A stretch of DNA of 64,000 bases from Folioceros fuciformis (taxonomy: Eukaryota): contig JBNGIO010005800.1 of assembly GCA_049999805.1 (NCBI GenBank), positions 125,031-189,030 of the forward strand. The letters run 5' to 3'. The notes beneath the pieces are model-generated. The model searched no databases. It was not told where the DNA came from and saw only the letters and a program-made list of their open reading frames with translations. A program made the translations under genes and the position numbers. Shown one piece after another: positions 1-64,000 of this stretch; the stretch's first letter is position 1; every line of letters begins with the position of its first letter.

Positions 1-478
1 TAGAGAACTTATACTAGAAAAATAGAGGTTTGAGAACTTATACCAAGCCTTCTGAGCTTGTTGTAATTTGGAAGTTTTAAAAGACAACTACAGTAACATT
101 GACTTCCCATTTGTAATAGGATCTTTGCGGTTCCTGTTCAGAAATGTGAGGAAGCTTCTATGACCTGCGAGATGGAGAGTGACTTCTAGAGAAGAGGAGC
201 AATCTCTTCGCAAGCAATGCTAGACGCACAAATCGAATGAGAGTGAATCATGAATCATCAATTTAAATCAGGAATCGTCCCAAAATAGTTCATGTGGGAC
301 TCGTCTTGAGCCGAGAAATGTCAAAGGAGCGGAAAACGACACAAGTAGACTAAGGTGCCCACCTGGAACGTACGAACTTATACCCCATGTCACAAATTGT
401 GTTTCCCTACGGAGAACTCCCAGACGGTTGCCAACAATCAGAAGAACTACAGAACCTCGAGTTCACGGTCTGGAAACC

Positions 479-1439
479 CTAAAAGTAGTGCGCCATTTGG
501 ATATCTTTTCTGAAGAAACCGCACTTTTCATAGAACGAAGCGTTTTCGACGGTACAATCCAGTATCACCTGCATTGCATTGGAAAGCCACACCATCTTGT
601 CAGGCTTGAGCAACAGTCATATGTCTGAACACTATTTGCAAACCCTGCCGGCACGTACCTTGTAGCATCCTGCTTCTTTTGCTCTGATTGTCAAAGCTTG
701 CACCACCCTGCATCGGCTAGAGTTCAGTAAAGGAACTGAAGAAACCGGATTAGCCAGCGTCCCAGGGCTCAGAAAGGCGGAAAAGTGGAGAATTGAGCTA
801 TTACCTCTGCCCAAGATGCAAACCACGGGCAACTTTGTCTACGACAACATCCTCTATGTGCCCCACCTGGAGAGACAATTTCAGGACACGATGAGTATCT
901 GAAGGGCGCCAGACACGGCACAAGAAAGTCCTCGAGAGGTGGTTCACCTTGCCACAATTACGGATGAATTTCTCTTCTATCATCAGGCTCCCCGTGCCCA
1001 CCACTTTGCCTCTTCGCACATCTGTTGAAACGATCTTAGCTGAAAAGACAGACAAAGGCAGGGCTGGGCAACAACAGGGTTCGACAGGATTACATACAAC
1101 ACACCTTCAACTACAAGAACATGATGAAGCTCCCCTCGTTTCTGCAGCTGTTCCAACCGACCTGCAACAGGTCAGCACATTTCGATTTCATCTGTTCCTG
1201 CACCGCATCACGGTGATCACGAATACCCCCAAAGCACCCTTACCAACGAACTGTGATTCGGAGACGTCACCCACAACGGTGAGCTGTTCCAGCAAGTCGA
1301 AGTAACCTGAGCACAAACATAATTACGACCCAAAAGCAACAGCTCAACAGAGACAGACATGCGCAGCGAGACGCTTACCTTTGTGGAAGTCACCAGCTTC
1401 CAGCGGCCTCAATTTGTACTCTTCGGACTGAAGAGCCAT
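479..1439 (-). CDS. GNA1: Glucosamine-6-phosphate N-acetyltransferase (GNAT family), 7 exons
   Basis: Hand-spliced GT-AG exons 1439-1379, 1306-1244, 1161-1105, 1021-948, 866-805, 707-659 and 568-479 give MALQSEEYKLRPLEAGDFHKGYFDLLEQLTVVGDVS...GTGSLMIEEKFIRNCGKVGHIEDVVVDKVARGLHLGQR...GCYKVILDCTVENASFYEKCGF...*, with the GNA1 hallmark motifs. Confidence 0.95.
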
Positions 1440-1827
1440 TACTATCTGGAGAGGAGTAGATCGCAAGATGTCACTCAAGTTCCTTGATTGTTGAAGGCTA
1501 GCTCATTGTGCCTTGTGTCAAATATGTAGTGTTGCCACACGCCAGACTTAGACAGTAAAGACACGCTATGTATCTACGCAGCTGATCCAGCACCGTGACA
1601 GACCTCAACCTTGTCCTGGATTAGGACCAAGATGTATACCTTTCCAACATTCAGCTGATGATCGCATTGGTTTGACAGCTTACCCTAGGACGCGCGTGCA
1701 TCGTTTTTGCCTCGCTCTCAACTTCAATGGTTTCGCCACAGCCCCATGTCGTGAGCACGAGGATGGAGCAGCATGAGAAACATTTGGACTAGGCAGGAGA
1801 CCTAAACGGTGGATCAGGCAGTAGGAA

Positions 1828-4680
1828 ATGGCGTTCCAGCTGGAGCTCTTGCTGGGTGCGATAACTCCTGATGGGATCTTGCATGATCCCAGCATATTGG
1901 CTGTGAAGCCTAGCTCGTCTTTCGCGTATGAAGGACGTGTGTTCCGCAAGGGGCAGGAGAATGCATGCCCAGCTGCTGGGCAAAAAGGCACAGAAGTCAC
2001 CTGTAATGAAGAAATGACACAGAAAGCTCGGCAGGAGCTCTTGTGGCACCACTGGTTGTCATATCCCTCAGACTGGTGGGACAACAGGGCGGACAAGAAG
2101 AGTCCACGCCATCCCGACTTCAGGCACAAAACTTCAAAGGAGCCTCTGTGGCTCAACAACTCGTATAAACCGGCTTGGGTGGATTTGCAGCTACCCAGTT
2201 GGGATTCGGATTCGCAGCTGGCCAGAGGACCTGGTGATGATAGAGGAGACTCTTGGGTTCACATGCTGGTCAAACGATGCGAGGAAGCAGAACTCAGGGA
2301 TGCTGTAGACGCCTTGGATCTTTTGGTGCAGCGGAGATGTTCTATCACTCACACCCTCTTCTCTCGTGTGCTCAAGCGATGCATAGCTCAGAAGGATCTT
2401 GTTAGTGGCAGGCGCGTGCATTGTCTTGCTATCACAAGTGGGTGCGGGTCTAATGCATTCATGGCCAATCACATCATTGTTATGTATGCTTCTCATGGAG
2501 AATTGGAGGAGGCAGTGAAGGTTTTCTCTACGGTGACTACGCCCAGCATCCACATGTGGTCCACCATCATCTTGGCGCATGCAAGGCACGGTCAGCCAAC
2601 TCAAGCCATCAGCTTGTATCGAGAGATGAAAGAGTCAGGTGTTCAGCCAGACAATCATATTTTTGTGGCAGCTCTGAGGGCATGTGCTTCTGCTGGGGAC
2701 CTGGTTGCTGGCAAGGAGGTCCATGCTCACATCCAGGCCTGTCCTGTCGCGGCTGACATTTTCGTTGGCAACAGTCTGGTGAGTATGTACGCCAAATGTG
2801 GCAGCTTGGATGATGCTCGCGAAGTGTTTGACAGTTTGGTCACGAAGGACGTTGTGACTTGGACTTCCATGATCGCAGGTTACAGTCAGCGGGGTCTTGG
2901 CCAAGAAGCTCTAGCTCTATATGCCGATATGGAGAACGAGGGCATTACTCCAGCCAATCAAGTGACTTTTGTGTCCCTTCTTCAGGCTTGTGCCAGTATG
3001 GGGGCGCTGCAGCCTGGGAAGGAGCTTCACTCACAGATTCGTGAACGTGGCCTTGAAGGAGATGCGATGATCGCCAACTCGTTAGTGAATATGTATGCTA
3101 AATGCGGTCGGTTGCAGGAGGGTCGGAAAGTGTTTGACAGTTTGCGCAGGAAGGACGTGGTCTCATGGACTGCGATGATCGCAGGATATTCTCAGCAGGG
3201 GCTGGGTGAAGAAGCCCTGTCCCTGTATTCGAGTATGCAACAGGAGGGCATCACTCCAGCGAATCGTGTTACGTTTGTATGCCTTCTTCAGGCATGTGCT
3301 AGTGTAGGAGCCCTGCAACAAGGAAAGCAGCTTCACTTACAAATTCGTCAGGAAGGCCTTGAAGGTGATGCAGCCATTGGTAACTGCTTAGTAAACATGT
3401 ATGCTAAGTGCGGGAGCTTGGAAGATGCTCGCAGAGTGTTTGACGCTCTGCCCACAAGGGATGTGGTGTCATGGACTGCCATGATTTCAGGATATACCCA
3501 GCAGGCTCTGGGTAAAGAAGCCCTGTCGCTGTATGCAAATATGCAAAAGGAGGGCATCACGGCGGTGGATCACGTTACATTTGTGTGCCTCCTCCAAGCC
3601 TGCACGAGTGTGGGAGCCCTGCAGCAGGGGAGGGAGCTCCACTCGCAGATTCGAGAAAAAGGCTTGGAGGGTGATCCATTTATTGGCAGCTGTCTGGTGG
3701 ACATGTATGCGAAATGTGGAAGCTTGGATGAGGCCCGCAGAATATTTGACGGATTGCCCACCAGAAATTCTGTGACATGGACAGCAATGGTCAAGGGCTA
3801 TGCTGAAAACGGTGATGGTCACAGGGCAATCCGGTGTTTTGAAGACATGCTTGAGCAAGGTGCGCAACCAGTTGAGACTACTTTCATATGTCTTCTTGTG
3901 GCATGCAGTCATGCAGGCCTGGTGGCTGAGGGCAAAAGGTATTTCAAGATGATGGTAGACGAGCATGGGATTGTGCCCAAGGATTATCATTACAGCTGCA
4001 TGGTTGATCTCCTTGGGCGTGCTGGCCAACTGGACGAGGCAGAAAGCATGTTAAGGAGCACCATACTGAACGATGCTGTGAGCTGGACGGCTCTACTGAC
4101 TGCTTGCAAGATCTACGGTGATGTTGAGCGCGGGCAACGGTGCTTCGACCACCTCGTACGCTTGTCACCTGACATGGCAAGTTCATACGTGCTGTTGGGC
4201 AACATGTACGCCAACGCAGGCCGGTGGGATGATGTGGATAGGATAGAGAAGTTGAGGAAATCAGCCGGTGCCTCGAAAAAGGCAGCAAAGGCATGCATCG
4301 AAGTGAAGAACGAGGTGCATGAGTTCACAGTAGGGGAAGATAGGTCTGACATCTCCTCAAAGCTGAGGAGCGTGAACACAAGGTTGAGGGAGGAAGGAGG
4401 CCACGTCCCACGGACACACCTGGTGCTAAGAACATTGTCTGAGCAAGAGAAGGAGGATGCTTTGTGTGGACATGCAGAGAAGCTGGCCTTGGCATATGGT
4501 CTGCTGAACACGCCGGAAGGCACAACTTTGGTCGTGACGAAAAATCTGCGTATGTGTGATGACTGCCACAGCAGCACGAAGATCATGTCACACCTTGAGA
4601 AGAGAGACATCATCGTCAGAGACGCGCACCGAGTACATCGGTTCATGGATGGGTCTTGTTCCTGTGGGGACAGGCATTGA
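1828..4680 (+). CDS. PLS-class PPR protein with N-terminal OSB-type PDF motif and C-terminal E/DYW:KP-like domain ending DRH (PPR-A, 950 aa)
   Basis: Intronless ORF with P-L-S triplets (MYAKCG..., VVTWTAMIAGY..., VTFVCLLQAC...), E motifs and KKAAKACIEV...HAEKLA...CDDCH...CSCGDRH. Residues 70-122 contain WWDNR..KSPRHPDFRHK..LWL..PAWV. The exact start or an upstream exon is uncertain. Confidence 0.93.
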   Translation: MAFQLELLLGAITPDGILHDPSILAVKPSSSFAYEGRVFRKGQENACPAAGQKGTEVTCNEEMTQKARQELLWHHWLSYPSDWWDNRADKKSPRHPDFRHKTSKEPLWLNNSYKPAWVDLQLPSWDSDSQLARGPGDDRGDSWVHMLVKRCEEAELRDAVDALDLLVQRRCSITHTLFSRVLKRCIAQKDLVSGRRVHCLAITSGCGSNAFMANHIIVMYASHGELEEAVKVFSTVTTPSIHMWSTIILAHARHGQPTQAISLYREMKESGVQPDNHIFVAALRACASAGDLVAGKEVHAHIQACPVAADIFVGNSLVSMYAKCGSLDDAREVFDSLVTKDVVTWTSMIAGYSQRGLGQEALALYADMENEGITPANQVTFVSLLQACASMGALQPGKELHSQIRERGLEGDAMIANSLVNMYAKCGRLQEGRKVFDSLRRKDVVSWTAMIAGYSQQGLGEEALSLYSSMQQEGITPANRVTFVCLLQACASVGALQQGKQLHLQIRQEGLEGDAAIGNCLVNMYAKCGSLEDARRVFDALPTRDVVSWTAMISGYTQQALGKEALSLYANMQKEGITAVDHVTFVCLLQACTSVGALQQGRELHSQIREKGLEGDPFIGSCLVDMYAKCGSLDEARRIFDGLPTRNSVTWTAMVKGYAENGDGHRAIRCFEDMLEQGAQPVETTFICLLVACSHAGLVAEGKRYFKMMVDEHGIVPKDYHYSCMVDLLGRAGQLDEAESMLRSTILNDAVSWTALLTACKIYGDVERGQRCFDHLVRLSPDMASSYVLLGNMYANAGRWDDVDRIEKLRKSAGASKKAAKACIEVKNEVHEFTVGEDRSDISSKLRSVNTRLREEGGHVPRTHLVLRTLSEQEKEDALCGHAEKLALAYGLLNTPEGTTLVVTKNLRMCDDCHSSTKIMSHLEKRDIIVRDAHRVHRFMDGSCSCGDRH

Positions 4681-5170
4681 TAGACGGTGAAGGCCCTCGT
4701 GTGCTCTCGGACCTACTTTCGCCCCAGGCCAAATGTGTAGACCTTACGGAACTGACACTTGACTTCTAAGCTAGATCCAAGGCTGGATGTTTCTCTTGTA
4801 TAGCTACTTACTTGGTTGTCACCTTACAATAAAGCAAGGTGACATACATCTTATCGAGATTTTGCCGATGAGAAGCCATTCAAAGCTTCGTGTGAGAACG
4901 TTGCATGATACAACAGCGAGAGCAGAATATGGTAGTACTGGGCGATGCTCTAGAAGCATGCAGGTAATAATAAATGTGAATGGCTGTGGAACTGACAATT
5001 AAGTGACAGGCCGTGGGAGGCATGTCCTCTATAATGGAACTGAGCTTGACATATCACTCCCACCACTTGCACTTGCAAGCAGAAGCTCCAGGGCATGGAC
5101 TGGTTTGAAGTCAAGCTCAGCTGGAATGAGAGATCGGTTCAGTGACAACTGGGCACTTCACACAGGTCCT

Positions 5171-8100
5171 TCAATGCCCATCTCTACAGGAACAAGCTCC
5201 GTCCTTGAATAGGTGCACTCGGTGAGCATCCCTTACAACGATATCTCTGTTTTCTAGACGTGACATGATCTTTGTGCTGCTGTGGCAGTCATTGCACATA
5301 CGAAGATTTTTTGTTACTACCAAGGTCGAGCCAGCTGGCGTGTTCAGCAGTCCATATGCCAGGGCCAGTTTTTCAGCATGTCCACACAAGGCATCCTCTT
5401 TCTCTTGCTCAGACACTGCCTTCAGCACCAGATGTGTTTGTGGGACATAGCCTCCTTCCTCCTTCAACCTCGTGTTCACAGTCTTCACCTTCGATGAAAT
5501 GTCGAATCTATCTTCTCCTACGGTGAATTCATGCACCTCTTTTCTCACTTCAATGCATGCCTTCGCGGCCTTCTTCATGGCACCTGCTGACTTTCTCAAG
5601 CTTTCTATCCTGTCCACGTCATCCCACCTGCCAGCATTTGCGTATAGGTTACCCAACAGCACATAAGAACTTGCCAGATCAGGTGCTAATTCTACCAGAC
5701 GCTCGAAGCATCTGACTCCACGATCTAAGTCTCCATGGCCTTTGCAAGCACTTAGCAAAGCCGTCCAGCCCACAACATCATTGAATAATGTGCTTCGCAA
5801 CAGATCTTCGGCCTCATCCAGTTTGCCGGACCGGCCTAGGAGATCGACCATGCAACTGTGGTGATGATCCGAGGGCACAATTCCATGGTCATCAACCATC
5901 ATCCTGAAGTATCGTCGGCCCTCATCCACCAGGCCCGCATGACTGCAGGCCACAAGGAGACATATGAAAGTCGTCTCATCTGGCTGAACCCCTTGCTGAA
6001 GCATGTCTTCGAAGCACTTGATTGCCATGCGTCCATCATTATGCTCCGCGTACCCATTGAGCAGCGCAGTCCAGGTCACCAAATTTCTTGAGGGCAATCC
6101 ATCAAACACTTGATGGGCATCTTCCAAACTGCCACATTTCGCATACATGGCGACCAGGGAGCTGCCAATGCAAGCATCAGCTTCAAGCCCCCTTTTCCGA
6201 ATTTGTAAGTGGAGGTCCTTTCCCTGCTGCAGTGCCCCAACACACCCACATGCTTGAAGCAGGCACATGAAGGTAACATGGTCTGCTGGCGTGATGCCCT
6301 CCTTTTCCATGCCGGTGTACAAAGCCAGCGCTTCTCTACCCATTCCCTGCTGAGAATACCCAGAAATCATTGCAGTCCAAGTCACTACATCTCTCTTGGG
6401 CAAACTGTCAAAGACTTCACGGGCTTCGTCCACACTCCCACATTTGCAATACATATCCACCAGGCAGCTGCCGATGAATGTGTCAGACTCTAGGCCTCTC
6501 CTCCGAATTTGTGAGTGAAGCTCCTTGCCCTGCTGTAATGCTCCCGCACTGGCGCACGCTTGTAGAAGGCACACAAAAGTTACATGATCAGCTGGAGTAA
6601 TGCCCTCCTTTTGCATAGATGCATACAGAGAAAGAGCCTCTTTGCCAAGGCCTTGCTGAGAATACCCTGCGATCATGGCAGTCCAGCTCACCACATCCCT
6701 GGTAGGCAAATTGTCAAATACCTTACGAGCATCCCTCAAGCTTCCACATTTAGCATACATATTCACCAAGGAGTTGCCGATGCCTGCATCGGATTCGAGG
6801 CGTCTTTCACGGACCTGTGAGTGAATCTGCTTCCCCTGCTGGAGTGCTCCCACACTTGCACATGCCTGGAGAAGGCACACAAATGTAACATTATTTGCAG
6901 GAGTGATCCCCTCTTGTTCCATGCTTGCATACAGAGCCAAAGCTTCTCGCCCAAGTCCTTGCTGAGAATAACCAGCAATCATTGCAGTCCATGTCACCAC
7001 ATCTCTCCTGGGGAGACTGTCAAACACCTTACGGGCATCATCTAAGCTCCCGCACTTCGCAAACATGGTCACTAAGCAGTTACCAATCACTGGATTGGCT
7101 TCCAGCCCCCTTTCTCGAATCTGCGAGTGGAGCTCTTTCCCTTGTTGCAGGGCTCCCACATTGGCAAAGGCCTGAAGGAGGCACACGAAAGTAACATGAT
7201 CCGCAGGAGTGATGCCCTCGCGTCGCATACTAGCATAGAGGGCAAGGGCTTCAGGACCGAGACCTTTCTGAGCATACCCTGCTATCATGGCAGTCCAAGT
7301 CACCACATCTCTCCTGGGCAAATTGTCGAAGACTTGGCGGGCATCTTCCAAACTTCCACATTTTGCATACATGTTCACTAAGCAGTTACCAATGACTGCA
7401 TCTCCCTCAAGGCCTCGTTCACGAATCTGGGAGTGAAGCTGCTTTCCTTGCTGCAAAGCTTCAACATTTGCGCAGGCTTGAAGAAGGCAAACGAAAGTGA
7501 CATGATTAGCTGGAGTGATGCCCTCATCCTCCATATTTGCATACACCGCGAGGGCTTGTCGCCCAAGACCCTGCTGACTATATCCTGCGATCATGGCAGT
7601 CCACGTCACCACATCCTTCTTGGGCAAACTGTCGAACACCTTCCGAGCTTCATCTAAGCTGCCACATTTGGCATACATGTTCACCAGACTGTTGCCCACG
7701 AACCCATCTGCCTTGCCAGCAAGGGCCTGAATGTCAGCATGCACCTCTTTGCCAGAGACCAGGTCCTCTGCGGAGGCACACGCCTTGAGAGCTGCAACGA
7801 AGACATGGCTGTCTGCCTCGACACCGGATTCTCGCATCTGTCGATACAAGTTGATTGCCTGCGAGGGCTGTCCATGTCGGGCATGCGCCAAGATGATGGA
7901 AGACCACATGTATACGCTGGGATTGCCCACTTGACTGAACACCTGCACGGCGTCCTCCAATTTCCCATGAGAGGCGTACATGCCAATGATGTGAGTGGCC
8001 AAGAATGGGTTGGACCCGCATCCTCTTTTGAGAGCAAGAGAATGAACGCGCTTACCACAAACAAGATCCTTTTGTGCCACGCACCTCTTGAGGACACGAG

Positions 8101-8617
8101 AGATGAGATTGTCGCTAACATAAAATCCCTGCTGGACCAGCCGGTCCAACGCCTCAACAGCCTGGCTCAGCTCTGCCTCCTCGCATCGCACCAACAAGCT
8201 CTGGGCTTCTGAGCCCTGGTCACCATCACCACAAGCAGGTCCCCTGGCCAGCTGTAAATCCCGGCTGGCGAGCTGCGAGTCCACCCAAGCCGGCTTATCA
8301 GAGTTGCTGAGCCATAGGGACTCCTTGGATGTCTTGTGCCTGAAGTCAGGATGGCGGGGGCTTCGTTTCTTCTCTGGCCTGTTGTCCCACCATTCCCAAG
8401 GGTAGGAGAAGAAGTGGTGCCACAGGAGCTCCTGCCGCTCTTTCTGTGTCACTCCTTCGGTGACGGAGGTGCTCGCACAGCAAGCTGGGCGTGCATCATA
8501 CTTCCCCGATCGTCCAGTCGGACAATTTCGGGACACACATCCTGCATCCATGCAAGGGGAGTTTGGCTTTGCGGACGACATTGTGGAGCCGCAGGAGAGC
8601 ACATCCGCAAATGCCAT
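5171..8617 (-). CDS. PLS-class PPR protein with N-terminal PDF motif and DYW:KP-like domain ending DGH (PPR-B, 1148 aa)
   Basis: Intronless paralog of PPR-A. PDF motif at 8431-8270; C-terminus HAEKLA...CNDCH...CSCRDGH. Confidence 0.93.
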   Translation of the reverse strand: MAFADVLSCGSTMSSAKPNSPCMDAGCVSRNCPTGRSGKYDARPACCASTSVTEGVTQKERQELLWHHFFSYPWEWWDNRPEKKRSPRHPDFRHKTSKESLWLSNSDKPAWVDSQLASRDLQLARGPACGDGDQGSEAQSLLVRCEEAELSQAVEALDRLVQQGFYVSDNLISRVLKRCVAQKDLVCGKRVHSLALKRGCGSNPFLATHIIGMYASHGKLEDAVQVFSQVGNPSVYMWSSIILAHARHGQPSQAINLYRQMRESGVEADSHVFVAALKACASAEDLVSGKEVHADIQALAGKADGFVGNSLVNMYAKCGSLDEARKVFDSLPKKDVVTWTAMIAGYSQQGLGRQALAVYANMEDEGITPANHVTFVCLLQACANVEALQQGKQLHSQIRERGLEGDAVIGNCLVNMYAKCGSLEDARQVFDNLPRRDVVTWTAMIAGYAQKGLGPEALALYASMRREGITPADHVTFVCLLQAFANVGALQQGKELHSQIRERGLEANPVIGNCLVTMFAKCGSLDDARKVFDSLPRRDVVTWTAMIAGYSQQGLGREALALYASMEQEGITPANNVTFVCLLQACASVGALQQGKQIHSQVRERRLESDAGIGNSLVNMYAKCGSLRDARKVFDNLPTRDVVSWTAMIAGYSQQGLGKEALSLYASMQKEGITPADHVTFVCLLQACASAGALQQGKELHSQIRRRGLESDTFIGSCLVDMYCKCGSVDEAREVFDSLPKRDVVTWTAMISGYSQQGMGREALALYTGMEKEGITPADHVTFMCLLQACGCVGALQQGKDLHLQIRKRGLEADACIGSSLVAMYAKCGSLEDAHQVFDGLPSRNLVTWTALLNGYAEHNDGRMAIKCFEDMLQQGVQPDETTFICLLVACSHAGLVDEGRRYFRMMVDDHGIVPSDHHHSCMVDLLGRSGKLDEAEDLLRSTLFNDVVGWTALLSACKGHGDLDRGVRCFERLVELAPDLASSYVLLGNLYANAGRWDDVDRIESLRKSAGAMKKAAKACIEVRKEVHEFTVGEDRFDISSKVKTVNTRLKEEGGYVPQTHLVLKAVSEQEKEDALCGHAEKLALAYGLLNTPAGSTLVVTKNLRMCNDCHSSTKIMSRLENRDIVVRDAHRVHLFKDGACSCRDGH

Positions 8618-9097
8618 GTCCAGCGGATGCTCCTACAGCTACTCCAGATGCGTCTACGTATGTCTGCACATTGACGTTTTGAAGACGAGCTCCTCACAAG
8701 TCATCATCCGGAAATGGATATGGCTGGGAAGCGAGCTATCGACAACCATTGTTTGGTGTCACATTTCCCGTCAGTTATTGTCTCTCTAAAACGACACTGC
8801 CGGGCTTCCAAGTTTCCACACACCTTCCTCAGGTAGAATTAGGACATGAAAAGAATCCAAAACAACGATGAACACTGACGAAGGCTGCGTCTGGTCTCCC
8901 TTGGTAGTAGCTTCTCTTTCTTATCAACCTGTTTGTTGTGGCTTCAAAAGTGGACAATGCGTCTGGAAGAGAGGCTTACAGATCTTGGTGGAATAGGCGC
9001 GTGGATTGTGCATCCGTCGCCTGCAAGCCTGAAGCGCCGTAACGCCCAGGACCAGCAGCTCACATTCGTGATGAAGTGAAGACCCAGCAAGGGAACC

Positions 9098-12000
9098 ATG
9101 GTGGTGCAGCTGGAGCTATGTCTATCAGCCAAGCCGAGCTCTTATTTGAGGGATGCAGGATGTGTGCTGAGCAACAGCTGCGAGAGCCCAGTTGGGTTAC
9201 AAGGGCAGCGTCATATGGGGTCGTCTGCTGGTGCAAGCACTGGGTACGAGGAGGGGGTGACGAAAAAAGCGCGGCAGGAGCTGCTGTGGCACCATTTCTT
9301 CTCGAACCCCTTGGAGTGGTCGGACAACAGGCCTGAGAGGAAGGGCCCTCGGCATTCTGACTTCAGGCACAAGATCTCCAGGCAGCCTTTGCGGCTGAAC
9401 AGCTCTGACAAGCCAGCTTGGGTGAACTCGCAGCTGGCCAGCAGGGATTATGACCAGGACTCTGAAGTGCAGACCTTGTTGAAGCGCTGCAAGGAGGCAG
9501 AGCTACGCCAGGCTGTGGAGGCGTTGGAGCAGCTGGTGCAGCGGGGATGCTATGTGAGCGACACTCTCTTCTCTCGTGTCCTCAAGAGGTGCGTTGCAAC
9601 AAGAGATCTTGTTAGTGGTAGGCTAGTCCATTCTCTTGCTCTCAAAGGGGGGCGCGAGTCTAATGCATTCTTGGCCACTCACATCATTGGCATGTACGCT
9701 TCCCATGGCAAATTGGAAGACGCCATGCAGGTGTTCGGTCAGGTGACCAATCCCAGCATCTACATGTGGTCTTCCATCATCTTGGCTCATGCTCGACATG
9801 GACAGCCCTCACAGGCCATCAGCTTCTATCGGCAGATGCGGGAATCAGGTGTTGAACCGGACAGCCATATCTTCGTGGCAGCTCTCAAGGCGTGTGCAGC
9901 CGCAAAGAAGTTAAATTTGGGCAAGGAGGTTCATGCTGACATTCAGGCAACTGCTTTCAAGGTGGATGTTTTCGTTGGCAACAGCTTGGTGCACATGTAC
10001 GCTCAATGTGGCAGCTTGGATGATGCTCGCAAAGTGTTTGAAGGTTTGTCCAGAAGAGATGTAGTGACCTGGACTGCTATGATTGCAGGATACAGCCGCC
10101 AGGGGTTGGGGCAAGAAGCTCTAGCTCTGTATGCAAGGATGCAACACGAAGGCCGCACTCCAGCGAATCATGTCACATTTCTGTGCCTTCTCCATGCGTG
10201 TGCAAGTGTGGGAGCACTGCAGCAGGGGAAGGAACTTCACTCGCAGATTCGAGAACGAGGGCTTGAAGCAAATGTAGCCATTGGTAACTACTTAGTGAAC
10301 ATGTATGCGAAGTGCGGGAGCTTGGAGGATGCCCGCAAAGTGTTTGACAGTTTATTATGCAGGGATGTGGTTACATGGACTGCAATGATCGCAGGGTATT
10401 GTCAGCAGGGGCTCGGTGGAGAAGCCCTGGCCCTGTATGGCAGCATGCAATGCGAAGGCATGGTGGAAGCCAATCATGTCACATTTGCATGCCTTCTCCA
10501 GGCTTGTGCAAGTGTGGGAGCACTGCAGCAAGGAAAACAGGTTCACGCACAGATTCGTGAAAGGGGTTTTGAGGCAGATGTGGTGATTGGTAATTCCTTG
10601 GTCAATATGTATGCCAAATGCGGGGCATTAGGCGATGCACGAAAGATCTTTGATGGTCACGTGGGTAGGAAGGATGTGGTGACATGGACTGCCATGATTG
10701 CAGGATATGCCCAGCAGGGGCTTGGTGAGGAAGCGCTTTCTGTGTATGAAGACATGCGGAAGGAAGGAATCACTCCAGCGGATCAGGTTACTTTTGTGTG
10801 TCTTCTTCAAGCATGCTCGAGTGTGGGAGCACTGCAGCACGGGAAGGAGGTGCACTCACAGATTCGGGAAAGAGGCATGGAGGCTGATCCAATCCTTGGC
10901 AGTTGCCTTGTGGACATGTATGCAAAATGTGGATGCGTAGAGGATGCACGTCTTGTGTTTGACAAGCTGCCCAGGAGGGATGTGGTGACATGGACTGCCA
11001 TGATTGCCGGGTATTCCCAGCAGGGGCTCGGTCGGGAAGGTTTGGCTCTTTACGAATGCATGCAGGAAGAGGGCATCACTCCAGCAGATCATGTCACTTT
11101 CATGTGCCTTCTCCAAGCGTGCAGCAGTGTGGGAGCATTCCAGCAGGGGAAGGAGCTTCACTTGCAGATCCGCAAAAGAGGCCTTGAGGGCGATGCATTC
11201 ATAGGCAGCTGCCTTGTGGACATGTATTCCAAATGTGGGAGTATGGCGGATGCCCGTGAAGTGTTCGACGGATTGCTCACGAAGACTTCGGTGACATGGA
11301 CAGCATTGCTGTATGGCTATGCGGAACACAGTGATGCTCACACAGCAATCCAGTGCTTTGTGGACATGCTCCAGCAAGGGGTCCAGCCAGACGAGACAAC
11401 CTTTACGTGTCTTCTTGTGGCCTGCAGTCATGCGGGCCTGGTTCACGAGGGCCAGCGGTTCTTCAGGATGATGGTCGATGAGTATGGAATCTTGCCCTCA
11501 GATCACCACCACTGTTGCATGGTTGATCTTCTCGGCAGATCCGGCAAACTAGAGGAGGCGGAAGTTTTGTTACGAAGTACAATAGCGAGGGATGTTGTTG
11601 GATGGACAGCGCTGCTGACTGCCTGCAAGAGCTACGGTGATGTAGAACGCGGGCAAAGGTGTTTTGATCATCTCGTAGAATTAGCACCTGATCTTGCAAG
11701 CTCCTATCTCCTGTTAGAGAACCTGTACGCAGATGCAGGAAGGTTCGATGACGTAGATAGGATAGAAAGCTTGAGGAAGTCATCCGGTGCTACCAAGAAA
11801 GCTGCCAAAGCGTGCATCGAAGTGGACAAGGAGGTGCATGAGTTCACAGTCGGGGAGGAGAGGTCTGACATATCCGCAAAACTGAGGAGCGTGACTACAC
11901 GGTTGAGGGAGGAAGGAGGACATGTTCCCCACACACAGCTAGTCCTGAAGGCACTGTCCGAGCAAGAGAAGGAGGATGCCTTGTGCGGGCATGCGGAGAA

Positions 12001-12199
12001 ACTTGCTCTGGCATATGGTCTCCTCCACACTCCAGATGGCACCACACTGCTCGTCACCAAAAATCTGCGCATGTGCAACGACTGCCACAGCAGCACCAAG
12101 ATCATGTCACGCCTCGAGAAGCGAGAGATCATCGTGAGAGACAGGCATGGAGTACATCGATTCGTGGATGGCCGTTGTTCTTGTAAAGACGGGCATTAA
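9098..12199 (+). CDS. PLS-class PPR protein with degenerate N-terminal PDF motif and DYW:KP-like domain ending DGH (PPR-C, 1033 aa)
   Basis: Intronless paralog. PDF-like segment 9278-9436 (WSDNR..HSDF..LRL); C-terminus HAEKLA...CNDCH...CSCKDGH. Confidence 0.93.
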   Translation: MVVQLELCLSAKPSSYLRDAGCVLSNSCESPVGLQGQRHMGSSAGASTGYEEGVTKKARQELLWHHFFSNPLEWSDNRPERKGPRHSDFRHKISRQPLRLNSSDKPAWVNSQLASRDYDQDSEVQTLLKRCKEAELRQAVEALEQLVQRGCYVSDTLFSRVLKRCVATRDLVSGRLVHSLALKGGRESNAFLATHIIGMYASHGKLEDAMQVFGQVTNPSIYMWSSIILAHARHGQPSQAISFYRQMRESGVEPDSHIFVAALKACAAAKKLNLGKEVHADIQATAFKVDVFVGNSLVHMYAQCGSLDDARKVFEGLSRRDVVTWTAMIAGYSRQGLGQEALALYARMQHEGRTPANHVTFLCLLHACASVGALQQGKELHSQIRERGLEANVAIGNYLVNMYAKCGSLEDARKVFDSLLCRDVVTWTAMIAGYCQQGLGGEALALYGSMQCEGMVEANHVTFACLLQACASVGALQQGKQVHAQIRERGFEADVVIGNSLVNMYAKCGALGDARKIFDGHVGRKDVVTWTAMIAGYAQQGLGEEALSVYEDMRKEGITPADQVTFVCLLQACSSVGALQHGKEVHSQIRERGMEADPILGSCLVDMYAKCGCVEDARLVFDKLPRRDVVTWTAMIAGYSQQGLGREGLALYECMQEEGITPADHVTFMCLLQACSSVGAFQQGKELHLQIRKRGLEGDAFIGSCLVDMYSKCGSMADAREVFDGLLTKTSVTWTALLYGYAEHSDAHTAIQCFVDMLQQGVQPDETTFTCLLVACSHAGLVHEGQRFFRMMVDEYGILPSDHHHCCMVDLLGRSGKLEEAEVLLRSTIARDVVGWTALLTACKSYGDVERGQRCFDHLVELAPDLASSYLLLENLYADAGRFDDVDRIESLRKSSGATKKAAKACIEVDKEVHEFTVGEERSDISAKLRSVTTRLREEGGHVPHTQLVLKALSEQEKEDALCGHAEKLALAYGLLHTPDGTTLLVTKNLRMCNDCHSSTKIMSRLEKREIIVRDRHGVHRFVDGRCSCKDGH

Positions 12200-12246
12200 G
12201 AGTTTGCCTTCACCTCGTCTTCGCGCAGGACGAAATACGGTCGACC

Positions 12247-12329
12247 CTTTGTAAATGTGACCTCCCTATTATACTTTGTAAATGTTTCCTCCCTATTATA
12301 CTTTGTAAATGTGACCTCCCTAAATGTTA
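12247..12329. repeat. 27-bp tandem repeat (~3 copies) at the left end of the transposon
   Basis: CTTTGTAAATGT(GA/TT)CCTCCCTATTATA starting at 12247, 12274 and 12301. Confidence 0.85.
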
Positions 12330-12609
12330 TACTCCAAAGAGTGAAGTTTGGATACCCTCTAGTTGGGGATTAAAGTTAAATATTATTTTTTAATAAATAT
12401 TATATATTATTTGTTTTATGAAAATAGGTACTCTCAATCATTATAGTTTAATTTTATAAATATTATTTTTATTTTATTTTTATATAAATAAAATGATATA
12501 TATATTATACTTAAAATAACATAGATAATATCAATTTTTAACTTATCCCATTACAATGCGGGACTTGGATGGGGGCCGAAAGTAAGGGGACTTGGATGGG
12601 CCCAAAGTA

Positions 12610-13520
12610 AGAGAAGGAGGAGAGAACAAGGAGGCTTAAAGCAAAGGTGGAAGAAGAGAGCAAGGAGAAGAAGGAAGCAAGAAGTAAGAAGCAATTGGCA
12701 GCAAGGAGCAAGAGGAGCAGGGAGCAAGAAGGAGCAAGAGGAGCAAGAGGGAGCAAGAGGGAGCAAGAGAAGCAAGAGGGAGCAAGAGGGAGCAAGAGGG
12801 AGCAAGAGAAGCAAGAGGGAACAAGAGAAGCAAGAGGAGCAAGAAGAAGCAAGGAGCAATAGGGAGCAAGGAGCAAGAGAAGCAAGAGGGAGCAAGGAGC
12901 AAGAGGGAGCAAGGAGCTAGAGGGAGCAAGGAGCAAGAGGGAGCAAAGAACAAGAGGGAGCAAGGAGCAAGAGGGAGCAAAGAACAAGAGGGAGCAAGGA
13001 GCAATAGGGAGCAAGGAGCAATAGGGAGCAAGGAGCAAGAAGGAGCAAGATGAGCAAGAGGGAGCAAGGAGCAAGAGGGAGCAAGGAGCAATAGGGTGCA
13101 AGGAGCAAGAGGGAGCAAGAGAAGCAAGAGGGAGCAAGGAGNNNNNNNNNNGGTGCAAGGAGCAAGAGGGAGCAAGAGAAGCAAGAGGGAGCAAGGAGCA
13201 ATAGAGTGCAAGGATCAAGAGGGAGCAAGAGAAGCAAGAGGGAGCAAGGAGCAAGAGGGAGCAAGGAGCAAGAGGGAGCAAGGGGCAAGAGGGAGCAAGG
13301 AGCAATAGGGTGCAAGGAGCAAGAAGGAGCAAGAGAAGCAAGAGGGAGCAAGGAGCAATAAAGTGCAAGGATCAAGAGGGAGCAAGAAAAGCAAGAGGGA
13401 GCAAGGAGCAAGAGGGAGCAAGGAGCAAGAGGGAGCAAGGAGCAAGGGGAGAAGGCAAGAGAAAGAGGACCAACATAGGGAGAAGGCAAGAGAGAGAGGA
13501 CCAACAGAGGAGGAGGGAGG
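12610..13520. repeat. Purine-rich compound satellite (GGAGCAA / GAGGGAGCAA / GAGAAGCAA units) containing an 11-N assembly gap
   Basis: Directly visible; Ns at 13142-13152 with duplicated flanks. Confidence 0.95.
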
Positions 13521-13750
13521 GAGCGCGTGAGTACTATACAATGTTGTAAGTATGTACCTATGTATGTATATAGGAGTGTGCGAAGTAAAAAATTATTTTT
13601 CTGTATTTTTTTTAACTAAGTTTGATATTTATTATTTTTATATTATTTTTCATTATTTTTTCTTATTTCATGATAGTCTTAAGCCTGCAAATCCTATAAC
13701 TATCTATCTTGGCAGTTCTTTTTACGGCTTTGTTTTCATGGTTTAGGACG

Positions 13751-14708
13751 ATGGAAGGAAATGTCACTATCTCTGACGATATGTTGTGTGAAATGGGAAA
13801 ACAGTTCTTTGATAGATTACCAGAAGCAGAAAGGTTGGAAAAAGCACTAACATTTTCTCATGGTTGGGTGGCAAAGTTTAAATATCGACATGACATCAAA
13901 AGTTTTGTGAAGCATGGAGAAGTTGCAAGTGCTGACATATTGCAGGTGGTTCAAGATAGAATGGAAGACATTAGAAGTATCATGCAAGGATACGAGCCTC
14001 AGAATATTTTTAACATGGATGAAACAGGGTTGTTCTATAGATTGGAACCGAACAAAACATTAGCAACGAAGAGGCTGAGTGGGAAGAAAACTCCAAAGGA
14101 AAGGCTAATTGTTGCTTTGACAACCAATATGGATGGTAGTTCTAAATTACCACCCTTTGTGATCAACAAATTCTTGAGGCCCAGAGCTTTTACTAGTCGC
14201 AACATTGGACAAGTGGAGAATTTGAGTATTCATTGGTCAACAAACTCAAATGCTTGGATGTCGATGCCTTTATTTGAGTAATTTATTCTCTTTTTTGATG
14301 CGAACATGAGAGTTAGGGGCCATACTAATGTCTTGCTTCTTTTGGATAATGCTCATGTTCATAAATTATCAGCTGAGACACAAAGTAGGCTTCAAATTAC
14401 AAGGGTTGAATTTTTTCCTCTTAATGTTATGGTTCATTACCAACCAATGGATGCAAGCATTATACAGTCTTTTAAGGCCAATTATAGAAAAAGGCTTGTT
14501 TCTTTTAAGACCAATTACAGAAAAAGGCTTGTTTAGGGTTTAGGGTTTAGGGTTTAGGCTTGTTCAGCATCAAATCCAAGAGATTCAAAATGGTAATTCT
14601 CCTCTTATTGATGTATATTATGCTGTGACTATGTTAGAAAAAGCTTGGCGTACCGATGTTAAAGGAAAAATCATTAGAAATTGTTGGAAATACTTTGGGT
14701 TATGGTAA
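13751..14708 (+). pseudogene. pogo/CENP-B-like DDE_1 transposase pseudogene
   Basis: FSHGWVAKFKYRH, IFNMDETGLFY, KERLIV, NAWM, LLLLDNA, QPMD..II.SFKANYRK and AWRTDV..IRNCWK motifs. In-frame TAA at 14279-81; telomeric insertion and frameshift at ~14531-14558. Confidence 0.88.
14531..14558 (+). repeat. Interstitial telomeric tract (GTTTAGG)x4
   Basis: gtttagggtttagggtttagggtttagg inside the transposase relic. Confidence 0.9.
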
Positions 14709-15499
14709 GAGAGAGCAAGTGCTAGGATGTTGGATATAGATTTAAATCAACTTAGTTTTGAGACATGGAATGTTAATAGTGATGATGAGCAACAGCAAGA
14801 CAACCAAACAACACCTGAAGATTTGTTTAATAGAAATTACGCAGAAATAGAAATACATCTTTGTTAGTTGAGGGATTTGGGACTTGGCACAACAGGATTG
14901 ACCCCTACTATGTTTACATAAGAATTTGTTGATTATGAGGTAACAAATGTATGTGTTATCTTTCTACTCCGGATGCAAGTGATATATATGGGCTTCCATT
15001 CAACTACCACCCGAAAATGAAGTTATCGATGTTGAAAATTCTACTGAAGAATATTATCAAGAAAGGCCTATTTTAGGTCGTGCTTAAGTGGAAGATGCAC
15101 TTGGGATGATACGCATGTTTTTTGGAACAACAACGAAATGACATGATGTCTACAACTTGGAATTTGCAACAAATTGAGAAAGAAGGTCTAAAGCAAGTTA
15201 GGTCTTCTTTGAAACAAGTAAAAATAACCCATTTTGAAGTTCATTTCTTATTTTATTTATTATAAACTTATAATATTATTAAGTATATAATATTTATATT
15301 ATTTATTTAATAAAATATATAATAAATAAATAACAATATATAATATATTTCACGTTTTAAATATTTTTCATAAATTTAAATATTTTATTTTTAATAAATA
15401 CTTAAATTCTGTAATTGTTACACCTCTTTAAATGTTATCCAATGCCCTACTCCCAACAGGTAACATTTAGGGAGGGTGGATTGTATCGCTGACACAAGA

Positions 15500-16150
15500 C
15501 CATGACTCGGGCTGGTGGAGACCACCGGGGGACGACCAGCGGTGGCCCACTGGATGCATGCGCATGGATCTCGTGCGTGTTTCCACGCAACATCCTCCAC
15601 CGGTTATCGGAAAGGGCCAGGAAGTCCACCAACGTGCAGTACATAAACGGTGTTGTCCACGCGTGTATCCCAGAGTGCTCGAGATCCTCCACCATGAGAT
15701 GACTGCAGTTGGAACGGAAACTGGCTGTTGTGAGTTGGGTGAGCATAAGAGACGGCCGTTGCCTTCATTTTACGAGACTCTCGTGGGCCATGGTTCACAG
15801 AAGTGCCACTCTCCTACGGCTCACAACAGGTGGAGCCTGTGGAGTCAAGGCAACTACATACAGTACTGCCTGAAGCGATGATGTCACTACCTGAATCTGC
15901 CTTGAATTGAACATTGAACTACAATGAGCAAAAGGAGCAGTCTCGGCAGGAGAATTGGTACAACTCGTCGCGTCTCCACGACGTACAGTATGTACTGTGT
16001 GGGCCTCGGTACCGAATCTCCTTTTGTTTCGTCTTCCAAGAGCACGATAACAAGTGCCTTGTGGAACGCACGCTCACAATTCATACGTCTGTAGAGCTCG
16101 CTGACTTGTGTCCATTTCTTGTCGCAGTCGGACTCAAGTCTTAGTCGACA
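15500..16150 (-). pseudogene. Possible highly decayed PPR gene relic
   Basis: Minus-strand fragments such as LMVEDLEHSGIHAWTTPFMYCTLVDFLA resemble the L2-S2 junction (M..DHGI.P..HY.CMVDLL). No intact ORF. Confidence 0.3.
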
Positions 16151-16441
16151 CTGCGCAGGTGGCACGTACAGATATGTCGATCAACAGCTTAGAATGGATT
16201 GGTACCAGCTGGCCCGACCTCGTCCATAGAAAAGGATATGGGACCCGTTTCTCCAGTCAGACCAAGACCAGGTCTTCCACATAGGCCAGGAAAGGACCGG
16301 TAGCAGCATGACACAGCACCTGGTGGATGCCCAAAAGCATTTCCGTGATCACATGGAGGATCACCGTCAACGCACCCGGGCACGACTCTAAAGATGAAGG
16401 CGATGTGAGAGTGACGTCGTCTCGGCGTGGCATCACTATGC

Positions 16442-16449
16442 CTATAAAG
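16442..16449 (+). promoter_or_regulatory. Putative TATA box of GULLO-like gene 1
   Basis: CTATAAAG ~110 bp upstream of ATG 16552. Confidence 0.45.
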
Positions 16450-16551
16450 CGGCGTCACCAACCATTAATGTCACCGATCAGCTCAGCTGTAGAGGTGCGG
16501 TTGGAAGGCTGCAGGAGGGAAAAGCCTCTTCCGCACAGCAGTGAGGTTGTC

Positions 16552-18501
16552 ATGGCAGGCAGAGGAGCTTGGAGGACCCTTCTGCTACTCCTCCTGCTGC
16601 TGCTGCTGCGGCGGGGGGAAAGGGTCAGGGCTCAAGGCATCCACTGCCAGGACCATGACAGGACCTGCACCATCTCGTCCCACTTATCGGTCTGGGGAGA
16701 CCGGCAGGAATGCGCGTTTGCTAACGTGGTGCGCCCAACAACTGAACAGGAGCTGGTGCAAGCAGTGGCAAACGCAGTCCGCCATAACCGCAAGGTGAAG
16801 GTCACCCGCGGGTTCCCGCACTCCACCCCGAAGCTCACCTGCCCCGGGAGCAGCACGGGCACCGTCATCTCCACCGAGCGCTACGACGCGTCAATCGTGA
16901 TCGACAAAGACGTCCGGACGGCGACAGTGGGAGCGGGAGCCAAACTCCACGACCTCCTGGAGGCTCTGGCGGACCAGGGGCTGGCTCTCCCGAGTGTGCC
17001 CGTCTGGTCCTTCTTGTCGGTCGTGGGTCTCTTGTCAACGGGAGCCCACGGATCCTCGATGTGGGAGGAATCGCCCCCGCTCCACGACCGCATTGTGTCC
17101 CTCCGCCTGGTGGTGCCGGCCTCGGCCGCGGAAGGGTACGCGAAGGTGCTGGAGATCGGGGTGGGGTCGGATGAGGAGTTGCTGGCCGCGGCCAGGGTCT
17201 CGCTGGGCGTGCTGGGGGCCATCTCACAAGTGACTATCCGGGCGGACGCTGCCTTCAAGCGGAAGCTCAGCTTGNNNNNNNNNNNNNNNNNNNNNNNNNN
17301 NNNNNNNNNNNNNNNNNNNNNNNNNNNNNNNNNNNNNNNNNNNNNNNNNNNNNNNNNNNNNNNNNNNNNNNNNNCCGCGGCCAGGGTCTCGCTGGGCGTG
17401 CTGGGGGCCATCTCCCAGGTCACTGTCCGGGCGGACGCCATCTTCAAGCGGAATCTCAGCTTCGAGAAAGCCTCGGACTCCGACCTCGCAGAGCGCGTCC
17501 TCGCCCACTCTCAGAAGCGCGAATTCGGGGAGATATTCTGGTTCCCGTCGCAGCGCCAGGCCATCTTCCAGCACTCGAGCCGGGTGGAAGCCTCCGTGCC
17601 AGGAGACGACTCCTACGCCATGGCCGCGCTCCTCCCTCTGCCGCTCGAGCCCGTAGTGGCCGCGCGGGAGTTGGAGGAGGCCGCTGAGGCGACCCGGGAC
17701 CGGACCAAGCTCTGCGATCTGGCCCCCACCCTCATCTCCGCGAGCTGGAACACGGATCCGGACGCGCCCCCCCTGGTGGGTCTGAGCCACCGGATGCAGA
17801 CCTCCCAGGCCTGCACCGTCCGGGAGCCCGGGGACGGGACCTACTGCCTATTCGAGGAGCCCAGGATGCACTGGCACGAGACCTCCTTCACCGTGAACGC
17901 CTCCAGGATCGGAGACTACGTCCGGGACATTGCGGCCCTGCGGGACAAGCGCCCTGACAGCCTCTGCGGGCTGGCTTTCGCGTACGGGCTGTGGTTCCGG
18001 TTTGTCCCAGGCCCATCGCGGGCGCTGCTCGGGGAGGCGTGGGACGTGGTGGATGTGAACGCGCTCTACTTCCGCAGCGCGCCGGCGCAGGCGGAGGAGC
18101 CCAGACTGGACCAGGATGTGTACGACGAGATGGAGCAGCTGGCGATGTTGAAGTACCGAGGGACGCCGCATTGGGGAAAGTCCAACCGGCACGTTTCCTT
18201 CCTCGGGGTGAAGGAGAAGCTAGGAGGTCGGGTGGAGCGGTTTGTGGAGGTGATGAAGCGGCTGGACCCTCAGGGTATCTTCTCCAGCCCATGGACCGAC
18301 GCTGTGCTGGGTCTGGGCGGGACGGAGCTCAACGACCTCAGGCCGCTTTGTGGGCTGGAAGGCATGTGCATCTGCCAAACCGATGAGCATTGCAGGCCCA
18401 GCGCTGGGTATTTCTGTCGCCCGGGATTGGTGTTTCCTGAAGCCCGGGTCTGCAGGTTCGAAGCCTCAGAGGCCTCTCGTAGTCTGAAGGACGAATTGTG
18501 A
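16552..18501 (+). CDS. L-gulonolactone oxidase-like FAD oxidoreductase (plant GULLO family) with signal peptide and C-terminal KDEL; spans a 100-N gap
   Basis: Signal peptide MAGRGAWRTLLLLLLLLL; FAD-binding region (VRPTTEQELVQAV...PHSTPKL..., STGAHGSS, ARVSLGVLGAISQVT); DVYDEMEQLA..YRGTPHWGK; Cys-rich tail CICQTDEHC.P..GYFCRPG.V...ARVC; ends LKDEL. Confidence 0.9.
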   Translation: MAGRGAWRTLLLLLLLLLLRRGERVRAQGIHCQDHDRTCTISSHLSVWGDRQECAFANVVRPTTEQELVQAVANAVRHNRKVKVTRGFPHSTPKLTCPGSSTGTVISTERYDASIVIDKDVRTATVGAGAKLHDLLEALADQGLALPSVPVWSFLSVVGLLSTGAHGSSMWEESPPLHDRIVSLRLVVPASAAEGYAKVLEIGVGSDEELLAAARVSLGVLGAISQVTIRADAAFKRKLSLXXXXXXXXXXXXXXXXXXXXXXXXXXXXXXXXXXAARVSLGVLGAISQVTVRADAIFKRNLSFEKASDSDLAERVLAHSQKREFGEIFWFPSQRQAIFQHSSRVEASVPGDDSYAMAALLPLPLEPVVAARELEEAAEATRDRTKLCDLAPTLISASWNTDPDAPPLVGLSHRMQTSQACTVREPGDGTYCLFEEPRMHWHETSFTVNASRIGDYVRDIAALRDKRPDSLCGLAFAYGLWFRFVPGPSRALLGEAWDVVDVNALYFRSAPAQAEEPRLDQDVYDEMEQLAMLKYRGTPHWGKSNRHVSFLGVKEKLGGRVERFVEVMKRLDPQGIFSSPWTDAVLGLGGTELNDLRPLCGLEGMCICQTDEHCRPSAGYFCRPGLVFPEARVCRFEASEASRSLKDEL

Positions 18502-20266
18502 ACCATCCTTGATCGTTGAGACCAACTCTGATCCCTCACACTAAACCTAATTCAAGTCCACCGCCATTTGCCAACCACTTGCAAAATCACAGCTCTTGCA
18601 GGCAAATCTGCGACTCAATGCAGTCATCCTTCGACTGCAAGATGGAGAGCTACAGGCACCAGAGATGCACAGGCTCGCCATACAAGTACGCAGTGAGAAA
18701 TGTACGAGGATATGAAAAGAGCAAGATCGTGAGAAATACAGTGCGTGATTCCTCCAATCCAGCAATCTGAAAAGAAGCTTGACCTGGGATTAAACTGAGA
18801 GATTGACCATTGCATATGTATAGACGTACACTCATCCGATGTCGCAACCTGTTATCCTCGGGGAGATCAAATTCTGACAACTGCAGTGAGCTTTAGTGTA
18901 CAGTCTTTTCAGTGCTGACACGTGCTCTGATCGCTAGATCCAGTTGTTGACCGCAAGTATGCGAACTCCTTTTACGCTTGTGCTTAAGTTGAACATCTGT
19001 ACTCGCCAGATCCGGGATGATTCTGTCTGTAACGACTGGAAATTCTGGTAGTACTCAACGCTCTACTATCATCATCCGCTTTCCTGTCATCAACGGCACG
19101 CCTGCCGCTCCATGGAATCCGCAGCTGTCAGAGCAGAAAAGCTGAAAAGCCTCCTCCTGCCGTGAGGATTTACTATGATGATTGCTGGTTTTGGAACTGC
19201 TATGGCTGACGATTGCTGGTCTTGCAACTGCTGTGAGATATGAGGAATGGTCAGTTCAGGGCCATTTCGGAGCCGTTGTTCCGAATTTGCAGAGCACTTG
19301 GAAGCTGCAAACTTGCTTCTATCAGGTGAAAGTGGACAGACGGAAGTCTGTGGTGTTTGAGCCTTGAAGCCCGGCAATGAGCAGCTCCTTAAGCTTAGGG
19401 TAGACCAATTTGATCAGGGCCATTACGGCGAACAGAATAACCTGGATGCTACTCCTTGCAGCTCAACGTTTCCTTTTCCGCAGTATCCGTGCTGATTCGT
19501 GCTCATCAGCTGAAATCCTCTGCTCAAGGCTCTGTCGTTTTGTAGCAGTCCTTTTCCTTTTGGTGACAGTCTTGTTGAGGAATTGTAACGTGGGGATGTA
19601 TGCAATAAGTCCCACAATCGCCTTGATTTCGCAGGGAAGAAATCCCTCAGGGACCTCTTGAAATGTAGTTGTATGAATGGAAGGCCTTTGGCAGGAGGAT
19701 TCTACCACATACTAGGGATTTCTTAGACAGAAATTCCTCTGGATGTTATGTACTGTGACACGACAACTCAGATTTACACTGCCGGGTTCGAGGTTGGACT
19801 TGAGGATGGAGCTAGGCCATGTTCTGACTTGACGAATTAACAAGCTTCATCGGACCAACATCAGCCTCCAACAATGGCAGCATGTGCAACCTCCTCAACG
19901 ACAGAAAATGTCCCTCATTTGCAATGGACTCCCTCGGCACGCACATAGACTGGGCTCCAGGACCTCTCATGAGACGTCTCAGCAGTCGTCTCAGCAGTTC
20001 GAGATTTGCATATCCCAGTTCCAACACCTCTGACAGGCACGCCACTCAGCTGTCCACCATTTGCTTCAAACCTCTCAGTTATCCAGCATGTGTACTTTTG
20101 ACTGCCTCAACTGCAAGACTTCTCAAGCTCCAGATACAGCTGTTACCTGGATTCTCTTCCACGGTTTCAAAAACCTACGGCTATTCCATGCTTAGTGCTA
20201 ATCCCACAAAATTTTACTCTCATCAGACTATACTGTTAGCTAATTGTGTAGGAAGCGGTATATCGA

Positions 20267-20347
20267 GTGGTCGTGCCGGAGTGGTTATCGGGCATGACTA
20301 GAAATCATGTGGGTTCGCCCGCGCAGGTTCGAATCCTGCCGACCACG
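20267..20347 (+). tRNA. tRNA-Ser (anticodon AGA)
   Basis: Acceptor stem GTGGTCG/CGACCAC plus discriminator G; D arm CCGGAGTGGTTATCGG; anticodon arm CATGA-CTAGAAA-TCATG; long variable arm; T arm GCAGG-TTCGAAT-CCTGC. Confidence 0.97.
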
Positions 20348-21072
20348 CCCTATTCACCGGGTGCCGACGACCTCAATTTGGCCTTAACCATGACAATGCA
20401 GTTTCTTTGCGTGGTACTGTTGCTGTTTGCCTTACTGTTCCGTTACCCGTGACAAAAAAGTCTCTTTGCGTGCCACTGATGCTGTTCGCCTTAGCTCCAT
20501 AAGGTGGGTACACTGGAATCCGCTTCGCCAAGACCCGACAAAATCGAAGGAGAGTTCGCAAGATGTGCCGGTATACTTAGAACGCGCACTCCTTGCTGGA
20601 GCATTCCGCCGCCACGGTAGAAGGGGAGCCAGGTTCAGATAGCGGTGCTGTTGGTCGCGGTTTTGACGTACAGATAACGACAAATGGGGCAGCGGGGCTG
20701 GGATGGGCGACGCTACTGGAGCTGCTGTCGCGGCAGCCTACGTCGCCGTGGACGGTCCCTCTGTAACCCTTGCTTGGTAAGTCCTTCAATGTTCGATGTG
20801 AGGAGGTTCAGCCAGCTGGCGTACAGGTGCCTTCGTATTGGCACACGCCAGCCGTTCATTCAACTGATAAGTTAGTGTCTTACAAGCTGGGTTTGTCTTC
20901 CAAGAAGATGACAGTCGGACCCCAGAAAACAAGTTGGGGATGCAGCAGCCAGAAGGGGTGTGTACTTGAACGTAGGAATCTCAGGGCACTGTATCCACAA
21001 GGTAGGGTGCCACCACCCGCAGGGTCGTGAGTACTGGAGACCTCACCGGCACACGTCAGTATGCATCCGGCT

Positions 21073-22950
21073 TCATAGGAGAGGTCCATTTGCCTGTATG
21101 TCCCTAACAATCTGGGTGTACTGAAGGAGCCCCTCCCGCAGCATGTCTCCGCTTGCCTCCTCCGGATGCAGTGTATGGGGCCTTGCGTGCTCGATACCAT
21201 GATGTGCAGACTGACTCCTGCCAGAATCCTGATCCACTCCAGCAACGTCTAACTCCTTCGAGTCCAACAAAACATTGTGGAGACACATGCAAGCAGTGAT
21301 CACCTTTGGAAGGTAGCCGGCAGCCAGGCGACTGGGGCGTGCCAGCTCCTGGAATGTTCTCTTCAACACAAAGAAAGCCTGCTCGATCAAAACTCGACCC
21401 TGATTGACTCGGTTGTTGAAGTCCTTCTCATCCTCTGTCAAAGACCTTCTCCCATAGTGCTTAAATGGTGTGATCAACCACTGTAAGTTGGGAAAAGAGT
21501 TGTCGCCCAACAAGTAGCTATGGAGCAGCACACCAGAAGGAAAACTATCGGGTCGGTCATCAAAGATGAGATGGTTGTTGGCCATTTTCCATAAGACAGA
21601 ACTCCTTAACACTTTACTGTCGTGACCGTACCCAGGCATACTTACGAACACATCTGTGAACCTCAGATTGTGATCACATACAGCTTGAACTGTGTAACTG
21701 ATAGTCTGCTTCCTGCACTTCCGATCCTGTCCGCTCAAGGAAGGCTGCATAATGGAGACGTGGGAGCTCCCAATGCACCCCATGCAGTTCGGTAACCCTG
21801 TCCGACTGTGGATGTTGTCCATAATGTCGTGCATGTACTGTCCTGAAGGCCACAAAAACTTCTGGCCAAAAACCTTGACAATAGCAGGAATAATCTCCCT
21901 CATGATATCATACACAGTAGCCTTCCCAATGTTGAATGCCTCCGAAGTTTTCGCCAAGGTAGAACCATTTACCAGCTTGTAAATACATGCAGCCACCTTT
22001 AGTTCCACACAGATAGGCTTCTTAAAATTTGTCATCTGCTTAGTACAATGTGGCCTCAGCGCCTCCATGATGAAATTGAAAGTGCCAGTGGACATCCTCA
22101 AGTTCTCGATGCACTTCTCATCGTTGCAGATCCCCATCTGATAATCGTGAAACCAATCCATACCTTTCCGAGCGCCCCCGGAATCTTCTCTGTCTCTCGC
22201 AACAGCAAGCAGTAGACTGTTTAGGTTTATCTGGCACGTGGACACGATGGGCAACAGCCGGGTATACTCATCATCCTCTTCATCGCTAACCCTCCTACTC
22301 TCATCATCCAGCTCCAGCAGCAATTGCTGCACTGCGCTATCTTCCCTCTTCCGTTTTCCCCCACTCCACACTGTGGGAAGCAAGGAAATAATCTGCTGCA
22401 ACACTAAGACCACCAATCCCAACAGGGCACTCAGTTGCTGATCTCTTGAGGTCCCGTAAATCGGAGACTGCGCCATACCTCGAGCTGCTTGAGGCATTCC
22501 TGCGGAAAAAGCTCCGCAAAGCCTGGCAACCCCCTGAGACGCAGACGTCTCAGAAGGTCTCAGGACGGCATCGGATTCCATTTCCTTGTGCGCGAAGTTG
22601 AAGTCATTGGAGTCCCCTCTCAAGAGCTGTACGATGTCGTCCGGAATAGGACAGAATTCGTTGTGGACAGGCTGAGCACTTGCTGCTGCGGCCCCTGCTC
22701 CCTCCACAGCAAGAAGGGCTGAGCTCTGGTCGCCGTAGTGGGAGACCCGTTCCGCCACAGGAGCACTCGCAGAGTCAGTCTGCAATCTCAAGGGCGGTGC
22801 CACCTGTCCCGCCAAGGCAGCTACCAAGAGAGAGCACTCCCCCTCAAAATGGACTCCGCAATGCTGGAAACTGTCCATACCGTGCCGTGCATGCCTATCC
22901 TCAACTGCGCCAGAAACCCTCCCAATCTCTTGTGCGTAGTACTCCCCCAT
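21073..22950 (-). CDS. PIF/Harbinger transposase-derived (HARBI1/ALP1-like) protein
   Basis: Intact ORF with LRMSTGTF, HTH-like segment (LAKTSEAFNIGKATV), NCMGCIGSSHV (canonical GAIDGTHI), QAVCDHNLRFTDV..PG..HDS.VL, YLLGDNSFP..WLITPF and FN....RVLIEQAF.VLK, ACMCLHN. Start codon uncertain. Confidence 0.88.
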   Translation of the reverse strand: MGEYYAQEIGRVSGAVEDRHARHGMDSFQHCGVHFEGECSLLVAALAGQVAPPLRLQTDSASAPVAERVSHYGDQSSALLAVEGAGAAAASAQPVHNEFCPIPDDIVQLLRGDSNDFNFAHKEMESDAVLRPSETSASQGVARLCGAFSAGMPQAARGMAQSPIYGTSRDQQLSALLGLVVLVLQQIISLLPTVWSGGKRKREDSAVQQLLLELDDESRRVSDEEDDEYTRLLPIVSTCQINLNSLLLAVARDREDSGGARKGMDWFHDYQMGICNDEKCIENLRMSTGTFNFIMEALRPHCTKQMTNFKKPICVELKVAACIYKLVNGSTLAKTSEAFNIGKATVYDIMREIIPAIVKVFGQKFLWPSGQYMHDIMDNIHSRTGLPNCMGCIGSSHVSIMQPSLSGQDRKCRKQTISYTVQAVCDHNLRFTDVFVSMPGYGHDSKVLRSSVLWKMANNHLIFDDRPDSFPSGVLLHSYLLGDNSFPNLQWLITPFKHYGRRSLTEDEKDFNNRVNQGRVLIEQAFFVLKRTFQELARPSRLAAGYLPKVITACMCLHNVLLDSKELDVAGVDQDSGRSQSAHHGIEHARPHTLHPEEASGDMLREGLLQYTQIVRDIQANGPLL

Positions 22951-24148
22951 GCTCCCGTGCACTGCTGCCCTGTGTTCAAAGGCAATTGGGGAAACGACGT
23001 TTCCGCAGGCAGCATCATCCTACCAGAGAAAGCGAGCCCCTCCAGCCCTGTTGCACCACCATCCAACATCCGCCCATTCTTTAACATCCCTGTCCTCGGC
23101 CTCAGAATCCACAGTTCACTCCAACACGTGAACACGTGCTGGTCTTCTGCAGTTGTCTCACCTCTCCCCGGTGAGGTTGAGAGGAGGCATTTCCTTGTTG
23201 ATGAAATCCTTATTCTAGGAGTGTACCTAGGACAGATATGCCCCATATTGTGTGTGAAAACTGTATGATCTTTCAATATAGTTTAATATTGCTCGAATTA
23301 CGCATATTTGATTTAAGGTTTTAGTATTATGGCGCTTGAGATAATGCTGTTCGACACTGTAGATGGTGTGTATAAATGTACCCCTTTTGTTGAAAACGAT
23401 ACGATTCCTCGCGATTCCTGCGCTAGCGGAAACCTGAGGTCAAGGCTTCTGGACTCGATTTGAAGCAATGCAGACTGAAAACATGAGCTGGGACGCGGTG
23501 TAAAGCTTTGTTCGTGGTTCCAGCAGATGCCTCAAGCTGCTGCTACCCGGGAAGACGTCCACTCGGGAAGTGGGAAACACTGGACAGTCGAGCGTTGCCA
23601 GCCAGCAGCGCTCAACATTGACAACACATGTCGCTCCCCAAGGCCTACCATTCGTACAATGCGGGCCGCGCGCGGGGCACCGCGGTGACGTTCACCGCAG
23701 GTCTCCGGTGCTTTACGCTTCCGGTCACGGGGAATGTGAAGTGAAGGCTCTGGGCCGCCAAGCAAACCCTTCCACGCCTGCGAGCGCTGACAGCGGACGG
23801 CCTGGTAATTGTGCGAGTCATGGATACCATACAAGCACCGGCGTGTACGCGAATAGCCCAAGCTTGGTTTGTAAGAGTACACTACTGCAAGGTTCTGTTG
23901 TTCATGTACGTGTCTCGCTGCCTGGTCTGGTCAAGCCTTTTGACTCCTTCCTGGCTTCTATCGTTCGTTCCAGGTGGCGTCCAAGAGGCCCTTCCTTCTC
24001 TGGAGGAAAATTAAAGGATCTTGTTCTGACGATGAAATGCAGGCGCAGTTTGGGGACTAGTCTCTGTTTGTGGATGATTGCACAGCGTGTGGTGGTCGCA
24101 GAGGAGTTGATGGGTCTCGGCAATATCCACTACCTGAAATCACATGCC

Positions 24149-25921
24149 TCACAACTCGTCCTTGCCAAATGTTTTGTGAGGCGGATCGAACCTGCAGACC
24201 CGGGCTTGAGGAAACACCAACCCTGGGCGACAGAAATACCCAGCGCTGGGTTTACAATGCTCATCGGTCTCGCAGATGCACAGCCCCTCAAGCCCGCAGT
24301 GCGGCTTGAGCTGGTTGAGGTCGGTTCCCCCCAGAGACAGCACGGCGTCGGACCAGGGGCTGGAGAAAATGCCCTCGGGATCCAGCCTCCTCTTCACCTC
24401 CACAAACCGCTGAAGCTTGTCGCCAAGCTTCTCCTTGGTCCCGAGGAAGGAGACGAAGCGGTTGGACTTCCCCCAGTGCGGCCTCCCGCCGTACTTGACC
24501 ATGGCCAGCTGCTCGATCTCGTCGTACACATCCTGGTCGAGCCTGGGCTTGTCCGCCCCATCCGGGCCAGTGCGGAAGTACATGGCGTTCACATCCACCA
24601 CATCGTAGCTCTCCCCGAGCATCGCTCGCGACGGGCCCGGGATGTAGCGAAACCACAGACCGTACGTGAACGCCAACCCGCACAGACTGTGAGGCCGCTT
24701 GTCCCGCAGAGCCGCCACGTCCCGAACGTAGTCCCCGATTTTGGAGGCGGCTATGGTGAAGGAGGTTTCGTGCCAGTGTATCCTGGGATCGTCGAAGAGG
24801 CAGTAGGTTCTGGTCCCGGAGTTAGCCTCGGCCCCGGCCCCGGGATTCTGCTCCCTGCACGCCTGGCTGGTCTGGATCCTGTGGCTGAAGCCCACCAGCG
24901 GCTTCTTCTCCTCCTGGGTGTCCCAGCTGGCGGCGATGAGCTCGGGAGCGAGGTCGCACATTTGGCGCCGGTCCCCACTCTCCTCCGCCGATTCCTGCAC
25001 CGCGCGTGCCAGAGCCACCTGCTCCGGGAGGATAGGGAGGATGGCCGCCATGCCGTACACGTCATCTCCGGGAGTGGAGGCCGGGACTCTGCTGGAGTGC
25101 AGGAAAACGGCCTGGCGCTGCGACGGGAACCAGAAGACCTCCCCAAATTCGCTCCTCTGGGAGTGGGAGAGGACTCGATCCGGGAGGTCGGAGTCGGAGG
25201 CCTTCTCCAAGCTGAGCTTCCGCTTGAAGGCAGCGTCCGCCCGGATAGTCACTTGTGAGATGGCCCCCAGCACGCCCAGCGAGACCCTGGCCGCGGCCAG
25301 CAGATCCTCGTCCGACCCCGGCCCGATCTCCACCACCTTGGCGTACCCTTCCCCCGCCGAGGCCGGCACCACAAGGCGCAAAGACACTATGCGGTCGTGG
25401 AGGGGGCCCGATTCAGGCCACAACGACGAGCCGTGGGCGCCCGTGGACATGAAGCCCACCACGGTGAGGAAGGACCAGACGGGCACGCTCGGGAGAGCCA
25501 GCCCCTTCTCCGCCAGGGCCTCCACGAGATGATGCAGCTGGGTTCCCGCTCCCACTGTCGCGGTCCGGGCGCCTTCGTCCACCATTATCGTCGGGTCGTA
25601 ACGCTCGGTGGAAATGACGAAACCCCTGCTGCTCCCGGGGCAGGTCAGCTTGGGAGTGGAGTGTGGGAACCCGCGAGTGACCTTCACGTTGCGGCCATGG
25701 CGGACCGCGTCGGACACCGCCTGCACCATCTCCTCCTCCGTCCTGGGGTACACCACTTTGGCGAAGGCGCATTCCAGCCGGTCTCCCCACACCGACATCC
25801 ATGGCGTGATCGTGCAGGCGGTGTCCTGGCCCTCGCAGTGGATGCCTGCGGATGCAGCGGCTTGCACTCTTTGCAACAGTAGCGGCAGCAAAATTATGCT
25901 CCACGCTGCGAGGCCGGCCAT
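24149..25921 (-). CDS. L-gulonolactone oxidase-like FAD oxidoreductase, paralog 2, with signal peptide and C-terminal KDEL
   Basis: Intronless; begins MAGLAAWSIILLPLLLQRVQA; same motifs as 16552-18501; ends FGKDEL. Convergent with paralog 1. Confidence 0.92.
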   Translation of the reverse strand: MAGLAAWSIILLPLLLQRVQAAASAGIHCEGQDTACTITPWMSVWGDRLECAFAKVVYPRTEEEMVQAVSDAVRHGRNVKVTRGFPHSTPKLTCPGSSRGFVISTERYDPTIMVDEGARTATVGAGTQLHHLVEALAEKGLALPSVPVWSFLTVVGFMSTGAHGSSLWPESGPLHDRIVSLRLVVPASAGEGYAKVVEIGPGSDEDLLAAARVSLGVLGAISQVTIRADAAFKRKLSLEKASDSDLPDRVLSHSQRSEFGEVFWFPSQRQAVFLHSSRVPASTPGDDVYGMAAILPILPEQVALARAVQESAEESGDRRQMCDLAPELIAASWDTQEEKKPLVGFSHRIQTSQACREQNPGAGAEANSGTRTYCLFDDPRIHWHETSFTIAASKIGDYVRDVAALRDKRPHSLCGLAFTYGLWFRYIPGPSRAMLGESYDVVDVNAMYFRTGPDGADKPRLDQDVYDEIEQLAMVKYGGRPHWGKSNRFVSFLGTKEKLGDKLQRFVEVKRRLDPEGIFSSPWSDAVLSLGGTDLNQLKPHCGLEGLCICETDEHCKPSAGYFCRPGLVFPQARVCRFDPPHKTFGKDEL

Positions 25922-28900
25922 GGCTGCTGCAGCTGCTTCGCCTATGGTCTCCACGCCCGTCTTAAAGGCAGTGGAGCGTAATGTCAGTCCAGTCCCGTCT
26001 GACACGGCACGGCACGGTTTGGTTTTATCTACACTCTGATCGAGGTTCTTTCCCCTGTCGTAGACTGCCATTTCCTACGCTGGTTCAGAGTCGGGACAGT
26101 GGACGGACGTAGATCGAACCTTCGTCGCCGGTGTCTCAGCGCTATACGCTGTATGCCGGTCGGCCAACGGTCTCAAACCTTGTCTTAAATTTGTCTATTT
26201 GTGCGCGCCCACCAATGGCTTCCAGCCTGTTGTCATGTCTGAAAGCGAGCTTCATTGGATTGATCTGGATTCCTGGGACACGTCTCGGGAATTGGGGCGG
26301 GCAGAATCGTGCACAAGGATACAGAATGAAAAACGATTGACCTGCCGTCAGCGATGGACAACTTAGTAGGTGCCTGCACGTGGCCTGACACGATGATATT
26401 ATTAAGAGAGAATTTTGTGTAGAGAGGGTTTGTCTAGATATTCGCTTTCTGACATAGAATACGTTGATGCTCCGGATCCTTCCATATTGCTGTGACAGAT
26501 TGCTTCAGGCTTCCGATCGACCATGACTTGTATCCTTCATCGTGTTTCTGGAGCCCGACGAAGAGTCCGCTTCATGCGGACTATTGGAGAACGACAAGGG
26601 AAGCGGAGTCAATCAGGAGGATAATACAAAGCAATGCAGGGACGATGAGGCATTTCTGTCACACCGGACGAGGTTATAATGGCGACTCTTTATTGTCTGA
26701 TGGCTTGAAAGCCACAGGCATGCCGATGAACAACACGAATTACGCGCTGCACTTGAAGTTTGCATACCTTGGTTTGGTTTGTGAAGGCCATAACCCAAGA
26801 TTTGGAGTCTTTGTCGCCTGCCGCAAGACTAAGGGCTTTAGGGTTTATGATCGTCATCTGACCAATGTTCGGCCTGAAATCACCAATATTGGATTATATT
26901 GGAGTAGGAGAGTTGGCCAAGGATGCACACATTGTGCGCATGATCAGGTCAGTGTTCTGGTGTGGACCGGAAGCGCCAGGGAATACCTTTCAATGTGTGT
27001 ACCAAGACGCCGTCCGGATTCCAAAGGCTGTCACACTCAGATCATAACCCAGAGACGTGCTTTATCGCACAAGACGGAATTACATGTCATGTAGGTAGCG
27101 AACGTGTGGAGCTTGAACAGCGCTGGCCTCGAGCTTGAACACCGCATGCCTTCTTCAACGATTCGGGGCTCAGCTGATCGAAACTCCCCTCTACGACTCC
27201 ACAGTGCTCACTTGAAGTACTCAATTCTGCTACGCCCCTGCAGGCGGAGCTTTGTTCCTCTTCATAGCCCAAGAGACTCCTTTCAGAATCTGCAGCTAGC
27301 CGCTACCGTCACTTAGGCGTACTGCGTCCGTCCCCCTGGGGAGGGCCACATGCACGGAATGACAGAAGGACGACAGCTCGGGCCACATCATTTCATCATA
27401 AATCCGACATAATCCATTCTCGTCGCCCAAAACTCCACAGCAGTTCCAAGCAGCAGGCGTCCACTGTCGGATCCCATTAGCCTTGGACACACACAACAAT
27501 CGAATTCACACAGCAACTGCTAGCTCCCAGAGCCTCGGATCGTTCTTCGGGACACTCGCTAGGGAGGAGAAGGAAGTGGCAGTTTTCTCACTTCAACCGG
27601 CTTGCAAAACATCCCAGTTTTGGAGTGCTCGCAATCCATGGCGGGCCGGTGCAGTATAGAGGAGGATACTGTGTGCTTCTGTTCTGCCTGCTTCTGGCGG
27701 GATTCTTCGAGGAGGAGGGTATGGTCGGAAGGCGGGCATGGCAGTTGGTACAGCGAAGGATCCGGGAGGACCGGATCAACGCATGCAGCTCAACGCTTGA
27801 CCGTGACCGATGGGACTCGGACGGCCGGGTAGCCAATGTGATTTCCGTGAGCACTTAAGTGGAAACGACATCAGTCGATTCCTATCATGCCGGAGAGCAA
27901 GCTCGAGGGGCTGGCGATGGTGGGCGGAAGCTTGCCTTGCCGCCGGATCAACGGCCTCCAGCTCAAGGGGAAAATCCCGAGTTCAAGCCGGAAGCAGCCA
28001 AGAAGACCACAAATTTTCTTTCGGTTCTTTCAGGAACTCTTTGGGATTCTTCCCCTTGAACTATTCATCCGGTGGCAAGGCTGCTTGGCTGCTTCCGGCT
28101 TCTGCCTTTCGATAACATGGCTACGAACTACGTATACTGTTCCCACTCGTAGAAGGTTCACATTCCACCAGTAAGTCTTAGTACGCCTCAACACTCTCTG
28201 TGGGCTCGAGCCCGGAGTTCTTTCTGAGCTTCTGAACCCTCTGACAATCTGATCCGGCTCTTGCAGAGATAAGCAGCAAACCCTGCTTGACCTGCAATAA
28301 GCAGTTGACACAAGTTGCAATTCAAACTCAACCCAGGTTGGAAGGGCGAGCGCTTTACTCCGCTTCCAACTCCAGGTTCAACAAGCCAGACTGTCATCCA
28401 ACGCAAGCAAACACGCCTTGTAGATCCAACGCAAGCAAAACATCAGCTGCACACAAAATCAGCGACATAAGTAACCAAAGGCGAACAAACATGCTCAATG
28501 CTAGCAACCCTTTGCGAAAATTGGTGACACGAATACCATCTCCTGCAACACCAACGTCTCCTGCCCTAACCCCACTGGCAGGACCGATGACCTGGAACCA
28601 TTCCCAGAGGCCACCAAAAACCTAATCTGATACGACACATTGCATTCCGAGCCTTGATATCTCTATCAGCGAGCTTGTGCTCAGCAGAAGTAGAGGTAAT
28701 CAGTGGATGTAGCATATGCGACCTGATGTAACTTGACCATCATCATCATCACGAGAGGGACAGAGAGTGAGCTCCACGCAAAGTTGACATGTATGCAAGA
28801 TGTGGGAAGCCAGAGGTTGCGGGACAGGTTCTTGACTTGATGCCTGAGTGGGGTGCGGTACAACGGAATACTATAGTAGCTGGATACAGTCACAGCGGAA

Positions 28901-29748
28901 CGGACTAGGCCAGATTGCCCTCAACTTTATTACACTGTGACAGATGAAACTGCGAAATGTGATCTGGAGATCACGCGGAGACACCCATGGGAGACAGTGC
29001 TGTTTTGTCGAGGCTGAGGACATGATCCTGTTTCATGGCAGAAATGAAGTCCACGAGGGAAACAGATGAGTTCTGCTTGCCCAGTTGTTGTTTGGAAGGT
29101 GAGTTTTCAAGTCGTGTGGTCAGCAGGAGCACAACAGATACAGGAGATGAGACGTTCTAGAACAAACATTCTTGCTGGACAGGAGATTAGGGGATCCGAG
29201 AGATCTTCCTCGCCGCCCCGCAGTAACTTACGAGACAACTGCTCAAGAGGGTAATATATTGCCACAGCTTCTGCTGTGCAACTGAGCGGCCCGATGTGGG
29301 ATGCTTGTTGAGCCAAGCTAGCTAGGCTAGACTAGTCTCGGCTCTCCACTCCTCACGCTCAAGTTGGCTCTTACAGTTATATCCCATTGACATGGTCCCC
29401 GTTGGTGTTGGTTTTGCATGACTAAACTTTGTTAAATTTGTGGCGCGCAAGTCTAGGCAGATGACGGTGTGAAGTGGCGCGGGCCATGCAATTGGCATAT
29501 TCAAGATCGCTGGGACGAGTGGCATTGTGACCAACTGGCAGTGATGCCGGAGTGGAATGGGAGATGCAGCCCGGAACTTGCCAACTGACAGTAGTGTACA
29601 TGTGTAGATTGCCCGATACAGATGTATCCGCACTGCTCTTGGGAGTACAAATGCGGGCACCCACTGCTGCGTTTCTCACCCTCCGGCACTCGGTGTCTGG
29701 GGAACGTTGTCCTGGATTGTAGATACCAGATCTGCATTGGTAGTTGCA

Positions 29749-31606
29749 ATGGCCATGGGTCGCTCTGTATTTTGGGTGTTGGGTTGGCTCCTGCTTGCGT
29801 CCTTGGCCACCGGCGAGCGTCAGGAGCTTCGGCTGGGAGAGCCGGAGGAGTTGTTCCGCACTGATGGAGGTCGGGTGGAGCAATGGCAACCCGATAACCG
29901 GGCTCTGAGAAATGCTAACGTTGCATCCGCCAGGGTCGTGCTCAAGCAACGTGGTCTGTTCCTGCCCAAGTATTCTGATTCTGCGGCCGTCGGGTATGTG
30001 GAAGAAGGTGAGAGCACAGCAGCTAGAAGGTGAATGTCAATGCTCAAGATCAGATCGTTCTTGAAGACTTGACGTCCAACTCAAAGGTTTGTCTCCTGTC
30101 GATCCCGCCTGAATGTGCAGGTGAGGGCATTGTGGGCGTTCTGAGCGGCTACGCTGAAAGCTCCAGAATCCGTAGGGTAAGGCGCGGCGATGTCGTTGCC
30201 CTACCTCGGGGAGTAGCTTCATGGTGATACAACAGCGGCAGGGAGGAGCTCCGCATCAGCGGCTTCGCCGACACATCTGCATCAGAGAACGGGGAGTACA
30301 ATGTGAGCTCTTGAGCACTGCGTATCCTTGTGGAGATGGGCTCGCAAATTTGATAAGTGGGTGGGAGGGAGTGGAGTTGTGGATCTCAAATAGTGTGTGC
30401 TGGATGCGGAGGCGTTCTATCTGGCCGGCGGAGGCCGAGGTGAAGGCAAGAGGAAGCTGAGGCGGAGGAAAGACGGCGAGCGCGAACGTGAACGTGAACG
30501 GGAGGAACGCGAGCGACGTGAAGAGGAACGGGAACGTCAGCGTCAGCGGGAACGGCGACGTGAAGATCGCAGGCGCCGAGGTCGCGGAAGGGAGCAGGAG
30601 GAGCATGGATCCCTTCTCCACGGTTTCAAGAGGGAGTTTTTGGCTGAGGCTTGGGATTTGGACGAGGGCAGAGTGGACGAGCTGCTGGACAGTCAGAGGG
30701 GCTCGGCTATCGTCTTGGTTGATCGTGAAATCAGCCTTCCCGAGTTTGAGCGGGAGCAGGAGTTCAACAGGGAGGAGGGTCGCAGCATCTCCCGATCCGC
30801 CGAGAGGGCCGATGCTCATCTCCGCGAGTACCTGGCCAACGGAGAGTTCGTGTTCAACGTTCGCGAAGGATCTGCTGATGTGCGTGTCCGCGATGCTGGT
30901 TTCTACAACTGCGTTAACAGGTTCAAGCTGCCCATCCTCGAGGCTGTCGACTTGGGTCTCACTTATGGCCGTCTGGAGAACGTATGGCACCCTTCGTTTG
31001 ACGGCTTGTCTGCAAAATTTACAGCTTCTTGTGATTTCTCACAGATCCGGGTTGTGGGTTCTACTTTCTGCAGAATGCAATCCTGGCTCCCCAGTGGTCG
31101 CCCACGGGACATGAGGTGGTGCACATCTTGAGGGGCAATGGGAACTTGCAGGTAGTGGGGAACAATGGAGAGCAGCTTGTGGACAGGAAAGTGCGGGAAG
31201 GCGAAGCGTACGTGATTCCCCGTTTCCATGCACACGGCATTCAGGCTGGCAACGAGGGCTTGGAGTGGATCAGCTTCTACACCACCGACCAGTGAGTGTA
31301 GAAGCTATTGCTCTTTTTTGCAGTGCAGTGCTGTGCTGTGTTGTGCTGGTGGTTTTGTCTGCTACCTGATGTCGCTCAGAGCCGTCTTGTTCACTTGCTG
31401 GATATGGGATGTGCAGGCCCCTTGTGGAAGCTCTTGATGGCAGGACCTCCGTGCTGAGGAAACTTCAGGAGGAAGTGGCAGCGGCAGCCTTCAACATCGA
31501 TGTTGCGCAGGTGCGTGAAGCAAGAGAGACTCGGAGGGCGGAGGAGCCGCTTCTGCTGCCAGCTGGAGAGCGCCAGAGGAAGCATTCCTTCCTCGCTACC
31601 TTCTGA
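29749..31606 (+). pseudogene. 11S globulin/legumin-like bicupin storage protein, copy 1 (5 exons, one in-frame TGA)
   Basis: Exons 29749-30007, 30121-30302, 30412-30981, 31074-31291 and 31417-31606. Signal peptide; RGLFLPKYSDS, VRRGDVVALPRGVASW*YN, FYLAG, LLHGF..EFLAEAW, ILAPQWS, EGEAYVIPRF, LEWISFYT, SVLR.L..EVAAAAFN. TGA at 30225-27 where paralogs have Trp; intron 2 acceptor is GAG. Confidence 0.85.
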
Positions 31607-32817
31607 GGACCTGCAGAAACGGTTCTAATTAAGCTTGTCCAACCAAGTGTAAGGTGGACAACAGTGCTCCACAAGCTTTGTAGTAGAAACCGCCAAGCAA
31701 GTCCTAAGAGTGTGCGAGGGGTAGGACAGTTTTGTTGTGCTAGCCAGCAACCGGCAACGGGGGAGTGAGTGTTCCGATGTTGCGCTTAAGAGGATGTTAG
31801 CCGTTCTATGTTAATAGACAGCTAGCTTTTGAGGAAAGCACCAGAACAGAGTTTGCGTTTAGCACCGCCCCATGGTGATCATCTTTTGTGCCCCTTAATG
31901 TGCCGATCGATCGAGTAGGCAAACTTCTTGCTCTCTTCTGTGTCCACTCTTATCGATCGACAGGCATACCCTTTTCTCTCATTTAGTAGGCCAATTTGTG
32001 CCTCTCGAATGATTTTTCAGGGTTGTAATCAGTAGTCGGACAGTTTTTCTGTAGTCCTGCGCTTTGCTGCAAACGAAACCATCAGATGATACAGGTTTGA
32101 GACAGCCTAGAGTTGCCTCACAAAACTTGCGTGTGAGAGCCTAGAGCTGCCTCATACAAAACTTCAGGGAACTGAGGGCCTCTCGTTAATGACAAGTTGT
32201 TTATAATCATGTAAGCCATGACAAAGCAAGCATCCAGCTGGTCCCAGATGAGAGTGAGTCAGGTACGTGAAAATGACTGTTTGTGAAGATGTGCGGGGCT
32301 TTCGATGACCTTTGGAGACTGATCGCGGTGGCAGCCGGTTAGTCCTGCTTCTCAATTCAAACTTTTGGAGATCCACTGCACAGTACAGCAGAGTACAGTT
32401 GCTCTTCAGATTCTCAGTTCACACAGGGCGAGAACGTAGCTGTAAGCGTGTCCTGGCACCACAACAGATGCCTACGACGTGTCGTCTTGTTTGTGGAGTG
32501 ATGGGAAGGGGAGAATGCTGCAGAAGCCCACAAACTTCCATCAGGACAAGTGCATCCACGAGCTCGCCAGGGTTGCCTGTGTCGAATATTCGACAACGAG
32601 TACTTCTGGAGTGGCCTCTTAGCTAGCTTGCGTCTCTCGTAACTCGGACAGAGGTGGAAAACTGCCAGTGTTACTGCATGTTGAGTGCATTTTCCATATC
32701 CTCCCCTGCCCTCCACTTCTACAAATGCTGCTCGCCTCGTCCGGCTCTTTCATCTAGCTAGCATCTCAGCTTGTTCCCTCTGGTACCCACATCGTCCATC
32801 TAGGAGCTGTGGTCACC

Positions 32818-34532
32818 ATGGGTGGCTCTTTGGCTTTGGTCTTGAGCCTCCTGCTTGTGGCAAGCTTTGGAAGGGCCCACCATGAAGAGCTCCGACTCGA
32901 TGAGCCCCACCGGACCCTGACGACCGATGGAGGGCAGATTGAAGAATGGGACGTTCGGGTTCTGAGAGATGCCAATGTCGCAGAAGCCAGGATCACTCTC
33001 AGGCCGCGTGGCCTGCTACTGCCACAGTAATCTGATTCCGCTTCCGTAGGGTATGTGGAGCAAGGTGAGTATGACATGACAAGGTTTCTAGATAGACCTT
33101 GTCAAAATCCGAGGTAGGATCATTGGATCGGGCCGCATCTGCATTGCACAGCAGCAGCAGCAGGACGTTCGTTAACGTCTAATAGATGCTCCTTAAAACG
33201 CAGGAGAGGGCATTGTGGGTCTTTTGAGCGGCTACTCCTTGGGCGAATCGTCTGCAGTCCGCCGTGTGAGGCGTGGCGATTTTGTTGTATTTCCCCGAGG
33301 AGTTGCAGGATGGTGGTATAGCAGTGGCAACGAAGAGCTCCGCACTCTGTGGATGTCCGACACATCTGCTTCACACGACGGTGATTACCATGTAAGTGTT
33401 TCCAGATGTACCAGTAAAGTTGCACAGCAATTGAGCAATTCTCACGACTCCAAGACGGGCTGCTGCAGTCGTTCGCTCTCATCGGCGGAGAAATCCGGAA
33501 AAGCAGGGGGGAACGTCGCCGGGAACGGGAATACGAGCGTGAGGAACGGGGACAGGGGGAATTCAGAGGAGCTCTCCACGGCTTCAGGAGGGAATCCCTG
33601 GCTGATGCCTGGGCCCTGGACGAGAGCCAAGTGGACGAGCTGCTGGACAGTCAGAGGGACGCTGGAATTGTGCTGGTTGAGCGTGAGATCAGCCTTCCGG
33701 AACAGACCAACAGGGAAGAAGGCCGCAGCTTCTCTCAATCCACCGAGCGGACCGACCCCGACCTCCGAGAATACCTCGCGAATGGGGATTTCGTTTACAA
33801 CGTTAGAGAGGGATCTGCCGATGTGCGCGTTTTGGATACAGGATTCTACAACAGTGTGAACAGGTTCAAGTTGCCCATCCTCAAGGCTGTGGATCTGGGT
33901 CTCACATACGGCCGTCTTGAGAGCGTACATGCTCACAACCACCGGTCGCCTTCAATTCTTATTGACCCGCATGATCGGCAGTTCTCTGATTAAATGATCC
34001 CTCGTCTGTTGCTGGATGTATGCAGAAAGCCATCTTGGCTCCCCAGTGGTCACCCACCGGACACGAAGTCGTCCACATCCTGAGGGGCAGCGCTAATCTG
34101 CAGATCGTTAGCAACAACGGGGAGCAGCTTCCGAATAGTGAAGTGAGGGAGGGCGACGCCTACGTGGTTCCCCGTTACTATGCCCACGGCGTCCAGGCCG
34201 GCGACGAAGGCCTGGAATGGATCAGCTTCTACACCACCGACCAGTGAGTATCCTAACGAATCGTTTCCAGGTCTCTTCTGCATTTGAAAATGCATTCCAC
34301 TGACCAGTACTTGCATTTGCATTCTAGACCTCTTGTTGAGGCTCTTGCAGGCAGAACATCCGTGCTGAGGCAGCTCCCAGAGGACGTGGCCGCTGCAGCT
34401 TTCAACATTGATATCGAGCAGCTCCGAGAAGCTAGAGAAACCCGAAGGGAGCGTGAAGCTCTATTGCTGCCAGCTGCAGGCCGCCACCGCCACAAGAAGC
34501 CTTCTTTCGTCAGCAGGTTCCTCAAGTTGTAA
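32818..34532 (+). pseudogene. 11S globulin/legumin-like bicupin storage protein, copy 2 (5 exons, one in-frame TAA)
   Basis: Exons 32818-33064, 33204-33391, 33469-33924, 34026-34243 and 34328-34532; same motifs as copy 1. TAA at 33028-30 where paralogs have Tyr (PKYSDS). Confidence 0.85.
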
Positions 34533-35029
34533 AAGGCTTCTTATGGGATGAGAGCAAAACGAGGCTGGAGTCCCTTAGGAAAAAAGATGCGCAGAGCAGA
34601 GCGAGAGCAAGCTGAAAACTGAAGCTGCACTGTAACCTGAAGTGTATTAAGATCTGAGAGAACCTTTGTTTCCGCTCTTTGGTCTTGGACCAGTTCTTCG
34701 TTGCTCTCTCTGGGATCTGAGAGACATCGTCCATGTCGCAGCAGCGAGGATCAATCTCAGGCCTCTCGATGCCGTTTTCTATGCTCTCTCATCAGTCGAA
34801 TGCTTTTCCTCCACAAGTAACTCAGCAAACAAGATGTAAGTTCATCCATCCTCTGATAGGTATGGGTGCAAATTGAGACACTGGCAGGAGACTCCCATCT
34901 TCTATCCGGTTGATAGGAAGAGTCTAAAATCGCTGCACTTTAGAAAACTTAAAGCAAATGACAGCAAACATGTTTCTTTTGGGATTTCTTTTTGGTCACA
35001 TTCCATGCTGGCCTCTCCGCTCTGTTGTC

Positions 35030-35230
35030 CAACAATGTCGCAATGTTGGCCTCCTTGTCCAGTCCATGGGACAATGCCACAATACACCACAATGCCAGCA
35101 TTCAATGCAAATGCTGGCCATGGAGCAATGGACACTGCCCACAATGCATTGCCACTGGCGACGGACAATGCCCACATTGCTGGCAACGGACATTGCCCAC
35201 AATGCGCTACAATGCCACATTGCAAGGACC
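35030..35230. repeat. Low-complexity CAATG(C/Y)-rich degenerate repeat
   Basis: Repeated caatgcca/cacaatgc/cattgc motifs at the start of an AT-rich block. Confidence 0.6.
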
Positions 35231-35704
35231 GGGTTTCGATTTTAGCTCACAATTTCGGTTTGTTCTTCCTATGCTCGCATATTGTCCAAGATTTCTCACA
35301 AAGTTGATAGTTAATGTATGTAATGTTCTCTATTTCTTGTAGGATGTTGTCGATTTTTTTTTAATTTTCCATTATTCTTTTATTTGTGTTATTGTATTCT
35401 TCCCTTGGTCTTTGCAAGTTTTGTTAGCCTCAAAAGAAATAAAATCGTTTGTATGAATTCTGAAAAGGAAAGAAAAACACACTGTATACTTGCCTTAGAA
35501 CACTAGGTTTCACTTATAGCAAGCATGAAGCACTCACCAAAAATGCGAGATACTCTTATTTTTTCCACAATTACATGAGGAATAATAATTTTACCTCCAC
35601 AATCTTGCAATAGTAGTTCTTTTGTGATCTCTAGTCAACCCCAATGAATTATTGCTAGTTGGGCACTGGTGGAAAAAGCCTAATATTGTTAGAAGAAGGC
35701 AGAC

Positions 35705-35960
35705 GTCATTAGAGAGGAGTTTGCGCATCATTAGAGAGGAGTTTGCGCGTCATTAGAGAGGAGTTTGCGTTGCCAACTTGCCATCTTAGATTCATCTTTA
35801 GTTGGCAGCAGAAATGCATGGACAAATAGGAGATTGCTTTGCCAACTTACCATCTTAGATTCATCTTTAGTTGGCAGCAAAAATGTATGGACAAATAGAA
35901 GATTGCTTTGCCAACTTACCATCTTAGATTCATCTTTAGTTGGCTGTTGCATGGACAAAG
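35705..35960. repeat. ~23-bp x3 repeat followed by 69-bp x3 tandem repeat
   Basis: CATTAGAGAGGAGTTTGCG x3, then TGCCAACTT(G/A)CCATCTTAGATTCATCTTTAGTTGGC... starting at 35771, 35840 and 35909. Confidence 0.9.
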
Positions 35961-36216
35961 GAACCAAGCAAGCACTATTCACACAGGCTAAGGCACTCTC
36001 ACTTAATGGTTTGGATGTCTCTGATTTTGAAGAAGTAGGTATTTTCTATTATTGAAAAAGAGATGGAAAGTCCTATCTACTACAAAGATTGGAGGAACAA
36101 CCCATTAGGGACAAAGGCTAAAAGGGGTACTAGTTCCTTCAAATATCATTCTCAAAAACTACCTAACTCCAAAATGTCATGATGTAGAATAACCAAAGCC
36201 TACCTACCACCGATGC

Positions 36217-36560
36217 TCAAGAAACTCCTTGACCTGCACTTGTTGCTATTTTAGAAATCGCATTGGTTAATGCTCGTTGTAAAGCAATGAATATGCCTTG
36301 TCGAAAGAAGGCCACCACAATGGAAAGAGGGAGAACAACATTCCTATTACTTTGATAAACCTTGGTGTACTCCTTGATAAACCTTGAAAAATCTTTGCCC
36401 ATAGCCATATGAGTCTCAAAAGCAAAGGGATGAAACCTTGAAAAGTCTTCGCCCATAACCATATGAGTCTCAAAAGCAGAGGGATGAAAGTATGCTCGTC
36501 TTGCACGAGAGAATACTTATGGACTTTGGCACTTACATAACCCTCCGCCACCCAACAAGG
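36217..36560 (-). mobile_element. Relic C-terminal restriction-like endonuclease region of a CRE/R2-type non-LTR retrotransposon
   Basis: Fragments K..KY....HTF, FHPFAFETHMAMG..FSRFI...VVAFFRQGIFIALQRALTNAI resemble the F.P...ET.G..G / QR.SIALQR..A motif. Internal 54-bp duplication and frameshifts. Confidence 0.55.
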
Positions 36561-36969
36561 GGAATTGATGATGATGTGCTCACACTATAACAACCACATC
36601 AGGAACACAAACTTCTTTCTCCCTAGTGAAAAAAGCTCAGCTTTAAGTGAAATCCATGCTAAGTACATGGATGCTCCTTATACAAAAGAAACCTATACTC
36701 TCCAAACTAATATGGGTGGCAATGCGGTGCTTCCACCACTATATATTTCCAAAAATTACAAGGCATAGAACTCATACAGGTACCGGCTCTCCCGCCACTA
36801 TACAATTCCAAAAATTACAAGGTATGAACTCATATAGGTACCTGTAGAATGGCTCTCCCGCTACAAATGGTGAGGAAAACCAGAGAGGAAAAGCAGAGCG
36901 TGAGGTGATAACAATGGAGCAGCCGTGGAATAACAATCGAGCAGGTCCGAGAGTCTGAGGATACTCGAA

Positions 36970-37130
36970 TGTCCCTAGAAAGCAGCTTGAGGCTGTGTTG
37001 CTGCCTGCTGCACACCGGCACCGCCAGAGGAAGGCTTTTTTCGTCAGCTGGTTCTCAATTTTTAAAGGGTATGGGGAAAGAGGATAACGAGCCTGACTCC
37101 CGTAGAGCAAGCCGGATAAAGAAGGGTATG
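36970..37130 (+). pseudogene. 3'-end remnant of a further globulin-like gene
   Basis: Translates to RKQLEAVLLPAAHRHRQRKAFFVSWFS vs copy 2 REREALLLPAAGRHRHKKPSFVSRFL; downstream sequence resembles the copy 2 3'UTR. Confidence 0.7.
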
Positions 37131-38097
37131 GAGAAAGAGACAACGAGCCTCAGTCCCGTAGAGGAGAACGCATACAGAAGTCAGAGAACGATTGGCTTTT
37201 ACGTTATAGCATTGACACAGATTTTCTCCAGTGATTTCAACTGACAGACAGCCTCGATGCCTTCCAGCCACAGTTCCCAAAGTTGGAGGAAGCAAAACAA
37301 GTGACTGAAAAAAGACTTGGTCACTTTATCCTTGGTCCTGTGATCCTAGTTTCGCAGTCTGTGAGTGCAGCTGCGAGCCCTGCGTGTAAGGAACCATTTC
37401 TTCCGCATGCCTTCAGAAGGCCAGCAAACGTACAATGATCGGATCCGAGCGCGGTGGAAGTAAGAAAAAGAAACTGAACGGTTCGGATGTCTCCAATTTT
37501 GAAGATGTCATGCTGTGGAGTGCACTGAAAGTATGCAGTCATTCGGGTGGCTCTCTTGGTCTGTGCAATGTTGGGAGCGGCAACTTTATCTGCCCGTTTT
37601 CGGCTTGCTGTACGTATACACCAAGAGCAAGAGTGCTTGATTGGGACATTGCAGGAGATGAACAAGTTTTAGGATTGCGCATTATTCCGTCTTTGGAAAC
37701 AACTAGCGGGCAAGGAATCTGGAAAGCCAAGACGTGCAAGTACGGAAACGCTTCTTCCCAGAGCTTTTAAATCTGCCCCATGGATCCTCAGCCAAGCGTC
37801 ACAAGTCTCTCTCTGTTCCCGCGCAGTGCATCCACTTCAGGGGGCCTGTCACAGCCGGGGCAAGAGCTCTGTCGGAGGCGCATGCGTGTGGAATTTCGTT
37901 CACATTCTGTAACATCTATTCAGGCGCAGTGCATGACATTACAAGAGGGTGCTGGGGCAAGGGCCCTGACGGAGGCGCAAGCCCGTAGAATTCTGTTCAC
38001 ATTCTGGAGCATCGTTTTCATTTCTCCGCCGCAGCAGATCACTGGATTTGCAGCTGCACGGACGTTGTGAGCAAATACACCAGCGCATCTTCCACAT

Positions 38098-38451
38098 ATG
38101 GCCCCGCCTACGTCAGATGTAGATGAACAGGGCTTCGAGGAGACGAGGAAACAAATCTTCAAGATCTTGCGGGACATTAGAATGGAGGAGCTGGAAGATA
38201 AGATAGCCATGGTGCAGCAGAAAATAAAAAAATTGCAAGAGGTGAAGAACAAGCTACGAGAGAGCCTAGATGAGGTGGTGGAAGAAATAAGGGAGAAAGA
38301 AGGCGATCAGAAACGGCTCATTGCCGAGAAGGATAGTCTCGATGCGAAGACATTTTGTCTCGTTGAGTATCAGGAGCTTTTCAAAAGGAGGATGGCCGAT
38401 TTGCAGAGCCTAGAACGATGCAACTTAGGTCAATTCAAACACCATTGGTAA
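38098..38451 (+). CDS. Small predicted coiled-coil protein of unknown function (117 aa)
   Basis: ATG-initiated E/K/L/I-rich ORF with heptad-like pattern; no family recognised. Confidence 0.35.
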   Translation: MAPPTSDVDEQGFEETRKQIFKILRDIRMEELEDKIAMVQQKIKKLQEVKNKLRESLDEVVEEIREKEGDQKRLIAEKDSLDAKTFCLVEYQELFKRRMADLQSLERCNLGQFKHHW

Positions 38452-38959
38452 ACGCTACATTGTTTTTATTTCTTCGTAGACGAGTGAGGTGGTTACTCTC
38501 ATTAGAAAAGGTTGAATATTATAAGCTTTCCACTAAACGATGGAGATCAGCTTTTTGAGCTCTCGGTACACCGGAGGGAGAGCCTTCGTTTTCTTCGCCT
38601 CCTTTTCAATTTCTTGGAATGTACTCAAATTTGAACCTCAGGTTGACGGAACATCTCCATCTGAGATGTTTCATTCTGCATCTACATCTGAGATGTTTCA
38701 TCAGCTTTGAGAGTTTCACGAATCCTTAGCCCGTTTTGTAATTGGATTCAGTTACGTATTTGAGTTTTATCAAATTTTTACTCATTCTATGTTACAAGTT
38801 TGTGGGGATTTCATTCCACCCCATCCTTTTATCTCCGCAACCAAGGAACGAAGATAGAAGCTCCTTGCCATATCTAACTCGCCATGGTAAGCGTTGAAGG
38901 TGCGTGGGACGACATTCATGCAGATGCACAAGTATCATTGCTCGTTGTTAAGGTCGCAT

Positions 38960-39330
38960 TTGAGAATCAGAGCACAGACTTGCAGAGCCACTACTGGTAA
39001 TTATGGAATCCAAGGAGACAAGATTGAGGAATGGGAGGGGATGGCACAAAACCATGACAACATGGCTGCAGAGGTGGAATCTGCCCGCAGACTCGCAGAA
39101 AGACATAAGCAAAGAAGGTATCCTGAAGGTATGGTCCCAGGCAGAAGCAACCACAGACATGAAATTTTATGCAGAGCATGTAAATTACAAGTGAGTCTAC
39201 GAGTAGCAGCAATATCTGGCTATGCGCCTCCCTTCTAAACGAGTAAGGGAACTTGCGCAGTTCGGACGAAGATCTTCCAAACTATTTGGCATAAGAGGTA
39301 GGGGCCATATGCCTAGACAGGAAAGGATAG
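38960..39330 (+). mobile_element. Relic C-terminal region of a LINE (RTE-like) ORF
   Basis: GWHKTMTTWLQRWNL ... YE*QQYLAMRLPSKRVRELAQF ... RGR ... PRQERI resembles the Q.YL...LA.FR..H.L.IE.GR...R..R.C stretch preceding LINE CCHC fingers; broken by stops and frameshifts. Confidence 0.45.
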
Positions 39331-39912
39331 GCAAACCAAGTCTCATGTGTTGTGTAGCGTGGTGTGCAGCACGCTCAGGCCACTTCGTGGCAGTATGAGA
39401 TGCGACACACTACAGATTTTCCACCATCTTTACTGGGACGGAAAACAAAGCGTCTGCTTTCGTGGCGTTTAATAGTTCTGCCCCCGACAACAAGTCCAGA
39501 AGTGGAACATAGTGTTTCCTCATTTTGTAAAACTCCTGGCCGGCATGCCTTCTTACTACTTACCTCTGATGCTTACGTCCTCGCCTGCGCCCACATCTGA
39601 GCACCGGTGCATGTATTTGACGAAAACACACATCCTGCTGCAATTTCATTGCCTAGTTTCACTGATTGGTCAAAACGCATGACGCCCCTACCCATGTTGC
39701 TCACTTCCGACAACCACCTTACTGAGTGTACCAACTGATTCGGGCAGTACATGAAAGGGAATGGCTTGGCCCCATCATTTAGGCTGCATGATGACCTCGG
39801 ACGTCGGAATGACAACCATGAGAGAAAAACTCTGCAGCTTCCCTAGTTTTGCAACCACTTCTCCCTTCATCCGGAGTGTCACACAGCGAAGAGAGCACCC
39901 AGAATCGTTTCC

Positions 39913-40439
39913 TCAGCCTTCTCTCCACTGATACATACAGTTGTTATTGCAACACTTGAAGAAGGTGGTCATAGGCTCATCGGCAGATCTAATCTGAATC
40001 TGCATGAAGTAGGCATGTCCCTCGCCACACTTTGGACATGTGACTGCACACAAAACAAGCCTCCTTACAAGTTAGTATGAAGAATTCCAAGCTGCAGCAC
40101 AGGATTTCTAGACACACGCGTAAACATAGGCTTGCCTTCAGTTCGATCCACGTTCTTCCAAGCATCATCTCCACCGAGGACATCGTCCACCTCCTTTTGA
40201 GACAGAGACAACTTCCTACTTATCTGCACACGTAAGCAACAGCCACCCAACAACTGCTGGCGTTTAGAGGTTCTTCCACAACAGGTGACACTGCTTAAGA
40301 CAACAAGGCTTTAGGATGTCGGCACCTTGCGGTCGATGCGGTAGACGTAGGGGCAAGTTGGGCAGTAGAATTGCAGCTGCCCGCTTTTCGAAGAATGCTC
40401 CAGCTGGAGCAAATTCGCACAGGTTGGGCAGAACTCCAT
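39913..40439 (-). CDS. RPC10: DNA-directed RNA polymerase III subunit RPC10 (C11), 3 exons
   Basis: Exons 40439-40326, 40223-40136 and 40043-39913 give MEFCPTCANLL...FYCPTCPYVY...KEVDDVLGGDDAWKNVDRTEVTCPKCGEGHAYFMQIQIRSADEPMTTFFKCCN..C..QWREG*, including the TFIIS-like RSADEP ribbon. Intron 2 has a GC donor. Confidence 0.95.
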
Positions 40440-40544
40440 GAGAACAGTACCAGACGGACCGCTGATCGGAATAAGAAGTCTGGATGACAGCAGTAAATTC
40501 GACCTAGAGCTCTACTCAATCAGGGTTAGTTTGATGGAGGGCTG

Positions 40545-42938
40545 ATGATGAGGAGGACCGGTGCTGTGGGGAGGAGGATGGCGAGGACTGCCTGTCAATA
40601 TTTCCATCACACTCGGGCCAGCTCTTCCTGGGCACAAGTGGCAGAATCGTGGACAGCACTTCCCGGTAGTCCACCGTTCCATTCGTTTTCTAAGCGTGAC
40701 TATGTTAGAAGGTATAAGTGACTGTTGTTGGCATTTCGGATACGGCATGTTAGGTTTGCCCTTGGTTGTGGCCGTTGACAAATCTTGTTGTCGTCACGCA
40801 GGGTGGCAAGGAAAGATGGATGGATGTCTGATCAGGTTTGGCAGAAACGCTCCGTGGAGGGACAAGGACAACTTTATGAGGCTGTTAGGGACTTGGAACT
40901 CAAGGTTTTGCAACGTTCCTTTGTTTCGAGAGACACTTGGTACAGCGTCCTGAAGGGCTGCATTGCAAAGAAGGATCCTATTCTGAGCAGGCGGGTTCAT
41001 GATCTGATTGTGAGAAGTGGGTACGAGGGCAATGCATTTTTGGCTAATCACATCATTCGGATGTATGCCTCTGAGGGCAGTTTGTCGGAAGCAACAGAGG
41101 TGTTTAGGCAACTGCCTGCTCCAGATGTGTTTGCTTGGTGCTCCATCATTTCTGCTCACTTCAGGCCCGAACACGCCAAGGAAGGTATCCAATTGTACAG
41201 GAGGATGCGTGAATCTGCTCTGGAGCCGGATAGATACGTATTCGTGGCGGCCCTGAAAGCATGTGCTGGTGCAGCAGATTTGGCAGCAGGGAAGCTTGTA
41301 CATGGTGATGTAGTGGACAGTGGGCTGGAGACACATGAGTACGTTGGGAGCACCCTAGTTGACATGTACGCCAAGTGCGGCAGCCTGGAAGATGCTCGTA
41401 AAGTGTTTGACAGGCAACCAAGGAAGAGTGTAGTGATCTGGACTGCCATGATTGCAGGCTATGTCCAGCATGGCCGTGCTCAGGAGGCTCTTGAGCTGTA
41501 TGGAGACATGCAGAAGGATGGCTCAACCTCCCCTAACAGTTTCACACTAGCAAGCTTGCTGAAAGCATGTAGCAACAGAGGAGACCTTAGGATGGGCAAG
41601 AGGGTCCATGCAGATATCTTGGATAGAGGGCTCGAAACAGACTTAGTGATTGGAAATAGTCTGATCGACATGTATGCCAAGTGTGGGAGCCTGGAGGATG
41701 CTCGCAAAATTTTTGATGAGATGTTCGTCAAAGATGTGGTGACATGGAGTACCATAATTGCTGGATACGCACAGGAAGGGCATGATCAGGAATCGCTTGA
41801 ACTATTTGCAAGAATGCAGCAAGAGGGCATCACTCCCGACAAGTTCATATATGTCAGTGTTCTCCAAGCTTGTGGAAGGACAGGGGCCGTACGGGAAGGC
41901 CACCAAGTTCATGCTCACATTGAGGACAGCACATTGGAGATAGATTCTTTTATTGGAAGTGCCCTGGTTGACATGTATGCCAAATTTGGGAGAATGGACA
42001 TAGCTCAGAATGTGTTTGATGGGCTCTCTTCCAAAAACGTGGTCACTTGGAATGCATTGATCAACGGGTATGGCCAGCATAATGGCTGTAAGATGGCAAT
42101 GCACTGTTTTCAAGAGATGCGACGACAGGGAGTTGATCCTGATCACTCCACCTTTGCCATTCTTTTTGTGGCATGCAGTCATGCAGGCCTGGTGGATGAG
42201 GGTTTGCAGTACTTCAGGGCGATGGCAGAAGAGTATGGCATGATGCCCACAGTGACTCACATAACCTGCATAGTTGATATGCTTGCCCGGTCAGGGTGGG
42301 TAGTGGACGCAGAGGCTATGCTGCAGGCCATGCCGTCAAACCAAGATTTCGTGGGTTGGATATCTTTGCTGAGTGCTTGCAGGACTCATAAGAATGTGGA
42401 GATAGGCAAGCGCTGTTTTGACCGCCTCATCCAACTAGAACCTCAGCACTCTGCTAGCTATTCACTCATGTCAGAACTTTACGCAAGTGCTGGCAGGTGG
42501 GCAGATGCACAGAAGATAGATAGTCTCATGACAGCTGCTGGTGCCGAGAAGAAGCGTGCTAAGGCCCTGATTGAAGTGAATGGCCAGGTGCACGAGTTCA
42601 CAGTGGGAAGGATGACCGATGATGTTGCACTGAAACTAAAAAGCCTGAATCGGCATGTGGAGGAGGCGATCGGTTTGCCACACTCAGTTCCATTACCTGA
42701 TGAGAACAACGGAGAAGGTCTATGTGGACATGCTGAGAAGTTGGCAATCGCATACGGTCTTCTGAACACCCCCAAGGGTACAACACTGCTGGTCACAAAG
42801 AACTTGCGGATGTGTGAAAACTGCCACAGGGGAACTAAGATCATTTCCAGGATTGAAAATCGGGAGATTGTTGTGAGAGATGCTCATTGCGTGCATCACT
42901 TCAAGGATGGACGATGTTCTTGTGGCGATAGCTGTTGA
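40545..42938 (+). CDS. PLS-class PPR protein with DYW:KP-like domain ending DSC and no PDF motif (PPR-D), 2 exons
   Basis: Exon 1 40545-40711 (MMRRTGAVGRRMARTACQYFHHTRASSSW..., Arg/Ser-rich and transit-peptide-like); phase-2 intron 40712-40801 (AG/GTATAAGT...CGCAG); exon 2 contains PLS repeats and KKRAKALIEV...HAEKLA...CENCH...CSCGDSC. Confidence 0.9.
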
Positions 42939-44342
42939 CAAGGCTGAGGAGCACTGGCAGACAAATCGGACTGAGCCCACTCGCATCTGCATATGCCTGG
43001 GCACCGTAATCGAGTTCGAAATGGAATTCCAAAGCTGCCAAACGGTCTGTCCGTGTGCCCCTCCACTTTCTTGAGGTTACAACATTAAGATGCTTTGTGT
43101 TCTTGGTTCTAATTTAGTGCTTCGTGACTGCAAGGAGAGGGAGACACATGACGTAGTCATTCATCACAGCCGCACGAAGAATATGGACGACAGCTTGTTG
43201 TAAACCTCCTTCTCAGTCAAGCCCTCGGTGGTGAACGTGGGCGCAAGATGGGCCCTAATCTGGATAACCACTGAATGGTAGATTTTTCCATAGGCTCCTG
43301 TTCACCGACTGCGTGAATGGATGGAGACATAGTCGAAGGATCGTCTCACTGACAGGCTGACAGAAGTCCAACCGTTTCTGTTGTAAAGTGCTCCGTGTTC
43401 CAGTAGCCGAACGCATCTTCTGAGCCTGTGCCTTCGTAGCCATGGCCTCTCTTTTCCTTTTTCTGGGTGATCAAATCATTAAATACTATCGCCTGTAGGC
43501 AGTTGCAAAAAGACCGTGGCACGTCAGCTCATGAGCACATGGCGGCCACGAGCCTAGTGCACGCGTAGCCTTGATACCTTGTTCTTCCCTCTCCAGCGCC
43601 CACAGGGCATGTGTGTAACTAAGGATTGGTGATCTTGGCTACTTGCATGAAGCGCAAAAGCCGGGTTCCGACCACATCGGAAGAACGAACGGGCCCCTAG
43701 TTTTCCCTGTCCACAGATCTCCGCAGACCTCGTATTGGCTCGTGAAAGATGCTAGGCCCAGACCTGGATCTTCTTAGATCCCTGGACCGCGTTCATGAAC
43801 TTCAAAATTTTTTGTGTCTGTGCTTTTCATATTTATGTTTTGTTTGTTCACATCCGGGAATTCAGCTCGACCAATGGCTCACGCTCACGCTCTCAACTCG
43901 CTGCTGAAGGAAGGTCTTGCCAAATCCAAATCTCCACCAGGTGTAACAGTGGCTTTCAGAAGGCCGGGCCGTCGAACCATCTCGTCTAGCCAGACGATCT
44001 TCAGCGTCAACCATCGTTGGTGCGAGTTCGAGCCTGAGACGTGTAATGAAATTGGCTTGCAGGCGATGAGAGGCAAGACTAATGGAGTCGACCTTTAGCT
44101 CACACACGAAAGGGAAAAAAAACGAAAACGAAGAAAACAACACCCAGAATGTCGTCGATGTCACTCACCCTTGGGTATAGTCTAGTCTGAAACAGGAACT
44201 GAAAGCGTGGTAGCCCGGGCCCGCTGTCGCTCAAGTGGGACCCGCTTTTTAGCTTGTGTGCGTTTTTCATGAACATGGCCCTATATATCATGATGTCCGT
44301 TGAACTGTGGACAATGCCAGGACGAGTGAAGAGGGCAGTGCG

Positions 44343-45774
44343 ATGGCGGAAGGCAGAGCATACGACAAGGCCCACATTTTCGGAATGGTTGGAGGAGAAG
44401 GAGAAGAAAGCTATAGCAAAAACTCCTCAGCTCAGCTGCATTGGCTGGAAGCTGTGGAAGATGCCCTCTGGAATGGCCTGTTGAGTGCAAAAGCGATTCC
44501 GGATGTACCTGGAGCGGTAACGCTGCGAGTAGCTGACCTGGGCTGTGCCACGGGGAGGAATACCATCACCGCTGTGGACAGGCTTCTGAGAAATCTGAAA
44601 GCTCTGTGGAGGTCTAAGTCTGCCGAGTTCCCACGGGAGGTACAGGTCTCCTTCTCTGACCTGCCCAGCAACGACTTCAATAGCCTATTGGCACTCGTGT
44701 GTTCTCCAGACTCTGGAAGAAGTTACTTCCCAGCTGCAGTGCCTGGCTCTTTCTACGGCAGGCTCTTCCCTGCGAGCAGCATCCATGCATTCACTTGCTT
44801 CAACTCACTTCACTGGATGTCCCAGGTCCTGGAAGCACCATCCTTTTTGCCATTCCGTGCTGCCCTTTGTCGTTTCCAACGGTAATTCACATGCTGTTCT
44901 ACCCGCGGCCGGCAGGTCCCTGATGAGGTGCTCGACAAGCACTCTCCTGCTTACAACGCTGACCGCGTCAATCTGGAGGGCGCCGGTCCTGCTGTCATCC
45001 AAGCGTTTTCTAGGCAGCACCACAAGGATTTGCAGGCATTCCTGAGCTGCAGGGCAGAGGAGCTTGTTCCAGGTGTGTATGTATGCATGCGGACTGCTCA
45101 CCACGAGGACATGGTACTTCTCGGAATTCTCATGTATGACATGTCAATCATGCATTCTTCCCTTTCCATGTCAATCATGCATTCTTCTTGGTACAGGAGG
45201 TTTTCTTCTTCTGTCACGGCTCTCGAGGGCAGAGGACAAGGAGTGTGAACAACCCGCCGGGGCGGATATGTTCACGCCATCATTTCGAGAGCTTATTGCA
45301 GAGGTATGTATGACACCGTCTGGTCCCAGAACTTGCTCTACATGTCCTTAGTCCAATCGGTTCCCGCGTACTCTATTTCCTGTGCATATGATGTGGGTAG
45401 TCATGCTCGAGCAGGGACTCATTGAGCAAGAGCTCCTGGACACGTTCAACATCCCCGTATACCTGGCGAGCCTTGCCGAGATGAGGAGGGCCGTGGAGGA
45501 ACAAGGCTCATTTCACATCCAAGTCCTGCAATCCTTTGCCCACGTCCCCGCCTTCCATAAAGAGATCGAGCAGCAGTACCGCGCGGATCGTGCACTTTTT
45601 GCTAAAGCCATGCTTCTCTTCACAAAAAGCATTACGTACGCTGCTGTACAAGCCCATTTTGGTGCTACAGCGGCCAATCTGATTTTCCAGAAACACAAGA
45701 CTTTGCTAGACAGCTCGGATTTACAGCGGTTCCTGGTGGTGGACATTGTTGTCGCCGTCCTGGTTCGGAAGTAG
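44343..45774 (+). CDS. SABATH-family SAM-dependent carboxyl methyltransferase, 4 exons
   Basis: Exons 44343-44825, 44916-45072, 45197-45303 and 45415-45774. Motifs MVGGEGEESYSKNSSAQ, RVADLGCATGRNT, FSDLPSNDFNSL, AVPGSFYGRLFP, SLHWMSQVP, FLSCRAEELVPGG, LDTFNIPVY. TATA-like CTATATAT at ~44281. Confidence 0.93.
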
Positions 45775-48700
45775 CCATGTCCCAGCCTGACCCACGAACT
45801 ATCTTGTATAAGGAAAAAGCATACCGAGTAAACATTTTTCAAATGTATTCAGAGTGTCGTCCCCTGCGAACTTCGGCCTACCGTCATGCAAAATCACACT
45901 TTGGAACCACTTTCCCTTACTCGTGGCATGATCATGCCTGTCATGTCCATCCCAATCACTTATTCATGAATGCTTCATGCATATGGTCCATATACATCTT
46001 GACTATCCACCTTCTTTTTGGGCTAGAAAGGTCAGGAATGGTTGCGGGACAGAAAAAAATACTGGTGTGCCCGGGGTAAGCTAATCAAGAGTCGAAGCGC
46101 CGGGTAGATGTGGGCACCAATTTGCCAGTCCACAGCGTGTTCACCCCGTTTACACTACCAGGATCATGAGATGACATCCCCCATGGCAGGAGATCCTCTG
46201 CAGCCATTCCGGGAGATTTAGAAAACCTTATCAAGGTCCGAGGTGTGTGGAAGTGGTGCCTTTCCTGACCAGCTTGTCATGCAATCCCATTTCCTTCTCA
46301 CGCCTTATGTTTGTGCGGGTGATTGAACACTTGCTGCAGGAGTACCCGAGATGCACACACCCTTACCTTGGTATATAGCAGCCAGGGCAGGGCAGAGGAG
46401 AAGCAGGCTTGATCCTGAACAGGACGCGTTGTCGTTGCTGCTGGCGTTGTGCCTTTGAGGCATGTTTCTCAATTACTGGCCTCGGTGTTATTTGCTTTCA
46501 CTCTGAGTAGGTAGTATACAGGCCTCGTTGCAATCGTCTTCAGCTCATTGAACGTGTATCTGTGCTTCTCCCGCTGCAACATAAGATTTCCTTGCAGAGC
46601 TTGGTTGCAACCTACCGTCGTCAGTAATGGTTGTACAATATCTGCACAATTTTTGAAGTGCGAATAGGTCTACTCCCTCAATCTTTGTTGCGCACAATTA
46701 ACCAGCAACGTAATTGGCATCATCTTTCTATCCATGTAGGTTGTGCAAACTTGTGAGACCCACAGGCCAACCTAGGGCTTGATGCAAACTCTCGGCCCCA
46801 TTTGATGCTCCAATATCGACTACTGTGGGGTCAGCCAGACATGCACGGTCCGGTCCAGCATATTCCGTTAGGATGGGGGAAGAAGTGACATTGGATAGTT
46901 GCGAACCTGAAGCAGGTCATATCAAAGTAAAAGCTTTCCAAGCTATTCGTCCTAGGCGACAAGGAACATGGTGGCAAGTGCTGTTATAGGTGTCTCTACT
47001 ATCGTTCCATCTCCCACTTGACCTAAATGCTGTTGTTAGTGTCGCTGCTATCGTTCCATCTCCCGCTTGACCTTTTCTCAACTCCGTGCTGTGATACACC
47101 ACATTGTCCTGCAGTGCATGTTGTATAGCCTGCACATCGACAGCTGTTAGGAGACGAAGCAAAGACGACGAGAAATGGATTAAAAAAATGAAAAATGAAG
47201 ACAACATGTGCGCCATCATTTTATCACTTTCAAAGGCCTCTCTCTTTTCCGGTCAGGGACCTCTTCACGCACATCTTCCCCGTGTGCGGATTAGAGGGTT
47301 GTCTCGTTCTGGGGCCAAGGGTTCCACGCTGTCCATATCCCACACGGTATTTCCATTCTCACCCAGCCGCCAGTAGTGCAATTGAGGAGACCGCTGCAGC
47401 CCACACACGAACTTCCATTTATCTCAAACATGGTCAAATACTGGCCCAACCCCCTTAATGATTCACTGTCTGGTAGCAAGTGCGCATCTGCTCGGGTGAG
47501 AGGCCGGTGCTTTGTCTCCCCCTCCTTCGTGGTCCACACCCCGTTCTGCAGGACGTTTGGGCCGCCAGCACCTTGCTCCTATGTCCGCGGTCCAAGTTCA
47601 GTTGTGGAGGCCATCAGCAACAAATACCTTACGGAAGCATTGCTGCACGAAAGAGGACTGCCCTAGATACAAGAGCAACTTCTGGTTGTCTGCAAACGCG
47701 ATGCCATCTAGCGTCAAACCAGAGCAGCCACAATCTACCCGCTTGCAGTGTAATTACTATTTTAATAAATCAATGAAATTAGTATATTCTCATAGTCACT
47801 AATTCAGACTTTCTTAGCCACATAAACACAAGTTCTTTCCTTCCACCAATTGGTCAGACACCAGATTTTCCTTCAACACATTCCTCTCTATAGTGACCTC
47901 CAACAGTTGGGTGCACAAGATCACATTCTCTCTTGCTTCTTTCCGTCATTCCTCCATGAGGTGCTATTGCCATACAAAATCCGCCTAGAACCTTCTTTTC
48001 ATGGTGACTAGCATCCAGTGGATGACCCGTTGCCGAAGGCTTTCTACTTCCTGACACATGACCTCTGCTTTCTTCAACTGCCCTTCGATATCCTCCAACT
48101 CCAGCGCAAGGTTTTCACCCAACCTTTGGACTTGCTTGGCCAATTGTTCTTGCACCTCATTAGCTCCTCTTGGACAACGATCAGCCTGTCCTCCAACTCC
48201 TGTTTCTATCTTGTCAGGGAAGAAACTCGCTTTTGACTGGCAGACAGTTCCTCCCTTGCCTCCATTAGTTAATGCAAGAGGGTCTCCTTGGCCTTGAGTT
48301 GCACCTTCTTATCCTCCAAGACCTTGTTCTCCTCCAACCGATTGGCTCCCAACTTATGCGCTGCCAATAAGTCTTGCACTACTAGCAGCTGGTTGCTCCC
48401 CTCTTCTCTTGTGAGGGACCCAAGCCACCAATTGTCCTTTAGACCATGGCTTCATTCTAGGTGGAGGATCCTTGCCGGTACCCTTGCTGTCCAAAGGGGA
48501 CACCCCCTCCCAATTGTCCCTCCTCACTCAATAGTGTTTTTCCTATGTCTACCCCAGTCACGGGTAGCTCCGGACCTAACACTAGTGCCACCTCTCTGAC
48601 CTTATCAAAACCCCCTCTCTCCTCTCCAGCTAGTTGTAGGTCTCCCCTTCCCTGGTTCTCCTTTTGCTGATTGGGTAATGGGCCATCCTTCTCCTCCTTT

Positions 48701-49261
48701 GCCAAGTTGGAAACCAGAGGAGCATAAAGGAGTTAGTAAGTTGCTAGCTGAATTAGCAACTTTGGAGTAGGTAAGCACTTATGTTCGCCATGTTGACACT
48801 ATGCTTCAACTGCCCCCCTGTGGCCGCTATGCTTCTTTGGTGGTCTACCCTTGGCAATCTAGTCGAATTTGCATTCAAAGCCGTATTAGTTGTTAATTTG
48901 TCAATCCCTCTCCAATTGTATGTGTTGAAATTGAAGTACCATTAGAAACCACTTCCTCTTAAATTGGTTGACAGTGGTTTGGATGTGCACCATGCAAGAT
49001 TGGAAGCTCAATTATTGAAGACCTTATCGAGCTATAGTTCCGATCATTCCCTTCTAAGTGGAAAATCCCATAACAACTCAAAACAATAAAAATTAATTAA
49101 AAAAAAAAGAAAATGCTTCAACACAGCCAATGAGAGGGATGGACTCCTGTTAGTCTCCTCTTTATTGGTTCCACATGTTCTTATTAACTTGACAACTTCT
49201 TCATTTAAATAATCACCTTTTTGAAATGTTGTGATTCTCTATGACTTTACAAGTAAGATAT

Positions 49262-51076
49262 TTATTGTATTTTATCACATTTAATCATGTTCACTAGCTT
49301 GACTACTTCTTCTTTTAAAGCTTGAGGAGAGTCAAGGAGATCTAAAATCTCATTTTCGGTCATATTTTGTAAGATTAACTCCACCACTTTGGAAGCATAC
49401 TTTTTCTCAATTTTAACTATACATGTAAACAATAATTCTCCAAATATGGCTATCCTTTTCTGATCAAGTATTATAGTTCTAGCTAAGTTGTTAGGATTTG
49501 AGATAAGATAATGTGATGACTTTTTGACATCGTTTGTACCTTCTACACTTGGGACAACTTCTAGCATCATTGTTGAGCTTGGAGATTGTGATTCAACATT
49601 TTTAGTCGAATTCCCTATAAACTTGAATTGTTTTTCACTTGTTGGTAATACGATCAAAGCTTTTCTTACTAATTTTTCAGATTGTGAATTAAGATATTGA
49701 GACTCATATAAAGCCCTAGCATGACTCCAAGCTTCGCATGCTTCACGTGAAGATACTTTAGGTGTTCTTCCTAAACCTTGAGGTTGTATGTATTCCTCAA
49801 TCTCTATTACATTGCTTGGAGCATTGCCTTGGGGTTGTAGATATTGGAGAATTGTTGCATCGGACGGCAAATTCAAATTTGATGCACTTACGAAACCTTG
49901 ATGTTGTATGTATTCTTGAATCTCCATTGGATTGTTGAAAGCACTACCTATGTCAAATCCATAAGAAAGCAATGCCCGTTGAATCATTGCTTCTGAGCTT
50001 CGTGGTGATTGAAAATCAAGACTCATAAGAGTCCGAGTCCTTCCAACACCCCATCTAACTTGGGCTTCTGCTTCTGAGCTTCGTGGTGATTGAAAATCAA
50101 GACTCATAGGAGTCTGAGTCCTTCCAACACCCCATCTAACTTGGGCTTCTGCCGATGTTTGAGCTTGTGGATCTAGGCTTGCCATCCCATTTTTTCCATT
50201 ATCACGACTTCTAGCCTTTGCAATATCATAGGATAATAGCCATTCTTCAGATTGTGTAGCTAATTGAACAAACAATGGTCCTCCAATCAAGGATGTCTTA
50301 CCGTGCATATAATGTACTGCATTTGAGGCTTCTTCATGAGTGCTAAAGCCAACAAATGCATAGGGGCTATGAAGCCCGGGCTCACCTTCCATAATCTTAC
50401 AACCATAAACTATCCCAAACTGAGAAAATTCCTCTTGTAGCATTCTATCATCAACACCAGTGTCAAAATTCCTGACATAAACGTTCACATCATTTTGCAC
50501 TTTGAGTTTGTAAGATAGCTCCTTCTCCAATCTACTAAAAGCACGATGAATGTACCATTCATCTTGGCCATCAATTGCTTTCCCATTCAATGTAGCCACA
50601 GCATTGGCAGCATCTTCATGATGCAAAAACTTCACAAATCCAGATCGTTTGGATTGCCCATTACTATGTTTCATCACTCGAACACTGATGACCTCTCCAA
50701 AATTTTCAAATATATTTTGCAACATTGGTTCGTTTGTGTTCACCTGAAAGTTTTGAACATACACATTTGTATAATTTTTCCCTTCACATCCATCTTGGAT
50801 TTGTTGTCTTTTAGCACGAGACATATATTGAGTCACATCCAAGCGCAAACCAAATAAAAATATATCAATTGCCATGGCGAGTTTAGCCGCTTGTCTTTCA
50901 TCAAAACAAACGTATCCATAACCTTGGGATATATTGTTTTTGTCAACTACTACCTTACAACTTGAAATTGTTCCAAAAACTTTAAAAGTCTCAAAAAGCA
51001 CATCAGCATCTACATATTGCTTATGGAGATTCTTCACATACACATTTGTGGATCCTACGTTATTCAAATAATCCAT
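49262..51076 (-). CDS. Divergent polyadenylate-binding protein-like gene: 3 RRMs, repeat linker and MLLE/PABC-like domain; intronless and AT-rich
   Basis: RRMs NVYVKNL..FGTISSCKV..SQGYGYVCF, YTNVYVQNF..FGEVISVRVM..SKRSGFVKF..AVATLNGK and NVYVRNFDTGVDD..FSQFG..KIM..AFVGFSTHEEA match PABP RRM2-4. C-terminal IFGELLF...ASKVVELIL..EILDLLDSPQALKEEV matches MLLE. Confidence 0.82.
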   Translation of the reverse strand: MDYLNNVGSTNVYVKNLHKQYVDADVLFETFKVFGTISSCKVVVDKNNISQGYGYVCFDERQAAKLAMAIDIFLFGLRLDVTQYMSRAKRQQIQDGCEGKNYTNVYVQNFQVNTNEPMLQNIFENFGEVISVRVMKHSNGQSKRSGFVKFLHHEDAANAVATLNGKAIDGQDEWYIHRAFSRLEKELSYKLKVQNDVNVYVRNFDTGVDDRMLQEEFSQFGIVYGCKIMEGEPGLHSPYAFVGFSTHEEASNAVHYMHGKTSLIGGPLFVQLATQSEEWLLSYDIAKARSRDNGKNGMASLDPQAQTSAEAQVRWGVGRTQTPMSLDFQSPRSSEAEAQVRWGVGRTRTLMSLDFQSPRSSEAMIQRALLSYGFDIGSAFNNPMEIQEYIQHQGFVSASNLNLPSDATILQYLQPQGNAPSNVIEIEEYIQPQGLGRTPKVSSREACEAWSHARALYESQYLNSQSEKLVRKALIVLPTSEKQFKFIGNSTKNVESQSPSSTMMLEVVPSVEGTNDVKKSSHYLISNPNNLARTIILDQKRIAIFGELLFTCIVKIEKKYASKVVELILQNMTENEILDLLDSPQALKEEVVKLVNMIKCDKIQ

Positions 51077-51263
51077 CCTATCTTCACTTGAAGGATAAAA
51101 GTAATAACTGTCAGTCACTATTTTGATGTAATTTACTTTAAGTATTTAAAACTTACCTAAATGATATTTTGATATAGTTATACATACAATAACTTCAATG
51201 TATTAATGAAATCATCTCTCACATACATATATAGACATCCTTTGATACAATTTTACTTACCGA

Positions 51264-51494
51264 TACCCTAAACCCTAAACCCTAAACCCAAGTACACACG
51301 TCCTATCCTTTGGTATACCATGCAAATACCCTAAACCCTTAACCCAAGTACACACATCCTATCCTTTGGGGTACCATGCAAATACCCCAAACCCTAAACC
51401 TAAGTACACACGTCCTATCCTTTGGGATACCATGTAAATACCCTAAACCCTAAACCCAAGTACATACGTCCTATCCTTTGGGATACCATGCAAA
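51264..51494. repeat. 56-bp tandem repeat x4 containing CCCTAAA telomeric motifs
   Basis: ATACCCTAAACCCTAAACCCAAGTACACACGTCCTATCCTTTGGGATACCATGCAA units; AGTAC at 51291, 51347, 51403 and 51459. Confidence 0.92.
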
Positions 51495-52716
51495 GGAGCA
51501 GGAGGTAACATCAAGAATCTTAGGGTTGTTGCAAGAAGATATGAAAGAGAACCCTAATCTATTGAATATCTTGGTGCATAAGTTCTTCATTTTTATGTAG
51601 ACTTAGCTGGTGAGAGAAGATGGGGTTTATCAGAAGTGGAAGTAAATGAGGCAAGAGTGGAAGTGGATGAGGCAGGAGTCGAAGTTCAGGAGGCAAGAAG
51701 AAAGATACCAAGGCTAGGCTAGGGTTTAGGGTTTTCTCAATTACATAAATCAAGTGAAACTTTTACTGATACAATGAATAGATTCCTTTGGGTAACATTG
51801 ATCTCCTCCACCGCTATTATTGTAGGAGGCTTCCATGGAGTTTGACGAACAGCCAGGGAACTCCGGTTTGTGTAGGACCTGCTCATTTTCCGTGATGCAT
51901 GAGATTTGGAAGGAGAAGGAGCCTGGTGCAACTCTTCATATTCGCAATGCATACAGCATACTAGGATTCTCTGAAGGTCTTACAACCATATCAAAGGGCC
52001 GCCCCATGTAAATGGAGCGGACCGGTGCAAGGCAGTCAACGGAGGCTCGCCAGACTTGGCTGGATTGGGGATCGACTGCAACAGTAGTTTAGCGGTTGGC
52101 GGGGCGAGATAACAAGTTCTAACGGCAGGCGGTCAGTAGAGCCTGGGTATGGACAGTATTAATGGGTGAGAGTCCGGGGAATGGAACTTGGCGCTTGTGG
52201 GCGATGGGTGTAGATACGAAGTGATGTCAGCTGGACTTGAAAGGACGGCCTGTAGTTCTTCCTCTCCCTCCCCTTTAGCCACCCTCATTCTGCTTTTTTG
52301 CATTCTTGCTCTCTGGTCTCATGGCTCCCTTGTCCCCCCTGTGGCTTTCGTCTGTGTTTACTGGGATTCTTGCAAGGGCTTCTCTTATGCAAATGTTTGT
52401 GCATAACAGGGCCTCATACGCGAGCGCGTTGATTGTGCGTACATCTCCACAAGGCCCAGGTCCTAGACCTGCCGTTGACAAGAGTACTACAAGGCCACAT
52501 CAGCAAGTTCAATTGCTGTTATGCATGAGGTGAGCGGAATCCAAGGCTTGGAAGTGGCACACTACTACGGATCTTGCCACATCAGTCGCTCGAGGCGGCC
52601 ACTACATAAGCACGAACGCCATGGAAGCTTTAACATAGTACTCGTCATCGATCTGGATCCAAGCTCTCAAGTGGAGCTCTTCTGGTGTCACAAGGCAGTT
52701 TTCCAATCTGTCAAAC

Positions 52717-54289
52717 ATGGGCGGGAGGGGTCTCGGCCTGCTGCTGCTGCTAGCTTTGTGCAGCTCCACTCTGGTGGCTGGGGAGCGGCATGAGCTGGAG
52801 CTCGGGAAGCCTAGAGAGCTCTTCAGCACCGACGGTGGAAGTATCCACGTCTGGAGCGACATCCGGGCGCTGCAGGATGCCAGAGTCGTTGCCGCTCGAA
52901 TCACGCTCCGGGAGCGCGGCCTCGTCCTGCCCAAATACAGCGATTCCCCCTGCCTCGCTTATGTGGAGGACGGTGTGAAATTACTCATGGGGACCCAAAT
53001 CTCTTTCTTCGGCATAGATCTGATTCTATCTGTCAAAAGTGTGATCAAGCTTGCATACTCTTGCAGGTGAGGGAGTGTTCGGAATTCTTTCGGGGTACTC
53101 AATGGGAGAGGGCTCTGGGGTGCGCCGTGTGAGGCGTGGTGATGTGGTAGCCGTTCCTCGGGGAGTTGCCTCCTGGTGGTACAACACGGGCAGCAACAGC
53201 GAGCTCCGAATCATCGGTGTGGCCGACACATCCGCAGCATACAGCCGGGACCAAATCACTGTAAGTGCGACGACTGTAATGCGTTCCTTAGACCGAATCA
53301 GCTGGCATCTGCCCATGTCCGCTCCACATGCCTTCAAGTTGGCTCTCACAAATCTGATTCCGCGGATCCCAACTCTGCAGCCGTTCGACCTCGTGGGCGG
53401 CGAGAGGGGAGGGGAATTCGGCGGGATCCTGCACGGCTTCCAGCAGGGCTTCCTGGCAGAGGCTTGGGACATAGACGACAGCCAGGCGAAGCGTCTCCTG
53501 CAGAGCCAGCGTGGAGTGGGCATCGTTCAGGTGGATCGATCCCTGGAAATCCCGCACCACCTGCATCACTCCGACGTCCTGTTCCAACGGGAGGGCAGCC
53601 AGTTCCATCTGCGAGAACTGCTGGCCCACGGCGAGTTCGTCTACAACGTCCGGGAAGGTACGGCCGACGTCCGCGTCCAGGACGCTGGGTCCTACCACGT
53701 CGCGGACAGGTTCAAGCTCCCGGCTCTGAAGAACCTCAATCTGGGCCTGACGTTCACCCGGCTGGAGGCGGACGCGATCATGGCTCCGCACTGGGAGTCC
53801 ACCGGCCACGAGGTGATCCATATCCTCAGGGGAGACGGCGAGCTGTACATCGTGGGCCCCGCCGGCGAGTGCTTCGAGAGCGGCAGGCAGGTGCGGGAAG
53901 GCGAGGCGTTCCTTGTCCCCCGCTTCTACGCCGACGCCATCAAAGCTGGACGCCGTGGCCTCGAGTTCATCTCCTTCCACACTACCGACCAGTGAGTTAT
54001 ACGTTGTTGATGTTCAGAATCCTGCATCCACGGCCTTCGTTAGGGTCAGACTCTCTGGATTGTTCGCAGTCTTCCTAACAAGAAGAGATTGGGTTGTGTT
54101 GTATTGTGTTGAAGGCCCCTCATCGAGGCGCTCGCAGGGAGCACCTCCGCGCTAAGCAACATGCCCGAGGAAATTGCAGCCGCTGCCTTCAATGTGAAAC
54201 CGGATTTGATCCGCAGCGTCAGGGAAAGGCGACAACAGGGCGCGTTTCTGCTGGCTCCTCGACACCGCCGCTCCAGCTTCGTCTTCTAA
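52717..54289 (+). CDS. 11S globulin/legumin-like bicupin storage protein, copy 3 (intact, 4 exons)
   Basis: Exons 52717-52972, 53067-53260, 53381-53991 and 54115-54289. Signal peptide MGGRGLGLLLLLALCSSTLVA; both cupin motif sets; no stops; ends HRRSSFVF*. Confidence 0.9.
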
Positions 54290-54469
54290 GCTCCTTTGTT
54301 TACCTGAGAATGATCCGTGCTATCACCTAGGCCAGAGACTCAAATTCTTCCATTTGGAGAACACGGTTTTTCAAACATACAATGAATAAAGCCATATGAA
54401 ACGCAGTTTCGTGGTATAGTTGGAGAGTTTCTCCACTGTAACAAGGAGCACTTTGGTTTCACCTCCCTC

Positions 54470-55050
54470 CCTGGCTTGCTGCAATTCTTTCGCATGTTAG
54501 CAGAAGGTGAAGACTCCTCTGGAGAAAGGAAGGGAGCCAAAATCTGGCCGTTGGCCAACAGTTTGATGAGCTTGTATTCCAAATGTAGCAGCTTGGAACA
54601 TGCTCAGAGGGTGTTTGATGGAATTGTTCGCAAAGATGTGTTTGGTCACGATATACACACATAGCCGGCTATTCCCAGGTGGGCATGGGACGAGAGGCAC
54701 AGGCTTAGTTTGCACACTGTTATGCAAGAACTGGGCATCGCTGTTCTTCGTTCCGTAAGGATCTGATGACATGGATTGCACCACCTGGTCCAGGAGGATT
54801 AGTTCCAGCAGGGCATGGGCCAGGAAGCTCTCCCCGCCTGTACACAATGCGATGTAAGAAAAAGGCACGCCAGCTGTACCCATTCTGTGGCATTTGTAGG
54901 CCGGCATGAGCAAATGTGGCAGCATTGCACCTTGGAAGGAAGGTGCATGCGAAGATTGAAGACCAAGGGGCTTGGAAAACCATCTGATTGTAGCTGGCAG
55001 TTTGATAAAGATGCACGGAAATCGATGGGCCCGGCCCGGGCATGAAACAT
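54470..55050 (+). pseudogene. Decayed PLS-class PPR fragment
   Basis: LANSLMSLYSKCSSLEHAQRVFDGIVRKDV; KDLMTW..QQGMGQEAL; ANVAALHLGRKVHAKIEDQGL, in shifting frames. Confidence 0.75.
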
Positions 55051-55605
55051 GCCTAGCAGGTGTGCAGGCGAGGAGACGAAGCACCATCTCGTTGAGCCGC
55101 CCACGGTCTCCGTCACCATTGCGTTTGCAACCACTCAGGACAGCCTTCCAGCCCGCCACACCCTTCTGCAGTTTTGCTGTCTGCAATCTCAGCCTCATCC
55201 GACTGGTCTACCCGACCAAACACATAGATCAATCGTAGTGATGGTCCCTGGGCTCTATAACACGCTTACCCATCTTCATCCAGGAGTATCGCTGTCCTTC
55301 CTGCTCCAGGCCTACATGACTCCATGCCACCAAGACTCGCTCACCGGAAGAGGTTGAGACGTTTGTTCAGCTATGTATAATCATAATTATAATATATAAT
55401 TAGCGTATACAAGTGTCGAAGAGGTTAAAATGCACCCATGTTTGAAAAATTGAAAAACTCATTGAGAAAGGCATCCGAAAATGCGGGGTTAAGTGAAGGA
55501 GAGGAAGAATCTTCGTTGCAGGGTTTTATAGGGTCCAAGGGGTCCCTCCAGTGGCGGACGACGCTGAGCAGGGAGTTGGTTTGGTTGAGGTTCTGCGTTG
55601 CAGCC

Positions 55606-58600
55606 ATGGGGGAGCCGGTGGCGGAGGAGAGGGTCCACGCCTCGCTGATGCTCCCTCCCGAGATGTACCCTTCGGAAGAGGACTTTCTGTACGAGGAGGA
55701 GATTTTGAGAAACCCATTCACCCTGAAGCTCTGGTGGCGGTATCTACAGGCACGGAGGGAGGCTCCGTCCAAGAAGCGGGCTGTGCTGTTCGAGAGAGCG
55801 CTGAAGGCCCTGCCCGGCAGCTACAAGCTGTGGTATGCTTATTTGAGGGAGAGGATGGAGGCAGTGCGCGGGCTGCCTCCCACGCACCAGCAGTACGACG
55901 CACTGAACAACACCTTTGAAAGGGCTATGGTGACGATGCACAAAATGCCGCGCATTTGGGCTTTGTACCTTCAGATTTTGGTTGAGCAGAAGCTGGTCAC
56001 CCGGACCCGGCGGACGTTTGACAGGGCTTTGTGCTCGCTGCCTGTGACGCAGCATGACAGGATTTGGGAACCATATCTGAAATTTGCGAGCCAGCAGGGT
56101 GTGCCGATTGAGACGTCTCTGCGTGTATACAGGCGGTATTTGAAGTTCGACCCCAACCACGTGGAGGATTTCATAGAGTTTTTGGTGTCTGCCAAGCGGT
56201 GGCAGGAGGTGGCGGAGAAGTTGGCTCAGTGTTTGAATAACGAGACGTTTCAGTCTGTGAAAGGCAAGACCAGGCATCAGTTGTGGCTGGAGTTGTGCCA
56301 CTTGCTCACCACCCATGCGCAGGATGTTTTGGGCTTGCCGGTTGATGCTATCATTCGTGGTGGGATTCGCAAGTTCACTGACGAGGTAGGTCAGCTTTGG
56401 ACAGCTCTTGCCGACTATTACATCCGTAGAAGCTTTTTTGAGAAAGCCAGAGATGTGTATGAAGAGGGAATGATGACTGTAATAACTGTGAGAGACTTCA
56501 CTCTTATTTTTGATGCGTACACTCAATTTGAGGAGAGCATGCTAGCGGCTAGGATGGAGACAATGGATGGGGTGGATGAGGTAGAAGAGAGGACTGTGGT
56601 GGCATCGGAGGCAGACAAGGACATTGAAAATAAGGTGGAAAGTACTACCCAAAACGGGGGTGATTCTCTTCCTTCCATAAGTGCCAGGGCTGGTCTGAAA
56701 GCTCGATTTCAGAAATGGGAGCGTGATCTTTTGTCAAATTTCTGGTTGAAGGATGATGTCGATGTCGACTTAAGGCTTGCCAGGCTAGAACACTTGATGG
56801 ATCGCCGGCCAGAACTCGTTAGCAGTGTTCTCCTCAGGCAAAATCCACACAATGTGCATGAATGGCATAAGAGAGCGAAGCTTTTCAAAGATAACCCAGC
56901 CAAGCAGATCCTTACATTCACAGAAGCTGTGAAGACGGTGGACCCATTTAAAGCTGTGGGCAAGCCTCATACTCTATGGATGGCCTTTGCCCATTTGTAT
57001 GAAGCCCACAACGATCTTCAGAATGTAAGGGTGATTTTCGATAAGGCAGTGCAGGTTAACTACAAGACAGTTGATGATCTGGCCACCTTGTGGTGTGACT
57101 GGGCAGAAACTGAGCTGAGGCATAATAACTTCAAAGGTGCTCTGGAGCTGATGAGACGTGCAACTGCTGAGCCTAATGCTGCAGTGAAGAGGAAAGGTAA
57201 GCACTCCTGGGTAGCTAGTGGTCGTGAACATGAACGTGGACGTGAGTAGTGTATGTATTCTTGTGTAATATGCCTTGTGCTTTTCGGCTGCCTACAGTTG
57301 CTGCGGATGGTGAAGAGCCAGTTCAGATGAAGCTCTTCAGGTCTTTGAAGCTGTGGACATTTTACGTGGACCTAGAAGAGAGCCTTGGGACGTTGGAGTC
57401 CACTAGAGCGGTTTATGACAGAATATTAGATCTGCGGATTGCCACACCGCAAATCATCATCAATTATGCTTTGCTGCTCGAGGTTTGGTCCAATACTCTT
57501 TATTCATCACGTTCCCCTATTACCGAAGGCTGTCAATGGGACTTGAGCTGACAAACATTGTGTCCTTGAATCAGGAGCATAAGTATTTTGAAGATGCTTT
57601 TCGAGTTTATGAAAGGGGTGTGCAGGTATTCAAATACCCCCATGTTCGCGAGATTTGGGTCACATATTTGTCCAAGTTCACAAAGCGCTATGGTGGCAAG
57701 AAGCTAGAAAGGGCGCGTGATTTGTTTGAGCAGGCTCTTGAAAAGGTACAGTTCTTGTCTTGTGTGATCAAGTGGTTTAGGGTTTAGGGTGGGTGAAGTG
57801 CTACGAGCTAACCCTTTTCGTGACCTGTTCTCAGGTCCCTGCGGAGGATGCAAAATCTCTGTATCTGCAGTACGCAAAACTAGAAGAGGATTATGGTCTG
57901 GCTCGACATGCCATGACCGTATATGACCGGGCTACAAAGGCTGTCCCAGATACCGAGAAGATGAGCATCTACGAAATCTATATCTCAAGGGCAGCAGAGT
58001 TTTTAGGTGTGCCAAAGACGCGAGACATCTATGAGGTTTGACTACTTCCTTTTGGCCCACATTCGGTAATTTTGGAAACTGGCATCGCTTGAACTGCTGG
58101 TGATAAATGCGTAGGCAGAGCACTCGTTTCCTGGCTGGATGATGGATCTGATTTACCAGCAATTTTGCAGCAAGCCATTGAGTCAGGGCTACCGGACAAG
58201 GATGTAAAGATCATGTGCTTAAAGTATGCGGAGCTTGAGCAAAATCTTGGAGAAATAGATCGAGCTCGGGCCATTTACGTACATGCGTCACAGATGGCTG
58301 ATCCAAGGTCAGATTCAGAGTTCTGGAACAAGTGGAATGATTTTGAAGTGGCACATGGCAATGAGGACACGTTCAGAGAAATGCGGCGGATAAAGAGGAG
58401 TGTTACTGCCAGCTACAGTCAGGTTAGTCGTTTGGTTGGCAATATATTTGACGGAGCTTGCTACCCACCTCTGTTGCTGGTGACACGTTCGGAGTTTTTG
58501 CGCACAGTCTAATCGCCCCGTGTGGTTCATGAAACAGATGCACTTCATACTGCCGGAATATTTGATGCAAGCTGACCAAGGAAAGTCGACAAGAGAAGAA

Positions 58601-58924
58601 GCTGTGGATACTCTTAAGCGGGCTGGCGTTCCTGAAGATGAGATGGCGGTTCTAGAGAGGCAGATAGCGGCACAGAGCAACCCAAGGCGGCCTGGAGAGG
58701 GAACTCGTGTGATGGGCTTTGTGAGTAGTGGAGTAGAGACTGTTGGCCAGGCTGAACAACCGAAGGCGGTTGCGAACCCGGATGAGATTGCTCTAGAGGA
58801 CGAAAGCGAAGAGGAAGATGAGCCAAAGGTTGATGTGGCTGAAAAACCAGTTCCAGATGCCGTATATGGAGGTCTGGCTCCGATGGGAGCTCTGGAACGG
58901 CTAAAGAGGCAAAGACTGCAATAA
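55606..58924 (+). CDS. SYF1: Pre-mRNA splicing factor SYF1/XAB2 (HAT repeats), 6 exons
   Basis: Exons 55606-57196, 57298-57482, 57575-57745, 57835-58035, 58171-58422 and 58538-58924. Motifs [90 protein letters not shown]. Confidence 0.96.
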
Positions 58925-59911
58925 AATTCCCCGTGTTCATAAGCGAGGAAATCAAGCTGTATTTTGGTTACCCTGATTAAAGCAGAGCCTGCTTTGCATC
59001 CGTGCCGTGCACTTATTGCCTGTGCAACATGAGTAAGACCGGCGAAGACTTTGGTGGAGAGGAGAAAGACATGAATGATGTTTGACATGCTCTTGCCTTG
59101 TCCTTGCACGGCATGTCCCGAATGACGGGCCCAGGCATTGAATGGCTTGGGAGACTTCAGAATATGTTGAGTCAGGATGACTGGGCCACCAGATATTGAG
59201 CACAGAGAAACATTGCTTGGGTGAGCTTGAAATGGGCAAACAACCGTGTGCGATAGTATTCAACAGCTCCTGGAATCTTCAAGCTTGTGTTCCACGGAAA
59301 GGTAATAGTTTATTGGGTCACAACTCACCGACCAAGACCCAACACTGGGCTCACGTCGGAGAAAACTTTGTGGAGGTGTCTCAATTTCCTCTCCCAGTTG
59401 CCTCCGTGTGAACCACTCGAGTATGAAGCGGCCGAGTGGAAACTCCAGAGGTCATCTCGGGTAGAAGTTACAGGGAGTAGTCGGAGGGCATTACAGAGTC
59501 ATGCTGCTGTAGTTCGAGTCTGCGGGAACGGTCACATCTTGAGTCTCTCGGAAGAGAGCTTCGACGGTCTGAATTGTACTCTAGCTGGAAGTTTTCTTAT
59601 GACGGGAATCAACTCCATCGTGTAGTATATTCAAGAAAGGGACTGACTTGATTGCGGGGATGGTATGCAACACACTTCTGTACCGTAGCAGCGCTGCTCT
59701 CAGCGTACCGCTCGTGTGCCACCAACCCCAGCGCACCGTGCCGTCGGTATTATCTCTTCGTTCCTGGAGACAAACCGTGCTCTGGCAACTAGCTCTCTAT
59801 TCACCACGTTTAGTGTTCGTCCGTCCCTTGTCCCAGTTCGTTTTGCCCGGGAGAGCGAGCGTTTTTAAAACTGATCGGCATTGCAACCGGTTTAGTTGGG
59901 AGTGTATCACT

Positions 59912-60226
59912 GCGAGTTCACGTTTCCACAGGCCTGCGATGGGATCATCAGTCTGGCACACTGAGCAGAAAGTTTATCTGGCGAGCGCCCGTCTACGCAG
60001 GCCCGCGATGGGATTACCAGTGTGGCACACTGAGTAGAGGAGAGCTGACAGGGCGAGCGCTCGTTTCCGCAGGCGTGCGATGGGATCATTAGCGTGGCGC
60101 ACTGATTGAGCAGAGGAGACCTCATCGCGCGAGCGCACGTTTCCGCTGGCCTGCGATGGGATCATCAGTGTGGCACACTGGGCAGAGGAGAGCTCATCGG
60201 GCAAGCGCAGGTTTCCGCAAGCCTGC
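59912..60226. repeat. ~72-bp minisatellite (~4.4 copies) with internal inverted repeats
   Basis: Units start at 59912, 59981, 60053, 60129 and 60201: GCGAGCGCACGTTTCCGCAGGCCTGCGATGGGATCATCAGTGTGGCACACTGAGCAGAGGAGAGCTCATC. Confidence 0.9.
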
Positions 60227-61659
60227 TACATCTACAATTAAACCCTAACAAGGAAGGGGAAGTAAGGCCCACAGCTGCACATAGCAATTATGTCTCAGGC
60301 TCAGGCACTCAGCAAGACGTCACCGTGGAGCTCGAACAGAGAAGCAGCGGTCGCAGGTGTGGTCCCCGGGAAGGGAGAGGGATGCCGGCCGCCTGACGCG
60401 TCGAGATGAGCATCAGGCTTGGTGCGACACGAGCGGTACGGCGAGCAGGCGCGTTAATAGGCGCCTTACAGCCTCTCATAGACATTTAGGCGACAGGTAT
60501 GTACTTTGGGGGAGAATGAAAGCCACCTACCAGCCTCGTCTCCACTTCTGCAGTGCGTCTGGCACACATGTCAGTATCCCTCACAGCAAGAATCCTGCAC
60601 CCGGACCGCCACCAGCACCGTCCTGAGGAGTGATTGTCCCCACGCTCGAGCGGCATCAAGAGTGACGAGAAACCAGTGACAGCCTCCCAGGCAGTACATA
60701 TCGATGCAGCGCAGGACGGCCGTATCCATCACTGTTCATGATTCCTTGCTCTTGGCCCGCAGGTCATGTACACCTGCAGAGGCTGCAGGCAGCCAATACA
60801 AAATGCACATTGCCTTGCTCCTGTACAAATTGCAGAACGCACCCCCAGTACGTTCCATGCTGGCACAGGCGTCGCCTACTCACCCACACGAAGCACTGCA
60901 ACGTGGACTGCCCGGGCCCAGCTGACGTCTGTGTCGTGGGCCTTGACGTCCCACGCCCCGCTACAGAGTCTGGAAGGCTGGACACCCAGGTCTTTCTCCT
61001 CCCAAACCGCGTGGTCCCGGCCCAGCGCCGTGACCGGATCTACCCTGGGCCTCGCTCAGCACGTCGTCGCTCCCTTTAAAGGCTTGACACCGCAGAACCC
61101 GGCCCTCGCCGCCGAGAACTCGGAACCCTTGTTCAACACCGTTCCTCCAGCAGCTATTTGTCCGCAATGGTCCTCATCCTTGAAGGGTCACGGTCTCAGT
61201 TATATGTACGTACTTTCAGTTAAATCTCATGGAGAACATCTGCCAGTCCTCGAGCAGAAGATTGTAGATGTACATATGTTGGCAAGCAATGGGACAGAAA
61301 TTCCTCCACTGGTTTAACAAAAGAGCAGCACATCTCCCTTGGAAAACAAGGGGGAACGGCTTGCATGTGGTGAAGACCAAGGCTCGGCCCGCTCTCTACA
61401 ATGTTGGACGACTGCAAACAACCAAGCATGGAACCAACTTGATTTCATCCTGACAACTTCAGGTCGCCCCAGAAGATTTGTCGAAGGAATAAGTCAGCAA
61501 ATGTTGTCGATGGGTCTTTCCTCTTTGGTTTTCGATATGGATGACGATGTTGCACAAGCCTTGTTACCCATAGTATATGCTTCATATGATAAGGACAACA
61601 ATAGATACTTCTGTGCTACTAGCTGACGAAGACACTCTAGAGAAGAGGGGAATGACGGC

Positions 61660-62300
61660 AATTTTCACAGCAAGAGACTATGTGGCCAGGTACCCCTCTT
61701 GCTGGTGAGACGTCAGAGTTTTGAGCAGCCTCTTGACTTGCGTTTTGTATACGGAAGAGACAGACGAGCTGTAGACGGCCAGAATATGTTCGATGCAAGC
61801 CGACCGAGGGAAGTCGACAAGAGAAGAAGGCGTGGACACATGTAAGCACCCTGCTGTTCCTGAATGGAACATGTAGCTGTTGAGAGGGAGGTGGTGGCTA
61901 TACAGTCTAGAGCAACCCATGCCAGACGGCCTGGAGAAGGAACTCGGGTGACGGGCTTTTGAGTTGTGGTGTAGAGGCGGGTGGCCAAGCTGAACAGTTG
62001 AAGGGGGTTGCAAACCGGGATGAGATTGTTCGCTGGAAGATGAGGTGGAGAGGAGGATGAGCCAAAGGTCGATGTTCCAGATGCTGTGTGTGGAGTGGAG
62101 GCCCAGGCTGGCTCCAATGGCAATTCTGGAACCTATAAAGAAAACGATTTCAAAAAACATTTGTGTTGACTAGGCGAGGAGATCAGGCCTAGGCTATGCA
62201 ATTGGTGTTGTATCTTTGCAGCCATGCCGTGCACGACTTGCCTGCCTGTGAAAATGGGGTGCACCAGCAGACTTGGTGAGAGTGGAGAAGAGTATATTTC
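61660..62300 (+). pseudogene. Decayed duplicate of the SYF1 last intron, last exon and 3'UTR
   Basis: gatgcaagccgaccgagggaagtcgacaagagaagaag, cggcctggagaaggaactcgggtga and gatgagccaaaggtcgatgt match 58564-58840; ttgctggtgagacgt matches intron 5 (ttgctggtgacacgt); frameshifted. Confidence 0.85.
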
Positions 62301-64000
62301 GGATTCGACATGCTCTTGCGCTGTCCTTAGACGGCAGATCCGAGGAGAGGGGCCCAGGCCCAGGAAGTGTGGTGGTGGGATTCCTGAGAGTGAGTGAGTG
62401 AGGTTGGGGCGACTGAGAGTGAGTGAAGTTGGGGCGACCCCACCATGGTCTGGTTGGTGCAGCACACATTGAGCACGGGGAAACTTTGATTGAGTGCGCT
62501 TGGTCCCGTTTCCCACGTGAAATTGGGCTAAGCAGTATCACAGTGGCTAACATTCCTGCGAACCCCCGAGGTCCTATTTCACGAACTGGTCTTTGATTAT
62601 TGGCACCAACCGACGGGGCCCCAAGTATGCGGCAAATCTTTCGGGGTGTTTCAAATCCTTCTTCCCCTGGTGTTGCTTCTCTGCAGCTGAGTTTGAAGCG
62701 GAAGGAAGTCTTTACACTGGGCAGAAGTTGAGGAGAGCTTGTGCATCAACCGCCTGACATGGTGCTGCAGGTTGAGCTCGCGGTAGGAATGATCGTATGT
62801 CATCGGGAGAGTCTCTGGGAAGGGAGAATTAGAGGGTTTGAATTGTACTCCGACAGGAACAGTCTCAAGAGAAGGAAAGAGAGAGATGTACGTAAGCCAT
62901 CAACTCCGGCGTGTAGTACATGTAAGAAAGGGACTGAAAAGCTGTAATCGTCTGTTACATACTTCTCTGTGAGAATGAAAGCCACCTACAAGCCTCATCT
63001 CCATTTCTGTGGTGACGGCCCCTGGATCTGGCGCATATGTCAGTAATCCTACAAGGAACCATCCTGCACCAGCACCCGCACCAGCACCGTCCTGAGAGAA
63101 GTGATTGTCCCACCGTCCACACGGGAGCAATTGTCAGGAGAAAACAGTACACAGTGGGCAGCAGCAGCACAAGCAGCAGCCTCGCAGGCCACCACTGTGG
63201 GCGCTGTTCACATCGACGGAGGTGCATGGGCGGCTTTATACATCACTCCACGTCTTATCAGAGACGATTCCCTCTTGCATCCCGTTGCTCGATTCCTGCC
63301 GCAGCCTATGTGCATCATCGTACATAACATGTGTGCATACCACTAGTGTCCACATTGCACAAAACACACCCCTGTGATCCATGCTGCTGCATGCGTCACC
63401 TACTCACCTAGCAACTCGGACTCCCAGAGCCCACCCTGACGTCACCGTACCCCAAGACACAAGCTCTGCTGCGGCGCGCGCACAGTGTCATCACAGCGCG
63501 CCGTTTCTGCTCTGTCCCTTGCCCTTGACGCCCCAGACCGCTGCTGCAAACCCTAGGCAAACTTTCTTGTCTCCCAAACCGCGTTGGCCGGAAACCTCGG
63601 CACGTCGCCGTACCCCCGTCTGGTCCACGACCGGGACCCGGCCATGGCCGGAGCTGGGGTCAAGCTGCTTCCGGCAGCTTTCGATTTGCAGATCTTTCCG
63701 TCTTCTTTTTTCCCGCTTTGCCCCTACTTTTGTAGATTTTTTATCCGATGCCGTTTACTTTCCGGTATTCATTACCTTCCGACTGCATGTGCCCGGCAGC
63801 CTGAACCCCCTCGATCAACCGTGCATCTGTCCAGAACGAAAACACGTTCCCGCACATGCATCGCCCTTGGTACAGAGAAGTTAAGGCCAAGGCGACTGCA
63901 CCCGGGGTGACGACAGGACAAAACACCAAGCTATCCGGACAGCCTTGACACCCGCCAAAGAGCGGGAAAGAGCTCATCAGTCGACTGACCTACAGGATCC

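Follow-up and report, generated by a model that had tools for sequence, protein, structure and literature searches.

Three adjacent hornwort-type PPR-DYW genes carry an OSB-type PDF motif ahead of their repeats

Background

In plant organelle RNA editing, PPR-DYW proteins supply both the specificity and the catalysis, and work is under way to engineer them into programmable editors of the C-to-U and U-to-C kind. In seed-plant editosomes, the task of raising the affinity for an RNA target, or of keeping it unfolded, is filled by separate helper proteins. The trans-acting or fused helpers of PPR editing factors (MORF proteins, ORRM and RRM-PPR fusions, OZ proteins) resemble the genes described below in that they provide a sequence-specific PPR protein with a module for general nucleic-acid binding or enhancement, yet their modules are unrelated to the PDF motif. 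The lineages concerned here, namely hornworts, lycophytes and ferns, are not known to have MORF proteins.

Two described systems are close to the locus. The first is the hornwort 'DRH' group of PLS-DYW:KP proteins (Gerke et al. 2020, cited in PMC9478123; designer protein KP1), which are candidate U-to-C factors; in the accessible text of PMC9478123 an N-terminal PDF module is not mentioned for this group, and the designer proteins begin at the first P1 motif. The second comprises the OSB proteins, in which an OB/SSB-like domain is followed by one to five C-terminal PDF motifs, without PPR repeats or deaminase. As far as the available parts of these reports go, the PDF motif of Arabidopsis OSBs binds ssDNA (PMC6963530, PMC4166229, PMC6451138), OSB1 and OSB2 as recombinant proteins favour ssDNA over both dsDNA and RNA (PMC4166229), and AtOSB2 is reported as a tetramer (PMC6963530).

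Here, I show that three adjacent genes in a window of 64,000 nucleotides, the whole stretch of DNA that was analysed, join, each in a single reading frame, a PPR tract and DYW domain as in the first system to a motif of the OSB type that has been retained by selection.

Results

Layout of the locus

Genes 1-3 (Table 1) are each one uninterrupted, intronless ORF in which the motif is followed by PPR repeats, the E motif and the DYW deaminase domain. The respective Pfam E-values are 1.3e-87, 2.4e-14 and 9.9e-35 for gene 1, 2.9e-120, 1.3e-13 and 8.9e-37 for gene 2, and 1.2e-93, 1.5e-12 and 1.2e-33 for gene 3. The differences in PLS triplets appear as gaps of 102-aa blocks in the paralog alignment. 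In all three genes the first ATG lies 1-6 codons past the upstream stop and is conserved, the protein N-termini can be aligned, and only ~60-70 poorly conserved residues, the presequence, precede the motif. The sequence-only reading had proposed a tandem trio with a segment of about 53 residues ahead of the repeats; the segment was recovered at the same positions and with the same translations, and the three genes are indeed adjacent, but they do not share a strand, their order being + - + (tail-to-tail, then head-to-head).

Table 1 Predicted features of the three PDF-PPR genes and of PPR-D in the window
Feature	Position	Strand	Description
Gene 1	1828..4680	+	950 aa; presequence, PDF motif, PLS-PPR tract, E motif, DYW:KP domain ending DRH
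PDF motif, gene 1	2035..2193	+	53 aa, residues 70-122; OSB-only PDF profile E 6.6e-18, profile positions 3-59 of 60
DYW:KP domain, gene 1	4279..4677	+	133 aa; box KAAKACIEV, HAE at position 65, Lys88, CDDCH, tail GDRH
Gene 2	5171..8617	-	1148 aa; architecture as gene 1; two more PLS triplets than gene 1
DYW:KP domain, gene 2	5174..5572	-	133 aa; tail RDGH
Linker, gene 2, PDF motif to first PPR helix	8201..8269	-	Model residues 73-80 with pLDDT <50
PDF motif, gene 2	8270..8431	-	54 aa, residues 63-116; OSB-only PDF profile E 2.8e-18
Gene 3	9098..12199	+	1033 aa; architecture as gene 1; one PLS triplet fewer than gene 2
PDF motif, gene 3	9278..9436	+	53 aa, residues 61-113; OSB-only PDF profile E 3.6e-16
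DYW:KP domain, gene 3	11798..12196	+	133 aa; tail KDGH
PPR-D	40785..42938	+	717-aa ORF; PLS-E-DYW:KP by Pfam and domain features, without PDF motif

An exact look-up of four window proteins in the protein collection found none of them, and a search of the ESM Atlas gave no usable match; word-indexed single-query searches found P0004 alone (1/3 candidates; 1/17 candidates). Among the sequencing runs listed as sharing sequence with the locus, none is recorded as RNA; the single run with all of the sampled words matches the intergenic DNA as well, without any difference, and probably represents the source DNA.

Identity of the motif

A profile of the motif retrieves 803 proteins at E<=1e-3, with NCBI-named OSB2 and OSB3 proteins among the strongest matches. 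Among the 150 best of these, an HMM built for the purpose finds an OB/SSB-like domain in 80, ahead of the first motif in 79 of them, and Pfam SSB matches 40 of the 138 proteins scanned. In the reciprocal direction, a profile made only of the 187 motifs from the 80 OB-domain proteins matches the three ORFs at E 3e-18 to 4e-16. The 53-54 aa segment is thus, as judged from both profiles, a genuine OSB-type PDF motif, which bears out its earlier identification. It shares with OSB proteins a length of ~50 aa and the conserved W, W-D-x-R, K, P-D-F, L-W and P-x-W. In gene 3, S replaces the P of P-D-F and R replaces the W of L-W, both positions being otherwise (nearly) invariant. Unlike in OSB proteins, the motif stands in the N-terminal part, with a PPR tract and a DYW domain behind it. 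Genes 1-3 are without an OB domain, both by Pfam SSB, which matches neither the whole proteins nor their N-terminal parts, and by the OB HMM, whose scores are negative (E 0.27 and 0.41).

Over the complete set of six-frame stop-to-stop pieces from the window, the motif profile gives exactly three matches (E 2e-44 to 7e-44) and no fourth copy, the next-best match having E 0.22; the OSB-only profile likewise finds nothing in the window beyond the three ORFs (next match E 1.8). Outside the three ORFs neither profile matches anything, the sequence upstream of PPR-D included, so that PPR-D stands, as had been proposed, as an internal contrast; its DYW features are the box KRAKALIEV, HAE and the tail GDSC. 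Like PPR-D, the majority of PPR genes presumably lack the motif. On the N-terminal parts of the three proteins Pfam reports no family over the motif, and the PDF motif has no Pfam model, because of which domain-based surveys would miss it. A sub-threshold match to DUF3368 falls on residues 139-178, that is, on the first PPR-like helices. The number of residues before P-x-W, which seemed to set PPR-linked motifs apart by a two-residue difference in length, is not diagnostic, since the spacing is 6-7 in PPR-linked and 4-7 in OB-linked motifs.

Type of the DYW domain

Measured from the box to the end, the DYW domains of genes 1-3 are 133 aa long, each with HAE at domain position 65, Lys88 as the K of KNLR at domain position 88, and the zinc-ligand motifs HAE and CDDCH or CNDCH in place; the C-terminal triplet is DRH in gene 1 and DGH in genes 2 and 3. 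The consensus of the KP-type box is 'KPAxA'. The box KAAKACIEV lacks P-G and S-W and keeps the K-x-A-x-A spacing, with A where the name-giving P would be expected. According to the accessible parts of PMC11845758, DYW:KP domains measure 132-133 aa, lacking the residues that lengthen PG domains, and Lys88 is needed for U-to-C chemistry, the lysine being present in PG domains too; in PMC9478123, to the same extent, HAE instead of HSE and the DRH-tailed group mark a hornwort subgroup of DYW:KP. With this 'DRH' subgroup genes 1-3 have in common the PLS tract, E motifs, the 133-aa domain, HAE, Lys88, CxxCH, a non-PG box and the DRH/DGH tail. Their DYW domains are therefore assigned to the hornwort 'DRH' DYW:KP type, a candidate type for U-to-C editing. 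ORFs, Pfam matches and domain features agree on the in-frame union of PDF motif, PLS-PPR tract and KP-type deaminase domain that the sequence-only reading had put forward.

Selection and predicted fold

Among the three paralogs, with dS ~1, dN/dS is 0.06-0.13 in the motif, 0.06-0.09 in the E+DYW region and 0.11-0.17 in the PPR tract; it is 0.29-0.67 in the presequence and 0.25-0.47 in the linker. The PDF motif is under purifying selection in the three paralogs, at a level like that of the DYW domain.

AlphaFold2 (AF2) models the gene 2 motif alone as a helix, short strands and a helix (pLDDT 74), and in the model of residues 53-400 (pLDDT 86.6) the same module recurs, with the PPR helices coming after a stretch of pLDDT <50. 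For this module a sequence search of the PDB gave a best E of 0.61, Foldseek against the PDB gave no match at E<=0.001 (best, a WW-domain pair, E 5.4), and VIA-align against 48,161 chains gave none at Z>=5 (best, the N-terminal region of RNase H3, Z 3.5); none of these results is meaningful, and novelty of the fold is not implied by them.

A wider family of PDF-PPR proteins

PDF motifs stand ahead of PPR repeats in 79 of 265 stored profile matches. In the lycophyte Diphasiastrum complanatum, no fewer than 60 PPR proteins have PDF motifs at the N-terminal side, as do PPR proteins of the ferns Adiantum, Ceratopteris and Pteridium; in these proteins there are one to four PDF copies, and the order of presequence, PDF and PLS-PPR is that of genes 1-3. 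Their C-termini differ from those of genes 1-3, being either DYW:PG (18 proteins) or ending in or before the E motifs, and KP was never found among those seen. Specifically, all 18 DYW-bearing PDF-PPR proteins of D. complanatum are canonical DYW:PG, with a WIE box, a GDYW tail and, in 17 of the 18, HSE; many PDF-PPR proteins of ferns and Diphasiastrum have no DYW domain.

ORFs of Pteridium Trinity transcripts are among the PDF-PPR matches, so that a single mRNA carries both parts in ferns. Contigs of ~92% identity from the runs of three other organisms cross the motif-PPR junction of gene 1. The PDF motifs of fern and Diphasiastrum PPR proteins group with those of the window and not with OB-linked motifs, and the hypothesis that all PPR-linked PDF motifs arose once is not rejected. 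Judging by these sequences, the PDF-PPR architecture is that of a large family in hornwort-like, fern and lycophyte sequences, with either kind of DYW domain or with none.

As for earlier descriptions, no account of a PDF-PPR-DYW fusion was found in the literature, in line with the sequence-only reading, which knew of no functional description; a mention in Gerke 2020 or Gutmann 2020 is possible. A 2026 survey (PMC13386178) lists RRM-PPR and other PPR fusions, and 'OSB' occurs 0 times in its available text.

Discussion

The reading that I favour, with a probability of roughly 0.55, is that genes 1-3 encode old paralogous, nuclear, organelle-targeted and site-specific editing factors, with the PDF motif as a built-in single-strand binder accessory to the PPR tract. 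The poorly conserved presequence of ~60-70 aa would belong to a protein targeted to an organelle; the one OSB-type PDF motif would fold as an independent small helix/strand/helix module, tied by a short flexible linker to the PLS-PPR tract that would read the RNA sequence, and the E motifs and the DYW:KP (DRH-type) domain would perform the chemistry. For the PDF module I infer the function of an accessory, non-sequence-specific binder of single-stranded nucleic acid. From its place ahead of the first repeat, the module would therefore touch the RNA immediately 5' to the recognised element, where it may raise affinity or keep the RNA target unfolded. The loss of two (nearly) invariant residues from the motif of gene 3 and the absence of the motif from PPR-D are points against this explanation.

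Binding to DNA rather than to RNA may also be considered. The PDF module might attach to organellar ssDNA in transcription bubbles, R-loops, or replication and recombination intermediates and so concentrate the editor at nascent RNA, or even present ssDNA to the deaminase fold. In the accessible parts of the reports, ssDNA binding, preferred over RNA, is the only biochemistry given for PDF motifs (PMC4166229, PMC6963530, PMC6451138); the ssDNA preference of OSB1 and OSB2 (PMC4166229) is easier to reconcile with a tether to DNA than with a clamp on RNA, and the window motifs keep the W/D/R/K/PDF/LW/P-W residues conserved in OSBs. Yet PPR tracts and DYW domains are known to be directed at RNA, a single motif of 53 aa falls short of the OB-plus-PDF arrays in OSBs, described as tetrameric (PMC6963530), and such a tether appears unlikely. 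Assembly is a still weaker candidate, in which case the motif would not bind nucleic acid but would join the protein to copies of itself, to OSBs or to further proteins of the editosome or nucleoid: AtOSB2 is reported as tetrameric (PMC6963530), and the many fern and Diphasiastrum PDF-PPR proteins without a DYW domain would depend on a partner in trans; however, no evidence of oligomerisation through PDF motifs was found, and what PMC6963530 and PMC6451138 credit to them, in the text available, is ssDNA binding and not assembly.

It is also quite improbable that the motif lies outside the working protein, as a relic of a fusion, as a piece lost when the transit peptide is cleaved off, or as sequence that precedes the real start. 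In principle it could be removed along with the presequence in the mature protein, and the partly degenerate copy of gene 3 would suit this scenario; against it speak the dN/dS of 0.06-0.13 across duplicates with dS ~1, the conserved first ATG with alignable N-termini, and the recurrence of the layout, which is seen in ORFs of fern transcripts and in no fewer than 60 gene models of Diphasiastrum. That the motif is an adaptation of U-to-C (DYW:KP) editing factors is hardly credible, even though all three carriers in the window are KP-type and the named carriers are only lycophyte and fern, with window genes of the hornwort kind, which are DYW:KP clades (PMC9478123, as far as accessible). The sequence-only reading had linked the fusion to the U-to-C type and asked whether PDF, PPR and DYW occur together only in DYW:KP proteins; this does not hold, since the 18 DYW-bearing Diphasiastrum carriers are all of PG type, many other carriers have no DYW domain whatsoever, and PPR-D, itself KP-type, lacks the motif.

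On the wider meaning, a speculative and rather unlikely proposal is that PDF-PPR proteins form a distinct, ancient class of editing factors of single origin, in which the PDF module does in hornworts, lycophytes and ferns the work of the MORF-type helpers of seed plants, or couples editing to organellar ssDNA at the sites of transcription. If true, either role would help explain the hundreds to thousands of sites in heavily editing lineages. In lineages without MORF, a PDF accessory module would add to the editing machinery a component that is new and directly open to test, and it would be a candidate add-on for designer editors. Along the same line, the use of the PDF motif is now wider than OSB proteins, which raises the question of RNA binding by the motif. 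The Diphasiastrum and fern PDF-PLS-PPR proteins are deposited as 'hypothetical protein' or 'pentatricopeptide repeat-containing protein'.

Architecture of the three genes

All three PPR proteins, whose genes are adjacent, carry Pfam PPR repeats (E 1e-87 to 3e-120), an E motif (E 1e-12 to 2e-14) and a DYW deaminase domain (E 1e-33 to 9e-37), and their N-terminal segment is covered by no Pfam family; Pfam holds no model of the PDF motif. Genes 1 and 2 lie tail-to-tail, genes 2 and 3 head-to-head with about 480 bp between them. The segments that had been read from the DNA by eye do translate as described, each of the three inside a PPR-DYW open reading frame. In each gene the first ATG comes 1-6 codons past an upstream in-frame stop, and the N-termini align across the three proteins.

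A profile of the segment, run against all six-frame stop-to-stop pieces of the window, has exactly three matches (E 2e-44 to 7e-44; next E 0.22); therefore PPR-D, the fourth PPR-DYW gene, carries no copy, as the sequence-only reading had held, and the same search finds none in any frame elsewhere in the window. PPR-D itself has no obvious presequence, since its open frame offers no ATG before codon 14 and its PPR-like helices begin with hardly anything ahead of them; an upstream exon or a different start may exist.

Features of the window (nucleotide positions; PDF motif in residues of the protein)
Feature	Position	Strand	Description	PDF motif
Gene 1	1828-4680	+	uninterrupted ORF, 950 aa	70-122
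Gene 2	5171-8617	-	uninterrupted ORF, 1148 aa	63-116
Gene 3	9098-12199	+	uninterrupted ORF, 1033 aa	61-113
PDF motif of gene 3	9278-9436		altered at two positions	
Low-complexity stretch	12538-13504		runs of L, S, P, A, C in several frames; short N run inside	
Transposase remnant	13709-14281			
L-gulonolactone-oxidase-like gene	16327-18501		N run within	
Transposase remnant	21073-22962			
L-gulonolactone-oxidase-like gene	24149-26071		FAD_binding_4, ALO, GULLO2-like C-terminal domain	
PPR-D	40785-42938		PPR-DYW gene, Pfam domains	
Ordinary nuclear gene	49262-51118		Pfam	
Ordinary nuclear gene	53051-53995		Pfam	
Ordinary nuclear gene	55438-57249		Pfam	

Relationship of the segment to OSB proteins

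A four-sequence profile of the motif, searched against 1.84 billion representative proteins, retrieved 803 matches at E<=1e-3, of which 312 reach E<=1e-10 and 26 reach E<=1e-30; the domains of the best 150 of the 803 were analysed. An OB domain, recognised by a custom HMM seeded from six Pfam-SSB matches and iterated once, is present in 80 of these 150, in 79 of the 80 ahead of the first motif; Pfam SSB is found (E<=0.001) in 40 of the 138 that were scanned, the 12 longest being left out. One match, P0009, is named by NCBI 'protein OSB3, chloroplastic/mitochondrial-like' and has four motifs (E 6e-61), and OSB2 and OSB3 names are numerous among the best 120 of 375 matches to a profile of PPR-linked motifs (see below). 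A reverse profile was built solely from OB-bearing proteins (187 motifs, 80 proteins) and thus from zero PPR proteins; over positions 2-59 of its 60 it matches gene 1 with E 6.6e-18, gene 2 with E 2.8e-18 and gene 3 with E 3.6e-16, and elsewhere in the window nothing better than E 1.8. The earlier assignment of the segment to the OSB PDF motif is thus borne out in both directions. The gene 1-3 proteins themselves are not OSBs: Pfam and the custom HMM find no OB domain in them, and their motif is N-terminal, whereas in OSB proteins it is C-terminal.

Among the database proteins, P0005 from Kingdonia has 13 PDF motifs. P0046 and P0048 look like merged gene models: a Coptis protein has a kinesin motor along with three PDF motifs, and a Striga protein, named ICR2, has three such motifs and an SSB domain.

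The fusion in other plants

The motif precedes PPR repeats in 10 of the best 150 of the 803 forward matches, the named carriers there being the lycophyte Diphasiastrum complanatum and the ferns Ceratopteris richardii, Adiantum capillus-veneris and Pteridium aquilinum. The Pteridium entries are ORFs of Trinity transcripts, therefore motif and PPR repeats share one mRNA in this fern. In a second search, with a profile of 13 PPR-linked motifs against the longer proteins of a 5.8-billion collection, 7,999 candidates were scored and 375 of them matched at E<=1e-3. The best 120 of the 375 comprise 62 Diphasiastrum PPR proteins, nearly all from separate loci, and five further PPR proteins, fern or unnamed, the remainder being mostly OSB-like and coming from seed plants, ferns, a moss (Sphagnum) and green algae. 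Most of the listed OSB matches are from seed plants, and no named PPR-linked carrier from seed plants, mosses or liverworts occurs among the best 150 of 803 and the best 120 of 375.

One to four PDF motifs stand ahead of PPR repeats in 79 of 265 stored matches, some isoforms of one locus being counted. A DYW domain is present in 18 of the 79; all 18 have a WIE-type box and a GDYW end, 17 of them HSE, and by these signatures all are of the canonical C-to-U (PG) type. The other PDF-PPR matches end in or before the E motifs, and some may be truncated gene models. Where co-occurrence of PDF, PPR and DYW in hornworts, ferns and lycophytes, perhaps confined to DYW:KP proteins, had been envisaged, the PDF-PPR fusion does occur in lycophyte and fern proteins, the 18 carriers with a DYW domain being from Diphasiastrum, and the confinement does not hold. 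Of the fern or unnamed carriers P0004, P0091, P0158 and P0177, the fern ones stop within the E1 motif or shortly behind it; having no DYW domain, such carriers would need a deaminase in trans, or would not be editing factors.

The closest relative of genes 1-3 among the listed matches is a 401-aa fragment (P0105), 52% identical over the N-terminal part. Contigs about 92% identical, from sequencing runs of three other organisms, span the gene 1 motif and the first PPR repeats, and their indels come in frame-preserving sets.

A tree was inferred from 155 PDF motifs (those covering <49 profile positions were dropped): 50 PPR-linked motifs from genes 1-3, all nine fern or unnamed carriers, the database proteins P0121 and P0146 and 16 other Diphasiastrum carriers drawn at random, and 105 motifs from 45 OB proteins, also a random draw. 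On this tree two changes of the label 'PPR-linked' suffice, whereas shuffled labels take 42.4 on average and none of 500 shuffles came as low. The window motifs group with fern carriers and P0105 (15 rows, SH-aLRT 94, not starred), and a second group of 36 rows unites Diphasiastrum motifs with one Adiantum protein. A single clade of all 50 is not rejected by the AU test (p 0.77), the constrained likelihood being higher by 27.5 log units. The pattern is compatible with a single capture followed by spread through PPR gene duplication, which 59 columns cannot prove.

Divergence, selection and the catalytic domain

The gene 1-3 proteins are 71-76% identical in pairs, and their main differences are exact 102-residue blocks, each one P-L-S repeat triplet, of which gene 1 lacks two and gene 3 one relative to gene 2; target specificity has probably diverged via gain or loss of triplets. 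The duplicates are old, for dS is about 1 or above. In pairwise Nei-Gojobori estimates, whose ratios are rough since dS is near saturation, dN/dS is 0.06-0.13 for the PDF motif, 0.06-0.09 for the E+DYW region, 0.11-0.17 for the PPR tract, 0.29-0.67 for the presequence and 0.25-0.47 for the linker; within that roughness, selection has preserved the motif as strongly as it has the catalytic domain. In gene 3, S replaces the P of P-D-F and R the W of L-W, both positions being invariant or nearly so among 138 family members; this motif may be losing its function, genes 1 and 2 keeping theirs.

The DYW domains span 133 aa from the box KAAKACIEV to the C-terminus, with HAE at domain position 65, the K of KNLR at position 88, a CxxCH, and the tails GDRH (gene 1), RDGH (gene 2) and KDGH (gene 3). 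In the box, A occupies the place of the P from which the KP consensus takes its name. DYW:KP domains are reported to measure 132-133 aa, and Lys88 to be essential in U-to-C editing, this lysine being common to PG domains too (PMC11845758); HAE is described as typical of KP domains, of which hornworts are said to have two subgroups, 'DRH' being one (PMC9478123). By length, HAE, Lys88, CxxCH and tails, genes 1-3 fit the hornwort DRH-type DYW:KP class, with the reservation of A for P in the box, which agrees with the U-to-C kind of deaminase first ascribed to them; this fit would also point to a hornwort as the source of the DNA.

A putative accessory binding module

Two AlphaFold2 models, one of the isolated motif (mean pLDDT 74.3 from a 13-row alignment) and one of gene 2 residues 53-400 (mean pLDDT 86.6 from a 7-row alignment), show the same order of elements: a helix, then two to three very short strands, then another helix. 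Behind these, the longer model has a stretch with pLDDT <50 and regular PPR helix pairs after it. The PDF motif may thus form a small module of its own that is flexibly tethered. A PDB sequence search, Foldseek against the PDB and VIA-align gave no convincing resemblance to a solved structure.

PPR tracts bind single-stranded RNA in such an orientation that their N-terminal repeats lie on the 5' side, and editing by the DYW domain takes place a few nucleotides away on the 3' side of the bound element. Beside the architecture, motif identity, selection on the motif and wide family observed here, the PDF module is best regarded as an accessory binder of single-stranded nucleic acid (probability about 0.55), which would add sequence-independent binding just 5' of the recognised element and might thereby raise affinity or hold the RNA open. 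Arabidopsis OSBs reportedly bind ssDNA through their PDF motifs (PMC6963530, PMC4166229, PMC6451138), and OSB1 and OSB2 are reported to prefer it to RNA (PMC4166229), which favours a tether to single-stranded organellar DNA, a role considered unlikely here.

That the module serves protein-protein contacts is improbable, and it is highly improbable that it forms no part of the working protein. A role special to U-to-C factors, to which the motif had at first been tied, is scarcely credible, being contradicted by the 18 of 18 DYW-bearing carriers of PG type and by PPR-D, which is of KP type and lacks the motif. The fusion unites known modules in a widespread and apparently undescribed arrangement.

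A full-text literature search found no publication combining the PDF motif or OSB with PPR, DYW or editing, in line with the novelty first suspected; a mention is possible in supplements and in Gerke 2020, Gutmann 2020 and Zaegel 2006, outside its scope. Both 2026 surveys of related matter would have missed the fusion. That of OSB proteins required an OB domain plus a PDF domain; in a kingdom-wide survey of editing-factor domain fusions (PMC13386178) the word OSB is absent.

Neighbourhood of the cluster

A simple repeat that holds an assembly gap probably accounts for the low-complexity stretch. The two transposase remnants flank the neighbourhood of the PPR cluster, one being Tc5/pogo-like (HTH_Tnp_Tc5 and DDE_1 in Pfam) and the other PIF/Harbinger-like (DDE_Tnp_4, E 6e-25). 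The L-gulonolactone-oxidase-like genes are paralogous and lie on opposite strands. The products of the ordinary nuclear genes farther on are a poly(A)-binding-like protein with three RRM domains and MLLE, a cupin, and the splicing factor SYF1 with HAT repeats.
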